Virus record (IMG/VR): IMGVR_UViG_3300017766_003164
Location: 1 to 57,300 of that record
From: a virus
Taxonomy: Duplodnaviria; Caudoviricetes
Length of the DNA: 57,300 nt
Reading direction: 5' to 3' (one strand)
The first letter of the stretch is position 1. The number at the start of each line of letters is the position of its first letter. The position numbers and the translations under genes are program-made. Below, piece by piece: positions 1-57,300 of this stretch. The notes beneath the pieces were generated by a model. The model worked only from the letters and a program-made list of their open reading frames with translations. It ran no database searches and was not told the origin of the DNA.

Positions 1-1
1 A

Positions 2-343
2 TATTCTTTTGCAATTGCAATGCCCGGAGATACCGGTGGCGGGTTTACCATATCACATGGTAGAAGTCATGTAGCAGGGCAATTGTCTTATTTGCGGGTA
101 CTGCGTACGGCAGGGGAAGCAATACTCGACTTTTGTGCCCAACATGCTCCTAGCTCCATCGATGTTACTGGGTATGACATAGAAATGGGTAAAGACCTTC
201 AAAAGACACGTATATATCGCAGCCTGCTTCAAGCTAATGCTGCTAAATTAGCGGCGGCCGGTTATCGCATATTGGATCGCAGCGGAAAATTATATTTGGT
301 GGCGCAAGGTCGCTATGATGCAACGGGAATTGAAAATGATTAA
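2..343 (+). CDS. Hypothetical phage protein, 5'-truncated by the window edge; paralog of the next gene
   Basis: Frame is open from base 2 (YSFAIAMPG...). It aligns by eye with the next ORF (YLRVLRTAGEAILDFCAQHAP vs YLRLIRTVGDALLDFCAQHSP; both end DATG[IV]E). Confidence 0.75.
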   Translation, partial: YSFAIAMPGDTGGGFTISHGRSHVAGQLSYLRVLRTAGEAILDFCAQHAPSSIDVTGYDIEMGKDLQKTRIYRSLLQANAAKLAAAGYRILDRSGKLYLVAQGRYDATGIEND

Positions 344-854
344 ATTACGCAACATACTAACGGAAATCACATTAGGGTCTATTAAACCCTATGCAACACA
401 ATGTGTGTGGAAAGACGATTTTTACCTGGGACAAACATATTATGAGTCTGGATTCTCGGCTGAGGGTCAACCCGTAACAATGACTTTAAGTCCCATACGC
501 GCGGCGGATGGAGAACGAGAATATATATTCGTATTTACAACGCAGAATCGTTGGGGCATGCAATCTTATTCACATGACTCTTCTGTGGCACGTGGACACA
601 TAGATTATCTACGGCTAATACGTACTGTCGGAGATGCCCTGCTAGATTTTTGTGCCCAACATTCTCCCGATGCTATAGATGTATCGGGCGGAGATGCTGA
701 TGTGGCCGCGAAACAAAAAAAGAATCGCATATATGCTGCATTTTTACGAGACAATGCTACTCGTTTGGCGACAGCGGGGTATACGAGTCTAATGCGCGGA
801 GACAGTCTTTGGATAGTACGAAAATCCAATGCTGATGCAACGGGTGTTGAATAA
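336..854 (+). CDS. Hypothetical protein with MIKLxxILxE leader (putative head-packaged protein)
   Basis: ORF 315..854. ATG at 336 gives MIKLRNILTE, matching a leader shared by many genes here. Tandem paralog of the upstream gene. Confidence 0.75.
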   Translation: MIKLRNILTEITLGSIKPYATQCVWKDDFYLGQTYYESGFSAEGQPVTMTLSPIRAADGEREYIFVFTTQNRWGMQSYSHDSSVARGHIDYLRLIRTVGDALLDFCAQHSPDAIDVSGGDADVAAKQKKNRIYAAFLRDNATRLATAGYTSLMRGDSLWIVRKSNADATGVE

Positions 855-864
855 TGTGCGGACA

Positions 865-900
865 TGTGCGGGCCTGGAAATGATTTGTGCGGGCCTGGAA
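865..900. repeat. 15-bp direct repeat TGTGCGGGCCTGGAA x2 with a partial third copy
   Basis: Exact copies at 865-879 and 886-900; TGTGCGG also at 855. Lies at the GC-rich to AT-rich transition. Confidence 0.85.
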
Positions 901-937
901 GGTCGCACTAACGTTCTAAATGATTTACAAACGTACT

Positions 938-945
938 ATATTTAT
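938..945 (+). promoter_or_regulatory. ATATTTAT box, putative late promoter
   Basis: One of 22 oriented copies found just upstream of starts; precedes ATG 966. Confidence 0.65.
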
Positions 946-965
946 AATAAATTTTAGGAAAAGAA

Positions 966-1487
966 ATGGGACTTAAATTAAAAGCACTTTTAGAAGGATA
1001 TGCGTGGGAACGTAAGGCAGATGGATCTTTGCCTACCCTTAAGGATGCAATAGCAACACACGCAGCCAATATAGCCGAAACAGAATATAAATATGCTGGA
1101 CGCAAAGTGACTATTGATAAAAATGGTACTGAAGATCAAACTAAGTGGAAAGTAAAATTTACGGATTCTGATAAAACTGTTGATTATGTAGATGCCGTTG
1201 CTAACATTACACCTAGACCAAAAATGAATGAACCTAGATGGCAGGATAATGATGGTGATGGTAAATGGTATGAACCAGGCGATGATGTAAAAGAAATCAC
1301 CGAAGGTCATAATGATCACAGCATATTAGATATGATTTCAGAAGCTGAAAACATTGTGCAAAATTTACGTCGCAACATGGCTACTAATAGTGTATTGCAA
1401 CGTCAAGAGAAAATGGGTTATCTTAAAGCTTATGATGAATTGTTAGACATACTTAGTGATATTGGCGTATCAGCAGAAATGGAATAA
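966..1487 (+). CDS. Hypothetical protein, putative head-packaged
   Basis: 173-aa ORF; leader MGLKLKALLE; DNDGDG (DxDxDG-like) motif; ATATTTAT box and AGGA upstream. Confidence 0.75.
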   Translation: MGLKLKALLEGYAWERKADGSLPTLKDAIATHAANIAETEYKYAGRKVTIDKNGTEDQTKWKVKFTDSDKTVDYVDAVANITPRPKMNEPRWQDNDGDGKWYEPGDDVKEITEGHNDHSILDMISEAENIVQNLRRNMATNSVLQRQEKMGYLKAYDELLDILSDIGVSAEME

Positions 1488-1488
1488 C

Positions 1489-1806
1489 ATGTTTAAACTT
1501 AAATCTTTAATTGTTGAACAAACGGACCGTGCTGATTTAGTTGCATTACAAACTATCTTAAATCAACAGCAGGATATTTTTATGCAAACTCTTAATAAAT
1601 TAGAATCGATTGATTATTCTACTATTACGGATGAAGCTGCAGAGACATTAACAGTTAATGCAAAAATATTATGCCAAGTATACGTTGAATATTGTAAAAA
1701 TACTGAAAGTACTATAAAACAATATCCAGATGAATCCGTAGAAACAATTGTAGATGAAAATGCTAATACGTTGCTGCAAAGAATCGATAATGAATTAATA
1801 CGTTAA
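1489..1806 (+). CDS. Hypothetical protein with MFKLKSLIVE leader
   Basis: ATG at 1489 follows the previous stop directly; carries the shared leader motif. Confidence 0.75.
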   Translation: MFKLKSLIVEQTDRADLVALQTILNQQQDIFMQTLNKLESIDYSTITDEAAETLTVNAKILCQVYVEYCKNTESTIKQYPDESVETIVDENANTLLQRIDNELIR

Positions 1807-1810
1807 ATAT

Positions 1811-2026
1811 ATGATTAGTCTTAAAGATTTATTGGAATCAACTTTTGATTCTTTAGCATATGAAGTTGATCCGGAAGATTTAACAGATCCAGGACCGCTA
1901 ACTTTATATGCTCCAGAAGAAGTTCCTAATAAACCAGTAAGTGATATTATGACGACTCCCGAAGCAGATGATTTTGTAGTTGCTTTGCGAATGGAGATGA
2001 AACGTATTAAAACCAAAAATATTTAA
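1811..2026 (+). CDS. Small hypothetical protein with MISLKDLLE leader
   Basis: 71-aa ORF, operon-like spacing, shared leader. Confidence 0.7.
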   Translation: MISLKDLLESTFDSLAYEVDPEDLTDPGPLTLYAPEEVPNKPVSDIMTTPEADDFVVALRMEMKRIKTKNI

Positions 2027-2070
2027 GATGCCTGCTACCTTAGGCAATACGTTTTGAGGTGAACGTATAG

Positions 2071-2099
2071 AGTGCTAGCAGAAATGTTAGCACTTTTTT
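2071..2099 (+). terminator. Intrinsic terminator
   Basis: AGTGCTAGCA-GAAA-TGTTAGCACT stem-loop followed by a T run. Confidence 0.85.
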
Positions 2100-2130
2100 A
2101 CTGTTTTGTAAAACTTTTCTAGAAAAAGAT

Positions 2131-2159
2131 TAGGATCGTATTGATTTATTTCTTATCTT
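2131..2159 (+). promoter_or_regulatory. Putative early (host-sigma) promoter
   Basis: TAGGA-N18-TATCTT; same spacing as nine other sites. Confidence 0.5.
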
Positions 2160-2187
2160 TATATTATTAATTAAAAAAATAAGAGTT

Positions 2188-2661
2188 ATGAGAAAATCAG
2201 TTAAATTGCAAGATGTTCAACCGAACAAACGTTATCGATTACATATAATTGATACATTAGCACCAAAAAACAGTAGTATTCTTAGAAAAGAAACAGCTTT
2301 TGGTAACATGTTAGGTAGTAATGTATTAAAGAACTTAAAAGACAATCCTGAATGGAAGATTAAATTGTTAGAAGAACAATATTTAGAAATTGAAATTGAA
2401 ACTTCGGAAGAATTAGTTAATTTATATCACCAAACGAATAATTTGATAGAAACATATCAATTGATGGCGCAACAAATTCGCAAGGAAATGTTAGCTAAGC
2501 CAGCTGGATATATGGGACATGTTAATGGAGGATATTGTGATGAATTAAATAATTTAGCCAATTCAATAGAATCTTGTTGTAGGTATTTAATAAAAGTATC
2601 TTATTTATACGCACAAACTATTAATGTTGAACCGAAACATGTACCAGAACGTTGGTGGTAG
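2188..2661 (+). CDS. Hypothetical protein (stand-alone early-type transcription unit)
   Basis: 157-aa ORF between a promoter-like site and a terminator; A-rich leader. Confidence 0.75.
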   Translation: MRKSVKLQDVQPNKRYRLHIIDTLAPKNSSILRKETAFGNMLGSNVLKNLKDNPEWKIKLLEEQYLEIEIETSEELVNLYHQTNNLIETYQLMAQQIRKEMLAKPAGYMGHVNGGYCDELNNLANSIESCCRYLIKVSYLYAQTINVEPKHVPERWW

Positions 2662-2681
2662 TATTAAATTAATATATCTAT

Positions 2682-2707
2682 AAGTCCCCATTTACGGGGG
2701 CTTTTTT
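2682..2707 (+). terminator. Intrinsic terminator
   Basis: AAGTCCCC-ATTTAC-GGGGGCTT stem followed by a T run. Confidence 0.8.
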
Positions 2708-2728
2708 ACTATTCGCATATTTATTAAT

Positions 2729-2827
2729 ATGAAGAAGATATTTGCATTTCTAGTAGGTTGCGTTGCAACAATCATACTAGCACATTACGCATTTTATGAA
2801 ATGTTATTTACCAAGGATAATAAATGA
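2729..2827 (+). CDS. Putative 32-aa membrane peptide (not in ORF track)
   Basis: MKKIFAFLVGCVATIILAHYAFYEMLFTKDNK; its stop overlaps the ferritin start (ATGA); ATATTTAT box at 2717-2724. Confidence 0.45.
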   Translation: MKKIFAFLVGCVATIILAHYAFYEMLFTKDNK

Positions 2828-3327
2828 GTACACCAATAAAAACTCCAAAATCATTAGCAGATTCAACCGTTAAAATTTTAACAGATAGACTGCGTGATGA
2901 ATACACAGCACATTACTTTTACCGCAACGCTACGAATTGGTGTGCAGGTATTGGATATTTGAAAGCGGCTACATTCTTTGCACAAGAAGCTGAAAATGAA
3001 TTAGAGCATGCAAAGGGTCTGCAAAAGTATTTAGTGGATTGGAATGTGATGCCTTTATTGCCTTCAATTAAACCAAACATTACATTTACGGATCTTGTTG
3101 ATATTATCAATAAAGCGTATGCATTAGAATATTCATTGTTTGAATCATATATGGCAGACTCTAAAGAATTATTTGTGTCAGACCTTAGTACATTTGATTT
3201 TTTAACAACATACCGTACGGGTCAGACCGAATCGGTAATTGAATATTCAGATTTACTTAATGCAGCAATGCTAGTAAATACAGAAAATAAATTTGAAGTA
3301 TTATATTTTGAACAAACTTATTTTTAA
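2824..3327 (+). CDS. Ferritin-like protein
   Basis: Ferritin pattern: DEYTAHYFY...FFAQEAENELEHAKGLQKYL...AYALE...QTES; 167 aa. Confidence 0.85.
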   Translation: MSTPIKTPKSLADSTVKILTDRLRDEYTAHYFYRNATNWCAGIGYLKAATFFAQEAENELEHAKGLQKYLVDWNVMPLLPSIKPNITFTDLVDIINKAYALEYSLFESYMADSKELFVSDLSTFDFLTTYRTGQTESVIEYSDLLNAAMLVNTENKFEVLYFEQTYF

Positions 3328-3335
3328 GGTGTGAG

Positions 3336-3482
3336 ATGGCAGCAAAAGCAAAAGGAAATACCGTAAGTGTACATGTTAAACGTCCAAAAGTAAAGCGTCC
3401 AGGCGTGCACGCTAAAAGCAAATCAAGCAAAAATAAAACAAGTAAAAATTACGTTAAATCGTATGTGGCTCAAGGAAAATGA
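3336..3482 (+). CDS. 48-aa highly basic protein (not in ORF track)
   Basis: MAAKAKGNTVSVHVKRPKVKRPGVHAKSKSSKNKTSKNYVKSYVAQGK; fills the gap exactly, AAGG upstream, ATGA overlap with the next gene. Confidence 0.75.
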   Translation: MAAKAKGNTVSVHVKRPKVKRPGVHAKSKSSKNKTSKNYVKSYVAQGK

Positions 3483-5275
3483 TACGTTTAAAATACATAC
3501 TTCTAGAATCAAAGCAGATACCTAATGTTTTGTTTATTAGCGATAATGGTGTTGATAAATCTAAAGGATATGCACGGAAATTAATTGCTAGCGGCATTGT
3601 TACTGGTGAGGTTTATACTGCAGATCAACAACCAGCTGACGAATTAGTTCCATTGGTATATTACAATTTAGCATCCGGATATTATGATGCTGTAGTAATT
3701 CAATGTAGCGGATTGTACGATGATGATGAAGAAATAATATTAGAAAAATTTCAATTAATTGTTGATATTTGTAAACGCAAACAAATAGAACCTATTTTTA
3801 TTACATTGCCGACAGATCGATTTATTACGGATGATAAATATACTCGTATTAATATTGTTAAAATTAATTCTTGGATCAAATCAACTACAACATATGTAGA
3901 TTTGTCAAAAATTAACGACGATGTTTATTTTACGCGTGATGGTAAACGGCTAAATAAACAAGGTAATGCTGTAATATATAATCAGTTAAAACGTATATTT
4001 GCTGCATATGAAGATGAAACTACAGATTTACCAGTAGAAACTGAAACTGATCCTAGACAATTACAAAAAGTACAACGTGCATTAAATAAATTAGGTTATA
4101 CAATTGATCCAAAAGAATTAAAACTTGTCAAATCAGGAAAATCTACTGAAAAAGCAATTGAAGAATTTCAATTAAAAAATAGTTTAACTCCAACTGGAGA
4201 ATTAAATAAACAAACACTAACTAAATTATTTTCTTTAAATGCAATTGCAGCAATCGCAATTGATGAACCAAAAGCGATAGAAAAAGTTAAAAAACAATTT
4301 GGATATACCGGCGAAAATACAGATGCAATGGAAGTTATGCAATACTTAGTAGATAAAGGATTATCTGTAGCTGGTGCAGCTGGTATTGCTGGTAACATGA
4401 AAGTTGAATCTAATTTTAAAACTGATGCTGAAGGCGATAATGGAACCTCAATCGGTTTAGTTCAATGGCACGCATCAAACAAAGAAGCATTATTTTCTTG
4501 GTGTGAAAATAAAAAATTAGATCCTTTATCATATGAAGCACAGATGGCATTTTTATGGTTTGAATTACAAACTAAATTTAAAAGCTTGTTAGCATATTTA
4601 CGAACTACAGAAGATCCTAGAGATGCAGGATATCGTTTTGCAGATGATTTTGAAAATCCAGCAGTTATTAGTTCAAAACGAATGGATTATGCAGAAAAAT
4701 TTTTTAATGAATATAATGAAGCTAGTGGAAATACTGGAGAAGATGCTGTTGGTCAGCCGATTGGTACATTAAAATCAATTTGGAATAATGTAAAAACTGC
4801 AACTGCAGTAGGTGGTGTAATGACAGCTGCAGCATTAACAGATTATTTCGGAGAAGGCTCTGGAAAATTACCTGGCGCTTCTAGTGGGGGTGATAATGGC
4901 GATTGGGGAGGAAGCTTATCTAAATTAATTTCAATATTGCCGGCCGGTACCTGGCCAGGAACACATAAACGAGCTAGAAAAACTTCAAAAGGCGGCGGCA
5001 TATCTGACCATTACGTAGGAAGAACAGATTCATATGCTGTCGATTTTATGCTCGATAAAACATTTAAAGGTGATAAAACAGCTGCTACTAATTTTGCAAT
5101 TGCACTTGCGCAAAACGCCGGCAAAAATATTACATCATGGAAACCATATATCAATTCGTATTTAAACATATTTACGCCAGATGGATATCGTGTTCAAATA
5201 ATTTGGTTGTCAATGGTCGGTGGTAATCATTATGATCATGTACATGTAGGTGTAAGAAAACAAAATAAAAAATAA
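3479..5275 (+). CDS. Multidomain cell-wall hydrolase: degenerate SGNH-like, peptidoglycan-binding, phage tail lysozyme-type and Zn-peptidase-like domains
   Basis: PG-binding VQRALNKLGY...TEKAIEEFQLKNSLTPTG; lysozyme GAAGIAGNMKVESNF...SIGLVQW...FENP; C-terminal SDH...AVDF...HYDHVHVG; leader MIRLKYILLE. Confidence 0.8.
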   Translation: MIRLKYILLESKQIPNVLFISDNGVDKSKGYARKLIASGIVTGEVYTADQQPADELVPLVYYNLASGYYDAVVIQCSGLYDDDEEIILEKFQLIVDICKRKQIEPIFITLPTDRFITDDKYTRINIVKINSWIKSTTTYVDLSKINDDVYFTRDGKRLNKQGNAVIYNQLKRIFAAYEDETTDLPVETETDPRQLQKVQRALNKLGYTIDPKELKLVKSGKSTEKAIEEFQLKNSLTPTGELNKQTLTKLFSLNAIAAIAIDEPKAIEKVKKQFGYTGENTDAMEVMQYLVDKGLSVAGAAGIAGNMKVESNFKTDAEGDNGTSIGLVQWHASNKEALFSWCENKKLDPLSYEAQMAFLWFELQTKFKSLLAYLRTTEDPRDAGYRFADDFENPAVISSKRMDYAEKFFNEYNEASGNTGEDAVGQPIGTLKSIWNNVKTATAVGGVMTAAALTDYFGEGSGKLPGASSGGDNGDWGGSLSKLISILPAGTWPGTHKRARKTSKGGGISDHYVGRTDSYAVDFMLDKTFKGDKTAATNFAIALAQNAGKNITSWKPYINSYLNIFTPDGYRVQIIWLSMVGGNHYDHVHVGVRKQNKK

Positions 5276-5306
5276 AGATATATTTATATAAAAATTGGAA
5301 TAAATC

Positions 5307-5855
5307 ATGAAAATATTTGATCATAAAAATCCTAGACATTTACAAATTCTTAAAGAAGAATTAGCACGTGCTAAAAAAATACTAAATGAAGTATATTCTG
5401 CAGATCGAGTTTGGGATGCAATGTCTGAAGAAGAACAAGAAGAAGCACTAATGGCAACAGCGGATGACGAAGGTCCAGATCTGGCTGATAAATGGACGGG
5501 TGCTAAATGGGATGAAATTCCATCTGATTTACAAGATATGATTAATCTAAGTGATTATGAATTAGCAATTGATGATAAATTTGGACGTTCTTTATTACGA
5601 GGAATTAAAAATGCATTACAATCGAATCCCACTGCAAAAACATTTGTTGACAAATTTTTACGAGCAGTCAATCGAACATCAGTTGAAAATTTAACAGTTA
5701 ATCAAGTAACTAAACTGAATACAGGTCTTTATCAATTTTTAAGTCAAAGTAGTCCCGGGACACAATCTACTCCAACTTATAATCCGCGAGAAATACCTAG
5801 CGGTGCACCTAGTAAAAATAGAGATTGGCGCGGCGGTGAGTGGACTGGTGATTAA
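5307..5855 (+). CDS. Hypothetical protein
   Basis: 182-aa ORF after an ATATTTAT box at 5280-5287. Confidence 0.8.
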   Translation: MKIFDHKNPRHLQILKEELARAKKILNEVYSADRVWDAMSEEEQEEALMATADDEGPDLADKWTGAKWDEIPSDLQDMINLSDYELAIDDKFGRSLLRGIKNALQSNPTAKTFVDKFLRAVNRTSVENLTVNQVTKLNTGLYQFLSQSSPGTQSTPTYNPREIPSGAPSKNRDWRGGEWTGD

Positions 5856-6046
5856 TGGCAAATACAGAATTCATAATGATAACGATTATACATCATGATG
5901 TAGAAACTATTCGTTATGTTAATAGAAATTCTGTAGTACAAGTATTTGAAAAAAATGATAAAATTTTCATAGAACTTTCGGGATATGAAACATTGCAAGT
6001 AAAAGCCCAAAACATACATGAATTTATGGATCGTTTTATCAAGTAA
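5855..6046 (+). CDS. Small hypothetical protein
   Basis: 63-aa ORF coupled to the upstream gene (TAATG). Confidence 0.7.
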   Translation: MANTEFIMITIIHHDVETIRYVNRNSVVQVFEKNDKIFIELSGYETLQVKAQNIHEFMDRFIK

Positions 6047-6075
6047 CATATTTATAATAAATAAAAAAGGTTAAT

Positions 6076-6261
6076 ATGACATCACAAGAACTTTTCGCAG
6101 AAATGGAATCGCACTGGTTATCTTTCAAAGAAAATCACGAACGTTTTCAAGAAAAACAAGTTAAAGCAGCCGGCGTTAGAGCTCGCAAATCAATCAATGA
6201 ATTAAAAAAATTAACAAGTAAATATCGTTCAACACAATTGGCAGAATCCAAATCAGAATGA
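6076..6261 (+). CDS. Histone H1-like (Hc1-type) small DNA-binding protein
   Basis: Motif KAAGVRARKSINELKK resembles the Hc1-like family; ATATTTAT box at 6048-6055. Confidence 0.75.
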   Translation: MTSQELFAEMESHWLSFKENHERFQEKQVKAAGVRARKSINELKKLTSKYRSTQLAESKSE

Positions 6262-7088
6262 AATTAAACGCAGAACATATTGCAATTAAAACTTTACACA
6301 AAATGTTAGCAGAGCAAGGAGAACCTGCTGCAGCTGGTGCCAGTGCCGTCGAAACGGATAATGCTGATTCAGATGCTACCGATTCTCCTTTTACTCCTGC
6401 AGAAAAAAGATTTTTAGGTAAATTTGATGCATATGGGACTAACCATTTAGGTATCATTTATTCCGTATCTGATATAGGTATTAGAGAATTCATGGCACGA
6501 AGTGGAAAAGAATTTAATGTCACCCCGGAGATTCTAATTAAATTGTTACGAGATAAAATCATCAAACTAGTTCCATATACAGGTTTTGGACGCAATAATG
6601 ATTATACAATTGAATTACAATTATCATTAGATGATGTTAAAGGATTAGGTGACGAAGATAAATCAAAAGCCGAAAAGGGATCTTCAGCATCAGGTGCACC
6701 TGCAGGAGGAGGTGCAGCAGGAGCAATGCCAGAAATGCCACCACCAGCACCAGAAGTTGCATGGGTAGTAAAATATGGAGATATTCTTAAAGAATCAGTA
6801 GTTGTTGCAAAAACAATATTAACTGAAAAGAAGAACTTATCTTCTACAATTTATGCAAAACAATCTAGAATGTTAAAATCATTACCTAGAGACTTCATTA
6901 AACATTTAGAACAAGTTATATCAAAAATATCTAGAAAAAAATATACTAAATCAGAAAAGCAACGTTTGATTGCAGACATTTTAGATAACTTATCTATTAA
7001 TTTAGAATTAGATTCTAAACAGATTGGTAAATCATATGAAATGTTCAAGAAACAAGGCAAACTTAACAAGTTATTAGACGAAAAATAA
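6258..7088 (+). CDS. Hypothetical protein with Ala/Gly/Pro linker
   Basis: 276-aa ORF, ATGA overlap with the upstream gene. Confidence 0.8.
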   Translation: MKLNAEHIAIKTLHKMLAEQGEPAAAGASAVETDNADSDATDSPFTPAEKRFLGKFDAYGTNHLGIIYSVSDIGIREFMARSGKEFNVTPEILIKLLRDKIIKLVPYTGFGRNNDYTIELQLSLDDVKGLGDEDKSKAEKGSSASGAPAGGGAAGAMPEMPPPAPEVAWVVKYGDILKESVVVAKTILTEKKNLSSTIYAKQSRMLKSLPRDFIKHLEQVISKISRKKYTKSEKQRLIADILDNLSINLELDSKQIGKSYEMFKKQGKLNKLLDEK

Positions 7089-7089
7089 C

Positions 7090-7118
7090 TTTGATTTAAC
7101 AATAATTTTTCATATTAT
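7090..7118 (+). promoter_or_regulatory. Putative early (host-sigma) promoter
   Basis: TTTGA-N18-TATTAT. Confidence 0.55.
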
Positions 7119-7154
7119 ACGTATATAAGTTATAAATTAATTAAAAACAAAAAA

Positions 7155-7364
7155 ATGGCGTATTACACAGCAAAAGTCCAGCTCATCGATGTTATCGATA
7201 CACCAAAAGGACAGAAAGAAAAGCGAGTTACGGAGACGTATTTAGTTGAAGCATTGTCAGTCACTGAAGCAGAAGCTAAAGTTATTCAAGATTTTAAAGG
7301 ATATACCTTTGATTTTGAAGTAAAATCCGTTGGAGCAAGTAAAATCATTAAAATTATCGAATAA
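7155..7364 (+). CDS. DUF4494-like protein
   Basis: KRVTETYLVEALSVTEAEAKV...FEVKSV pattern of a family typical of Bacteroidota. Confidence 0.75.
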   Translation: MAYYTAKVQLIDVIDTPKGQKEKRVTETYLVEALSVTEAEAKVIQDFKGYTFDFEVKSVGASKIIKIIE

Positions 7365-7639
7365 TGACATTCAAAATTGGAGAAACAGTTATCGTTACCG
7401 AGGGTGATGTTAACCAAGTTGGTGTGGTTTTAGATAAATTTGTAGTATCTAAGCGTGTTGTATATGATGTCTTATTAGAAAGTCGATCTGCGGTATGTAT
7501 GATCGGCACAAAGGCAACTGATTCAGCTTATATCAATCCATATTTATCCGGATTATTATGTCATTCTGGTATGATTGAGACAACAATTCCATATAAACAT
7601 ATGTTAGACAATGATTTATTACCAATAACTAAATCATAA
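7364..7639 (+). CDS. Hypothetical protein (SH3/KOW-like N-terminus)
   Basis: FKIGETVIV...GVV; coupled by TAATG. Confidence 0.7.
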   Translation: MTFKIGETVIVTEGDVNQVGVVLDKFVVSKRVVYDVLLESRSAVCMIGTKATDSAYINPYLSGLLCHSGMIETTIPYKHMLDNDLLPITKS

Positions 7640-7640
7640 C

Positions 7641-8303
7641 ATGGAAAAGCAGGAATTACAAGAAACAATTCTAAAAAATCTAACATATACCGACGAAGAA
7701 ATGAAACGTTGGGATGCATTAGAAGCCGCCGATCCGGATTATATGATGTATAGTCCGCATCCGGTAGGATATAATACTACAGCGGAACAACGTTTTTTAA
7801 TGCAAAATCTTTTAGTAGGATTTGCTGGAGGAAGTTTGCTTGATATAGGTTGTGGTAGATGTGATTTATACAATGTAGCACAAGAATTTGCATCATTGAA
7901 TAATGATATCGTTGCATATAATGGCATTGATCATAATCCTATAATGACTCAATTAGGAGAAAAGAAATGGGGCTTAACAGATGTCATGGTAGGTGCATTC
8001 GAAACGGCAAAATTACAGCCACATGAATGGGTAGTTGCATCTGGCATATTTACAGAACGCAGATGTGAAACAGAAAATGAAGATTTAATCAAATTAATAG
8101 ACAACATTGATATTCTTTATAATGCAGCTACTCAAATCGTTTCATTTAATTTATTGAATCCAATAAACACCACACATCATCAAGGATTCTTTTATGTTCA
8201 TCCTGGACTTATTCTTGATATGTTAATTGAAAAATATCGTTATGTTAATTTACGTAACAATTATTCACCCGATGTATATACAATAACAATTTACAAATAT
8301 TAA
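7641..8303 (+). CDS. Class I SAM-dependent methyltransferase
   Basis: Motif I SLLDIGCGRCDL, YNGID, VVASGIF. Confidence 0.8.
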   Translation: MEKQELQETILKNLTYTDEEMKRWDALEAADPDYMMYSPHPVGYNTTAEQRFLMQNLLVGFAGGSLLDIGCGRCDLYNVAQEFASLNNDIVAYNGIDHNPIMTQLGEKKWGLTDVMVGAFETAKLQPHEWVVASGIFTERRCETENEDLIKLIDNIDILYNAATQIVSFNLLNPINTTHHQGFFYVHPGLILDMLIEKYRYVNLRNNYSPDVYTITIYKY

Positions 8304-8305
8304 TT

Positions 8306-8698
8306 ATGACACACAGCATTAACCAACCATGGGCAATTAGCGATAAATTCCGCGGACGATATGGTGACGTATGGGCAGATTTAGATTTTGTTTTTAATGA
8401 CAAAATTTCTGCAGAAGTATTTAAAGAAGATCCAATGAATACAGAAATTGGATGTTTAGAAATTTTTAATCAACGAATCAAACTTCGTTATAAAGATTTA
8501 ATTAGATTATCAAAATCAATGAATGAAATGTATGCGAAAGCTGTTTCAGAAAAACCTGCAAAGGATTATGCATTCAATGTAGAAATTAAATCATATGCTT
8601 TTTCATTGCGTAAACATGAAATTGGCAGATTAGCAGAAACAATTTCGGAGGCAGAGGCAGTTACGCTTCGTAGTTACGAATTAGGTTTATATTTATAA
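8306..8698 (+). CDS. Hypothetical protein
   Basis: 130-aa ORF in a tight operon. Confidence 0.75.
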   Translation: MTHSINQPWAISDKFRGRYGDVWADLDFVFNDKISAEVFKEDPMNTEIGCLEIFNQRIKLRYKDLIRLSKSMNEMYAKAVSEKPAKDYAFNVEIKSYAFSLRKHEIGRLAETISEAEAVTLRSYELGLYL

Positions 8699-8705
8699 TA
8701 AATAA

Positions 8706-8906
8706 ATGGTAGGCCATATGAGTGCTACTTACATATATTATTATAAAGCTGATTCTAGTTGTGAGCCAATTGGAAGAGTAAATGCTGATGATGCAGATGA
8801 TGCAATTGATCAAATAGCTATTATAAAACAATTGTCTCGAGATTCAATTGAATCAATATTCGTAATTGAACAAGTAAAGGGAGGTAGAGATGAAAACGAT
8901 ATTTGA
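8706..8906 (+). CDS. Small hypothetical protein
   Basis: 66-aa ORF; ATATTTAT at 8689-8696; start could be the second Met (8718). Confidence 0.65.
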   Translation: MVGHMSATYIYYYKADSSCEPIGRVNADDADDAIDQIAIIKQLSRDSIESIFVIEQVKGGRDENDI

Positions 8907-9336
8907 TGAAATTCATGTAGGATATCCGGAATTTGAATACTTTAATCAGTTACCTAAGCAAGACCAACTTCAATATTTTTTTGATGTGTATGAAGCACAA
9001 CAATCAATTCAAAATAATGAAGGTTTAGTTCCGAACTTAAAATCATTTTTTGAATCAGTTCATTCTTCATTAGATAAAGAAGATACAGAATCAGATGCAG
9101 CTGCAATTGAGTCAGGAAATGTACAACGTGTTGATGTAACTATAGATGATGAAAACATAATGATTGAATCAAATAGTTTACGAGCAGTACGACACGTCAC
9201 AAATAAATTCATTGAATCTGGATATATTATTCAACGTGACCCGGCAACGGAAAAGATGTTTAAAAAAGATAAAGTTACACGTTATATCCGAGTATTCCGG
9301 ATTATTGATTTTATAACAGGTATATGTTTAAATTAA
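8890..9336 (+). CDS. Hypothetical protein
   Basis: 148-aa ORF with strong GGAGGT upstream. Confidence 0.75.
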   Translation: MKTIFDEIHVGYPEFEYFNQLPKQDQLQYFFDVYEAQQSIQNNEGLVPNLKSFFESVHSSLDKEDTESDAAAIESGNVQRVDVTIDDENIMIESNSLRAVRHVTNKFIESGYIIQRDPATEKMFKKDKVTRYIRVFRIIDFITGICLN

Positions 9337-9342
9337 TTGCAT

Positions 9343-9903
9343 ATGGCAAAAAAAGAACAAGTTCCAGAAAACATTCAAAAACAATTTAATAAAGTACAAT
9401 TTAAGCCAGGGGAGATAGTATTCTTTACCTGGCTTGGTACTAAAAAATACGGTTATGTTAAAGCAACTAAAGAAACTAATTGGGGTATTCAATATACGGT
9501 TGAAGCAAATGGTACTAGGTATCCGTGTGGCATTCAAATCAAGGGGCATAAAACAACGTATACAACGGGATGCATCTATGCCGATGAAACTAGAGCATAT
9601 GGAGCCGAAGAACTTGAGAGACGTTGCCAAACCGGACACAAAAGCACATATTCAGAAGTTATTAGAGAGTCCGGTAGGACAACGGATGAAAGCCGAAGCA
9701 GTAATAGAAATGTCGGAAGCGTATCTGACAATACTAGCAGAAAGACAAAGAAGTCCAAAGCTAACCGTGTCGGAAAGAATGGTATTCTCGATGGCAATGA
9801 TGGAGTGCAGTCAAACAATACAAAGAAACGAAAAAATTCTGAACTCGATTCAGCAATCCAACGTCAACGAGACTTTTTAAATGGATTTGTTAAACGAGAC
9901 TAA
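9343..9903 (+). CDS. Hypothetical protein (SH3-like N-terminus, low-complexity C-terminus)
   Basis: ORF 9337..9903 with ATG at 9343; FKPGEIVFFTW...YGYV...YTVE. Confidence 0.7.
   Translation: MAKKEQVPENIQKQFNKVQFKPGEIVFFTWLGTKKYGYVKATKETNWGIQYTVEANGTRYPCGIQIKGHKTTYTTGCIYADETRAYGAEELERRCQTGHKSTYSEVIRESGRTTDESRSSNRNVGSVSDNTSRKTKKSKANRVGKNGILDGNDGVQSNNTKKRKNSELDSAIQRQRDFLNGFVKRD
9578..9880 (+). CDS. Possible overlapping (nested, alternate-frame) 100-aa gene
   Basis: Part of ORF 9434..9880; ATG at 9578 preceded by GGGA; product looks amphipathic-helical; region is visibly more GC-rich. Confidence 0.4.
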   Translation: MPMKLEHMEPKNLRDVAKPDTKAHIQKLLESPVGQRMKAEAVIEMSEAYLTILAERQRSPKLTVSERMVFSMAMMECSQTIQRNEKILNSIQQSNVNETF

Positions 9904-10856
9904 TATTTAGATTGGGCAAATATTTGCTTAAGTTGATAAAATTTCCATTTCTTAGCCATATCAGTTGGATCAGCTGGAATACTCATTTTATTTTGTTTTA
10001 ATAATTGTTTGTATTGTTCTAAGGTTTTAACTTCAGTTTTAAATACAAATGCCCCGGGTTTGTCAAAGGATAACAAATTATCCAATTGTTTAATATCAAA
10101 ATTCAATAAACCAGTTTGTCTAGTTTTCCATTGTTTAACTGCTTCTTTACCATATATCTTTTCTAAAATACCAGCTTTGTCTGCAGTATTGATAACTTTG
10201 TTAAATGATTCTGCATTGTATACAGGAGGAAGTTTAACGGTTACGCCGGGAATTAAACCGGTTTTAATTTCTTTTCCTATTTTAGCTTGTATGCCCCCGG
10301 TACCATCTTTTTCCATTTGACGTAATACTGGTCCAGCTTCTTTTGCAGTTGCTACATCTAGATGAGCAATAAGCCAATCAGCTGACTTTTTACCTCGCTT
10401 AAATTGATTAAATATGCGATTAAAAACTCTTTCTCGTATTAATTTAAGAATCTGCGGATCATCAAGTACGTTAAATATTCTATTCCGATCTTCTTTTGAA
10501 AGCGTTCCTTTTTCATAGCGTCGTTGTACGCTTTGTTTAAATTTAGCTAAACCTTTTTCACTTGAAAGATCTTTATGAAATCTAACTATATCGCCTATAG
10601 ACATTCTAGCTAGTTGTGCTTCTGCATTTGCAACTCCACTTTTTGAAAATCTTCTATACACCCATCTCAGACTTGGTATTGCCAATGCAGCTATACTTAG
10701 AGCAATTATTACATATCGATAAGTTTGACTAACTGGCCCTGCAGAGTTATCATTTTTTGATTTATTAGGATCGACGTATACTAGTCCGGTTTGTTCTTGT
10801 AACAATGATTTTTTAATTATATGATCTAGTATAATAGCTGACTGTTTATTTTCCAT
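9900..10856 (-). CDS. Hypothetical protein with one transmembrane segment
   Basis: 318 aa; IIKKSLLQE leader-like motif; TM YVIIALSIAALAIPSL followed by basic residues. Confidence 0.8.
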   Translation of the reverse strand: MENKQSAIILDHIIKKSLLQEQTGLVYVDPNKSKNDNSAGPVSQTYRYVIIALSIAALAIPSLRWVYRRFSKSGVANAEAQLARMSIGDIVRFHKDLSSEKGLAKFKQSVQRRYEKGTLSKEDRNRIFNVLDDPQILKLIRERVFNRIFNQFKRGKKSADWLIAHLDVATAKEAGPVLRQMEKDGTGGIQAKIGKEIKTGLIPGVTVKLPPVYNAESFNKVINTADKAGILEKIYGKEAVKQWKTRQTGLLNFDIKQLDNLLSFDKPGAFVFKTEVKTLEQYKQLLKQNKMSIPADPTDMAKKWKFYQLKQIFAQSKY

Positions 10857-12018
10857 ATGATAATTTTTCCTTTGCTTTTTGATATCCTGAATCTGATGAC
10901 ATTCTATTAAGTTTAGAATCTACATAATCTTCTATATCCATTCCTAAATCTACATATATTTTGTCCCATACTTTATTAGATACATCTTGAGCCGTAAAAA
11001 ACGTTCCTAAATGCGCAGCTGTTTTAGTTCCTAGTACACTCATTTTCAATGTTCCATTTCCGATTTTTTTTAGAATGCCTTTTATGCCTTTTGATGATGC
11101 TCGAGCAGTTGCCATTGCAAGTTCATTTTTAGCTCGAGCTTTAAAATATGCATCTAAATTACGTTTAATTAAGTTGTTATTTTCAACTAATTCCTGTACA
11201 GCATATACTTCAATTTTAGTCAAAAGATTGTATTTAGATGTTGCTAATTTTTCTGCTAAAATTGCCATTCCTTCTGCCCCTAAACGTTTTATGAATGGTA
11301 TCTTTGTTATACCTTTTAATGCAGCCGGCAACAATGCAAATATAGTTGAATAACCTGCATTTAAACGATTTCCTTCGTTCCAATATGCAGCTGCATCAGC
11401 TAACATGATGCCAGATGATATTAGTAATCCGGCACCTGGTATGAATGATGTTAAGATTGATAATGTTAAAAAATATTGATGTTTGAATTCTGGATCCATT
11501 AATGAACGTTTCATCCATGTATCCCATGCAAGTTCTCCACCGGGAGTTGGTTGTTGTGCTTGATCTACATCACGTTTATACCATTTGTCTACCCATATTA
11601 ATTTATCAAAAAGTGGTTTAAGACTGGTATTAGATACTCCTATATTGTTTAAATGAGTTATAACAGTTTTGATATATTTTAAAGAAATAGGTCCATATTT
11701 TAAATTCGTACCAACTTCAATATATGATGCAATATATTGAATAATATTCTTTCCGGAAATTTTATTGAATATTTTTTGTATAATATCAAACTGTTTTTTG
11801 GTTTTAATTGAACGAAGTGCTTTAATAACTTTAACTTCATCATCCCATAACCAACCTTTTGCATTATATATAGTTTTTGCAATTTTATATTCTGATGGAT
11901 ACTTTTCTTTGTATGCATCTAATGAATATTGATTAAAAGACTTCGTTGCAAAAAGTTTCGCATCTCGTTTACTAGGATCTGTGATTTGTTCTGCAAGTAA
12001 CGTTTTTAGTTTTATCAT
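10846..12018 (-). CDS. Annexin-like repeat plus pre-toxin-like hydrophobic hairpin protein
   Basis: Start MIKLKTLLAE at 12018, downstream of the minus-strand box at 12029-12036; IAKTIYNAKGWLWDDEVKVIKAL...GKNI is annexin-like; SFIPGAG...ADAAAYWNEGNRLNAG...ALLP. Confidence 0.7.
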   Translation of the reverse strand: MIKLKTLLAEQITDPSKRDAKLFATKSFNQYSLDAYKEKYPSEYKIAKTIYNAKGWLWDDEVKVIKALRSIKTKKQFDIIQKIFNKISGKNIIQYIASYIEVGTNLKYGPISLKYIKTVITHLNNIGVSNTSLKPLFDKLIWVDKWYKRDVDQAQQPTPGGELAWDTWMKRSLMDPEFKHQYFLTLSILTSFIPGAGLLISSGIMLADAAAYWNEGNRLNAGYSTIFALLPAALKGITKIPFIKRLGAEGMAILAEKLATSKYNLLTKIEVYAVQELVENNNLIKRNLDAYFKARAKNELAMATARASSKGIKGILKKIGNGTLKMSVLGTKTAAHLGTFFTAQDVSNKVWDKIYVDLGMDIEDYVDSKLNRMSSDSGYQKAKEKLSYGK

Positions 12019-12069
12019 TTCCATATTAATAAATATGGTCATATACGTAAACTTTATTTTTAAATTTGG

Positions 12070-12128
12070 TTGGATATTGTTGCTGTATTTTATATATTAT
12101 ATAGTATAATTAACCAGTTAAACATTTA
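12070..12128 (+). promoter_or_regulatory. Early-type promoter plus conserved 21-bp leader, copy 1
   Basis: TTGGA-N18-TATATT, then ATAGTATAATTAACCAGTTAA (12101-12121) and CATTTA. Confidence 0.75.
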
Positions 12129-12139
12129 AAAATAAAGTT

Positions 12140-12676
12140 ATGAAAAAATCCTTTATCATCTTTGCATTAAGTTTTGTAAGTAATGCCTTTACTCAAACTT
12201 ATGATTATGATCCGTTTGCTGATGTATCAAATAAAAGTATTAAATTTATTGAATCATTAGATTCGGTAGATTATGCTAAAATAAGCAATGACATTCTAAT
12301 TAAATTAAATGCTCATAGAAAAGCTAATGGTTTAAAGCCTGTTACTTCTAATAAAGATATGGTTAGTTATGCTAATTTGCATACTAAGCAAATGATTAAT
12401 GATTCTGTATATAATCACTCAAATCTAAATAACGGGGCGTACAAAGCCGAAAATATCATGTTAACTCATTTGTTTGGTGCATTTCTATCAGTAGATGATG
12501 AATACATGAAAAGTATCGATGATATTATGATGAATTCATGGAAACGATCTAAAGGTCACAATGTTAATATGTTGTTGCCAGATGTTACGCAAGTAGGTAT
12601 TGCAGTATACTCCAAAGCAACCGTAAAGAATGGCGTATATAGTTATATTATAGAAGCAACCATGGTATTGAAATAA
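12140..12676 (+). CDS. Exported CAP/SCP domain protein
   Basis: Signal peptide MKKSFIIFALSFVSNAFTQ; LNAHRKANGLKPV...HS...AENI...WKRSKGHNVNML...VGIAV. Confidence 0.85.
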   Translation: MKKSFIIFALSFVSNAFTQTYDYDPFADVSNKSIKFIESLDSVDYAKISNDILIKLNAHRKANGLKPVTSNKDMVSYANLHTKQMINDSVYNHSNLNNGAYKAENIMLTHLFGAFLSVDDEYMKSIDDIMMNSWKRSKGHNVNMLLPDVTQVGIAVYSKATVKNGVYSYIIEATMVLK

Positions 12677-12694
12677 TCAGAATATATAAACAGT

Positions 12695-12720
12695 AAAAAA
12701 GCCCCCGTTAAGGGGCTTTT
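12695..12720. terminator. Bidirectional intrinsic terminator
   Basis: AAAAAAGCCCC-CGTTAA-GGGGCTTTT between convergent genes. Confidence 0.85.
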
Positions 12721-12731
12721 CTTACATTATA

Positions 12732-14573
12732 TTAAAATGTACATTTCATAGTACGACCATTAAATACTGGCATTGTTTGCGTTGGCATATTTTTAAATAC
12801 TTTTGGTAGTTTTACATTAGGAAGTTTTATTTTTGGCCAACTCCAAAAACTCCATTGAATTCCTCCTTCAAACCCGCCGGCTAATGAAACTACATATTCT
12901 CCTTCGACAGCTTGATCTTTAAGACTCTTCGGCATAACAAGTTGAACAGCAATACCAATTTTAGATACTCTAAATAGACTATAAGTTGCTTCATATTCTG
13001 ATTTCTTTTGTTCAGAATTAGCTCTATCTGCATAAAAAGCCTTAGGTGTTAATTTAGGATTTTTTTCATATGCTGCTTGAAATAAAGGGCCATAATTAGC
13101 AATAGTAAATGTAGTTCCCAAATTTGAGCCGCCTACACTTTCCCATTCAGGTCCAACATTTGCATTTAATTGTGCCGGATTTTTTATTATCTGCGTACTA
13201 TTTTCTGAAATTATTTTTCCTAGATCTTCATTAATTACTCGTTCAGTAAAAGAAGCCATCGATTTACATCGTGCTGCAGCTAATGTTACGTTATTTTTTT
13301 TGTTATATACTTTATTGGTTTTAAATGCAGGACCGGTACCGAAAGATGAATTAACAGTACTGGTTGCTGCATATGTAAAAATATTCATTGATTGTACGTC
13401 AATTGTTTCATTTGGATATTGATTTTGTAATTCAATGATAAATGTTTTAATTTTATCAACCATTTGTACAATGGCTTCTCGCGAATCAACTGTTAATGAT
13501 GTACCATCATCTCCAAAAAAGTTTTTTTGCATTTCTAAATGATCTGCATCTGATACTTCATTTGGTGGATATGAAAATTTGATAATTTCAGGTGTTGATG
13601 TTATAACTTCTTTATTACTTACTCCCTTTGCAGCACCTTTTACAGATATATCACCTTCTTTACTAAAGTATATAACATCTGCTTTTTTTACAATTGTATC
13701 AATATCTAATTTAATAATTTTACCTGCTCTGATACCATCTTGAAACGCTGGTGATTTAAGTTTTGCAAAACACTGAGTTTGAATATCTGATAGCATCTTT
13801 GCACGTGCATTGTTATCAGCTAGTATATTTTGCGTTGTAGCCTCCGGAGAAACTTGAGAACCTTTTTGATTGATTTGTAATGCATTGATCATGTTTTTAG
13901 CAGATGCCTTTGCTAAATTAACATCTTTAAGTGTATAACCACCATTTGGCAGAAATGTATAAGTTTTAGGATCGGTAGATGGTTGTCCTTTTGTTTTTAT
14001 AAAGTTAGTTAAACTAGAATTTTGTCTCGTTATATAATCTGGCATAATAAATACACCAGCATCTGCCGTTTTTCTTAAAGCTACCGGAATTACATTCAAT
14101 GCTGCTTTAAATTGTCCATCTAAATCACTGCTTCCTTTAAGTTGATTGATAACTTCTTGTTGATATCGATCAGCTAAGTCACGTAATTCTTGTTGCGTTT
14201 GTTTAGTCTGTCGACCATCTGATGTTCCGGCTTGTTTTGATTTTTCACCAATATCACCTAATCCATAATATGGATCATTACCACACCATATTAGTAAAGA
14301 TTCTCTAGTATCAGGACCATCATGTTTTCTAAACCATTCCATTACTGGCCCATATATTGCATATTTAGAATAATCTTCTGCAGCGTCGCGTGTTTTGACA
14401 TAGTTAATTATACTATTAATATTAGCATTCTCCCAAGCAATCGTGCCACCCTTTGACCAATCGGCTTTTGAAAGATCTGGTTCTACTTGTTCAATTAATC
14501 TAATAGCCGATTCGTCTAGATTCTTAGTACCGAATCTCAACATGTTTCGTTTAATAATTTCGTGTAAATTCAT
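12732..14573 (-). CDS. Large protein with NMLRFGTKNL leader and a possible OmpA-like peptidoglycan-binding domain
   Basis: 613 aa; NFFGDDGTSLT...IFTYAATS...NNVTLAAARCKSM resembles the OmpA_C N-x-x-L-S-x-x-R-A motif; minus-strand box at 14592-14599. Confidence 0.7.
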   Translation of the reverse strand: MNLHEIIKRNMLRFGTKNLDESAIRLIEQVEPDLSKADWSKGGTIAWENANINSIINYVKTRDAAEDYSKYAIYGPVMEWFRKHDGPDTRESLLIWCGNDPYYGLGDIGEKSKQAGTSDGRQTKQTQQELRDLADRYQQEVINQLKGSSDLDGQFKAALNVIPVALRKTADAGVFIMPDYITRQNSSLTNFIKTKGQPSTDPKTYTFLPNGGYTLKDVNLAKASAKNMINALQINQKGSQVSPEATTQNILADNNARAKMLSDIQTQCFAKLKSPAFQDGIRAGKIIKLDIDTIVKKADVIYFSKEGDISVKGAAKGVSNKEVITSTPEIIKFSYPPNEVSDADHLEMQKNFFGDDGTSLTVDSREAIVQMVDKIKTFIIELQNQYPNETIDVQSMNIFTYAATSTVNSSFGTGPAFKTNKVYNKKNNVTLAAARCKSMASFTERVINEDLGKIISENSTQIIKNPAQLNANVGPEWESVGGSNLGTTFTIANYGPLFQAAYEKNPKLTPKAFYADRANSEQKKSEYEATYSLFRVSKIGIAVQLVMPKSLKDQAVEGEYVVSLAGGFEGGIQWSFWSWPKIKLPNVKLPKVFKNMPTQTMPVFNGRTMKCTF

Positions 14574-14623
14574 ATTGATATCTTTTTTTAAATAAATATC
14601 GTTGTAAAAAAAATAGCATATAG

Positions 14624-14681
14624 TTTGAATTAACTAGTTTATTTCTTATATTAATAGTATAATTAACCAGTTAAACATTTA
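14624..14681 (+). promoter_or_regulatory. Early-type promoter plus conserved 21-bp leader, copy 2
   Basis: TTTGA-N18-TATATT, then ATAGTATAATTAACCAGTTAA (14654-14674) and CATTTA. Confidence 0.75.
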
Positions 14682-14685
14682 CATT

Positions 14686-15108
14686 ATGAAAAAGTTAATC
14701 ATATCTTACATTGTATTTCTTTTTGCATTCAATGCATTTTCTCAAAAGATTACATTTCAATTAAAAGAAAAACGTATTCATTATACAGATATATCTGGTA
14801 ATGATGCAAAGCTTACTAACATCACCGAGCCTACTTCTAGTACATTAACATTTAATATTAAAGACAGTACAATGACTTTACAAAAAAATGGCGAAACTAG
14901 CGTAACAAAACTTTCTAAAATTTCAAAGAAAGGACATCAATACTTTTTTGAATCCGTAGGCAACTATGCTATTGATCAATCAAAATCAGTAATTACATAT
15001 TACATGATTGATTGCAAAAAACAAGTAGGAACTGAAAAGTATGCTAGTTTTTGTATGCCTAACCTAATTCATGTAACTGATTTTAAAGGTTGTGTTTTAA
15101 CTCGTTAA
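14686..15108 (+). CDS. Exported beta-rich hypothetical protein
   Basis: Signal peptide MKKLIISYIVFLFAFNAFSQ. Confidence 0.8.
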   Translation: MKKLIISYIVFLFAFNAFSQKITFQLKEKRIHYTDISGNDAKLTNITEPTSSTLTFNIKDSTMTLQKNGETSVTKLSKISKKGHQYFFESVGNYAIDQSKSVITYYMIDCKKQVGTEKYASFCMPNLIHVTDFKGCVLTR

Positions 15109-15920
15109 AGTTGTTTAACTAATGCATCCATTTTCGGAACAATCGTATCCATTATGTGTTGCATCAATAATTGTTCGTTTTGTTCAGACATAACAGCTCT
15201 ACTTTGTCTTCCTGTTGATTTTACAAAATTTTGTATTGCTGTTTGTAATGATTTATCTGAAGTTCCGCCTTGGGGTGACTTGATGGCTGCCGGAGCAGTC
15301 ATGTAGATTATATAATCACTATATGGTATGCGATAATAAGCAGCAGGAGATACTTTATATGTTTGTCCATCGCTACCTTTAAATGAAAACAGACTCGTAA
15401 CAGCGAATGAGCTCATTACTCCATTATCTGCTAATTTTGAAGTCCACGTTGCAAATCTAGATTTCATTGATTCAGCATATGTATTATTAGTTGCTTTTCG
15501 CATTTGTTTCCATGGACTATTTGCTGGCTGAGCATCTAATGTTTCAGTTAACGCAGTTAACATAGATTTATCAAGTCCATATTGGCCATTAGCAACACTA
15601 CTACGATCAGCAATCAGTTGTCCTTGTGTATTAAAAAGTTTTCCGGCGGCTGGGCCTAATTTTGGAATAAAATTTAAAACTTTTCGATCTGCACTAGTTT
15701 GAGCTGCTGGATTGATTGTCCATTGACAAACTAATTTTCCATTCATATTCATCATCAAAGTTGTACCATTGATAACAAATGACATTGTAGCTATCACGTC
15801 GCCAACTCTAGATTTATATGAGCCTGCAGCAGATACTGCTTCTGTTAAACGTTTAATAGTTGATTTAGATAAATTCTTTACTCCAAATCTAAGCAAATTT
15901 TCAGCTAGAATATTTTTCAT
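15105..15920 (-). CDS. Hypothetical protein with MKNILAENLLRFGVKNLS leader
   Basis: 271 aa; minus-strand box at 15950-15957; AAGGA upstream. Confidence 0.8.
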   Translation of the reverse strand: MKNILAENLLRFGVKNLSKSTIKRLTEAVSAAGSYKSRVGDVIATMSFVINGTTLMMNMNGKLVCQWTINPAAQTSADRKVLNFIPKLGPAAGKLFNTQGQLIADRSSVANGQYGLDKSMLTALTETLDAQPANSPWKQMRKATNNTYAESMKSRFATWTSKLADNGVMSSFAVTSLFSFKGSDGQTYKVSPAAYYRIPYSDYIIYMTAPAAIKSPQGGTSDKSLQTAIQNFVKSTGRQSRAVMSEQNEQLLMQHIMDTIVPKMDALVKQL

Positions 15921-15980
15921 ATGATCCTTAAAGGTTTCGTTTCTTTAATATAAATATATCAGTAAAAAAATACTATTTAT

Positions 15981-16037
15981 TTTGATTTCTAAAAACGTTT
16001 TCTTATATTATAGTATAATTAACCAGTTAATCATTTA
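15981..16037 (+). promoter_or_regulatory. Early-type promoter plus conserved 21-bp leader, copy 3
   Basis: TTTGA-N18-TATATT, then ATAGTATAATTAACCAGTTAA (16010-16030) and CATTTA. Confidence 0.75.
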
Positions 16038-16049
16038 AAAAATAAGAGT

Positions 16050-16667
16050 ATGAAAAAGTTAATCATCTTTGCTTCTATTATTATTTCTAATGCGACTTTC
16101 TCGCAAATATTAAATGACACTATTAATTATTATAATGAAATTACAAAATCAACAGAATTTACAAATATAGCAAATAAATCACAACGATGGAAATCAGATG
16201 TTAAAATCTATATTGATGGTATATATGATTCTGTAGCTAAAACTGAAGTTTATAATGTTATTAATGAATTAAATGAATTGATAAACACCATTAACATAAG
16301 TGTAGTGAATAGTAAAACCGAAGCAAATTTAATTGCATTTTTTGGTTTTTGTAGTGATTACGATAAATTTGAATCCAAAGCAGCACCTTATTCCGGGAAT
16401 AACTATGGTTTATTTGTTGTATATTCAAAAAATAACATAATAACTAAAGGTAGTTTTTATGTAGATGTTGTTAGATGCGGGTGGTTAGATACCACCTTGA
16501 TTGATAAAACAAAAAAACATTTAGTTAGAGAAGAGCTAACACAATCTTTAGGTCTTTACAACGATTCTATGAAATATCCTAATAGTATTTTTTATCAAGG
16601 ATTCACATTTACAAATGAATATTCTGATTTAGATAAAAAAATCATCAGAATTCACTATAATGATTAA
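16050..16667 (+). CDS. Exported DUF2927-like (zincin-like fold) protein
   Basis: Signal peptide MKKLIIFASIIISNATFSQ; HLVREELTQSLGLYNDS...SIFYQ...SDLDKKIIRIHY. Confidence 0.75.
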   Translation: MKKLIIFASIIISNATFSQILNDTINYYNEITKSTEFTNIANKSQRWKSDVKIYIDGIYDSVAKTEVYNVINELNELINTINISVVNSKTEANLIAFFGFCSDYDKFESKAAPYSGNNYGLFVVYSKNNIITKGSFYVDVVRCGWLDTTLIDKTKKHLVREELTQSLGLYNDSMKYPNSIFYQGFTFTNEYSDLDKKIIRIHYND

Positions 16668-16670
16668 TGA

Positions 16671-17462
16671 TTATACTTTTTTAACACCTAACATTTGACC
16701 CAATTTAGGATATCCTAGATACATTAAATAATCAGCATAACCTTTGAATTCAGGACAATATCCATCATATGTTCTTATTTTAATAAAATCTTTTCCAGGA
16801 CTTAACTTTTGGGGTGTTAGTGTTTTTGGTATGGCTTCGCTCGATTCAACTCTAGGATAATAGTAATCAATCCCTGAACCGCCGGTCTTTGATTGTATTG
16901 GTATTATCAAATCAGCTTTACTTGGTTTTATTGAAAATTGTTTTGCCTCCCCATCTTCAAGAAATGGTTTATTAATATCTCCAGAATAATTCGTTGTTAT
17001 TTCTCTATTAAATAAATATAAAAACTGTCCGTTGCCATTAGTTGGGTCTCCCCAATAACCACCGGCATACCAAGCTCTTGGTACAAAACTACCAACTATA
17101 ACACCATCAACACTATTGTTAGGTAAAGAAAATCTTTCCATTTTTTCATATGTAAATGCTGTTTTTTGAGTAATTAAAATTGTCTTACCATTAATACCAC
17201 TTAGCCCCGATCCCTCACCGCCAAGATAATTTACCATTGTTGGACTAAAAGGTTTAGCTTCAAATCCATAATTACCAGTTTTTGGATAAAATACTATGAA
17301 TTTATTATAATCAGGTATTGACATAACTCCCGGAGCTGCACCTCCACCGATTTGTGGCGGCGTTTCGGTTTGTTCAATCAATCTAGATTTATCAGCCTCA
17401 GATAAATTCTTTACTCCAAATCTAAGCAAGTTTTCAGCTAAAATGTTTTTCATTTTGATCAT
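16671..17462 (-). CDS. Hypothetical protein with MKNILAENLLRFGVKNLS leader
   Basis: 263 aa; leader DNA nearly identical to that of 15105..15920; minus-strand box at 17495-17502. Confidence 0.8.
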   Translation of the reverse strand: MIKMKNILAENLLRFGVKNLSEADKSRLIEQTETPPQIGGGAAPGVMSIPDYNKFIVFYPKTGNYGFEAKPFSPTMVNYLGGEGSGLSGINGKTILITQKTAFTYEKMERFSLPNNSVDGVIVGSFVPRAWYAGGYWGDPTNGNGQFLYLFNREITTNYSGDINKPFLEDGEAKQFSIKPSKADLIIPIQSKTGGSGIDYYYPRVESSEAIPKTLTPQKLSPGKDFIKIRTYDGYCPEFKGYADYLMYLGYPKLGQMLGVKKV

Positions 17463-17526
17463 TATTATTTCCTTTAAGGTTTCTTTTCTTTCATATAAAT
17501 ATCATTGAAATAAAAAAACTAGTAAT

Positions 17527-17555
17527 TTTGAAATACGAAATATTTTTCTTATATT
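17527..17555 (+). promoter_or_regulatory. Putative early (host-sigma) promoter
   Basis: TTTGA-N18-TATATT upstream of uvsE. Confidence 0.65.
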
Positions 17556-17569
17556 ATAAAAAAAATCCT

Positions 17570-18601
17570 ATGATTCGTTATGGTTATTGCTGTATTAATA
17601 CACAGCTTTCTAACGCTGGTATCCGTACCGGTCGTGCAATGATTGACCGCAAGTTTAAGATTGGCGGTTTGCAACTTGCTTCCGACATTGCACTTGCCAA
17701 TGCTCGCGATTTACTAACTATTCTGCAATGGAACGAACAACATGGTATTCGCTTGTTCCGTATTGGCTCCGAGATATTTCCTCGTTGGAATCATTATGAG
17801 TTACGTGACTTACCCGGCATTGATGAAATTACTCATCATCTGCGTATTGCAGGTGACTATGCACGTGCTCATGGTCATCGTCTTACAACACACCCTGGTC
17901 CATTTCATATCCTAGGTAGTCCCGATGACGTAGTTGTTGACAATTCTATTATCGGTCTTGAACGACATTCTGAGATGTTTGACCTTATGGGTTTTGCACC
18001 TAGCTTTGACAATCTTATCAATATTCATATAGGTGCTACTTACAATGATAAGCCTGGTACGGTTGCACGTTGGTTGTTTAACTATCATCGCTTATCAGAT
18101 TCTTGTCGTGCACGTTTAGTTGTTGAGAATGATGACAAGGCTTCTATGTATTCGGTGCGTGAGCTGTATGAGTATTTGCATGTTCCGACACGTATTCCTA
18201 TTACATTTGACTATTGGCATCACACTTTTAATACTGGTGACATATCCGAACAAGAAGCATTCTTCATGGCTCGCGACACTTGGGCTATTCATGGTGCCAC
18301 GCAATGTACTCATTACAGCGAGTCACGTCGACGCGAGAATCAACTTCTTATTGAGCGTATGTTTGAGCATCATGGTATTTCTTTAGACACTATCGAACAA
18401 TGGCCGACATTCCACAAACAATACAAGGAGTTTACCAAGATCAAAGAGCAAGCTCATGCCGACTTCATTACGCAGCTTCCGAATACATATGATGTTGATG
18501 CATTAGATATCGAGGTAGAAGCCAAGGCTAAGGAGTTAGCTTTATCGCAACTTAACATTACATGTTGTCAAGAAAATAATATACCACTGATTTTAGATTA
18601 A
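17570..18601 (+). CDS. uvsE: UV damage endonuclease UvsE/UVDE
   Basis: MIRYGYCCIN...GIRLFRIGSEIFP...RLTTHPG...INIHIG...RLVVENDD...ITFDYWHH...HYSES...AHADFI...EVEAKAKELA. ATG at 17570 preferred to TTG at 17528. Confidence 0.93.
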   Translation: MIRYGYCCINTQLSNAGIRTGRAMIDRKFKIGGLQLASDIALANARDLLTILQWNEQHGIRLFRIGSEIFPRWNHYELRDLPGIDEITHHLRIAGDYARAHGHRLTTHPGPFHILGSPDDVVVDNSIIGLERHSEMFDLMGFAPSFDNLINIHIGATYNDKPGTVARWLFNYHRLSDSCRARLVVENDDKASMYSVRELYEYLHVPTRIPITFDYWHHTFNTGDISEQEAFFMARDTWAIHGATQCTHYSESRRRENQLLIERMFEHHGISLDTIEQWPTFHKQYKEFTKIKEQAHADFITQLPNTYDVDALDIEVEAKAKELALSQLNITCCQENNIPLILD

Positions 18602-18646
18602 ATATATTTATATATAATAATAGTAATAATATAATAAAAGGAAGTT

Positions 18647-18838
18647 ATGCCAAAACCATTAAATTACCAAGCTGCAATTTTAAGTGATTTAGAAGATGCT
18701 AGAGAAGTTATTCGCCTATTAGGCAGATCAATTACAGAAAATATGATTGACAAACAATCAACACTAGATAACTTAGCACGAGCAATAAAAAAAATTGATT
18801 CAGCAAAACATCTTGTTAATCATCCAAATGCAGTGTAA
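18647..18838 (+). CDS. Small hypothetical protein
   Basis: 63-aa ORF; ATATTTAT at 18604-18611; AAGGA upstream. Confidence 0.7.
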   Translation: MPKPLNYQAAILSDLEDAREVIRLLGRSITENMIDKQSTLDNLARAIKKIDSAKHLVNHPNAV

Positions 18839-19003
18839 ATGAAATCATCTAAATCTTCACAACCACCAAAAGGTTACAAAAAAATGCAATGTAAATATTG
18901 CACTGAAATATGTCAACGTGTTGATGAAAAGGCAACGGCTATAACATGTTCAGAATGTGTATCAAAACTAGTCGCAGGCCAAGTTTTGGAAATACGTAAA
19001 TAA
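18839..19003 (+). CDS. 54-aa zinc-ribbon protein (not in ORF track)
   Basis: MKSSKSSQPPKGYKKMQCKYCTEICQRVDEKATAITCSECVSKLVAGQVLEIRK; two CxxC; starts right after the previous stop. Confidence 0.75.
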   Translation: MKSSKSSQPPKGYKKMQCKYCTEICQRVDEKATAITCSECVSKLVAGQVLEIRK

Positions 19004-19014
19004 TTCAATATAAT
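18986..19014 (+). promoter_or_regulatory. Putative early (host-sigma) promoter
   Basis: TTGGA-N18-TATAAT ending 5 nt before ATG 19020. Confidence 0.6.
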
Positions 19015-19019
19015 AAGTT

Positions 19020-19796
19020 ATGTTAGAAGCAGAAAAAATCAAATCAAATTGGGAACGCTATCGAGGATTGGTTAATCAATTCTTTCCTACTCGTAAAGAT
19101 GCATTAAATAAGATGTATGATGATTTCGAAGATCGAATGGCGTTAATGCCAGCATCTTCCATGGAACATTTTCATAATGCATTTGCCGGAGGTTATGTAG
19201 ACCACGTACTTCGAGTAATGGATTGTGCATTAACTTTGCATAATACATGGACAGTCTGTGGTGCTGATATGTCTGGTTATACTGAAGAAGAATTATTGTT
19301 TGCTGCAATGCATCATGATTTAGGTAAAGCTGGATTTCCAGGTGATGGTAATGAAGTATATCAAGTAGAAACTTCAGATTGGCATCGTAAGAATCAAGGT
19401 AAAATGTATAAATCAAATGCAAATATTCCATTCACAATGGTACCGGATTTATCAATTTGGTTGTTGCAAGAATATGGTGTTAAAATGTCTTGGAATGAGT
19501 ATCAAGCAATTAAGATTCATGATGGAATGTATGATGAAGCAAATAAACCGTATTTCGTTGCTAGATCACCTCAAGCTAAAATGAAAACAAATTTGCCAAT
19601 CCTTTTGCATCATGCAGATCATATGGCGTCTACTATTGAATATGAACGTTGGAGAAATGGTAAAACATCAGCTCCGGCTCCAGTTGCAGAAAAAAGCAAA
19701 ACACAAAAAAGCAATGGATTGAAAAATTTAGCAGAAAATAATCCTGCCGTTGAACAATCTTTGAACGATATTTTTAAAGCATTTAGCGAGGAATAA
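19020..19796 (+). CDS. HD-domain phosphohydrolase (YhaM-like)
   Basis: PASS..FHNAFAGGYVDHVLRV...AAMHHDLGKAG...IKIHDG...LLHHADHMAS. Confidence 0.88.
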   Translation: MLEAEKIKSNWERYRGLVNQFFPTRKDALNKMYDDFEDRMALMPASSMEHFHNAFAGGYVDHVLRVMDCALTLHNTWTVCGADMSGYTEEELLFAAMHHDLGKAGFPGDGNEVYQVETSDWHRKNQGKMYKSNANIPFTMVPDLSIWLLQEYGVKMSWNEYQAIKIHDGMYDEANKPYFVARSPQAKMKTNLPILLHHADHMASTIEYERWRNGKTSAPAPVAEKSKTQKSNGLKNLAENNPAVEQSLNDIFKAFSEE

Positions 19797-19797
19797 C

Positions 19798-20097
19798 ATG
19801 ACATTATTTTTTTCAATAACAACAATCATATTCTTGACAAGTACATCGTATTTTGCCAGACGTGCATTTATATTAGCTGGGTTGCTAGCAGATGAACAAG
19901 AATACATGGAACAATTAGAAGTTACAAATGCTTATATGTATTCAAAAATTGTTGAAGCTTATAATTCAATGAAACAAATTGACCGCTTAGGTGCATTTGA
20001 AGAAGATGATGAAGCAGGCACAACGTTTGCATTGTTAAAACAAACTATAGAAGAACTTAAAGAAACATTTGAAGATGGCCAGGAAGAAGAAAAGTAA
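19798..20097 (+). CDS. Hypothetical membrane-anchored protein
   Basis: Hydrophobic N-terminus; 99 aa. Confidence 0.75.
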   Translation: MTLFFSITTIIFLTSTSYFARRAFILAGLLADEQEYMEQLEVTNAYMYSKIVEAYNSMKQIDRLGAFEEDDEAGTTFALLKQTIEELKETFEDGQEEEK

Positions 20098-20773
20098 TAA
20101 TTATTTTACAAAGATAACTGATATGGCAATCTCTGCTTATAATCAGTCTCCAGAAAATGAAGCATTTCGCGAAAAAGTTTATCGCAGATTTATTTATCCT
20201 GCATTTCTAAAACTTTCGGAAAACATTATCAATAAAATTAAACCAGATTATATTGATTCTTCATTTGAAGACTTACAAACAGACTTAGTAACCTTTCTAA
20301 CAGCACGTTTAAACAAGTTTAATCCTAATGCTGGGAAAGCATATTCTTATTATACTAGAACTGCATTAAATTATATTATAGCAGAAAATCAAAAAGGATA
20401 TGCCAAAGTAAAAGCAGATACTTTAGAAATTGATATTGATGAACGTCGCAATGTTATAACGGAAATACACAATGCGGAAATGCGAGAAACGTTAGAATAT
20501 TTTATGGATGCATACATTGAATATTGTTATGACAATTTAAACTATATTTTTACAAATCCAACTGATATTCATGTTGCAGATTCAGTTTTACATATTTTTG
20601 AATCTCGCGAGAACATAGAAAATTTTAATAAAAAAGCTCTTTATATTTTTATCAGAGAACGTACGGGTTTAGAAACAACAAACATAACTCGAGTTATAAA
20701 AACTCTTAAAGAAATCTACGAAACCAAATTTAAAGAATACGAACGTACAGACTTCATAAAATTGCCTTTTTGA
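20075..20773 (+). CDS. Sigma-factor-like protein (T4 gp55-like late transcription factor)
   Basis: NYFT...FLKLSENII...DLQTDLVTFL...KFNPNAGKAYSYYTRTALNYII resembles sigma region 2 of gp55-like proteins; ATG at 20075. Confidence 0.7.
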   Translation: MARKKKSNNYFTKITDMAISAYNQSPENEAFREKVYRRFIYPAFLKLSENIINKIKPDYIDSSFEDLQTDLVTFLTARLNKFNPNAGKAYSYYTRTALNYIIAENQKGYAKVKADTLEIDIDERRNVITEIHNAEMRETLEYFMDAYIEYCYDNLNYIFTNPTDIHVADSVLHIFESRENIENFNKKALYIFIRERTGLETTNITRVIKTLKEIYETKFKEYERTDFIKLPF

Positions 20774-20798
20774 TATTTATATTAAAGGATTTTAAGTT

Positions 20799-21233
20799 AT
20801 GGACAAGAATGATGAACTATTCAAAGGAACTAGTTTTGCCGATTTAATGTCCGATGTATATCACAATTCTAAAAAGAAGGATAGGCAAATAAATCAACTT
20901 ATTGCTCAGTTGCAACCACTTATTAAAAATGCATCTGATGCTACTATCATTGTTCCTTTAATCAAAGAATATTTAGATGTTGCAGTTAAGAATGATGATC
21001 ATCTTGTAAAATTAACTGCAATTGTTCAGCGTTATATTTCGACTAAGCAAACTATTTCCGGCGCCGATGGATTAATCAGCGATGAAGAAAAACAGCAACT
21101 TATTCGAATAGCTGAACAAACTATGACTGCCGAACTTCGAGATGAATTAGAAGATATGAATAACGATCAAAAAGAACTAACTCAAAAAATACAAAATGTA
21201 ACAAGCAAGTTAGGAACTAAAACAAATGAATGA
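20799..21233 (+). CDS. Hypothetical helical protein
   Basis: 144-aa ORF; ATATTTAT at 20773-20780. Confidence 0.8.
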   Translation: MDKNDELFKGTSFADLMSDVYHNSKKKDRQINQLIAQLQPLIKNASDATIIVPLIKEYLDVAVKNDDHLVKLTAIVQRYISTKQTISGADGLISDEEKQQLIRIAEQTMTAELRDELEDMNNDQKELTQKIQNVTSKLGTKTNE

Positions 21234-22320
21234 TACGCATCATATACAATGGGATGTTGCAGAAGTATTAGAGTATGATTATACATATTCTTACATTTTT
21301 CCTGATGAAGGCAAAACTAATACTGATAATTTATTTGCACTAAAAGTTAAATCATGTAGTACACTGTTTAACAATAAATTTATTCTAGCTCGTCCTGCAA
21401 ATAATGCAATAAAACGTATTCCATTAGTTGGAGAGATGGTTTTAATTTATAAAACATTTAACGAACAATCAACTAAATATAAACGACGAGAAAGTTGGTA
21501 TTATGTTAGCACTGTAGATCTACAGGGTTCGCTTAATGAAAACATGTTACCAGGAATATCCGGAGAAAAAACTCAAGATGAAATTGATCGTACAAAACCA
21601 GGTCGTACATTTACACGTAAACCAGTAGCTCCATTACAGCCATATGAAGGCGATACATTAATCGAAGGACGTTTAGGAAATAGTATTCGTTTTGGAAGTA
21701 CTGTTAATATTTCTGTTACAGATAGAGTTGAGCCTAATGTATTATCTGAAAATAATACATTAGTTCCGACATATTATTACGTAGAACCTACATGGAAAAC
21801 TCCTAAATCTGCAGGCGGAACGGGTCCGGAGAATGAGTCAGCACAACCTATTATTGTATTATCGAATGGTCGAAAAGAATTACCAAATAAACAATTTATT
21901 GTTGAAAATCCAAATGTAGATGCATCTTCATTATATTTAACAAGCAATCAAGTTATTCCGTTATCGTTATCAAAACCAACAACGAAAAATAATTCATTTG
22001 AAGGTTCGCAATTTATTGGAGTAGGAGATAAAATTGTTTTGAGTGCTAAAACAGACGTTGTAGTATTAGATTCAAAAAAAGCAATTATATTAAATACTCC
22101 GGAGGAGGTACGTATTGGAGGTGATGATGCGGATGAACGTTTTGTTCACGGTGAAGTTTTAAAAGAAATTTTAGATAAGATCATATCACACTTATTATAT
22201 ACGCAAATAAAATGTGGAGATCTTACTGGAACTTTTTTAAATGATACAAATCTTAGAGCAGCTCAAAAAAAATTATATAGTGAATTAACTAGTAATAAAT
22301 ATTTTTTAAAGAAAACATAA
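21226..22320 (+). CDS. Putative baseplate hub/spike (gp5-like) protein
   Basis: IPLVGEMVLI (OB-fold-like), PYEGDTLIEGRLGNSIRFGST, beta-helix-like C-terminus; sits upstream of the gp25/gp6-like genes. Confidence 0.6.
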   Translation: MNDTHHIQWDVAEVLEYDYTYSYIFPDEGKTNTDNLFALKVKSCSTLFNNKFILARPANNAIKRIPLVGEMVLIYKTFNEQSTKYKRRESWYYVSTVDLQGSLNENMLPGISGEKTQDEIDRTKPGRTFTRKPVAPLQPYEGDTLIEGRLGNSIRFGSTVNISVTDRVEPNVLSENNTLVPTYYYVEPTWKTPKSAGGTGPENESAQPIIVLSNGRKELPNKQFIVENPNVDASSLYLTSNQVIPLSLSKPTTKNNSFEGSQFIGVGDKIVLSAKTDVVVLDSKKAIILNTPEEVRIGGDDADERFVHGEVLKEILDKIISHLLYTQIKCGDLTGTFLNDTNLRAAQKKLYSELTSNKYFLKKT

Positions 22321-22321
22321 T

Positions 22322-23191
22322 ATGCCAGCAGTATTTCCACCATTAGACCGTATACCTAATCTGCCTCCGCAGATTACAGATAAAGCTATTCAACAATTAA
22401 ATAAAATAGTCGATCGACTAGGAGATAAAGTTGTAACGGTTTCAAAAGATTCAGTTAAACTACCTGAAAAATGTAATTGTGATGATCCTAGAATCAAAAA
22501 AATCAAAAAAGAATTGCAAGATGTACAAAGTCTTGTAAATAAATTACAAACAGAAATACCGAAAATTCAACAAATTATTAATACATCAAAAACGGTTATT
22601 ACTGCAGCTAATGGTGTTAAAACTGCATTAGCAGCTGTTCAATTATCGATTCCGGCTACTGCAGGATTATTCGTTGCTATGTTGTTAAAAGATGTACAAG
22701 ATGCAACTATTAAAAATGCTATAGCATCGGTTAATCAATTGTCAAAAGTTCCACAATCATTAACTGCTCAACTAAATAAATTTACTCCTACTATTCAAGA
22801 AGCATTGAATAAAATTGGTTCAAGTTGTAACGGAGAAGTTCCTGCAATTAGTATACCGACTTCAACTTCTGATTCTGGTTCATTTGGAGATGGCGATAAT
22901 TTCGGAACAGATTTTGATTATAATGATTTGCTAGATTCAGAATTTTATCAAGAAATAAATGTATCACAAGAAGATTTAACAAAACGTTCGGAAGATATAC
23001 AAAGATTGATAGAACAACAACGAAGTTTATTAAACTTACAAGAAGCTCCGAGTCAAGTATACCAGCAAACAGGACGTCCTGCTTCTGATTTAGGTAAAAC
23101 AGGTGATTATTATATTGATACACAAAACTTAATGATATATGGCCCTAAGCCAACAGACACGGAATGGCCTGCAATGGGCGTAAATTACTAA
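22322..23191 (+). CDS. Hypothetical structural protein (coiled coil, fibre-associated C-terminal motif)
   Basis: C-terminal GRPASDLGKTGDYYIDT...IYGPK...W motif. Confidence 0.7.
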   Translation: MPAVFPPLDRIPNLPPQITDKAIQQLNKIVDRLGDKVVTVSKDSVKLPEKCNCDDPRIKKIKKELQDVQSLVNKLQTEIPKIQQIINTSKTVITAANGVKTALAAVQLSIPATAGLFVAMLLKDVQDATIKNAIASVNQLSKVPQSLTAQLNKFTPTIQEALNKIGSSCNGEVPAISIPTSTSDSGSFGDGDNFGTDFDYNDLLDSEFYQEINVSQEDLTKRSEDIQRLIEQQRSLLNLQEAPSQVYQQTGRPASDLGKTGDYYIDTQNLMIYGPKPTDTEWPAMGVNY

Positions 23192-23220
23192 TCGCAATAT
23201 TTATATAAAAAAAGATTCAT

Positions 23221-23706
23221 ATGGATTCAAAAACATTGATAAAAGCACTTAAACAAGCCGTACGCGATGTTATAAAAGAAGAGTTAACAGAAATTCTTCG
23301 TGAGGGGTTACAATCTACTATTAATGAGATGAAAACTACAAATACATCTAATGTACCAAATCGTAAAAATACATCGACCCCTGTGAAAAACAAAGTACAA
23401 TTTCAACGTACTGGTTTTGCAGATATTTTAAATGATACTCCTTCAATGAAGGAAGGTAGTCCTTCAGTTTCTAGTTTTTCAGAATTAATGTCTGAAAATT
23501 ATAGAGATATGAGTTTTACTTCTGCGGATGCACAAGGTTTTGGAATGATGCGACAAAATACAATGCCGATGCAATCAGCAGCACCGCAAGTAATGCATGA
23601 CCCGGAGACGGGTAAAACATTTGATGTAGATCCTGTTGTAGCAAAAGCATTGACTCGCGATTATTCAGGACTTATGAAAGCAATTGAAAAGAAAAAAGGT
23701 AAATAA
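23221..23706 (+). CDS. Hypothetical protein
   Basis: 161 aa; ATATTTAT at 23197-23204. Confidence 0.8.
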   Translation: MDSKTLIKALKQAVRDVIKEELTEILREGLQSTINEMKTTNTSNVPNRKNTSTPVKNKVQFQRTGFADILNDTPSMKEGSPSVSSFSELMSENYRDMSFTSADAQGFGMMRQNTMPMQSAAPQVMHDPETGKTFDVDPVVAKALTRDYSGLMKAIEKKKGK

Positions 23707-24128
23707 TGCCATATCAAGTAATTGAACCGTTAACTAATCCGGCAGAACTTATACCATTAGGTGTCGGTTTACAATCATTTACTCCAATTTATTTAACTAC
23801 AGATCAAGCATTTGAAAATTTAAAAACTTTACTATTAACTAGAAAAGGCGAACGTTATAATCAGCCAACATTTGGTACTGATTTATTAAATATTTTATTT
23901 GAACCAAATACTAACTTGATTAAACAAGCAATAAATGATATTATCAAACAACCGGTAGCTAAATGGCTATCGTATATTGATATTGAAGATATTAATATCG
24001 TAACATCTGAAGATGATCCGTTATTAAATTATAATGTTTTAATTACAATTTCTTTTTCAGTTGCACAATTTTCAACACAAACAATAACAATAGCCGTCGG
24101 TGATTCTGGCATAATAGAAGTAGCATAA
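23706..24128 (+). CDS. Baseplate wedge protein, gp25-like
   Basis: NLKTLLLTRKGERYNQPTFGTDLLNILFEP is the gp25/GpW motif. Confidence 0.88.
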   Translation: MPYQVIEPLTNPAELIPLGVGLQSFTPIYLTTDQAFENLKTLLLTRKGERYNQPTFGTDLLNILFEPNTNLIKQAINDIIKQPVAKWLSYIDIEDINIVTSEDDPLLNYNVLITISFSVAQFSTQTITIAVGDSGIIEVA

Positions 24129-24130
24129 TT

Positions 24131-26011
24131 ATGGAAATAAAAAAAGATGTTTCATATTTAGGTAAAGATTTTGGACAACTTCGAAGAAATTTAATTGAGT
24201 TTTCAAAACAATACTTTCCAAATACTTATAGCGATTTTAATGAATCGTCGCCTGGTATGATGTTTATGGAAATTGCTGCATACGTTGGCGATGTATTATC
24301 ATACTATGCTGATAATAATCTTAAAGAATCTTTATTAGAACAAGCATCGGAACGTGCAAATATTTATGATTTAGCTAAATCTTTAGGATATCGACCAAAA
24401 AATGTTGTCCCGGCATATGTTACATTAGATATATATCAATTAGTTCCAGCGATTGGATCTGGTTTAAATGTACGACCTGATTTTAATTATGCGTTGTCAA
24501 TTAAACCAGGAATGCGTGTAAAACAATCTGCCGGATCGGCAGTATTTAGAACTTTAGATTCTATAGATTTTAGTTATTCATCTTCAATTGATACAACAGA
24601 GGTTACTATATATGAATCAGACGAAACTACAAAATTACCAATTTATTATCTTTTGAAAAAACAAATACAAGCCGTATCCGGTGAAATAAAACGACAAACA
24701 TTTACCTTCGATAGCCCTATACCATATGATAAAATTGTATTGCCAGATTCGAATGTTATAGAAATTATTTCAGTGACCGAATCAGATGGCGATAATTGGT
24801 ATGAAGTTCCATTTTTAGCTCAAGATACTATATTTGAAGCTGTTCCGAATTTATTAGAAAATGATCCGGATTTATATCAATATCGTTCTTCAGCTCCAAG
24901 TTTACTTAAATTAAGGAAAACTGCAAAACGTTTTATTTCTCGATTACGAAGTGATAATAAATTAGAATTACAATTCGGAGCTGGAATTTCTGATAATAAT
25001 GATGAAGAAATAATTCCAAATCCTAGTAATGTAGGAAATGGATTAAGTGGTGTTAGAAGATTAGTCGACGTTGATATTGATCCATCAAATTTTTTATATA
25101 CTAGGACATATGGACAAGCTCCTGCAAATACAACGTTAACTGTAACATATACAGTAGGTAATGGTATTTCTGATAATGTTTCAATAAACGCATTAACTAA
25201 TGTAGATTTTGTTGAATATGATGAAGATATTAATTCTACAAATAACATTTCAATATTGAATTTCGTAAAAACAACGATTGCTGTTAATAATGCAGTACCT
25301 GCTGCAGGTGCTAAAACTGCAGATACATTGCAAGATATTAAAAATAACGCATTAGGTAATTTTGCTACACAGAATCGTTTAGTAACACGAGATGATTATA
25401 TTATACGTTCATATTCAATGCCACAAAAATTTGGAAGTGTTGCAAAAGCATATATCGTTCCTGATGATCAAATAGCACAATCAGATTTTCAACAAACCAG
25501 AATTGCAAATCCATTAGCAATGAATATGTATGTTTTAGGTTTTAATCAATCTAAACAATTGGTTGCACTCAATGATGCAATCAAAGAAAATCTAAAAACA
25601 TATTTAGGTTATTATCGCATATTAACCGATGCAATTAATATTAAAGATGCATTTATTATTAATATCGGAATTGATTTTGAAATTTCAGTTTTATCAAATT
25701 ATAATAGCAATGAAACGTTATTGAAATGTGTTGATGCAGTACGTTCAATGTTCGATGTAGATAAATGGCAAATAAATCAACCCATTATTAAATCAGATGT
25801 AACTACAACGTTAGCTAACATAAAAGGCGTTCAAAGCGTTGTAGGAGTTAAATTTAAAAATTTATTTGATACCGACTTTAGTTATTCTGGTAATGTTTAT
25901 GATTTAGATACAGCCACGCGTAATGGTGTAATTTATCCATCATTAGATCCTAGTATTTTTGAAATTAAATTTCCAAATCAAGATATTCGCGGAAGAGTGG
26001 TAAGTTATTAG
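24131..26011 (+). CDS. Baseplate wedge protein, gp6/Baseplate-J-like
   Basis: KDFGQLRRNL...DFNESSPG...AYVGDVLSYY...LAKSLGYRP...LQFG...QNRLVTRDDY. Confidence 0.88.
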   Translation: MEIKKDVSYLGKDFGQLRRNLIEFSKQYFPNTYSDFNESSPGMMFMEIAAYVGDVLSYYADNNLKESLLEQASERANIYDLAKSLGYRPKNVVPAYVTLDIYQLVPAIGSGLNVRPDFNYALSIKPGMRVKQSAGSAVFRTLDSIDFSYSSSIDTTEVTIYESDETTKLPIYYLLKKQIQAVSGEIKRQTFTFDSPIPYDKIVLPDSNVIEIISVTESDGDNWYEVPFLAQDTIFEAVPNLLENDPDLYQYRSSAPSLLKLRKTAKRFISRLRSDNKLELQFGAGISDNNDEEIIPNPSNVGNGLSGVRRLVDVDIDPSNFLYTRTYGQAPANTTLTVTYTVGNGISDNVSINALTNVDFVEYDEDINSTNNISILNFVKTTIAVNNAVPAAGAKTADTLQDIKNNALGNFATQNRLVTRDDYIIRSYSMPQKFGSVAKAYIVPDDQIAQSDFQQTRIANPLAMNMYVLGFNQSKQLVALNDAIKENLKTYLGYYRILTDAINIKDAFIINIGIDFEISVLSNYNSNETLLKCVDAVRSMFDVDKWQINQPIIKSDVTTTLANIKGVQSVVGVKFKNLFDTDFSYSGNVYDLDTATRNGVIYPSLDPSIFEIKFPNQDIRGRVVSY

Positions 26012-26040
26012 TTCTAGTATATTTATACTAAAAGTATATT

Positions 26041-27177
26041 ATGTTTAGAATATTTTATCCAGAGTCTGATGCTACAGTATACGAAGGATTGGAAACTACT
26101 AATACTGGTTTAGATGAGATTTTAGAAATTGGTAAACGTCTAGGTACCGATGGTGAGACTTTACAAAAATCTAGAGCTTTAGTAAAATTTGATAAAACAG
26201 AAATTACTGATACGCTATCAAAATATAGTATCAACGTAAACTCTTGTAAATTCGTATTGCAACTTTATACTAGTTATGCAAAAAATCTTCCGGCTCAATA
26301 TACATTAGAATCAAAAATAGTTGCACAACCATGGACTAATGGAACGGGTTTCTTAAATTCCAATCCTGTTATTTCAAATGGTATTACATGGGCTACTCCG
26401 TTCGCATCTTGGTCATTAGACTCACAAACCGGTGCATTATGGATTTCTAGTTCACAACAAATTGATTTAGGAACATCTGGAATTAGAGTTTCTGGCTCAG
26501 GTGCCGGCGGTAGTTGGTTATATAGTACGGGTAGCACATCATTTTCTAGTTCATATGAGTATTCATATCAAACTACAGATTTAACATTAGATGTTTCTGA
26601 CTTAGTTTTAAAATTAATTAGTGGAAGTAATAGTCAATCAATTGATAATAACGGATTCATACTTAAATTTTCAGATGCAGACGAAGCTGATCCTAACGTA
26701 ACTGGATATATTAACTTTTTTAGTAGAGAAACTCATACCATATACGTTCCTAAATTAACCATGTATTGGGATGATTCTTCATATACATCTGGATCATTAG
26801 TTGCTGCAGATTTAGATTCATATACAGTATATACAAAATTAAAACCAGAGTATAAAGATACTGAAATAGTTCGTATGAGAATTTATGCTCGAGATAAATA
26901 TCCACAAAAATCTCCAACAAATTTATTTCCAATACAAACAGTTAAACGATTGCCAGCAACAACCTATTATGCAATACGAGATGCAGCTACAGATGAATAC
27001 ATAATTCCATATGATAATATTTATACTAAAGTAAGTTGCGATAGTACTAGTAATTTTATTTATGTTGATATGAATGGCTTAATGCCAGAACGATATTATC
27101 GTTTAGAATTCAAAATTGTAAGTGGATTTACGGAACAATATATTGATGACGAAATTTATTTTAAAGTAGTTAGATAA
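26041..27177 (+). CDS. Virion structural protein (DNRLRE/CBM96-like beta domain)
   Basis: SDATVYE...NTGLDEILEI...SRALVKFD...W..GTG...NNGFILK...FFSRE...PKL; ATATTTAT at 26019-26026. Confidence 0.6.
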   Translation: MFRIFYPESDATVYEGLETTNTGLDEILEIGKRLGTDGETLQKSRALVKFDKTEITDTLSKYSINVNSCKFVLQLYTSYAKNLPAQYTLESKIVAQPWTNGTGFLNSNPVISNGITWATPFASWSLDSQTGALWISSSQQIDLGTSGIRVSGSGAGGSWLYSTGSTSFSSSYEYSYQTTDLTLDVSDLVLKLISGSNSQSIDNNGFILKFSDADEADPNVTGYINFFSRETHTIYVPKLTMYWDDSSYTSGSLVAADLDSYTVYTKLKPEYKDTEIVRMRIYARDKYPQKSPTNLFPIQTVKRLPATTYYAIRDAATDEYIIPYDNIYTKVSCDSTSNFIYVDMNGLMPERYYRLEFKIVSGFTEQYIDDEIYFKVVR

Positions 27178-28205
27178 TGGAAAAATCAAATTTAATGATT
27201 TCAAAACCAATTAAAGAAAATAATTTTGTATTAAATAATGCAAAATTAGATTCAAATAAAACGGCATTTTCTAGTACATACCAAAGCAAAGGGATTACTT
27301 ATAGATCAAATGATCCAGCAGTGGTACAACGAGATGAAGCTGGCAATGTTATTCTTTTAGAAGGAGAAAAAAATCAATTATTACGTATTGAGCCAATTGC
27401 TACTAACATAACTACAACTTCAATGTTGAAAGTTTTAGATACCCAATTTACATATTTTAAATTTCCTACTACATATCCAATTGAAACTACATTGGATTTA
27501 GATTTAGATATTGACATTAATTTAGATCAAGATTTGAATTTAGAATTAAAATTACCAGTTGCAACTGATCCTAAGAATCAGCCAAATCCATGGGATAGAA
27601 TTAATACGTCATATGAAAGTGATTGGTTTTATGGAGATATTTTATCTTCCGGATTTAGAGAATTGCCATTTACGGGAGGAACTCAGCCTAGAGTTAATGC
27701 ATATACTTTAACTAAATCTACAATTGATGAATTACGGCGTTTAGATAAAACTTTAAAATTCACAATACAAACACAATATGTATCAACTTTTACAGAAGGC
27801 AATACGGGATTTTCATTACAATTGAATCGTGGAAATATAAAATCATATAGACCATGGCTATTTCCAATACCAGAAATACGAACATTAGCAACTCCGACAA
27901 GTGCATATCCGGTATTAGGTTTCGAATTTATTGTAAATGCCGATGACTTAGTTGAAGATGATTTTTATACACTTAATGTAGTTTCCGGTAATCCTGCTTA
28001 TTCATTAAATGATGCAGCATATTGGAAAATAGAAGTAGTAGACATTCCTGATACGCCGCCATTATTTGGTATAAATGACATATCTGGTGTATATGATATA
28101 CAAGGTGGTGGAGAAACTGTAACATTATATTCAATTGCAGATGTTCAAACAGAAATAGGAAGTAAAATACCTGGTACGGAACAATTTATATTTAGAAGTA
28201 ATTAA
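27177..28205 (+). CDS. Hypothetical structural protein
   Basis: 342 aa, TAATG-coupled within the baseplate block. Confidence 0.75.
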   Translation: MEKSNLMISKPIKENNFVLNNAKLDSNKTAFSSTYQSKGITYRSNDPAVVQRDEAGNVILLEGEKNQLLRIEPIATNITTTSMLKVLDTQFTYFKFPTTYPIETTLDLDLDIDINLDQDLNLELKLPVATDPKNQPNPWDRINTSYESDWFYGDILSSGFRELPFTGGTQPRVNAYTLTKSTIDELRRLDKTLKFTIQTQYVSTFTEGNTGFSLQLNRGNIKSYRPWLFPIPEIRTLATPTSAYPVLGFEFIVNADDLVEDDFYTLNVVSGNPAYSLNDAAYWKIEVVDIPDTPPLFGINDISGVYDIQGGGETVTLYSIADVQTEIGSKIPGTEQFIFRSN

Positions 28206-31200
28206 TGTTAAAACAATATAAAAATATAACTGGAAATGAAAATGCTAAGTCATTTTCAGCTGAACGTATTGAACGTACAAAACTTAATTTAATTTCGTAT
28301 GATTCAGAAGCTGCATATTATGTTAATAATAAAATATTAACTGATGATAATTCTAAATTAGAGTTACATGTTTATTCTGGAGAAACTTGGTTAACTGGTA
28401 ATCATTCAGTACAAGCAAAAAATTCTGCGGCTAGTGTTCGAAATAAAAAACTTAATAAACAAGTTCCTTTAAATAATACAATTTCAATTGATTTATATGA
28501 AGAATTAGAAAATTTAAAATTAACTGCTGGAAATTTTAGATTTGTTGTTAATTTTTTTAAAAATTTAATTGGTAATTTTGATAAACAACATTTGCAGATT
28601 GACGAAATATCTCCAGATCGTATGGAAATTCGTCTTCGAGCAATTGATGCAGATGATCCGGAATTTTTACAACAAATTACTTCATACATACAAAACGTTA
28701 ATCAAACTTCCGATCGTTTTTATAAATCATACTTATTAAATTTTAGTAGAAATCAATGTGCATTATTTGTAAATAGTGTCGTTGTTGGGGAATACTTATA
28801 TGTAAAGTTAAATGAACCATTATCAGATGAGTTTCAAGTTAATTTTAAATGTTGGATAGTTGAAGAACAAAAAAATGCATACATTGACCGAGTTGCAATT
28901 ACACCGAAAGCTTTACAAAAACAATTTAATCGTTTAGGAAATCCAAATTGGCAAGCAACTGCAAAATATACTACTTCTAATGAAACCGGATTACGAACAT
29001 GGACAGATTTATTAGGTTCATCAACTCAAACTTCACAACAAATCGTTGATGCATATTTTTCCGGAAGTTTATCAGGTATAAAATTAAACATAGATTATTC
29101 CGATTTCAATAATTTTATTTTTTATAGTTCCGCAACAGAGCGTTTGGAAAATTTTTTATATAAACTTCAACTATTAGAATATTATACATCACAAAGTATT
29201 ATTGTATCGGGAATTTCTGGCAGTGTTGCAACAACAAATCAACAAGATTTTTTAAACTTAAAATCAAATTTAGTTGGAGGATTTGATGCATTTGAACAAT
29301 ACTTGTATTATCAATCATCATCTCTAGTAACAACATATGAAATTCCAATTGAACCAATAAATGTAAATGTTGCTAATGTTACTGGTAGTTATATCAAACC
29401 AGTTCCTAAAACAAATTCAACATATCCGTACATATTAACAGCAACTACGAGTTCACAATTTAAACAATGGTATGATGGCGTATATAGTTCAGCTTCATTA
29501 TATGATCAATTAAACATCAATGCATTAGTATATGCAATTCCAGAATTTATACGTTTAGATCCGACAAATACAGAAACTGTTACATTTGTTAATATGTTAG
29601 GTCATCATTATGATATACTTTATACGTATATTCATCATATGACTCAAATTAATAAACGTGAAGAGAATCCTAAGTTAGGTATGCCAAATGAATTGTTATA
29701 TTCGGTAGCAAAACAATTTGGTTGGAACTTAACTGATGGAAATCAATCACAAGAACTATGGCAATATTTACTTGGTACCGATGAAGCAGGAACTCCGCTA
29801 ACTGGCTCAAATAGCGTTGGCGATCCTTCCGTTCCAGGCCGCGATATGACATATACCATATGGCGACGTATTGTAAATAACTTGCCTTATTTGTTAAAAA
29901 GCAAAGGAACTAAAAGAAGTGTACAAGCGCTTCTTTCTTGTTATGGAATTCCGCAATCTTTAATTAGTATTAATGAATATGGCGGTCCTAGAATTGAGCG
30001 TCCGCCGGTATATGAAAAACTCAATTTTGATTATGCATTAGATGTTAGTGGTTCTGCAGCTGGATTAGTAACTGTAAATTATTCCCAATCATTAGGTGCA
30101 GTTGAACTGCGTTTCCGAACAGATGATATCACAGATAATCCTTTGATACCAAACACAATGAACTTGTATACGATAGGTTCTAATACAGTAACAATTGATT
30201 TTACTAGTGGTAATAAAGGTAGTTTACAAATCAATGGAACTAGTACGGCTGATTTTGAAATATATAATGGAGAATGGATTTCTACATTGTTACGAACTAG
30301 TGGTTCAAATTTACAACTAATTGCAAAAAAATCAAAATATGGAAAAATTGTATCTACAGTAACAGCTTCATCAGCAGCTTTATTTGATGCATCAGGATCG
30401 TTAATAATTGGAGGAACAACAGGAGGTAGCCGTTTAGTTGGACAAGTACAAGAATTACGTTTTTGGGCCTCGAGCTTAAATGACGCTCCATTCGAAAATC
30501 ATACAAAAGCTCCTGCTGCATATGATAGTAATGCAGATGCATATGATGAACTTATATTTAGATTACCACTTACACAAAAAATAAATCATGCACAGACAGG
30601 AAGTTTGCCAGGAATTCAACCAGTAGCTTCATCAATATCTGCATCTTTTACAAGTTGGACAAATTCAACTCCATATGATTCAATCGAAGAAACATATTAT
30701 TATGATGCAATATCTTTAGGCGCCGGTACATATGATGATAATAAAATACGCATTGAAGACAATGAATTAGTTGGCACGTTAGATGTTAAAACTAGAGCAG
30801 AGCGTAGTCAATTTGATACAGCTCCTTTGGATAGTAAAAAATTAGGAGTATATTTTTCTCCACAAACAATGATTGACGAAGATATCATTGCACAATTTGG
30901 CTTTACTGCATTAGATGAATATATAGGCGATCCGGGAGATACAGATTCAAAATCATATCCGGATTTGATTCAATTTGCACAAACATATTGGAAAAAATAT
31001 TCTGAACGCAATAATATAAATGATTACATAAAAATGTTTACATTGTTTGATTTATCATTCTTCAAACAATTAGAACAATTACTTCCAGCACGTGCTAGTA
31101 AATTAACAGGTGTATTAATTCAGCCTAATATATTGGAACGTAGTAAAGATACAATACTTCCAAAAATTGCACGTTATGATTCTACATTGAATGTAACAAT

Positions 31201-31708
31201 AACAGAAATACAACCAACAGCATCCGGAGATTATTTATACTATACCTCTAGCATTGACGGAAATATTTTATCAATATCAGCTCAAGATGATGATCAATGG
31301 CAAATGTATTTAACGGCATCGACTGCTAAAAAGTATGATGGCGTTGCATATTCTCATGAATATTTAGTTTTGTCTGGTAGTAAATATATAACAGGTTCAA
31401 CTCCGTATTGGTTAAGTGAGGCACTTTGTCCTGCAATTACATCTTCGGTAATATCTGAATTTGCTGAATATAAATTTTATATTTCATCATCAACTACAGC
31501 AAGTTATACGCCAGCTGAAACTAGTGATTTCTTTCCGCAAGGTATTGAAAATCAAAGATACTCAGGAACTAAAATGACATCTCCAGCATTTAATGTTAAT
31601 TCAACGCAAACATATGATGGTGGCCCTGTTGCGGAATGGAGAACAGCTAATCCTAATCAATTAATATATCAAAACCTTGGAGAACAAGGAAGTTTTAGAT
31701 TAGCATAA
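28205..31708 (+). CDS. Large baseplate/tail protein (gp7-like wedge segment plus LamG-like domain)
   Basis: 1167 aa; LLKSKGTKRSVQALLSCYGIP; LamG-like VELRFRT...LIIGG...GQVQELRFWASSL. Confidence 0.65.
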   Translation: MLKQYKNITGNENAKSFSAERIERTKLNLISYDSEAAYYVNNKILTDDNSKLELHVYSGETWLTGNHSVQAKNSAASVRNKKLNKQVPLNNTISIDLYEELENLKLTAGNFRFVVNFFKNLIGNFDKQHLQIDEISPDRMEIRLRAIDADDPEFLQQITSYIQNVNQTSDRFYKSYLLNFSRNQCALFVNSVVVGEYLYVKLNEPLSDEFQVNFKCWIVEEQKNAYIDRVAITPKALQKQFNRLGNPNWQATAKYTTSNETGLRTWTDLLGSSTQTSQQIVDAYFSGSLSGIKLNIDYSDFNNFIFYSSATERLENFLYKLQLLEYYTSQSIIVSGISGSVATTNQQDFLNLKSNLVGGFDAFEQYLYYQSSSLVTTYEIPIEPINVNVANVTGSYIKPVPKTNSTYPYILTATTSSQFKQWYDGVYSSASLYDQLNINALVYAIPEFIRLDPTNTETVTFVNMLGHHYDILYTYIHHMTQINKREENPKLGMPNELLYSVAKQFGWNLTDGNQSQELWQYLLGTDEAGTPLTGSNSVGDPSVPGRDMTYTIWRRIVNNLPYLLKSKGTKRSVQALLSCYGIPQSLISINEYGGPRIERPPVYEKLNFDYALDVSGSAAGLVTVNYSQSLGAVELRFRTDDITDNPLIPNTMNLYTIGSNTVTIDFTSGNKGSLQINGTSTADFEIYNGEWISTLLRTSGSNLQLIAKKSKYGKIVSTVTASSAALFDASGSLIIGGTTGGSRLVGQVQELRFWASSLNDAPFENHTKAPAAYDSNADAYDELIFRLPLTQKINHAQTGSLPGIQPVASSISASFTSWTNSTPYDSIEETYYYDAISLGAGTYDDNKIRIEDNELVGTLDVKTRAERSQFDTAPLDSKKLGVYFSPQTMIDEDIIAQFGFTALDEYIGDPGDTDSKSYPDLIQFAQTYWKKYSERNNINDYIKMFTLFDLSFFKQLEQLLPARASKLTGVLIQPNILERSKDTILPKIARYDSTLNVTITEIQPTASGDYLYYTSSIDGNILSISAQDDDQWQMYLTASTAKKYDGVAYSHEYLVLSGSKYITGSTPYWLSEALCPAITSSVISEFAEYKFYISSSTTASYTPAETSDFFPQGIENQRYSGTKMTSPAFNVNSTQTYDGGPVAEWRTANPNQLIYQNLGEQGSFRLA

Positions 31709-31751
31709 AAATTATACTAAACATATTTATATGAAATAAGGTTAAAACATT

Positions 31752-32411
31752 ATGGGATATTTAGATAATTCTAGCGTTACAATTGACGCAATTCTAACAT
31801 TAAAAGGTCGCGAGTTATTAGCAAAAGGTGGTAATGCATTTAATATTACGCAATTTGCTTTAGGCGATGATGAAATTGATTACTCGTTATGGAATCCAGA
31901 TCATCCACTAGGAACTGAGTATTATGGTACTATTATAGAAAATATGCCTATTACCGAAGCAATTCCAGATGAAACACAGGCGTTGAAATATAAACTAGTT
32001 ACATTGCCAAAACAAACAACTAATATTCCTGTGATCAATGTAGGTAACACTTCAATTACGTTAGCAGCTCCGGGTAATAGTGCAGTTATTGCTCCTAATA
32101 CAAGCAATTTCCAAGGAGGAAATTCTAATTTAGGATATACTGCTATATTGTCTGATTCTACGGTAGCTGATATAACTGTAACTAGAGCATTACAAAATTC
32201 AATACTTCCAACTACTCCTAATTTTATTGGAGATAATGAAGATGCACAAAGTGTTGCAGTTGCAGGTTTTGAATTCCGAATTACTGCTAAAACACAAATG
32301 CTTGAAGATAAAACTGCAACAATTACGATAATTGGTAATGAGACGGGCGGAAGTGTAACTATCAATTTAACAGTTAAAAAAGTAACAACTGCTACGGCAG
32401 CAAATATGTAA
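31752..32411 (+). CDS. Tail/baseplate structural protein (tail-collar-fibre-like N-terminus)
   Basis: ILTLKGRELLA...ITQFALGD motif; ATATTTAT at 31723-31730. Confidence 0.6.
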   Translation: MGYLDNSSVTIDAILTLKGRELLAKGGNAFNITQFALGDDEIDYSLWNPDHPLGTEYYGTIIENMPITEAIPDETQALKYKLVTLPKQTTNIPVINVGNTSITLAAPGNSAVIAPNTSNFQGGNSNLGYTAILSDSTVADITVTRALQNSILPTTPNFIGDNEDAQSVAVAGFEFRITAKTQMLEDKTATITIIGNETGGSVTINLTVKKVTTATAANM

Positions 32412-32417
32412 GATAAT

Positions 32418-33740
32418 ATGAAAACAGAAAATTTCATTGAAACGTTAAAACAACAACCTAGACTAGGTGGTGTTCCTAGATTAAATTTAGGAGCGTTAAA
32501 TCCTTCAGCTACACAAGTATCTAGAGTAAATGCAGATTTAGTAGCACCAGTACCACCGCAACAAATACAACAAGCAGCTGCTGCAACAACGCAGCAAGTA
32601 CAACAACTTGCACAACAACTTGCAAATCAGATGGTTGCAGAAATGCAGCAAGCTTCGGTACTTTCTCGTAATGGTAGAACATATACTAAATTTGATCTAG
32701 CAAATGATGTTATTGCAAATCAAACCGAAACGGTTACTGCTGGTATGTGGTCTGATGGTTTAGCTAATTTAATAACGCATTTTACATCATCTACGCAAAC
32801 AACGACTCAACGTAGATATTATGTTGATGTTTTGCATAAAGCCCCTTCAGAAACTGGTTCAGCTGTACAATATTCATTGGCATATGGTAATGCTTTAGGT
32901 AGCGGATCTGATTCTCAAGGCCAACTTAATGATTCTCCTAGTAAAGCAATTTATTCACAGTATCGTCAACTTTTATTGAATCCGTCAGATTCGCGTTTTA
33001 CCACTGCTGGATCTGGTAGTACAGATTCAATTTATGTTATTAATTTTAAACGCAACAGAATGAAAGAGCGTTTAGATGCTGGTAATTTTGAAATTCCATT
33101 GCGTTTAATTTCCGGTTCTCGTCCTACGAATGCTACCGGTAGTGTTAATGTATCTGGATCTACATTATTTACATTAATTGATGATTCGGCATTAGCTGCT
33201 GCAAGAATTGGAGATTCTGGAAGAGTTTATAATATCGTATCAGGTTCGATTAACGGCGGTGTATTTAATTCAACAGCTCCGGTTTATTACGGCTTAGTTT
33301 ATCCAGATTATGGAACAATTATATTAGATGGAAAAATGTTAGATCAACAATTAAATTTCCAAACTAATACTGGTTCTAGTTCGGAAGGAAATAATCACTT
33401 TGCACTTTTCCATTCTATTTCTGGATCCGCATTAATAACAAATCCAGCAACTGCAGATCCATTTGGCTTCTTAGCTCGTAATTCGGAAAAGGTAACTAGT
33501 ACACATTATTTCGTACGCGTTAAAAATGCTGAATATAACTTTTCAAATAATCCGTCATATGTAACTGGTAGTGTTGGTCAAATTTCACAAACAACTTTTG
33601 TTGGCGACCCTAAAACATATATAACAACAGTTGGGTTGTATAATGATCGTCAAGAATTACTTGCAGTTGCAAAACTTTCTAAACCATTACTTAAATCATT
33701 CCAACGAGAAGCATTGATTAGAGTTAAATTGGATTTCTAA
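32418..33740 (+). CDS. Tail/baseplate structural protein
   Basis: C-terminal YITTVGLYNDRQELLAVAKLSKP, shared with the next gene; S/T/G-rich. Confidence 0.65.
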   Translation: MKTENFIETLKQQPRLGGVPRLNLGALNPSATQVSRVNADLVAPVPPQQIQQAAAATTQQVQQLAQQLANQMVAEMQQASVLSRNGRTYTKFDLANDVIANQTETVTAGMWSDGLANLITHFTSSTQTTTQRRYYVDVLHKAPSETGSAVQYSLAYGNALGSGSDSQGQLNDSPSKAIYSQYRQLLLNPSDSRFTTAGSGSTDSIYVINFKRNRMKERLDAGNFEIPLRLISGSRPTNATGSVNVSGSTLFTLIDDSALAAARIGDSGRVYNIVSGSINGGVFNSTAPVYYGLVYPDYGTIILDGKMLDQQLNFQTNTGSSSEGNNHFALFHSISGSALITNPATADPFGFLARNSEKVTSTHYFVRVKNAEYNFSNNPSYVTGSVGQISQTTFVGDPKTYITTVGLYNDRQELLAVAKLSKPLLKSFQREALIRVKLDF

Positions 33741-33756
33741 AAAACAACAGTAATTT

Positions 33757-33789
33757 AGCCCCGTTATATTTATATGTATAACGGGGTTT
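33757..33789 (+). promoter_or_regulatory. Inverted repeat enclosing an ATATTTAT box
   Basis: CCCCGTTATA-TTTATATG-TATAACGGGG perfect 10-bp stem; box at 33766-33773. Confidence 0.7.
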
Positions 33790-33796
33790 ATACTAT

Positions 33797-35455
33797 ATGG
33801 CAGAATCAAGAATGACATACAATGAAATTGGTTACGTAGGTCCAACTCCTACAGTATTTAAAAAAATTGATTCTAGTGATGTTACAGTTAATCCATTTCA
33901 ATCATTTAAAACTTGGACAGTATATTCTGGCAGTGCTACTAGCAGTGCATTACCACTAACGGCAATTTATTCTGATACAACAAATTTACCAGCATTAGGA
34001 TCTGAATTGACTATTAATGATTCTTCAAATATTGATAGTTCATTACAGACTATAACATATTTCTCAGTTAATCATCAATACTATAAATATAAAAAATATC
34101 CAGCACAAACTTTCGGACCTACTAACTTAAATCAAACTAAAAAACATTTATATCAGTCTGCGTCAATACTTTCATTTCCACAAATACGTGTCGGCGAAGG
34201 AATAAAGCCGGCATCATTTAGATTAACAGGTAGCTATACTGAAGTTGGAGGTATATATGGATCTAGTTCATATGGATCTAGTTCATATGGTAATGTAATA
34301 GAATTATATATACATTCAGATCTTTATGGTAATTTGTATAATACTTCATTTAATACACAAACAATTGTTACTAAGTCGTTAATGTATGAAGAAGGATTTA
34401 ATGAATATTTTGATGCAAATCGTCCGGAATACGTTTCAAGTGGCGTAACATATATACCGGGCGTTACTACAACTACAGGTGTTACTCAATCATATGGATA
34501 TGCGGCTAATTTTAATGGTAATGGATATATAAAAACAGAAATACCGGGATATTATGATCGTAATCATGATTACGCTATTTCATTTTTTATACGTGCAGAA
34601 AATACCGGAAGTAATTCAAATATAATCATAACTAAAGCTTCTAGTTCATTAACGCCACAATATCCATTTAAAATATCAGTTGATACTGCAGGATATTTAG
34701 AATACTTTATTTCTGCAAACGCTGGATTAAATTCTGCTGGATTTAATCCTGAATTATTATTAACATCTGCAGTGCCATTAGACTTAGTAAATTACGTTCA
34801 TGTTGTATGTCAAAAAAGTGGCAGTGTTATGCAATTGTATACTAATGGAACGTTAGAATCGTCAATATCTAGTACATTATTAATTGATACCCAATCTCCA
34901 TTTACCGCATCAGGCAGAATTGATAATAAAGATCCATTATTCATAGGTGGATTTGAAAGTGGTTCTAATTTAACAGGAACTATTGATGAAATTCGAATAT
35001 TTAATCGAGCATTAACAGCAACAGAAATTGGATATTTAGCAGATCGTACCGAAGGTGGGTCATTTATGCAAACTAATCATGTAGGTAATGTATTTGCACG
35101 ACAAGGTATAGCGGTTATTTCAACACCTGATTATCGCTTTCATAATATTTTAAATGCTCCATATACGGCATCTTATAAAAGCACAGTAACTACTTACGAA
35201 TTAGGTGTTGTTGCAAATGCTGATGCTGGAGATTTTAATATGTCAATGAATTTAACATTGACTGATGATAGCGACGTTACGTATAAAAACTTTGTAACCG
35301 GTAGTGCATTTGCTCCGTATATAACTACAATTGGTTTATATGACGATGCTGGTCAGTTATTGGCTATTGGTAAATTAGCACAACCAATACGTAAACGAAT
35401 GGATGTTGATATGAACTTTTTAGTTAGATTAGATTTAGATAGGAATTTAAAATGA
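33797..35455 (+). CDS. LamG/concanavalin A-like domain structural protein
   Basis: AANFNGNGYI...AISFFIR...HVVCQK...LYTNG...LFIGG...GTIDEIRIFNRALTATEI; C-terminus paralogous to 32418..33740. Confidence 0.8.
   Translation: MAESRMTYNEIGYVGPTPTVFKKIDSSDVTVNPFQSFKTWTVYSGSATSSALPLTAIYSDTTNLPALGSELTINDSSNIDSSLQTITYFSVNHQYYKYKKYPAQTFGPTNLNQTKKHLYQSASILSFPQIRVGEGIKPASFRLTGSYTEVGGIYGSSSYGSSSYGNVIELYIHSDLYGNLYNTSFNTQTIVTKSLMYEEGFNEYFDANRPEYVSSGVTYIPGVTTTTGVTQSYGYAANFNGNGYIKTEIPGYYDRNHDYAISFFIRAENTGSNSNIIITKASSSLTPQYPFKISVDTAGYLEYFISANAGLNSAGFNPELLLTSAVPLDLVNYVHVVCQKSGSVMQLYTNGTLESSISSTLLIDTQSPFTASGRIDNKDPLFIGGFESGSNLTGTIDEIRIFNRALTATEIGYLADRTEGGSFMQTNHVGNVFARQGIAVISTPDYRFHNILNAPYTASYKSTVTTYELGVVANADAGDFNMSMNLTLTDDSDVTYKNFVTGSAFAPYITTIGLYDDAGQLLAIGKLAQPIRKRMDVDMNFLVRLDLDRNLK
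34255..34290 (+). repeat. 15-bp in-frame tandem repeat (YGSSS) x2
   Basis: ATATGGATCTAGTTC twice, then ATATGG. Confidence 0.8.
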
Positions 35456-35988
35456 TACGTTTGAAACGTTTATTATTGGAAATGTCTGATTCAGATATAA
35501 ATCGTTGTTTAGATAAAATTAAAAACAAACAATTTAAAATCATTGGCGCCGGAGATAATGGTCGCGTTTATGAAATTGACGGAGAAGATAAAGTTTTTAA
35601 AATTACTAAAGAACAAGATGAGTATGATGTTGCAGAGCGCATAGTTAATCAATCAGATAAATTTACAACATTTATTCCAGTATATTATGTTAATGGAACG
35701 GATATGTATATCATGGCAAATGCTGAACAATTGTCAGGACGAATGAAACAAGAAGTTGATTCATTTATGCAAGAATTTAATAGTTTTGCTCGAGAACAAG
35801 GTGGAGAAGTTTCAATATTTGAATTTGTACAACAAACTGATTCTGTTAATGCACGATTAGATAATTTTTTAAATGCTTTACAACGAGATGTTGAACGTTT
35901 AAATATTCCAGAATTTGATTTAGATTTAGATTTCAGATCTGACAATTTGATGACGTGGAATGGGAAAATGGTATTAGTTGATTGGTAA
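35452..35988 (+). CDS. Minimal protein-kinase-like protein
   Basis: Gly loop IIGAGDNGRVY, KVFKIT, EYDVA, catalytic loop DFRSDN, terminal VLVDW; leader MIRLKRLLLE. Confidence 0.75.
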   Translation: MIRLKRLLLEMSDSDINRCLDKIKNKQFKIIGAGDNGRVYEIDGEDKVFKITKEQDEYDVAERIVNQSDKFTTFIPVYYVNGTDMYIMANAEQLSGRMKQEVDSFMQEFNSFAREQGGEVSIFEFVQQTDSVNARLDNFLNALQRDVERLNIPEFDLDLDFRSDNLMTWNGKMVLVDW

Positions 35989-36008
35989 TATTTATTATAA
36001 AGAATAAT

Positions 36009-37664
36009 ATGAATACAATGTTAGAACAAATCATACGACAAACATTATTAGAAGGTGCACCAACTGCTATATTAAAAATGGCACCTAAAAAACAATTTGC
36101 AAAAGCAAAAGCTGCAGGTGCTGATTATGCTTTTGCAGTTAGAATTCGAGGAGCTAGTGGTGCAGGAAGTGTTGCAAATTTAGTTTCTAAGGTTTCAGCT
36201 AGTAGTAAATTAGAACCAGGACAATCTCCGGACGTTTATTTAGCCGTCGGAGAAGGTAGTAAGTATGCTAAGAATGATTTAGATTACATGTACATCATGT
36301 CACAACCTGAAAATAAAAAACAACAGTTAATTAACGTATGGATATTTAAAACTCCGTTTGAATTAAGAAAATATTTTACAGATACGGAAAATCTAGGATC
36401 TATTGCAGCTGCACAAAACAGAATCGGAGAAGCAAGATTAATACCAGTACAAGTATATAATACTACATATGCTAAGCCTTTAGGTTTGCCAACATTAACA
36501 ATTGATTCAGAGGAAGATTTAGAACCATTTTCTAGAACAGGCGATAAAGATAAAACTGACGATACATCTACAAAAAAGATAACAGATATTAAATATCCAT
36601 ATGAATATAAAACAGCTGATGCAAATTATACAGTTTATTCAATTCCTTCAAATACAACAAAGGTCTATATAGAAACTCCTAAAGATACATGGTTAGAAAC
36701 AGATAAAAAAGAATTAGAACAATTTATAAAAGGTGAAACCCAAACAAAACCTAAATTTAAAATAGTAACTGATAATGATGTTATTGATAAATTATATTTA
36801 CATGTTTATCAAAAAGTTCCAAAACGAGATAAAACTGATAAAGACGAGCCTGTAGGTGACATTAAGATTATCGATATCATTAATGCAACGAAAACGGAAA
36901 ATTATAGTATAGTTACAAAAAAATTTCAAGAATTAATGGTTAAACAAATTGAAACGCAGCCTGTAATAGTAGAAATTTTAGGAGATATATATACAGATTT
37001 TAAAAATGATATTAATGGCGTTTGGAATGAAAAATCTAGAATTTTAACTAAAGCGTTGCAAGAAAATATGAAAATAGATTGGCCAATGATAGCAACGAAT
37101 GGATATCCGGATACTATTTTTATTCAACAAATAAAAAAATTAAATACTTGGAAAATAAAAACAGAAGAATCAATACTTTTAATAAAAAATAGAATTAACG
37201 AACAAGGATCATTTAATATTAAAAAAATGAAAACCGTTGTTGATACATTAAAACGTACTGGGGACTTAGAACGTGTTATAACAAATCAACCAGAAAAATA
37301 TGATGATTCTAAAATAAAGAAACCAGAAGATAAAAAGAAAGTTGACAACAATAAAAAGAAACCGGAAGATAAAAAGAAAGTTGACAACAATAAAAAGAAA
37401 CCGGAAGATAAAAAGAAAACTAATTCAAAATTTCAACCAGGTAAACAATATGAATTAAAATTAAAAACTACAAAATTATATTATTTTAACAATTCAACTA
37501 AAAAGTTTTATTGGTCAAATTGGCAATGGTTTGCACCTAGTGATACGCCTATAGAATATGTTTCTACATCGACACATAATAAATCATGGATATTAGTTAA
37601 AATTAAAACAAAAAAGTTTTATATTCCGGAAGATAAAATTGAAAGAATAATACCAATACAATAG
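36009..37664 (+). CDS. Hypothetical Lys-rich multidomain protein
   Basis: ATG at 36009 lies downstream of the box at 35988-35995; IIRQTLLE leader-like motif; internal repeat; possible SH3-like C-terminus. Confidence 0.75.
   Translation: MNTMLEQIIRQTLLEGAPTAILKMAPKKQFAKAKAAGADYAFAVRIRGASGAGSVANLVSKVSASSKLEPGQSPDVYLAVGEGSKYAKNDLDYMYIMSQPENKKQQLINVWIFKTPFELRKYFTDTENLGSIAAAQNRIGEARLIPVQVYNTTYAKPLGLPTLTIDSEEDLEPFSRTGDKDKTDDTSTKKITDIKYPYEYKTADANYTVYSIPSNTTKVYIETPKDTWLETDKKELEQFIKGETQTKPKFKIVTDNDVIDKLYLHVYQKVPKRDKTDKDEPVGDIKIIDIINATKTENYSIVTKKFQELMVKQIETQPVIVEILGDIYTDFKNDINGVWNEKSRILTKALQENMKIDWPMIATNGYPDTIFIQQIKKLNTWKIKTEESILLIKNRINEQGSFNIKKMKTVVDTLKRTGDLERVITNQPEKYDDSKIKKPEDKKKVDNNKKKPEDKKKVDNNKKKPEDKKKTNSKFQPGKQYELKLKTTKLYYFNNSTKKFYWSNWQWFAPSDTPIEYVSTSTHNKSWILVKIKTKKFYIPEDKIERIIPIQ
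37317..37418 (+). repeat. 39-bp in-frame tandem repeat (KKPEDKKKVDNNK), about 2.6 copies
   Basis: AAGAAACC(A/G)GAAGATAAAAAGAAAGTTGACAACAATAAA repeated. Confidence 0.9.
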
Positions 37665-37666
37665 TT

Positions 37667-38149
37667 ATGCGAAAAAATCACTTCCACAGTGCAGGTAATT
37701 CTAAACGAGTTGCAGCACTTAAATACGGTTATAAATCTGGTTTAGAACATACTGTTGCAGAAGCAATAAAATCTACATCATATGATTTGAAATATGAAAC
37801 AGAAACCATAAATTATATAGTACCGGAGCGTAAAGCAAAATATACGCCTGACTTTGTATTTACTAAACGCAATGGTCAATTCATGTTTGTTGAAACCAAA
37901 GGACGATGGACTACAGCAGATCGTACTAAAATGAAACATGTATTAGCATCAAATCCTGGCGTGGATATTCGAATGGTTTTTCAAAATCCTAATCAACGTT
38001 TGTCAAAAACAAGCAAAACTACATATGCCGAATATGCATTAAAACTAGGAATACGTCACGTTGCTAAGAAAGATATTCCGTCGGAATGGCTCGAAGAATG
38101 TGTTAAATCAGGTGAATCTCCAATCAATGTTAAACGTTTCTTTGAATAA
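37667..38149 (+). CDS. T7 endonuclease I-like Holliday junction resolvase
   Basis: YKSGLE...YETETINY...YTPDF...VETKGRWTTADRTKM...DIRMVFQN...TTYAEY. Confidence 0.9.
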   Translation: MRKNHFHSAGNSKRVAALKYGYKSGLEHTVAEAIKSTSYDLKYETETINYIVPERKAKYTPDFVFTKRNGQFMFVETKGRWTTADRTKMKHVLASNPGVDIRMVFQNPNQRLSKTSKTTYAEYALKLGIRHVAKKDIPSEWLEECVKSGESPINVKRFFE

Positions 38150-38151
38150 GG

Positions 38152-38180
38152 TTTGATTTTTAAATTATTTTTAATATATT
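38152..38180 (+). promoter_or_regulatory. Putative early (host-sigma) promoter facing a non-coding stretch
   Basis: TTTGA-N18-TATATT. Confidence 0.5.
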
Positions 38181-38302
38181 CATGAAAGATTAATGAAATT
38201 TATTTAATTAATAGATTGAATGTAATGTTAATGAAATGAAATCGTTTGATCAGGAATGAAATGTATGTATCAAACATATATTATAATATTATTAATAATT
38301 AA

Positions 38303-38331
38303 TTGGAATACTTACAGAATTTCAATATATT
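38303..38331 (+). promoter_or_regulatory. Putative early (host-sigma) promoter for primase
   Basis: TTGGA-N18-TATATT ending 6 nt before ATG 38338. Confidence 0.6.
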
Positions 38332-38337
38332 ATTAAT

Positions 38338-39279
38338 ATGAAGAATCTAAAACTATTACAATTATTAGAATCAGTTTTAGGTAAAGGAAAACCTACATCT
38401 GGTGATAACATTGCATTCTTCTCTCCATTTGTTTCTCACTACAAACCAAAATTAGAAATCAATATTCAAACAAATCACGCCGGAGAAAATACTTGGCATT
38501 GTTGGATATCTGATAAGAAAGGTCGAAGCATTGTTTCACTTTTCAAACAACTCAATTTACCAAAAGAGCGTTTCGAACAACTTAATAGAATAATTGAATC
38601 TGCTAAGTATAGAACAACCGCAACTGAAACAAAAACGGCAACAATTCAACTGCCACAAGAATATGCTCCACTTTGGATTAAAAAAGCAACACCGGATTAT
38701 CGCAATGCAATTCATTATTTAACTAGCCGCGGCATTACGGTATTTGATATTTTAAAGTATCGTATTGGGTATTGCGAAGTGGGAGAATATTCTGGAAAAA
38801 TAATTATTCCTAGTTATGATGCACAAGGTCAACTCAATTATTTTGTTAGCCGAGCATTTTACAAAGCAGATAAATTTAAACATAAGAATCCAAAAATTTC
38901 AAAAGATATTATTGGTTTTGAAATGACAATCAATTGGGCTGAACCAATTATACTTTGTGAAGGGTCATTTGATGCAATTGCAGTTAAACGCAATGCAATT
39001 CCACTCTTTGGTAAAATAATTCAACCTGCTTTACAAAAGAAAATCATTGAAGAACGAGTGAAAAACATTTACATTTGCTTAGATGCTGATGCATTAAAGA
39101 ATGCACTTTCAATTGCAGAACGTTTCATGGCAGAAGGTTTAAATGTTTACTTTGTTGAATTGCAAGAAGAAGATGCATCAGAATTAGGATTTCAAAAAAT
39201 TACAGAAATTATAGAAAATACTGACTTATTAACATTTGAACGTGTTATGGAGTTAAAAATGGGACTTATATGGACATAA
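38338..39279 (+). CDS. DNA primase (DnaG-like, TOPRIM)
   Basis: YLTSRGI...YRIGY...IIIPSY...ILCEGSFDAI...ICLDADA...DASELG. Confidence 0.88.
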   Translation: MKNLKLLQLLESVLGKGKPTSGDNIAFFSPFVSHYKPKLEINIQTNHAGENTWHCWISDKKGRSIVSLFKQLNLPKERFEQLNRIIESAKYRTTATETKTATIQLPQEYAPLWIKKATPDYRNAIHYLTSRGITVFDILKYRIGYCEVGEYSGKIIIPSYDAQGQLNYFVSRAFYKADKFKHKNPKISKDIIGFEMTINWAEPIILCEGSFDAIAVKRNAIPLFGKIIQPALQKKIIEERVKNIYICLDADALKNALSIAERFMAEGLNVYFVELQEEDASELGFQKITEIIENTDLLTFERVMELKMGLIWT

Positions 39280-42200
39280 AACGAATTGATGTTGGAATAG
39301 ATAAAATTGATAAAATTTATCATGTTTCAGATATTCATATTAGAACATTGAAAAGGCATCGTGAATACCGAGAAGTTTTCCAAAATCTTTTTGAATGTAT
39401 TGCAAAAACGAGCACGGAAAATAGTATCGCAGTTGTTACGGGTGATATTGTTCATAGCAAATTAGATATGTCTCCGGAGTTAGTTCAAATTCTTGTTGAA
39501 TTTTTTAATGGATTCAAAATACCTACCATTGTTATTTTAGGTAATCATGATATGAATCTAAACAATATGCATCGCGTAGATGCTGTTAGTCCTGTGTTAG
39601 ATGTTATTCAAAATCCTAATATCATATTTGTTAAAGATAACGGACTTTTTGAATTAGGCGGAGTTACGTGGAATCATATGGCAGTTGATAAGACCCCTGC
39701 AGAATACATACGAGCTAAAGATTTTTCCGGTAAATATAAAATTGCACTTCATCATGGTGCTGTTAATACTGCTAAAACAGATATTGGTTATCAAATATCA
39801 AATGAACATGTAACTACAGAATTATTTGCAGGACATGATATTACTTTGCTAGGAGACATTCATAAGCCAGCACAATTCTTAGATGCGGAACGTACGATTG
39901 CATATCCGGGGTCATTGATACAACAAAATCACGGAGAAGCATTAGACCATGGAATATTGGTTTGGAACGTTGAAGACCGAACTGCTGAATTTGTTCAAAT
40001 TGAAAATGATTATGGGTATGTTACATTAGAAACTCAAGGTGAAAAAATAGTTTCACATCCACATCGAATGCCGCGTAAACCTAGAATCCGTATTAAATTT
40101 AACGGCACTAGTGCAGCAGATATGAAAAAGCTTGTTGCAACAATTCGTAAAAAATATGATGTACAAGACATAACAATTCAGCGAACAATTGAACATGCAA
40201 ATTCTGCAACTTCATCTAGTTTAGCAATAGGAAATGTACGAGATGTTGAATATCAAAATACATTGCTGTCAGATTATATCGATTCACACTTTCCACAAGC
40301 AACTGCAGAAGAAGTAGATGCAATTCGACACATTAATCGAACAATCAATTCAAAGCTCCCAGCAGTGGAATCAATACGACATACAACATGGCATCCTATA
40401 TCATTTGAATTTGATAACATGTTTTCATACGGTGAAGGCAATGTTATTAACTTTGAAACGTTACAAGATGTGTGCGGATTATTTGCAGCAAATACATCTG
40501 GTAAGTCATCTTTGCTTGATGCAATAACATATACTATTTTTGATAAATGTAGTAAAACGGGTAAAGCAAATGAAGTTTTAAACAATAAAAAAACATGGTT
40601 CCGCGGAGTATTTCGTTTTGAAATGAATGGCGTTACTTATACAATTGAGCGACGAGGAACACAAAATAAAAAGAAAGAGACACACGTTAAAGTTGATGTT
40701 GAATTTTATACTGACGCAGAAAATTTAAACGGGGAAGAACGCAGTGAAACAAATAAAAACATACGTCGTTATTTAGGTACGTATGATGATTTTATTTTAA
40801 CTGCATTTTCACTTCAAGCTGATAATAACAACTTTATCGAAAAGTCACAAAAAGAACGCAAAGACTTACTTTCACAGTTTTTAGATATTACGGTATTTGA
40901 ACAACTTTATCAACTTGCAGCAGATGAAATAAAAGAAACAGCAGGTCGTTTAAAGGATTATAAAAAAACAGATTTTGCTGAATTGATTATATCGGCTGAT
41001 ACGATTATATCAGACAATCAAGAAACAATTACCGCATTAGAAGAACAAGAAGATGTATTGCATGATCAACGTAATGCCTTGCAAGAACAGATTGTTGAAT
41101 TGATTGAAACAAAAATGCCGACAACATATAACGGCCCAGATATCAAAGAATTAAAACGACAAGAACAAGCATTAATCAAACAAATTGAATCCATACAAAC
41201 AGACATTGAAACTGCAGAACAAGACTTAGAGTCATTGATTGCTAAAATTGATGAACAAGAAACGCAACTTGCAGAATTTAATGTTACGGAATTAAATGAA
41301 CAAACAAAATTATACTCACAAAAAGAACATTCAGTTAACATACTTTTACAAAAGTTTCGACAACAACAGGAGATAGTAAATGCAAAACAAGAAAAAATTA
41401 ATCACCTTTCAGACCATGAATATGATCCGCAATGTAAATACTGTACATCTAACGTTTTCGTACAAAATGCAATTGAAGCACAGAATACAATTGATGCGGA
41501 TAGAGACATATTAAATTCAACCAAACAAAAGATTACGGCATTGAATCAAGAAATTGAAACATTATCGCCAATATTTGAACAAACAGAACAATACAATTCT
41601 TTACAAAATTCAATTAAGACAAACAAGATTACTTTGGAACGCAATGAATTGCAACTTCAAATTTTAGAAAGCGATCTTCAAACCCGAGAATCAGAATTAG
41701 AAACTGCAATTGAACGACAAGAATCATTTCGTCAAAATGAAACTGCAATTAAACACAATCAAACAGTTGACACTCATATTGATACATGTAAACAAAAAAT
41801 AACGGCAATATCGGAACAACTAAAAACTATTCAAAATCAAATTAAAAACAATTACGGTGCAATAGAAGTAGCAAAAACACAAAAAGCTACGGCAATGCAA
41901 AACTTAGAACGTTATCGACAATTAGAAACGGAATACAAGGCATATGAATATTATTTAGAATCAGTTAAGCGTGATGGTATTCCGTATGAATTAATTACAA
42001 AAGCTCTTCCTAAAATAGAAGCTGAAATAAACAATGTGCTTAATCAAATTGTTGATTTTAACATGGTAATGAATACCGATGGCAAAAACATTAACGGATA
42101 TATTATTTATGATGAAGATAATTTTTGGCCACTAGAATTAACGTCAGGTATGGAACGTTTCATTTCATCATTAGCAATTCGCATAGCACTTATAAACGTA

Positions 42201-42416
42201 TCAGCATTACCACGTCCTAACTTTATTGCAATCGATGAGGGCTGGGGTTCATTAGATGCAGATCATATTTCTTCTGTAGTTAATTTATTTGAATATTTCC
42301 GTACTAAATTTGATTTTTCAATTATCATTTCACACGTTGATTCAATGCGAGATATGGTAGATTCATTAATAGAAGTAAACAAGACACAAGGATTTAGCCA
42401 GATTAATCATGTTTGA
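39270..42416 (+). CDS. Fused SbcD/Mre11 nuclease and SbcC/Rad50 ATPase (gp47-gp46-like)
   Basis: Phosphoesterase motifs SDIH, TGDIVH, GNHD, HHG, GDIH, YPGS; Walker A-like ANTSGKSS; coiled coil with zinc hook CKYC; signature TSGME; Walker B IAIDEG; ISH. Confidence 0.92.
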   Translation: MDIKRIDVGIDKIDKIYHVSDIHIRTLKRHREYREVFQNLFECIAKTSTENSIAVVTGDIVHSKLDMSPELVQILVEFFNGFKIPTIVILGNHDMNLNNMHRVDAVSPVLDVIQNPNIIFVKDNGLFELGGVTWNHMAVDKTPAEYIRAKDFSGKYKIALHHGAVNTAKTDIGYQISNEHVTTELFAGHDITLLGDIHKPAQFLDAERTIAYPGSLIQQNHGEALDHGILVWNVEDRTAEFVQIENDYGYVTLETQGEKIVSHPHRMPRKPRIRIKFNGTSAADMKKLVATIRKKYDVQDITIQRTIEHANSATSSSLAIGNVRDVEYQNTLLSDYIDSHFPQATAEEVDAIRHINRTINSKLPAVESIRHTTWHPISFEFDNMFSYGEGNVINFETLQDVCGLFAANTSGKSSLLDAITYTIFDKCSKTGKANEVLNNKKTWFRGVFRFEMNGVTYTIERRGTQNKKKETHVKVDVEFYTDAENLNGEERSETNKNIRRYLGTYDDFILTAFSLQADNNNFIEKSQKERKDLLSQFLDITVFEQLYQLAADEIKETAGRLKDYKKTDFAELIISADTIISDNQETITALEEQEDVLHDQRNALQEQIVELIETKMPTTYNGPDIKELKRQEQALIKQIESIQTDIETAEQDLESLIAKIDEQETQLAEFNVTELNEQTKLYSQKEHSVNILLQKFRQQQEIVNAKQEKINHLSDHEYDPQCKYCTSNVFVQNAIEAQNTIDADRDILNSTKQKITALNQEIETLSPIFEQTEQYNSLQNSIKTNKITLERNELQLQILESDLQTRESELETAIERQESFRQNETAIKHNQTVDTHIDTCKQKITAISEQLKTIQNQIKNNYGAIEVAKTQKATAMQNLERYRQLETEYKAYEYYLESVKRDGIPYELITKALPKIEAEINNVLNQIVDFNMVMNTDGKNINGYIIYDEDNFWPLELTSGMERFISSLAIRIALINVSALPRPNFIAIDEGWGSLDADHISSVVNLFEYFRTKFDFSIIISHVDSMRDMVDSLIEVNKTQGFSQINHV

Positions 42417-42442
42417 TATTTATATAAAAGATATCATTCGGA

Positions 42443-44917
42443 ATGAAACGCAAAGAAACAGTTTATAAAGGTTTAGAATTTATTGATGTTTATTTTGAAG
42501 ACACATCGGCAACATCGCCAGATTATTTTCAAATAACTGAATTTCCGACACGTTTAACTGCGGGTAAAAACTTATTTAAACTTCGAGGACATCCTAGCAA
42601 TTTACGAGTTGGCGGAGTATTAAATTTAGAAATTTTAGATTATAATGGTGATCCAATTTATTATGAGATTGTAGATTATATTGATGAAGACAAATCGCGT
42701 GTAGTTGCAATTTATATATACTCAGAAACGTCGCCAGGCGATTGCACAATTACTTTAATTTCTGAAGCACAAACAATTAACGGTGCACCGGTACCACAAG
42801 AATGGCAAGGTCGTCCCAATGTAAGATGGCGTCGCACAGTCCCTGTCAATCCAAACATATCAAATGACTCAGAAATCATATTTGCTAAATTACCTGAGAT
42901 AACAGTATCAGAACAAATTGGTGTACAGCTTGATAGAATATATTCCGGCAGTCAACAATTTCCTACTTACACAACCGGACACGTAAGATATTTTGCTCTT
43001 AACGGAACACCTGCAATAGAAATATCCGGAGGATTATTTACATCAGATATGTCAACAGGAACAATAACAATAACGTCACCTGTTAATCCTACTCCTACTC
43101 CTAATTTCCCGGTGGTTTCCACTCCTTACACTAGTACGATAAAAAAGATATTATCTAGTACAACGGCTTTATTAGATACGCAGTATACGGTTTATAGTAG
43201 CCAAAGCTTATCGCCACAAACATATACAGCTTTTGATTATTCTACATTTTCGTTAACATATGAACAAACACCAACGTATGTTGCAACGGAAAATTCACAA
43301 TCATTTGCCCTTGTACAAATCAAAGGCTTAGACCCGTCAACTGGCGATGTTTCTAGAATCAAAGTTTATACGAATAATAAAGGTACTGTAGGAACATGGG
43401 AATTAGTCAATGATGTTGAACTCGAAGAAACGGAAATCTTTGTTAGTAGCACAGCTTCTTTATTTCCAGATCAAAGTATAGGTATTTTTACTTCACAAAG
43501 CATAATCAATACGTATTGGGAGGGTTTTACATATCAAGGTAAAACTACAGCAACAGCACCAACATTAACTTGGTCGACTGCATCTTTAAATAATGCAATG
43601 TCTATAACAAGTGCCGTAAATATTTCAGCAACAAATGCAGTACATGTAGTACAACAAAAAACAGCTTACGCCGGCGTATTTATTGCAACATCATCATATA
43701 AAGTTACTATTGATGCATTAGGAACAAGAAGTAGTGATGGATTGAATCCTCGATTATCAGTATATGTTTCTGGAAGTGCAACGGCTTTCGATTCAACGGA
43801 TTATTTTAATCAAGAATTTCCTAGGAGATTAGGTAAAAAAATAGGAGAATTAGAAGTAACTTCAGATTCGCAACGTTTCGATGACGTAGTGTTTAATTTT
43901 GAAACCGATGCCGATGGGACAGCAAATCTTTTATTTGTAATAGAATCCGGACAATGGCAAATTGCAGATGTACGAACAACTACAGATAATGATACTGGGT
44001 ATTCACCAAATTATACGCGTATTAGATCAATTATCAATACTCTACATAAAGCAAACAATCAAATTTCCTTTAAAGTAGAATATTATAATGTAGCTGGAGT
44101 TAAAAGCAAACAAACATCTTATTTGTATAGTAAATCATGGCAAGGCGGAAATCGTTATATTGATGGCGATTATTCAATGCTTACTGGTTCACTTTATGTC
44201 GCAGATTCTTTAGAATCAGGCGTAGCAATTTCAGGTTATAAAAATTCTGGATTTATTAGATCATTAGGATATGAAGGATTTGATGCAGGATTTCCTGGAT
44301 TTTTATTATGGAGCGGGTCTGCACTTAATGGACAATTATCTAAAAATAATGCACCATATTCGGGTGTAGGATTAGAACTTTATCTTAATACTTCAAGTTA
44401 TTTTAGATATTCAACTGCCGACAATGAAATTTATGTTGCAACGGATAATTTCTTTTTTGGAAATCCTAATACAACGTATATTAGTGGGAGTAACGGATTA
44501 TTAGAAATTTCATCTAGCAATTTTCAAATTAAAGCCAACGGCGATGTATCTGCTAGTAATATATTTGTTACTGGTATAAATGAATCATCGGTATTTACAA
44601 ATACAACGGTAACTGTTACAACCGCAAATTCGTCAAGTTATCTTAAAGCTAGAGGTAGTGGCACCGGTGCTAGTCCATATTATTGGGAATTAGTTTTAGA
44701 TGGATCAACTGGTGGACAAATTTGTCAAAAAATAGTTATCAATTGCGATATATTAACAGCACCATTCGGTGCTGTCGTTGATAACTTCTTTGCATATAGA
44801 GCAATCGGGTCAATATTGATGCCAATATTATCTTCAGCAGGATCTACCGCTATCATTACTATATCATCTGGTCGTACCGTTTATTTTACAGATAATTTTG
44901 CATTGGCGTCATTATAA
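42443..44917 (+). CDS. Large virion structural/tail-fibre-like protein
   Basis: 824 aa, S/T/G-rich beta composition; ATATTTAT at 42416-42423. Confidence 0.65.
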   Translation: MKRKETVYKGLEFIDVYFEDTSATSPDYFQITEFPTRLTAGKNLFKLRGHPSNLRVGGVLNLEILDYNGDPIYYEIVDYIDEDKSRVVAIYIYSETSPGDCTITLISEAQTINGAPVPQEWQGRPNVRWRRTVPVNPNISNDSEIIFAKLPEITVSEQIGVQLDRIYSGSQQFPTYTTGHVRYFALNGTPAIEISGGLFTSDMSTGTITITSPVNPTPTPNFPVVSTPYTSTIKKILSSTTALLDTQYTVYSSQSLSPQTYTAFDYSTFSLTYEQTPTYVATENSQSFALVQIKGLDPSTGDVSRIKVYTNNKGTVGTWELVNDVELEETEIFVSSTASLFPDQSIGIFTSQSIINTYWEGFTYQGKTTATAPTLTWSTASLNNAMSITSAVNISATNAVHVVQQKTAYAGVFIATSSYKVTIDALGTRSSDGLNPRLSVYVSGSATAFDSTDYFNQEFPRRLGKKIGELEVTSDSQRFDDVVFNFETDADGTANLLFVIESGQWQIADVRTTTDNDTGYSPNYTRIRSIINTLHKANNQISFKVEYYNVAGVKSKQTSYLYSKSWQGGNRYIDGDYSMLTGSLYVADSLESGVAISGYKNSGFIRSLGYEGFDAGFPGFLLWSGSALNGQLSKNNAPYSGVGLELYLNTSSYFRYSTADNEIYVATDNFFFGNPNTTYISGSNGLLEISSSNFQIKANGDVSASNIFVTGINESSVFTNTTVTVTTANSSSYLKARGSGTGASPYYWELVLDGSTGGQICQKIVINCDILTAPFGAVVDNFFAYRAIGSILMPILSSAGSTAIITISSGRTVYFTDNFALASL

Positions 44918-44929
44918 AAGGATAATCAT

Positions 44930-45463
44930 ATGGGAGTTTATTTATTAAAACCTGGTACATTTCAAATAACAACTGTTGGAACTAATTCATCTCCATTATC
45001 GGCAATGGGTGGGTCAAGTGAGCCATTTTTGAAAACTTTTCATTCTGCTATTATAGTAGAAGATCAAGGTAAAGAAATATCAAAATTTTTAAATACTATT
45101 GAACTACAAAAAGAGTTAATTGTTAGCGGTTCATTTTTAATTAATAATCATTTAACTATTAATACCACAGGTACTACTGTATTATCTGTAGCTGATTTAG
45201 AATCGATAATTTTAATTGATACAACTAGCGGCACAGTAACATTACAATTGCCAACGACTACACTAGCAACAAAAGGACGAATATATTTTATTAAAAAAAT
45301 AGGTGGTACAAATTCATTAACTATCAATCCAGCGTCTACAACTACCATCGATGGGGCATTAACTCGAGCTACAACGGATGCATCTGCATCTATACAATTG
45401 ATGTCTTCTGGCGTAGCTGCCAATGGTTATTACATACTATCTGAATATGGTACTTGGACATAA
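44930..45463 (+). CDS. Tail-fibre-like protein
   Basis: IDTTSGTVTLQLP...GRIYFIKK...LTINP...TIDG motif common in fibre modules. Confidence 0.65.
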   Translation: MGVYLLKPGTFQITTVGTNSSPLSAMGGSSEPFLKTFHSAIIVEDQGKEISKFLNTIELQKELIVSGSFLINNHLTINTTGTTVLSVADLESIILIDTTSGTVTLQLPTTTLATKGRIYFIKKIGGTNSLTINPASTTTIDGALTRATTDASASIQLMSSGVAANGYYILSEYGTWT

Positions 45464-45488
45464 CATATTTATATAAAAAGAAATACAA

Positions 45489-47570
45489 ATGAATAAAATA
45501 ACAGTACTTTTTCCTGGTGGATTCAAACCATTAACTGGAGCACATTTAGCACTTGCACAACGTTATGCTACACATCCAGATGTCGATCGCGTAATACTTT
45601 TAATAGGTCCAAAGGAACGAGATGGAATTACTAGAGAAAAGACAATTGAAATATTCAATTTAATCAATCGCAATCCTAAAATTGAAATACAACCAACAGC
45701 ATTCAACTCTCCTATCATGGCCGCATATGAATACTTATTTGCATTGCCAGAAAATGAAACGGGTCGTTATGCTATGGCTGCATCTACAAAAGGAGATGAT
45801 TATGTACGAACAAAAGACTTTGTTCCAAATGTTGATAAATATAAAATGGTCGGCGACAAATCTGGAAGAAAAATACCCGCAGGAGTTGATGCAACGGAAT
45901 TAAATTTAGATGTAGATCCAATTACATATAAATCAGGAGAACCTATATCAGCATCAACTATTAGAGCAGCAATTGCAAATCGAGATTATGAAACGTTCCG
46001 AGCTTCATATCCTGCGCAGAATGATGCTGAAGTAAAAAATATTTGGCAAATATTAACCGGAGTACAAGAAACTGTATTTTCTAAGGAATGGTGGCGTAAA
46101 CAACTACAAGAAGATGCGGATGCTGTTTATGAATCAATGATGTTTACAAAAGAAAAGAAACGTCATGCAGATAAAATAAGCAAGTTAAAAAACTTCTTAG
46201 AAAAAAGTAGAGGCCGAGAATTTGTATATGATTTTGGAGATTTTGAAAAAACAGTAATAGGTGCTTCTTTATTAGAAGGAGTCGAAGCAATAAGCATGAT
46301 TACCGAAGGCGGTGCCGCAGGACATATGGCTCATCCGTATGATGATCATTCACTAACGTTTGGTGACATGAAAGAAATTGTTGCACGTGCATTAGAAGGA
46401 CGATTAGATATTGAATCAGCAGTAACAGAAAAAACTGATGGACAAAATATTCAAGTAACATGGAAGAACGGACAGCCTGGATTTGCACGAAATAAAGGAA
46501 CTGTTATTAATCCAATGACTCCAGATCAATTGATTGCAGATTTCGAAAGAAAATATCAGGAAAGCATTGCAAAGAATGGAGCAGAAGCTTCAGAAGGATA
46601 TAAACGAGTTGTAGAGGCATATAGAGCTTGTGCAGAAGATTTAACTAGTGCATTAACAAAATTACCACCAAATGTATTGCAACAAACATTTAAAGATGGT
46701 CGAGTATTTGCAAACATGGAAATAATTTTTCCTGCAACTAAAAATGTGATATCATATGATAAAGCTCATCTTCAATTTCACAATTTAGTTGAATATGATG
46801 AAGCAGGCCAAGTAGTTGAAACTGATTTAGCTGGAGGTGGTATGCTACAAAAAATCATACAAGATGCTAATGCACACTTACAAAATACATTTTCATTTAT
46901 TCCACCGCAACGCATAAAGATTGGAAGATTAGCAGATTTTGAAGATCAACAAGCAGCATTTTTCAATGAAATAGATCAATTACGTAATCGCTATCAACTT
47001 AAAGATACAAATCTAGTTTCTGATTATCATAGAGCTTGGTGGAGCGATGTAGTACGATCTAAAGCACAAGAATTAGGATATGAAATTCCTGATGCAATTT
47101 TATCAGCACTAGTAAATCGTTGGGCGTTTGCAGACAAATCAGCAAATATTACTGCACTTAAAAAACAAATCGACAATCCAGAGTTTATCAATTGGGTAAC
47201 CGAATTTGACAAAAAAGACTTTAAAACATATTACAAACAAAACATGGAACCGTTTGAAAGTATATTTTTACGGCTAGGTGCAGTTGTATTACGTAATGCA
47301 GAAAACTTCTTAGCAGCAAATCCATCGAAATCAGTACAAGAGTTAAAACAAGATTTAGCTGAATTGATCAAAGAATTACAAACAACTAATGATATTAATA
47401 CTATTAAGAAATTAGAACACGAACTACGCCGTATACAAAAGCTAGGTGGGTTTGAAGCAATTGTTCCATCAGAAGGAGTAGTATTCGTATACGGCGGACA
47501 TACCTATAAATTAACCGGGGCATTTGCACCCGTTAATCAGATACTAGGAGTATTGAAATACGCACGATGA
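45489..47570 (+). CDS. Cytidylyltransferase-like domain fused to a KxDG nucleotidyltransferase/ligase-like (DUF6267-like) domain
   Basis: N-terminal FPGGFKPLTGAH and ISASTIR; C-terminal EGGAAGHMAHPYDD, TEKTDGQN, SEGVVF...YKLTG. Confidence 0.75.
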   Translation: MNKITVLFPGGFKPLTGAHLALAQRYATHPDVDRVILLIGPKERDGITREKTIEIFNLINRNPKIEIQPTAFNSPIMAAYEYLFALPENETGRYAMAASTKGDDYVRTKDFVPNVDKYKMVGDKSGRKIPAGVDATELNLDVDPITYKSGEPISASTIRAAIANRDYETFRASYPAQNDAEVKNIWQILTGVQETVFSKEWWRKQLQEDADAVYESMMFTKEKKRHADKISKLKNFLEKSRGREFVYDFGDFEKTVIGASLLEGVEAISMITEGGAAGHMAHPYDDHSLTFGDMKEIVARALEGRLDIESAVTEKTDGQNIQVTWKNGQPGFARNKGTVINPMTPDQLIADFERKYQESIAKNGAEASEGYKRVVEAYRACAEDLTSALTKLPPNVLQQTFKDGRVFANMEIIFPATKNVISYDKAHLQFHNLVEYDEAGQVVETDLAGGGMLQKIIQDANAHLQNTFSFIPPQRIKIGRLADFEDQQAAFFNEIDQLRNRYQLKDTNLVSDYHRAWWSDVVRSKAQELGYEIPDAILSALVNRWAFADKSANITALKKQIDNPEFINWVTEFDKKDFKTYYKQNMEPFESIFLRLGAVVLRNAENFLAANPSKSVQELKQDLAELIKELQTTNDINTIKKLEHELRRIQKLGGFEAIVPSEGVVFVYGGHTYKLTGAFAPVNQILGVLKYAR

Positions 47571-47598
47571 TATATTTATAATAAAATTGGATAAATAG

Positions 47599-48477
47599 AT
47601 GGCTGAAAAACATAAAAGCAAATACAAAGCACCAAAAGATTTAGAAAAATCTCAAAAACCAAAATCACGTAAAGATCTTAAAGATTATACCGAAGATGAC
47701 AAAAAAGGTGCATTGAATCCTAAAACTACAGGAGATAAACAACTTAATGTATTACGTAAAACAGATAAAGTCGTACAAGATGACGGCAAAATGTTTCCGA
47801 AATACAATGATGATGATCGTCTTTATAAAGATTTAGAAGATGCTGATTATGATCCAAAAACTGCGGCAAAGCGTTTAAAGAAACGTCAAGATACTGAAGA
47901 AAAAGAAACGACTGATGTTCTTAAAGATAAAATTGAAAATTTAACAAGAGAACAAAAAGAACGTTTAAAAGATCGTTTAGTAAGAGAATATATTCGTAGA
48001 AAAATCAATAACATTATATTAGAACAACCTACGGAAGAGCCACCTGCAGAAGAACCTGCACCAGAAGCTGAAGCTCCTGCAGCAGAACCAGCACCAACTG
48101 ATGTACCTGCAGAAACACCACCTGCAGATGCAGCTGCACCAGCTCCAGAAGCACCAGCACCTACTCCAACCGATACTGCACCGCCGGCACCAACTGATAC
48201 CGCAGCGCCTGCTCCAACCGATGCTGCAGCACCTGCAACACCACCAGCACCTGCAGAAGAAACACCTGCAGAAACAAAAAATGGTATTACTAAGGAAATG
48301 GAAAAAGCAAAAGGTACAGTGGGACAAATTGAATCGCTCATGAAAGGCATTAATCAGTATTTTAAAGATGCTGATCCTAGAGACATTAAACGTTTTTATA
48401 AATTATTCAATCGAGTAATTAGCCGACGTTTATCTATGCCAGCTGAACAAGATTCAGAACAAGCTGATAAAAAATAA
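47599..48477 (+). CDS. Hypothetical protein with Pro/Ala/Thr/Glu-rich linker
   Basis: 292 aa; ATATTTAT at 47572-47579; low-complexity segment around 48030-48275. Confidence 0.8.
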   Translation: MAEKHKSKYKAPKDLEKSQKPKSRKDLKDYTEDDKKGALNPKTTGDKQLNVLRKTDKVVQDDGKMFPKYNDDDRLYKDLEDADYDPKTAAKRLKKRQDTEEKETTDVLKDKIENLTREQKERLKDRLVREYIRRKINNIILEQPTEEPPAEEPAPEAEAPAAEPAPTDVPAETPPADAAAPAPEAPAPTPTDTAPPAPTDTAAPAPTDAAAPATPPAPAEETPAETKNGITKEMEKAKGTVGQIESLMKGINQYFKDADPRDIKRFYKLFNRVISRRLSMPAEQDSEQADKK

Positions 48478-48491
48478 ATAAAACAAGTTAT

Positions 48492-49142
48492 ATGGGAAAA
48501 ACAAACAAGTTACAAAACGTCAAGGCCATTCAGCAAATGTTGGAAGGCAATCACAAGTTCCAAACCAAGAAAACTGTAGGATTTTCTGATGCTAAAGATG
48601 CGGCAAGAAAATCAGAACGGCACGAAATAGGCGATATGTGGGAAGAAACTGATCACGCCGGCAACGTTTGGGTCATTGAACAAAAAGATGGATATCGAGT
48701 TCGCAAAACAAAAAATGCAGAAGTATTTCAAGAAATACGAGATTCATTACGTTCATTTCCAAATTGTCGCAAAGACGTATGTACATGTTTAGCACCAAAG
48801 CCATTAGATGAAACGATGCGTAAAGCAAATGGTATGTGTTTTGATTGTACAATTGAAATGGAACATGATTTAAAAAAACAAGGCAAATTTGAAGAATATG
48901 AAAAGAAACGTATTCATGAAAATGCATTAGCTTGGTTACGTAATGCAGAACAAGATGTTGAAATGTTAAAACAAACATACACACAAGCTTCTGAATTTAT
49001 TCTTAATAGCGAAGGAGAAACAGAAACTTATGCTGCAAGAATGTCCCCGGAAGAATTTAAAGAAAAAGTAGAAGCAGAATTTGCTAAATTTAAAGAAGAT
49101 TTTTTAAAACGATTAGATGGAGAAGATGATGAAAACAATTAA
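48492..49142 (+). CDS. Hypothetical protein with Cys cluster
   Basis: CRKDVCTC...CFDC. Confidence 0.8.
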   Translation: MGKTNKLQNVKAIQQMLEGNHKFQTKKTVGFSDAKDAARKSERHEIGDMWEETDHAGNVWVIEQKDGYRVRKTKNAEVFQEIRDSLRSFPNCRKDVCTCLAPKPLDETMRKANGMCFDCTIEMEHDLKKQGKFEEYEKKRIHENALAWLRNAEQDVEMLKQTYTQASEFILNSEGETETYAARMSPEEFKEKVEAEFAKFKEDFLKRLDGEDDENN

Positions 49143-49473
49143 AAAATATTGAGCTTTGATACTAGGTGCAATACTAGGAATTTTTGGTATTGTAATAGCC
49201 ATAATGAAAAAACATGATAATAAACAAGCAGATAAAATAGATCAAAAGATTGATGATAACAATCAACAAATTGATATTTTAACTGGCAAAATAGAAGTTG
49301 TTGAAGAACAAAGAGAAGATGTTAAACAAGACATCGAAGAACAAGTTGCAGCAATTGAAGCAACTAAAGATGCAAAAGATGCAATTCAACCAGAAACGCC
49401 CGAAACAGTTGCTGATGCAAAAGAAAATATTTTAAATAACATAAATCGACGTGGTAGAAAAAGAAAATCATGA
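49129..49473 (+). CDS. Membrane-anchored coiled-coil protein (inner-spanin-like) with an in-frame TGA near the start
   Basis: ATG 49129: MKTIKKY*ALILGAILGIFGIVIAIMKK, then a coiled coil. TGA at 49150-49152. The ORF track starts at TTG 49156. Confidence 0.6.
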
Positions 49474-49850
49474 AAAAGTTATTAGTTGCAATATTATTTC
49501 CAGCATCATGTTTTACACAAACTATTCCAGATACATGTTTTACTGAAGAACAAATTATCGAAATATCTATGACATTAGATTCGCTTTGGGAAGCGGATAG
49601 CATTAATAATGTTTTAATAGAACAACAAGAAAATGTAATTAAAAGTTGTAGAACAATGATTGCATTGGATAGTGTTCAAATTGCATATCAAAAACAACAA
49701 ATTGAATTGTTAAATGATAATGTTGATTTATATATTAAACGACAACGTCAACTTCAACCAAAGTGGTACGATTCAAAAGGTCTTTGGTTTGGTAGCGGAC
49801 TTGTTACTGCAATATTAACAGCATTTTCTATTTCAAGTTTAGTAAATTAA
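49470..49850 (+). CDS. Exported coiled-coil protein with C-terminal hydrophobic segment (spanin-like partner)
   Basis: Signal MKKLLVAILFPASCFTQ; coiled coil; KWYDSKGLWFGSGLVTAILTAF; ATGA overlap. Confidence 0.6.
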   Translation: MKKLLVAILFPASCFTQTIPDTCFTEEQIIEISMTLDSLWEADSINNVLIEQQENVIKSCRTMIALDSVQIAYQKQQIELLNDNVDLYIKRQRQLQPKWYDSKGLWFGSGLVTAILTAFSISSLVN

Positions 49851-49851
49851 T

Positions 49852-51429
49852 ATGTCACAGCCTAGTATAAAACAGATCATTCAACAACAGTACACGATGT
49901 GTGCTAAAGATCCTGTTTTCTTTATGCGACAATATTGTTATATACAACATCCTAAAAAAGGAAAGATTAAATTTAATCTATTTCCATTTCAGGAAGATTC
50001 ACTAACAGAATTACGAGATAATCGATACAGCGTTATACTAAAATCTCGTCAGTTAGGCATTTCAACTCTTTCTGCAGGTTTTGCTCTTTGGAGCATGTTG
50101 TTCAAAGAAGATTTTAATGTACTTGTTATTGCAACAACTCAAGAAGTAGCTAAAAACTTAGTTACAAAAGTACGCGTAATGCATGACAATTTACCAAGTT
50201 GGTTAAAAGGTACAATTGAAGCTGATAATAAACTTTCTCTTAAATTTAAGAATGGTTCACAAATAAAGGCAGTATCATCAGCAACAACTGGTGCACGTTC
50301 AGAAGCATTATCGCTATTAATCATAGATGAGGCTGCGTTTATACGTAACATTGAAGAAATATGGATAGCATCGCAAGCAACCCTATCAACGGGTGGTGGT
50401 GCAATAGTTTTATCAACGCCAAATGGTGTGGGTAATTGGTTTCATCAAACATGGGCAGATGCTGAATCAAATATTAATGGATTCCATACAATTAAATTGC
50501 ATTGGACGGTTCATCCGGAACGAGACCAAGCTTGGCGCGATCAACAAACACAATTATTAGGTGAACGAGGTGCTGCACAAGAATGTGATTGTGACTTTAT
50601 TTCATCAGGACATACTGTTATCGATGGTGCTATATTAATGGATTATGAATTAAAATGTAGCGATCCAATTGAAAAACGAGGATTTGATAATGGATATTGG
50701 ATATGGGAATATCCGGACTATCAAAAAGATTATTTAGTAGTAGCAGACGTTGCACGAGGTGATGGCGGTGACTGGTCAACATTTCATGTTATAGATGTAC
50801 AAGACATACGACAAGTTGCAGAATACAAAGGAAAACTTCCTCCTAAAGATTTTGGTAATATGCTTGTAACAGTTGCAACAGAATGGAACAACGCACTGCT
50901 AGCAATAGAAAATGCAAATATAGGTTGGGCTGCAATTCAACCGGCACTAGATAGAAATTACGAAAATCTATTTTATACATATAAAGATGACGGTTATGTT
51001 GATGTAGATGTACAACTTAAAAAAGGTTATGATATGAAAGATAAGAGCCAAATGGTTCCTGGAGTATCAACAACCACACGTACACGTCCATTAATGATAT
51101 CAGCTCTTGAAATGTATATGCGAGAACATACTCCAGTAATTAGATCAAAGCGACTCATACAAGAACTTTTTGTATTTGTTTGGTTAAATGGAAAAGCACA
51201 ATCGCAACAAGGTTATAACGATGACTTAGTAATGGCATTCTGTATTGGTTTGTGGTTACGAGATACAACTCTTAAATTACGTCAACAAGGAATTGAACTT
51301 AACAAACGTGCATTGTCTCAATTTCAAAAAACCGATTCAGTTATATACACAGGTAAATCTACAAATCAAAATGATTCATGGAAATGGAATAACGGCCAGA
51401 ACGATGAAAATTTAACCTGGCTTCTGTAA
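49852..51429 (+). CDS. terL: Terminase large subunit (T4 gp17-like)
   Basis: LFPFQ, LKSRQLGIST (Walker A), LIIDEAAF (Walker B), LSTPNG, ADVARG, IENANIG, NDDLVMA. Confidence 0.95.
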   Translation: MSQPSIKQIIQQQYTMCAKDPVFFMRQYCYIQHPKKGKIKFNLFPFQEDSLTELRDNRYSVILKSRQLGISTLSAGFALWSMLFKEDFNVLVIATTQEVAKNLVTKVRVMHDNLPSWLKGTIEADNKLSLKFKNGSQIKAVSSATTGARSEALSLLIIDEAAFIRNIEEIWIASQATLSTGGGAIVLSTPNGVGNWFHQTWADAESNINGFHTIKLHWTVHPERDQAWRDQQTQLLGERGAAQECDCDFISSGHTVIDGAILMDYELKCSDPIEKRGFDNGYWIWEYPDYQKDYLVVADVARGDGGDWSTFHVIDVQDIRQVAEYKGKLPPKDFGNMLVTVATEWNNALLAIENANIGWAAIQPALDRNYENLFYTYKDDGYVDVDVQLKKGYDMKDKSQMVPGVSTTTRTRPLMISALEMYMREHTPVIRSKRLIQELFVFVWLNGKAQSQQGYNDDLVMAFCIGLWLRDTTLKLRQQGIELNKRALSQFQKTDSVIYTGKSTNQNDSWKWNNGQNDENLTWLL

Positions 51430-51464
51430 CAAGTTATATTTATATTAAATAATAGATAAATAAT

Positions 51465-53291
51465 ATGGCGTCTTTAAGAAAACGTTTACAGAATCTTTTT
51501 AGTACAAACGTTATTGTACGTGCAGTAGGAAAAGATAAATTAAAAGTATTAGATACTAACCGTTTACAATCAACAGGTAATTTAAAACAAACAAAAGTAG
51601 CTGATAGATATTCTCGTTTACATGGAACGAATCGTAATCGCGTAGGTGGTTATGGCGGATATGATTCAAACTATTACATGAATCAAAACCGTATACAACT
51701 TTATACGGATTATGAGATGATGGATAAAGATCCAATCATTAGTTCAGCTCTAGATATTTATGCAGACGAATCAACACTTGCTGATCAATTTGGTGATATC
51801 TTAACAATACGATCTGAAAAAACTCAAATTCAAAAAATACTTTATAATTTATTTTATGATGTTTTAAATATTGAATTCAATTTATGGCCATGGATTAGAA
51901 ACATGGTTAAATACGGCGATTTCTTTTTGAAATTAGATATTGCTGACGAAATTGGAATCATGAATGCTCGTCCATTTTCTAGTTACGAAATAGAAAGAAT
52001 GGAACAATATAATGAAGCAACAGGTGAATATGAAATTAAATTTCGACACGCTGTATCAGAACAAGTTCCATATGATGTTTTTGAAATAGCACATTTCCGT
52101 ATGTTATCAGATTCTAACTTTTTACCATATGGTAGATCAATGTTAGAAGGAGCTCGTAAAGAATTTCAAAAACTAACAATGCTTGAAGATGCAATGTTAA
52201 TTCATCGTATAATGAGAGCACCAGAAAAACGTATTTTTAAAATTGATATTGGTAATATTCCACCAAATGAAGTTGACACATTCATGGAACAAATTATCAA
52301 TAAAATGAAAAAAATTCCACACGTTGATCATAATACCGGCAATTACAATTTAAAATTTAATCTTAACAACATGTTAGAAGATTATTATTTGCCAGTTCGC
52401 GGAGGTCAGTCAACAACATCAATTGACACATTGCCGGGTATGACATTTACAGGTATGGATGATATTGAATATGTTAAAAATAAAATGATGGCTGCACTTA
52501 AAATTCCTAAGCCATTCTTAGGTTATTCAGAAGCAGTTGAAGGTAAATCTACATTAGCATCAATGGATATTCGTTTTGCTAGAACCATTGAACGTATTCA
52601 AAAAATTGTATGTTCTGAATTATATAAAATTGCTGTAATACATTTATACGCACAAGGTTTCGAAGGAGAAGATTTAGCTACATTTGACTTAGAATTGACA
52701 GCGCCATCTATCATATATGACCAACAAAAAGTTGCATTAATGACTGAAAAAATGACAGTTGCAACGGCTATGAAAGATTCAAAATTACTTTCAGACAGAT
52801 ACATATATGAATTTATATTTAATATGTCAGAAGATCAATGGTTGCAAGAACGAACAAATGTTATTGAAGATCTTAAACTTAGATTCCGTCAAAATCAAAT
52901 TGAACAAGAAGGAAATGATCCTGCAATAACTGGAGTATCATATGGAACGCCACACGATTTAGCAACCGTGCATATGTCATCATCAGAAGTAGAAGAAAAA
53001 GATCCCGGCGGTCGTCCAAAAGAAGGAATTAAATTTGGTCAGCATAAAAATGCATTTGGGTGGGATCCTATAGGAACAAAAGGAATTGATCAAGAATTAG
53101 ATCCTGAAAATCGCAAGTCAACATTCACTCCAGACCCTCGATTAAGAACACGTCAAAATTTCTTTAGAACGGAACAAATTACCAAGAAAATGGGTAAATC
53201 AAAAGAAGCAAAACTTATTAAAGAATCACTAACAGATTCAACAACTGATCCAGATGCAGGAACAATGTTAGATGAAAACAACATTTTATAA
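51465..53291 (+). CDS. Portal protein (T4 gp20-like)
   Basis: ISSALDIYADE...LEDAMLIHRIMRAPEKRIFKIDIGNIP...LEDYYLPVRGG...IDTLPG...DDIEY...ALKIP. Confidence 0.95.
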   Translation: MASLRKRLQNLFSTNVIVRAVGKDKLKVLDTNRLQSTGNLKQTKVADRYSRLHGTNRNRVGGYGGYDSNYYMNQNRIQLYTDYEMMDKDPIISSALDIYADESTLADQFGDILTIRSEKTQIQKILYNLFYDVLNIEFNLWPWIRNMVKYGDFFLKLDIADEIGIMNARPFSSYEIERMEQYNEATGEYEIKFRHAVSEQVPYDVFEIAHFRMLSDSNFLPYGRSMLEGARKEFQKLTMLEDAMLIHRIMRAPEKRIFKIDIGNIPPNEVDTFMEQIINKMKKIPHVDHNTGNYNLKFNLNNMLEDYYLPVRGGQSTTSIDTLPGMTFTGMDDIEYVKNKMMAALKIPKPFLGYSEAVEGKSTLASMDIRFARTIERIQKIVCSELYKIAVIHLYAQGFEGEDLATFDLELTAPSIIYDQQKVALMTEKMTVATAMKDSKLLSDRYIYEFIFNMSEDQWLQERTNVIEDLKLRFRQNQIEQEGNDPAITGVSYGTPHDLATVHMSSSEVEEKDPGGRPKEGIKFGQHKNAFGWDPIGTKGIDQELDPENRKSTFTPDPRLRTRQNFFRTEQITKKMGKSKEAKLIKESLTDSTTDPDAGTMLDENNIL

Positions 53292-53330
53292 TTTTATGTA
53301 TATTTATATCAAAAGGCGCCGTACAGAAAT

Positions 53331-54182
53331 ATGAAAAAATTAAAACATTCGAAGTACAAAAACACGGGCATTCTTTTCGAAATGTTAGTAAGAAAATTAA
53401 CATCGGAAACATTATCATCAGATAAGTCAATTACTATCGATATAATTAAAAAATATTTCGGTAAAAATACGGAATTAGCAAAAGAATTACATTTATATAA
53501 TTCACTAGTTAAAGAGCAGTTTAAATCAGAAGCACGTGCAATTGATTATGTTAATAATGTAAAAGAAGCATATAAAAAATTAAATCAAACAACACTGCGT
53601 CGTCAACGATATAATTTAGTAAAAGAAATTTCTGAAAACTTTGTATTTGAAAATATGTCTAAAATACATATTGCAAATTATAAAACATTAGCTTCAATTT
53701 ACATATTGTTTGAATATGGCGAAACTGCATCTACAAAACAGTTGTTAGAATGTAAGAATGTTATTTTAGATCATATGATGTTAACGGAACGTAAAATTGA
53801 AGAAAAGGATCCAATCATTGAATCTTTCTCTAAACAAGAAAAAGCAATGCGTTTATTAACATATAAATTAATGATTGATAAATTCAATAGCAAATATTCT
53901 AGTTTAAATGAATCACAAAAACAATTGTTAAATAAATACATTACCAATGTTAATGATACAGAAGCACTTAAAGAATATATTCAAAAAGTAATTCCTAGCT
54001 TAAAGAAAACATTGGCAGAACATGCAAAAAAAATTACAGATAAAGTAACGCAAATCAAAGTGCAAAAATTATCTGAAATGCTTTGCAACGTAGAAAACAT
54101 GAAAAAAATTAAAGAATCTCATGTATTATCTTTGTTACGATATATGGATTTAGTTGATGAATTAAAAGAGGTGCATATATGA
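53331..54182 (+). CDS. Hypothetical head-cluster protein
   Basis: 283 aa between portal and protease; ATATTTAT at 53300-53307. Confidence 0.8.
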   Translation: MKKLKHSKYKNTGILFEMLVRKLTSETLSSDKSITIDIIKKYFGKNTELAKELHLYNSLVKEQFKSEARAIDYVNNVKEAYKKLNQTTLRRQRYNLVKEISENFVFENMSKIHIANYKTLASIYILFEYGETASTKQLLECKNVILDHMMLTERKIEEKDPIIESFSKQEKAMRLLTYKLMIDKFNSKYSSLNESQKQLLNKYITNVNDTEALKEYIQKVIPSLKKTLAEHAKKITDKVTQIKVQKLSEMLCNVENMKKIKESHVLSLLRYMDLVDELKEVHI

Positions 54183-54931
54183 ATTCGTTCTTAAAAAGCA
54201 TAGAAAAACGGTTTACTTTATTAAATGAGTCTATAGATTTAGATGCAAATACTGAAGAACAGGATGTTTTTGAAGAAGATGAATTAGAAGAACAAAATAC
54301 GACAGCCGCTGTTGCTGGATATGATATACCCGCTGCATTTAGTAAACGAGGTGCCGATGATGATACTGTCGAAGCATTAGGATATAAACGCGTTAAACGA
54401 AATGAATCAGTTAATACGCCTCCAACATATAAACTAGGTATTACACAAAAACCAGAAGCGGATGAAGAAGAATATACGGATAAGTTTCTATTTTCTGATG
54501 ATTCAAAATGGCAACATAAAAATTATGATTATCCTTCTAAACCATATGCTAAATCATATAAAAAATATTCAGATCGAGCTGCACATGTAACAGAGCCACA
54601 ACAAGTTCAATATGATTGGTCGGGGGTGAAAAACAAAACAGATAAAGTATATGAAGCAATGGATTCTAAATATGAAGAACTTATTGAATCATATAAAAGA
54701 TTTGCAACAGGAGATTCAAAATCAACACCAGAACAAAAAGTAAAACATACAATTAAAGAAGTTGCTAAACGTTTACAAGAAGTTGAACAGCTAGTTGCTA
54801 ATACTGCTAGATTAAAAATAGAATCTGGTATGAGTAGAGATGGTTATGGAAAATCCGTAAACACTGCATTAACAAAAATATCAGAACGATTAATAAAAAT
54901 TTCAGAGCGAGTAAGAGCATTAGGAGAATAA
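54179..54931 (+). CDS. Hypothetical head-cluster protein
   Basis: 250 aa, ATGA overlap, several (L/I/V)xE sites. Confidence 0.8.
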   Translation: MNSFLKSIEKRFTLLNESIDLDANTEEQDVFEEDELEEQNTTAAVAGYDIPAAFSKRGADDDTVEALGYKRVKRNESVNTPPTYKLGITQKPEADEEEYTDKFLFSDDSKWQHKNYDYPSKPYAKSYKKYSDRAAHVTEPQQVQYDWSGVKNKTDKVYEAMDSKYEELIESYKRFATGDSKSTPEQKVKHTIKEVAKRLQEVEQLVANTARLKIESGMSRDGYGKSVNTALTKISERLIKISERVRALGE

Positions 54932-54932
54932 T

Positions 54933-55562
54933 ATGAACAAGCCACTACTAGTAGAATATATGCCATTTAAGCCTGTTGGTTCACTTAATGAATCAAATGG
55001 AGCTGCATATGGAATACCTGGAGGTTTCGTAGTTCAAGGAGTATTGCAAAGAGCAGGAGCAAAAAATCAAAATGGTAGAGTTTATCCTAAACCTATTTTA
55101 GAAAGAGAATGTCAACGTTATCAACGTGAATATATCAGTCAACATAGAGCATTAGGAGAATTAGATCATCCAGAATCATCAGTAGTTAACTTGAATAACG
55201 TTTCACACAACGTTTTAAAAATATGGTGGAACGGCGATGATTTACTTGGAGCAGTACAAATACTAGATACGCCATCTGGAAACATTTTGAAATCTTTATT
55301 TAAAGCTGGTATTACTTTAGGTATTTCAAGTCGCGGATTAGGTTCAGTTAAAGAATTACGTAATGAAGGTGTAGTAGAAGTACAAGAAGATTTTGAATTA
55401 ATTTGTTGGGACTTTGTATCTAATCCTTCAACGCATGGGGCTTTTATGCGGCCTACGAGCATGAATGAATCAACAAGCAAAAATATACAAACAAATAAAT
55501 ACGGTCGCGTAAATGATATTATTACATCAATTTTATGCGATGATGGAAAGTGTAGGATATAA
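54933..55562 (+). CDS. Prohead protease (T4 gp21-like)
   Basis: KNQNGRVYP...ALGELDHP...NVSH...ILDTPSG...GISSRGLGSV...DFVSNPSTHGAF. Confidence 0.95.
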   Translation: MNKPLLVEYMPFKPVGSLNESNGAAYGIPGGFVVQGVLQRAGAKNQNGRVYPKPILERECQRYQREYISQHRALGELDHPESSVVNLNNVSHNVLKIWWNGDDLLGAVQILDTPSGNILKSLFKAGITLGISSRGLGSVKELRNEGVVEVQEDFELICWDFVSNPSTHGAFMRPTSMNESTSKNIQTNKYGRVNDIITSILCDDGKCRI

Positions 55563-55969
55563 TGAATATGAAAAGTAAATTGCAAACATTACGGGATTTG
55601 CTGTATGAAACAGAAACAAAGAAAACAGTATTTTCTGAACAGCCGGAACCTTTAACAACTGAAGACAAACGTGCTTTTGCGGAATCTTTAAAATCATTTT
55701 CTCAATTAGGAGAATCTGTTTATGGTAATAGAAACTTAGAAGAAATTACAGAACGAATATCTAAAATGGTTGAAACTGCAAGTCGTATGGTTACGGAAAA
55801 AGAAGATGTAGTTGATTCAGTATCTGCAAGTCGTCATATGAAACATGTTTCTGCGGCATTAAATGAATTTAAAAAATCAGCTGCAGAAATGATGATTCAT
55901 GAAAGAAGATTAGCAGCAGCATATGAAGATATTGCAGAAGGTCTTAGCAAATACTATAAAATAGATTAA
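55562..55969 (+). CDS. Hypothetical head-cluster protein
   Basis: 135 aa; TLRDLLYE leader-like motif. Confidence 0.8.
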   Translation: MNMKSKLQTLRDLLYETETKKTVFSEQPEPLTTEDKRAFAESLKSFSQLGESVYGNRNLEEITERISKMVETASRMVTEKEDVVDSVSASRHMKHVSAALNEFKKSAAEMMIHERRLAAAYEDIAEGLSKYYKID

Positions 55970-55970
55970 T

Positions 55971-55999
55971 TTGGATTTCGTAAAAAAGATTCTTATAAT
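55971..55999 (+). promoter_or_regulatory. Putative early-type promoter inside the head cluster
   Basis: TTGGA-N18-TATAAT. Confidence 0.55.
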
Positions 56000-56007
56000 A
56001 AAGGTGA

Positions 56008-56499
56008 ATGATGAATGTATTTAAAAAATTATACAAAGACTTTTTCGGAATAAACGAGCAAACGACAAAAACAAAAGTAACAGTTCCAGGTACTGATCCA
56101 AAACAACTAGATCAATTAAAAGCATTTAATCAAGAATTGACTAAAACTAAAGATTTGCTTAAAATGGGAGAAGAAGAAATTGATGAAGCACAATTGGTTA
56201 ATAACATTACCGATTACCGCGGAGGAGTTGAGTACGTTCTTCGAGACCCTTCAACTGCAGAAAGTGTAGCACGAGAAATTGAAGAATGGACTGCTAAAAA
56301 AGGATTTACAATTGTAACTAAAAAAATGTCTAAAACAGGACGAGTTGCATATTTTTATTTTAGATTAGGACAAGACCCTGCATTAGAATCTCAAAAATTA
56401 CAAGGATATTTAGCACAGAAGCCAGAAATTAAACATTTTAGATTTAACGTAAGACAACAAGCAGCACCACAAGTAAAAAGACCACAAGGAAAAATTTAA
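56008..56499 (+). CDS. Hypothetical protein
   Basis: 163-aa ORF upstream of bS21. Confidence 0.8.
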   Translation: MMNVFKKLYKDFFGINEQTTKTKVTVPGTDPKQLDQLKAFNQELTKTKDLLKMGEEEIDEAQLVNNITDYRGGVEYVLRDPSTAESVAREIEEWTAKKGFTIVTKKMSKTGRVAYFYFRLGQDPALESQKLQGYLAQKPEIKHFRFNVRQQAAPQVKRPQGKI

Positions 56500-56508
56500 A
56501 ACAAATAT

Positions 56509-56757
56509 ATGAATAAAAAACAAAAACAACACCAATCAATTATTCCAGGAAACCCAACCGCAGTAAATGTAACGGGAACTCAAAGAGAAGATTTAGCATT
56601 TGCATTGAAAATGTGGAAACGTAAAGTTAAAGACTCTGGAGTATTAGAATCAATTAAAGAACGTAAAACATTTACAAAACCTAGTGTTGCTAAAAGAGCA
56701 GAAAGAATTGATGCTGCATATCGACAAAGAATGCAAGACTTAAGAATGAAAAATTAA
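56509..56757 (+). CDS. rpsU: Phage-encoded ribosomal protein bS21
   Basis: EDLAFALKMWKRKVKDSGVLESIKERKTFTKPSVAKR matches the bS21 core (ALRRFKR...G...E...R..YEKPS..R). Confidence 0.9.
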   Translation: MNKKQKQHQSIIPGNPTAVNVTGTQREDLAFALKMWKRKVKDSGVLESIKERKTFTKPSVAKRAERIDAAYRQRMQDLRMKN

Positions 56758-56776
56758 ATTTTCTTAAAAAAGATTT

Positions 56777-56806
56777 AGGCCCTAACAAAAAAGTTAGGGC
56801 TTTTTT
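56777..56806 (+). terminator. Intrinsic terminator after bS21
   Basis: GCCCTAAC-AAAAAA-GTTAGGGC stem followed by TTTTTT. Confidence 0.88.
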
Positions 56807-56827
56807 ACTGTTTTTTATTTTAGCTCT

Positions 56828-56835
56828 ATATTTAT
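56828..56835 (+). promoter_or_regulatory. ATATTTAT box, putative late promoter for the scaffold operon
   Basis: Lies just after the terminator, 110 nt before ATG 56946. Confidence 0.6.
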
Positions 56836-56945
56836 TTTAGAATACGCTATTCACTCTATATAATATAGCGTCGCATAAATTATTTATTCTTATTAAGATT
56901 CTCAATAATCTTATTTCCAAAAAACAAAATTTAAGGGGAAAACAA

Positions 56946-57300
56946 ATGGCAAAATCAGACTTGCTAAAAGAAGCAATCGCAGATGCTAAAGCTGTTAAAG
57001 AAACTGCATTAGCAAACGCAAAAATTGCATTACAAGAAGCATTTGCTCCAAGAATCAGAGAAACGCTAATGGCTGAGCTAGAAGGCGATTTAGAAGATGA
57101 AGAAGCAACAGCAGATGTAACTGCAACACAAGAGCCGGTAGGCGATGAAATGGGCGGAATGCCAGATTCAGTAAATGTTGGATTAGATTTCAATGACGAT
57201 GGCGAATATGATCTAACTGGTATAGTTGGTGGAAGTGATGAAGAAGTGGCAGACGAAATGCCAGCAGAAGAAGAACCAACAGCAACTCCAGATGACATGA
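56946..57300 (+). CDS. Putative prohead scaffold/core protein, 3'-truncated (not in ORF track)
   Basis: MAKSDLLKEAIADAKAVKETALANAKIALQEAFAPRIRETLMAELEGDLEDEE..., open to the window end, very acidic, AAGGGG upstream, downstream of the protease. Confidence 0.75.
   Translation, partial: MAKSDLLKEAIADAKAVKETALANAKIALQEAFAPRIRETLMAELEGDLEDEEATADVTATQEPVGDEMGGMPDSVNVGLDFNDDGEYDLTGIVGGSDEEVADEMPAEEEPTATPDDM

Follow-up and report, generated by a model that had tools for sequence, protein, structure and literature searches.

Why does the otherwise one-directional genome of a T4-like phage carry three convergent gene pairs whose outer ends are conserved and whose bodies are unrelated? We addressed this question in a 57,300-nucleotide stretch of DNA (the window) from an uncultured T4-like phage of roughly 160 kb, whose nearest cultured relative is a Flavobacterium phage and whose host is probably a freshwater member of the Bacteroidota. 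Positions 9900-17530 are a hyperplastic region of this phage, holding three exchangeable two-gene cassettes in each of which a plus-strand gene for a predicted exported protein (S) faces a minus-strand gene for a leader-tagged protein (L; Table 1). Their anatomy, spread, pairing, co-variation and swapping are observed; the phages that carry the leader are known here from uncultured sequences alone.

Anatomy and spread of the cassettes

Every checked detail of the preliminary description, which had placed three convergent gene pairs between 12140 and 17462, was confirmed, including the six open reading frames and the stops, which overlap by 4 nt in pair 2, lie 3 nt apart in pair 3 and in pair 1 flank a 55-nt spacer in which an A-run and a T-run bracket a GC hairpin. 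The otherwise all-plus gene order also holds, with 59 of the 66 crudely called window genes on the plus strand. The locus is bordered by one and the same pair of conserved genes in the window and in the relatives G001 and G002, where about 95% of the genes are on the strand opposite to it. At its edge, the product of the gene at 9900..10856 has an N-terminus (..HIIKKSLLQEQ) similar to short leader-like starts in relatives, and the relative L086 has a homologue at the corresponding position. The next gene probably starts with MIKLKTLLAEQ at about 12018, because a late box (12029-12036) lies inside the called reading frame; its product is 30% identical to that of a 440-aa gene of G001 that shares an operon with a leader gene.

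Table 1 Features of the variable locus and the presumed processing enzyme.
Feature	Position	Strand	Remarks
318-aa gene	9900..10856	-	edge of variable locus; minority strand
398-aa gene, hydrophobic segments	10846..12042	-	minority strand
21-bp element, copy 1	12101..12121	+	S1 5' region; palindrome TTAAC-CA-GTTAA inside
S1, Sec-type signal peptide and CAP domain, 178 aa	12140..12676	+	Pfam
Hairpin, intrinsic-terminator-like, bidirectional	12695..12721	.	AGCCCC/GGGGCT stem flanked by A-run and T-run; S1-L1 spacer
L1, leader-tagged, 613 aa, OmpA-like C-terminal fold	12732..14573	-	leader pattern, Foldseek
Divergent control region	14574..14685	.	between L1 and S2
Late box for L1	14592-14599	-	
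TTTG-N-TTATATTA box for S2	14624-14653	+	promoter-like
21-bp element for S2	14654-14674	+	
S2, signal peptide and small nine-strand beta protein, 140 aa	14686..15108	+	AF2 model
L2, leader-tagged, 271 aa, no fold assigned	15105..15920	-	leader pattern
Divergent control region	15921..16049	.	between L2 and S3
Late box for L2	15950-15957	-	upstream of L2
Promoter-like box, then 21-bp element	15981-16010, 16010-16030	+	upstream of S3
S3, signal peptide and DUF2927, 205 aa	16050..16667	+	Pfam
L3, leader-tagged (MIKMKNILAEN...), 263 aa, no fold assigned	16671..17462	-	leader pattern
Control region	17463..17569	.	L3/UvdE gene
Late box for L3	17495-17502	-	
TTTG-N-TTATATTA box for UvdE gene	17527-17556		same motif as for S2
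gp21-type prohead protease of T4 (Peptidase_S77), presumed processing enzyme	54933..55562	+	

The three minus genes share the leader MKNILAEN(M/L)LRFGxKNL...[LI]xE. As a degenerate DNA pattern, its core N-x-L-R-F-G-x-K-N-L matches these three genes only in the window (0.05 matches expected; a count of 3 was reached in 0 of 100 shuffles). The pattern is found in 112 viral-contig stretches, 129 of 145 matches lying 5-13 codons downstream of an ATG and yielding 115 distinct leader proteins of 121-715 aa, while a profile of the leader matches 942 protein clusters at E<=1e-3 among 1.84 billion representatives and begins at residue 1-4 in 144 of the best 150 matches. All six codons are used for the invariant Arg, which argues for selection on the peptide. 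A protease-type [LI]-x-E site lies immediately N-terminal to the invariant Asn in 101 of 103 leader versions and again within 22 residues past the motif in 100 of 104, where about 10% would be expected from the bodies of the same proteins.

BLAST sorts 108 of the bodies behind the leader into 58 clusters; the bodies are mostly small (median length 236.5 aa) and basic (median pI 8.97; above 8 in 53 of 76). A Pfam scan of 76 leader proteins returned no match to any family. L1 has no Pfam match either, and the earlier notion of an OmpA-like body in L1 stands at the level of the fold: the best Foldseek PDB matches of the L1 C-terminal domain, from a model with a mean pLDDT of 59.8, are nearly all OmpA-like domains (E 4e-4 to 3e-2). 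The basic tail of L1 carries an invariant Cys. The modeled fold makes a periplasmic target plausible for L1, and the label envelope-acting, which had been given to the minus-strand products in general, applies weakly and to this 613-aa protein only, through its single OmpA-like fold. The plus-gene bodies are as previously noted, with CAP in S1 (PF00188, E 1.6e-12), DUF2927 in S3 (PF11150, E 3.8e-19) and an all-beta S2 of nine strands (AF2 pLDDT 78).

The two genes of a pair carry separate control signals. The 21-bp element ATAGTATAATTAACCAGTTAA upstream of the three plus genes is identical in all copies; a count of its 20-mer core over the 57.3-kb record gives exactly 3 copies, none of them on the opposite strand, whereas a reversed control gives 0. 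Each minus gene has a ATATTTAT box 26-40 nt upstream of its ATG, and this box also lies 17-43 nt upstream of about 18 other window genes, including tail and head genes. Across the leader-bearing contigs, the late box precedes 67/76 L genes versus 11/62 S genes and an AAGGA-type ribosome site 62/76 versus 0/62. In 51/76 pairs the genes are separated by a hairpin (MFE <= -8) flanked by A- and T-runs, and 19/76, including pairs 2 and 3 of the window, overlap or abut without terminator space.

Pairing, co-variation and cassette swapping

A convergent signal-peptide-like neighbor accompanies 73 of 99 leader genes versus 5.4% of other genes (Fisher p = 2.5e-58), counts that come from home-made gene and signal-peptide heuristics and from contigs that are partly related and hence not independent samples. 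By these crude calls, the other 26 leader genes have a convergent neighbor without signal peptide (13), a same-strand neighbor (10) or a contig end (3). The partners co-vary: pairs with the same cargo also share a partner family in 69 of 79 comparisons versus 209 of 2771 otherwise. They also match in size, CAP partners occurring only with cargo of at least 334 aa and a family of ~140-aa partners with cargo of 160-245 aa. Counted against the explanation that we favor below are the 26 leader genes lacking such a neighbor, the 10 of 79 same-cargo comparisons in which the partner family differs, the CAP family, whose 23 members pair with 9 cargo clusters that share only the leader by profile comparison, and one G002 leader gene that stands alone on the main strand amid replication genes.

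Whole cassettes are exchanged. In L086, in which the flanks of the locus are 95.8% and 96.4% identical to the window, cassettes 1 and 3 are replaced as whole pairs. A contig from public run X4 joins 15970 to 17544, thereby dropping cassette 3 whole (side 104, depth 38.6; depth down to 0.49 over 16822-17222), and both ends of the joint fall in control regions (15921..16049 and 17463..17569). Cargo diverges faster than partner, with amino acid identities of 42% versus 76% in L086 and of 61% versus 83% and 48% versus 69% in hits that, judging by matching lengths of their longest contigs, are inferred to share a contig. Thus, the swappable modules, the co-travel of families and the separate control signals of the preliminary interpretation are supported; its toxin/immunity component is not, the scan of 76 leader proteins having returned no toxin domain.

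The cassettes resemble PeSL regulatory cassettes, which in the available text of PMC2839356 and PMC4122927 mediate modular shuffling in the hyperplastic regions of T4-like phages, in that small conserved control sequences flank unrelated reading frames and are the sites of insertion, deletion and replacement between close relatives. They differ in that what is conserved is a late/host-type pair of divergent promoters that reaches into leader and signal peptide, the terminator lies between two convergent genes rather than being fused to a promoter, and genes are exchanged as fixed pairs.

A proposed model of packaged cargo and an exported partner

We suggest a model in which tagged cargo is packaged in the head and encoded in exchangeable cassettes alongside an exported partner that excludes kin phages; to this explanation as a whole we assign an even chance. 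We infer the timing, packaging, cleavage, ejection and binding that it comprises. The L gene would be transcribed late from the ATATTTATA box common to head and tail genes and translated from a strong AAGGA ribosome site. The first 30 or so residues of its product (MKN-I-L-A-E, then N-M/L-L-R-F-G-x-K-N-L-S-E, then [LI]-x-E ~20 residues later) would dock it onto the prohead scaffolding core like the capsid-targeting sequence (CTS) of T4, a gp21-type protease would then remove the leader by cutting after Glu, and the mostly basic, hypervariable body would remain in the head and be ejected along with the DNA. The S gene, with a host-type promoter distinct from that of L and no AAGGA site, is predicted to encode a soluble Sec-exported protein (a lipobox was found in 0 of 64 signal-peptide partners). 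The pair would be gained, lost and replaced as a unit through recombination in its conserved outer ends, which comprise the late box with the leader at the L end and, at the S end, the promoter, the 21-bp element and the signal peptide.

That the leader is a T4-like capsid-targeting propeptide, serving docking, cleavage, head retention and ejection, is by analogy fairly likely. In the accessible parts of the cited work, a 10-residue N-terminal CTS loads unrelated T4 internal proteins, gp21 cleaves after L/I-X-E (PMC9026906) and the CTS is the sole part common to these proteins (PMC3012670). The L proteins share with T-even internal proteins (IPI, IPII, IPIII, Alt) a short constant N-terminal peptide on unrelated proteins, [LI]-x-E sites where gp21 cuts, late signals, basic bodies, grouping in a variable locus and fast, arms-race-like divergence; a gp21-type protease is present in the window and in 5/5 large leader-bearing relatives, all five of which also encode a gp23 capsid protein. 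The late box, this T4-type protease and the CTS-like leader with its [LI]-x-E sites together suggest that L is packaged in the virion. The leader has ~30 residues, about three times as many as the CTS, and neither homology nor a likeness of its invariant core to the T4 CTS is known, which counts against the model. The constant head or core proteins of the window, G001 and G002 gave no match to the leader profile, which also counts against capsid targeting. Further differences from T4 internal proteins are the position of the leader genes on the minority strand, the peptidoglycan-binding-type fold of one body and the co-varying exported partner that each leader gene faces; our literature search found no description of such a partner facing T4 internal protein genes.

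As for the reason for the pairing, we tentatively propose type-specific superinfection exclusion, which we rate at somewhat less than an even chance: exported S would meet the matching cargo of a later kin phage in the periplasm and neutralize it. In T4, according to the portions available of the respective reports, Spackle binds gp5 (PMC7677548) and Imm binds the tape measure gp29 (preprint 10.64898/2026.03.06.709160); the encounter supposed here is similar, bringing an early envelope protein made by the resident phage together with a protein that incoming kin would deliver from their virions. The Spackle and Imm genes are unlinked, single and conserved in T4, whereas the cassette genes are direct neighbors, recur within a genome and are polymorphic, with S-L binding and exclusion proposed for their products. 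Polymorphic toxin/immunity systems share the constant N-terminal address, the hypervariable body, the cognate neighbor and cassette swapping, but here the partner is exported, the tagged protein lacks an export signal, toxin domains were found in 0/76 leader proteins and the carrier is a virulent-type phage.

Alternative explanations

The pairing might instead reflect linkage only, which we consider rather unlikely: L would be packaged cargo acting in the cytoplasm, for anti-defense or host take-over as T4 IPI* and Alt are, and S an unrelated envelope accessory, such as a receptor or envelope modifier, or a general exclusion factor, the two adjoining because one variable locus gathers arms-race genes. 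Since the shared recombination sequences (leader with late box; signal peptide with promoter) lie only outside the two bodies, the bodies would always move together and co-variation is expected from linkage alone. The deletion joint in those control regions, the hairpin that insulates 51/76 pairs as separate transcription units and the association of CAP partners with 9 unrelated cargo clusters agree with this reading. So does the cytoplasm as the site where T4 internal proteins are ejected and act, as far as the available text of PMC9026906 describes it, and a periplasmic partner could therefore not meet them there. What linkage leaves unexplained is that 73/99 facing genes have a signal peptide versus about 5% of others, that partner and cargo match in size, and that a protein without export signal has an OmpA-like, peptidoglycan-binding-type fold.

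Late signals on L have also to be weighed for roles outside the head. It is improbable that the leader is an adaptor fixing variable host-binding proteins to the tail or baseplate and S an early receptor blocker like T5 Llp, whose gene reportedly adjoins a receptor-binding gene. The hypervariable bodies would fit, as would the occurrence of two to three distinct L genes per genome, and Llp offers a precedent (preprint 10.1101/2022.06.28.497910, in the part available), but the leader is framed by two protease-type sites, most bodies are small and basic, Pfam scans found fibre-like repeats or known receptor-binding domains in 0/76, the baseplate genes are far from the locus, S lacks the lipobox in contrast to Llp, and an OmpA-like fold is unexpected at the virion surface. 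Very improbable, too, is that L proteins are late non-virion lysis accessories reaching the wall after holin action, with S as periplasmic regulators like T4 antiholin RI; an OmpA-like fold without export signal and a periplasmic partner would suit such a role, but three different pairs in one genome and hundreds of unrelated bodies fit it poorly, the leader with its protease-type sites is left without a role, and the locus has no holin or endolysin. We give equally little credence to the convergent layout itself being the function, with late antisense transcription from L silencing early S or the reverse, which the 19/76 pairs without terminator room would permit; strong bidirectional terminator-like hairpins in 51/76 pairs speak against it, and leader, signal peptides and family co-variation all go unaccounted for.

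Returning to packaged cargo with an exported partner, the tag itself resembles a known T4 trick; what is new is the regular pairing of leader gene and exported partner, a previously undescribed arrangement in the hyperplastic region of a T4-like phage that may equip it for excluding its kin.

The cassette locus and the phages that carry it

Each of three leader-tagged genes on the minus strand (L1, L2 and L3) faces a plus-strand gene for a signal-peptide protein (S1, S2 and S3), and the six open reading frames lie where the preliminary description had placed them. The degenerate leader pattern N-x-L-R-F-G-x-K-N-L matches these three minus-strand genes only (0.05 matches expected; 0 of 100 shuffles reached three). 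The 21-bp element ATAGTATAATTAACCAGTTAA is, as described, identical ahead of all three plus-strand genes, and its 20-mer core is present in three copies in the record and nowhere else in it. The element contains the palindrome TTAAC-CA-GTTAA, of which there is also a near-copy, TTAACTAGTT, and in other contigs 35 of 62 partner genes have a TTAA-N4-TTAA element ahead of them; the palindrome looks like the binding site of a dimeric regulator rather than an RNA hairpin. The plus-strand products indeed start with Sec-type signal peptides, and their bodies are a CAP/SCP domain in S1 (PF00188; 48.7 bits against a cut-off of 21.1), a DUF2927 domain in S3 (PF11150; 70 bits against 26.2) and a small nine-strand beta protein in S2, the model of which has no PDB match at E≤0.001 (best E 0.012). 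The PHROG match of S1 is to a 'sporulation protein' family, and a weak 'anti-repressor' match of S2 was disregarded. The three L proteins matched neither a Pfam family nor a PHROG. The stops overlap by 4 nt in pair 2 and are 3 nt apart in pair 3, in keeping with the overlapping or abutting arrangement reported earlier, and a hairpin flanked by an A-run and a T-run lies between those of pair 1.

Features of the window and of related loci
Feature	Coordinates	Strand	Remark
S1	12140-12676	+	CAP/SCP
L1	12732-14573	-	613 aa
S2	14686-15108	+	nine-strand beta protein
L2	15105-15920	-	
S3	16050-16667	+	DUF2927
L3	16671-17462	-	
Palindrome, copy 1	12109-12120		
Palindrome, copy 2	14662-14673		
Palindrome, copy 3	16018-16029		
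Near-copy of palindrome	~14630		
UvdE-type UV damage endonuclease gene, phage-encoded	17528-18601		probable start 17570; PF03851, E 1.5e-53
Gene amid tail genes	35452-35988		178 aa
SbcC-like nuclease subunit gene	39270-42416		phrog_77, E 9e-53
gp21-type prohead protease gene	54933-55562		PF03420, E 3.4e-34
Gene beside protease	56008-56499		163 aa
Ser-rich open reading frame	56837-57298	-	153 aa
G001, four-gene operon (loci L135)	63159-67516	minority	
G002, two small genes (loci L143)	61342-62039	main	91 and 130 aa
L086, gene of the closest relative's locus	4236-4682	-	148 aa

The window, an IMG/VR virus record of 57.3 kb (rated 34% complete; ~31% G+C), carries a gp6-like baseplate wedge gene and, near its right end, the gene for a T4 gp21-type prohead protease adjoining portal-, scaffold- and terminase-like genes. 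PF03420 occurs together with PF07068 (gp23-type capsid protein) in all five of the large leader-bearing records. By its protease, the closest cultured relative is Flavobacterium phage vB_FspM_immuto (56% identity), in which the leader has no counterpart, and among 50,697 records of cultured phages no match was returned by megablast of the locus or by tblastn of L1, L3 and the bare leader. Two large relatives, G001 (158 kb) and G002 (159.6 kb), are complete, with direct terminal repeats, and colinear with the window, to which their core proteins are 50-90% identical. The locus had been said to break the prevailing gene order, and this holds in both: 198 of 208 genes in the first and 195 of 207 in the second (crude calls) lie on the same strand, and the leader genes belong to the small minority on the opposite one. 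Across the whole window, G001 and G002, ~95% of genes occupy one strand, early-type and late-type alike; in T4, early and late genes run largely in opposite directions. In all three the locus lies between a 186-aa gene and UvdE, which forms its fixed right border and is 79% identical in G001 and G002; because the bordering genes are the same and the content differs from genome to genome, the locus is a hyperplastic region at a fixed site.

Two further features of the window lie outside the locus. One gene encodes a large nuclease subunit that is SbcC-like and whose N-terminal part is a phosphoesterase, and the 153-aa Ser-rich open reading frame, antisense to an open-ended acidic plus-strand frame, is probably not a gene.

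Spread of the leader and its reading as a capsid-targeting propeptide

The leader extends far beyond the window, into viral contigs and a set of 1.84 billion protein representatives, and the original observation is confirmed and holds more generally. Among 2.9 million viral contigs the leader pattern was found in 112 stretches, and an ATG stands 5-13 codons ahead of the pattern in 129 of 145 matches, those of the window included, and not in the other 16. The 129 N-terminal matches represent 115 distinct proteins, of which 110 are complete and measure 121-715 aa (median 236.5); BLAST groups 108 bodies, stripped of the leader, into 58 clusters. When 71 leaders were combined in a profile, the 1.84 billion representatives yielded 942 proteins at E≤1e-3, and 269 when the threshold was E≤1e-10, with the match beginning at residue 1-4 in 144 of the best 150. 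The same DNA pattern run on bacterial and archaeal genomes, as a control and not for host assignment, gave 9 stretches that passed a crude N-terminal test among the 120 listed, and one true leader among the matches listed, on a 3.7-kb contig of a MAG. Within the leader the invariant Arg is encoded by all six of its codons, and Leu and Gly by all of theirs; conservation thus acts on the leader peptide, not on the DNA.

Leaders also occur in other settings. Two small genes in G002 lie amid replication and recombination genes with no exported partner: the 91-aa product has a full leader (profile E 1.6e-12) and the next, of 130 aa, has MIKLKNLLRE alone. The G001 operon includes a leader gene, and its first gene (381 aa) carries a decayed leader, ..LLAKKLLDINTKNLTES (profile E 0.043), so that leaders can degenerate.

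In T4, internal proteins that are otherwise unrelated are brought to the scaffolding core by an N-terminal capsid-targeting sequence of 10 residues, and gp21 cleaves after L/I-X-E (PMC9026906, PMC3012670 and PMC5694885). In the proteins studied here, [LI]-x-E stands immediately ahead of the invariant Asn in 101 of 103 distinct leader versions, and a second [LI]-x-E follows 19-24 residues downstream in 100 of 104 proteins, against ~10% expected from the rate in their own bodies. A box, ATATTTAT(A), lies 17-43 nt ahead of ~21 window genes, among them all three leader genes as well as neighbours of the baseplate wedge, portal and terminase genes; this late box precedes 67 of 76 L genes compared with 11 of 62 S genes, and an AAGGA-type ribosome site 62 of 76 compared with 0 of 62. 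The L bodies are mostly basic (median pI 8.97), which would suit proteins packed with DNA. By analogy to T4, we read the leader as a capsid-targeting propeptide, with packaging and cleavage both putative.

The leader profile gave no match to constant head proteins. The 163-aa protein encoded beside the protease in all relatives has a loosely leader-like start, MMNVFKKLYKDFFGINEQ, and was dropped as a leader protein when the leader profile gave it no significant match; it may carry its own targeting peptide. Several further proteins of these phages, among them the product of the window's 398-aa minus-strand gene, have short starts of the form MI(K/R)LKxLLxE. The 178-aa gene amid tail genes begins with MIRLKRLLLE (MIRLKTLMRE in its G001 counterpart), by sequence a short tag on a conserved gene outside the cassettes.

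The gene pair is the unit of exchange

A convergent gene with a signal-peptide-like start lies at the 3' end of 73 of 99 leader genes, as compared with 5.4% of other genes (Fisher p = 2.5e-58), with the qualification that gene and signal-peptide calls are rough heuristics and that the counts are not independent events because the contigs are relatives. In the other 26, the neighbour is a convergent gene without such a start (13) or a gene on the same strand (10), or the leader gene is at the contig end (3). Pfam recognises CAP in 14 of 76 partners, DUF2927 in 4, and UvdE and Rhomboid in 1 each; the last two indicate that some of the called partners are merely neighbours. The mature parts of the partners are mostly acidic (median pI 5.76), and a lipobox is found in 0 of 64. 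The promoter type of the S genes is shared with UvdE and distinct from the late box. A strong hairpin between A- and T-runs separates the stops in 51 of 76 pairs, and 19 of 76 abut, window pairs 2 and 3 among them.

Whether a cargo family (defined by its L body) always travels with the same partner family had been raised as a check, and cargo families do keep their partner family: a partner cluster is shared in 69 of 79 same-cargo comparisons versus 209 of 2771 otherwise. Iterative profile searches sorted the cargo into 47 clusters and the partners into 23. The CAP partner family (23 members) accompanies 9 cargo clusters, all with cargo of at least 334 aa, and a family of ~140-aa partners (17 members) accompanies 12, with cargo lengths of 160-245 aa. 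We regard the pairing as both real and general.

The cassettes had been proposed to be swappable modules, and two comparisons bear this out. In the closest relative, the flanks of the locus match the window at 95.8% identity over 2.2 kb and at 96.4% over 3.2 kb. Between them lie three pairs: in one the partner has 143 aa and the cargo 286 aa, in another a CAP-like partner goes with cargo of 545 aa, and the third is a counterpart of pair 2. Within the locus, alignment persists in the control regions, S2 and the ends of L2 alone. Control regions cross-match at 72-90% identity between unrelated bodies. Moreover, in a contig of one public run (depth 38.6) position 15970 is followed, after 28 other letters, by 17544, and the shorter side of this joint measures 104 letters; the joint removes S3 and L3 exactly, from control region to control region. 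Depth over 16822-17222 in that run is 0.49 versus ~40 nearby. Two more joints, from 9908 to 17537 and from 10140 to 17538, would delete the entire locus; with sides of fewer than 30 letters, they were not relied on. The pair is thus the unit of exchange. Cargo and partner identities are 42% and 76% in the closest relative, and 61% and 83%, and 48% and 69%, in two other comparisons in which the cargo and partner hits were inferred, from equal lengths of their longest contigs, to share contigs; cargo diverges faster than partner, and partner faster than the flanks. The same relative's locus holds a minority-strand gene for a 148-aa protein that starts with MPIKLKNLIQ and has what looks like a SET-domain signature (...YINHSETPNC...NYW...).

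Cargo bodies and the meaning of the pairing

L1 has 43 relatives among 5.8 billion proteins, none of them named. The suggestion that its body is OmpA-like is tentatively supported by predicted structure and not by Pfam, where there is no hit: the model has a pLDDT of 59.8 overall and is good over residues 330-550, and nearly all top Foldseek hits of that C-terminal part are OmpA-like peptidoglycan-binding domains, at marginal values (E 4e-4 to 3e-2; TM by target 0.36-0.56). A BFVD search with this model returned uncharacterised proteins of uncultured phages and one 'OmpA-like domain-containing protein' (E 8e-3). The family keeps N428, L431 and R435, which we take to be the OmpA N..L..R motif, and has a basic C-terminal tail in which one Cys is invariant. 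A predicted wall-binding fold without an export signal fits virion delivery to the periplasm, for this one protein and on a weak match; such delivery of L would meet what a periplasmic partner would need. An OmpA-like domain common to CAP-partnered cargo was not found: the L1 C-terminal profile hit three such proteins at E 0.003-0.01, in a comparison where chance favours long proteins, and in hhalign the L1 family and two other CAP-partnered cargo families had the leader alone in common. For L3, Protein Atlas gave no usable hit (model pLDDT 0.32).

Why should an exported protein be encoded with each cargo? By analogy, the exported partner might neutralise the same cargo when it is delivered by a kin phage, as T4 Spackle neutralises gp5 (PMC7677548) and Imm acts likewise on the tape measure (preprint 10.64898/2026.03.06.709160). 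Our partners carry a signal peptide with no lipobox (64 partners), and their early timing is putative. A function of this kind is opposed by the entry of T4 internal proteins into the cytoplasm, by one partner family serving many unrelated cargo clusters, and by the lack of anything but the leader in common between the L1 family and the two other CAP-partnered cargo families. Alternatively, S and L bodies may travel together whatever their roles because both conserved recombination ends lie outside the bodies. Linkage by itself leaves the 14-fold enrichment of signal-peptide genes facing leader genes to be accounted for, as well as the matched sizes of partner and cargo families. Both explanations survive this evidence. 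Complex prediction for mature L1 and mature S1 (alignments of 49 and 25 rows), run twice without controls, gave no answer (score 0.00) and counts for neither explanation. Antisense control as a general purpose is unlikely given the strong hairpin between the stops in two-thirds of the pairs, and the polymorphic toxin-immunity system suggested in the preliminary description is not borne out, as a toxin domain was found in 0 of 76 leader proteins (Pfam, E≤1e-3). We consider it possible, if rather unlikely, that the cassettes make up a widespread, polymorphic kin-exclusion system of T4-like Bacteroidota phages in which a head-packaged protein ejected into the periplasm is matched by an early, exported protein that disarms it specifically upon its injection by a later kin phage.

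We see in the cargo half a distant variant of the T4 internal-protein system, with which it shares a constant short N-terminal peptide on unrelated proteins of one lineage, an L/I-X-E motif at the propeptide end (the motif alone being compared), and a gp21-type protease and T4-type head; homology to the T4 targeting sequence or to the T4 internal proteins was not seen in Pfam (no family matched by any of 76 leader proteins at E≤1e-3) or PHROG (0 of the 3 L proteins). The arrangement of conserved control motifs flanking variable genes, with replacement and indel junctions inside those motifs, resembles PeSL-mediated shuffling, known from T4-like phages (PMC4122927), but here the hairpin lies between convergent stops rather than fused beside a promoter, and a fixed gene pair is exchanged. 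We found no description of the leader or of the pairing in the open-access literature. The novel part is the regular, co-varying exported partner, the mechanism of which is putative; nearly obligatory, it lies outside the T4 picture. The locus also provides a clear natural case of modules being exchanged in pairs at control sequences that are conserved.

Should the leader prove to be a packaging tag, at least 942 protein clusters without assigned function become candidate injected phage proteins, a sizeable reservoir from which counter-defence or envelope-acting factors might come, and the leader itself a natural, portable address label for loading the heads of Bacteroidota phages. If kin exclusion holds, phages would fall into exclusion types, carrying two or three each, and would trade cassettes to escape one another, and the hundreds of tagged bodies would be unexplored injected envelope-acting proteins with ready-made specific inhibitors. 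Were the pairing functional, it would be the first instance in phages of cassettes that each encode an injected protein together with its type-specific periplasmic neutraliser, and would offer a direct handle on phage-phage competition in lakes.
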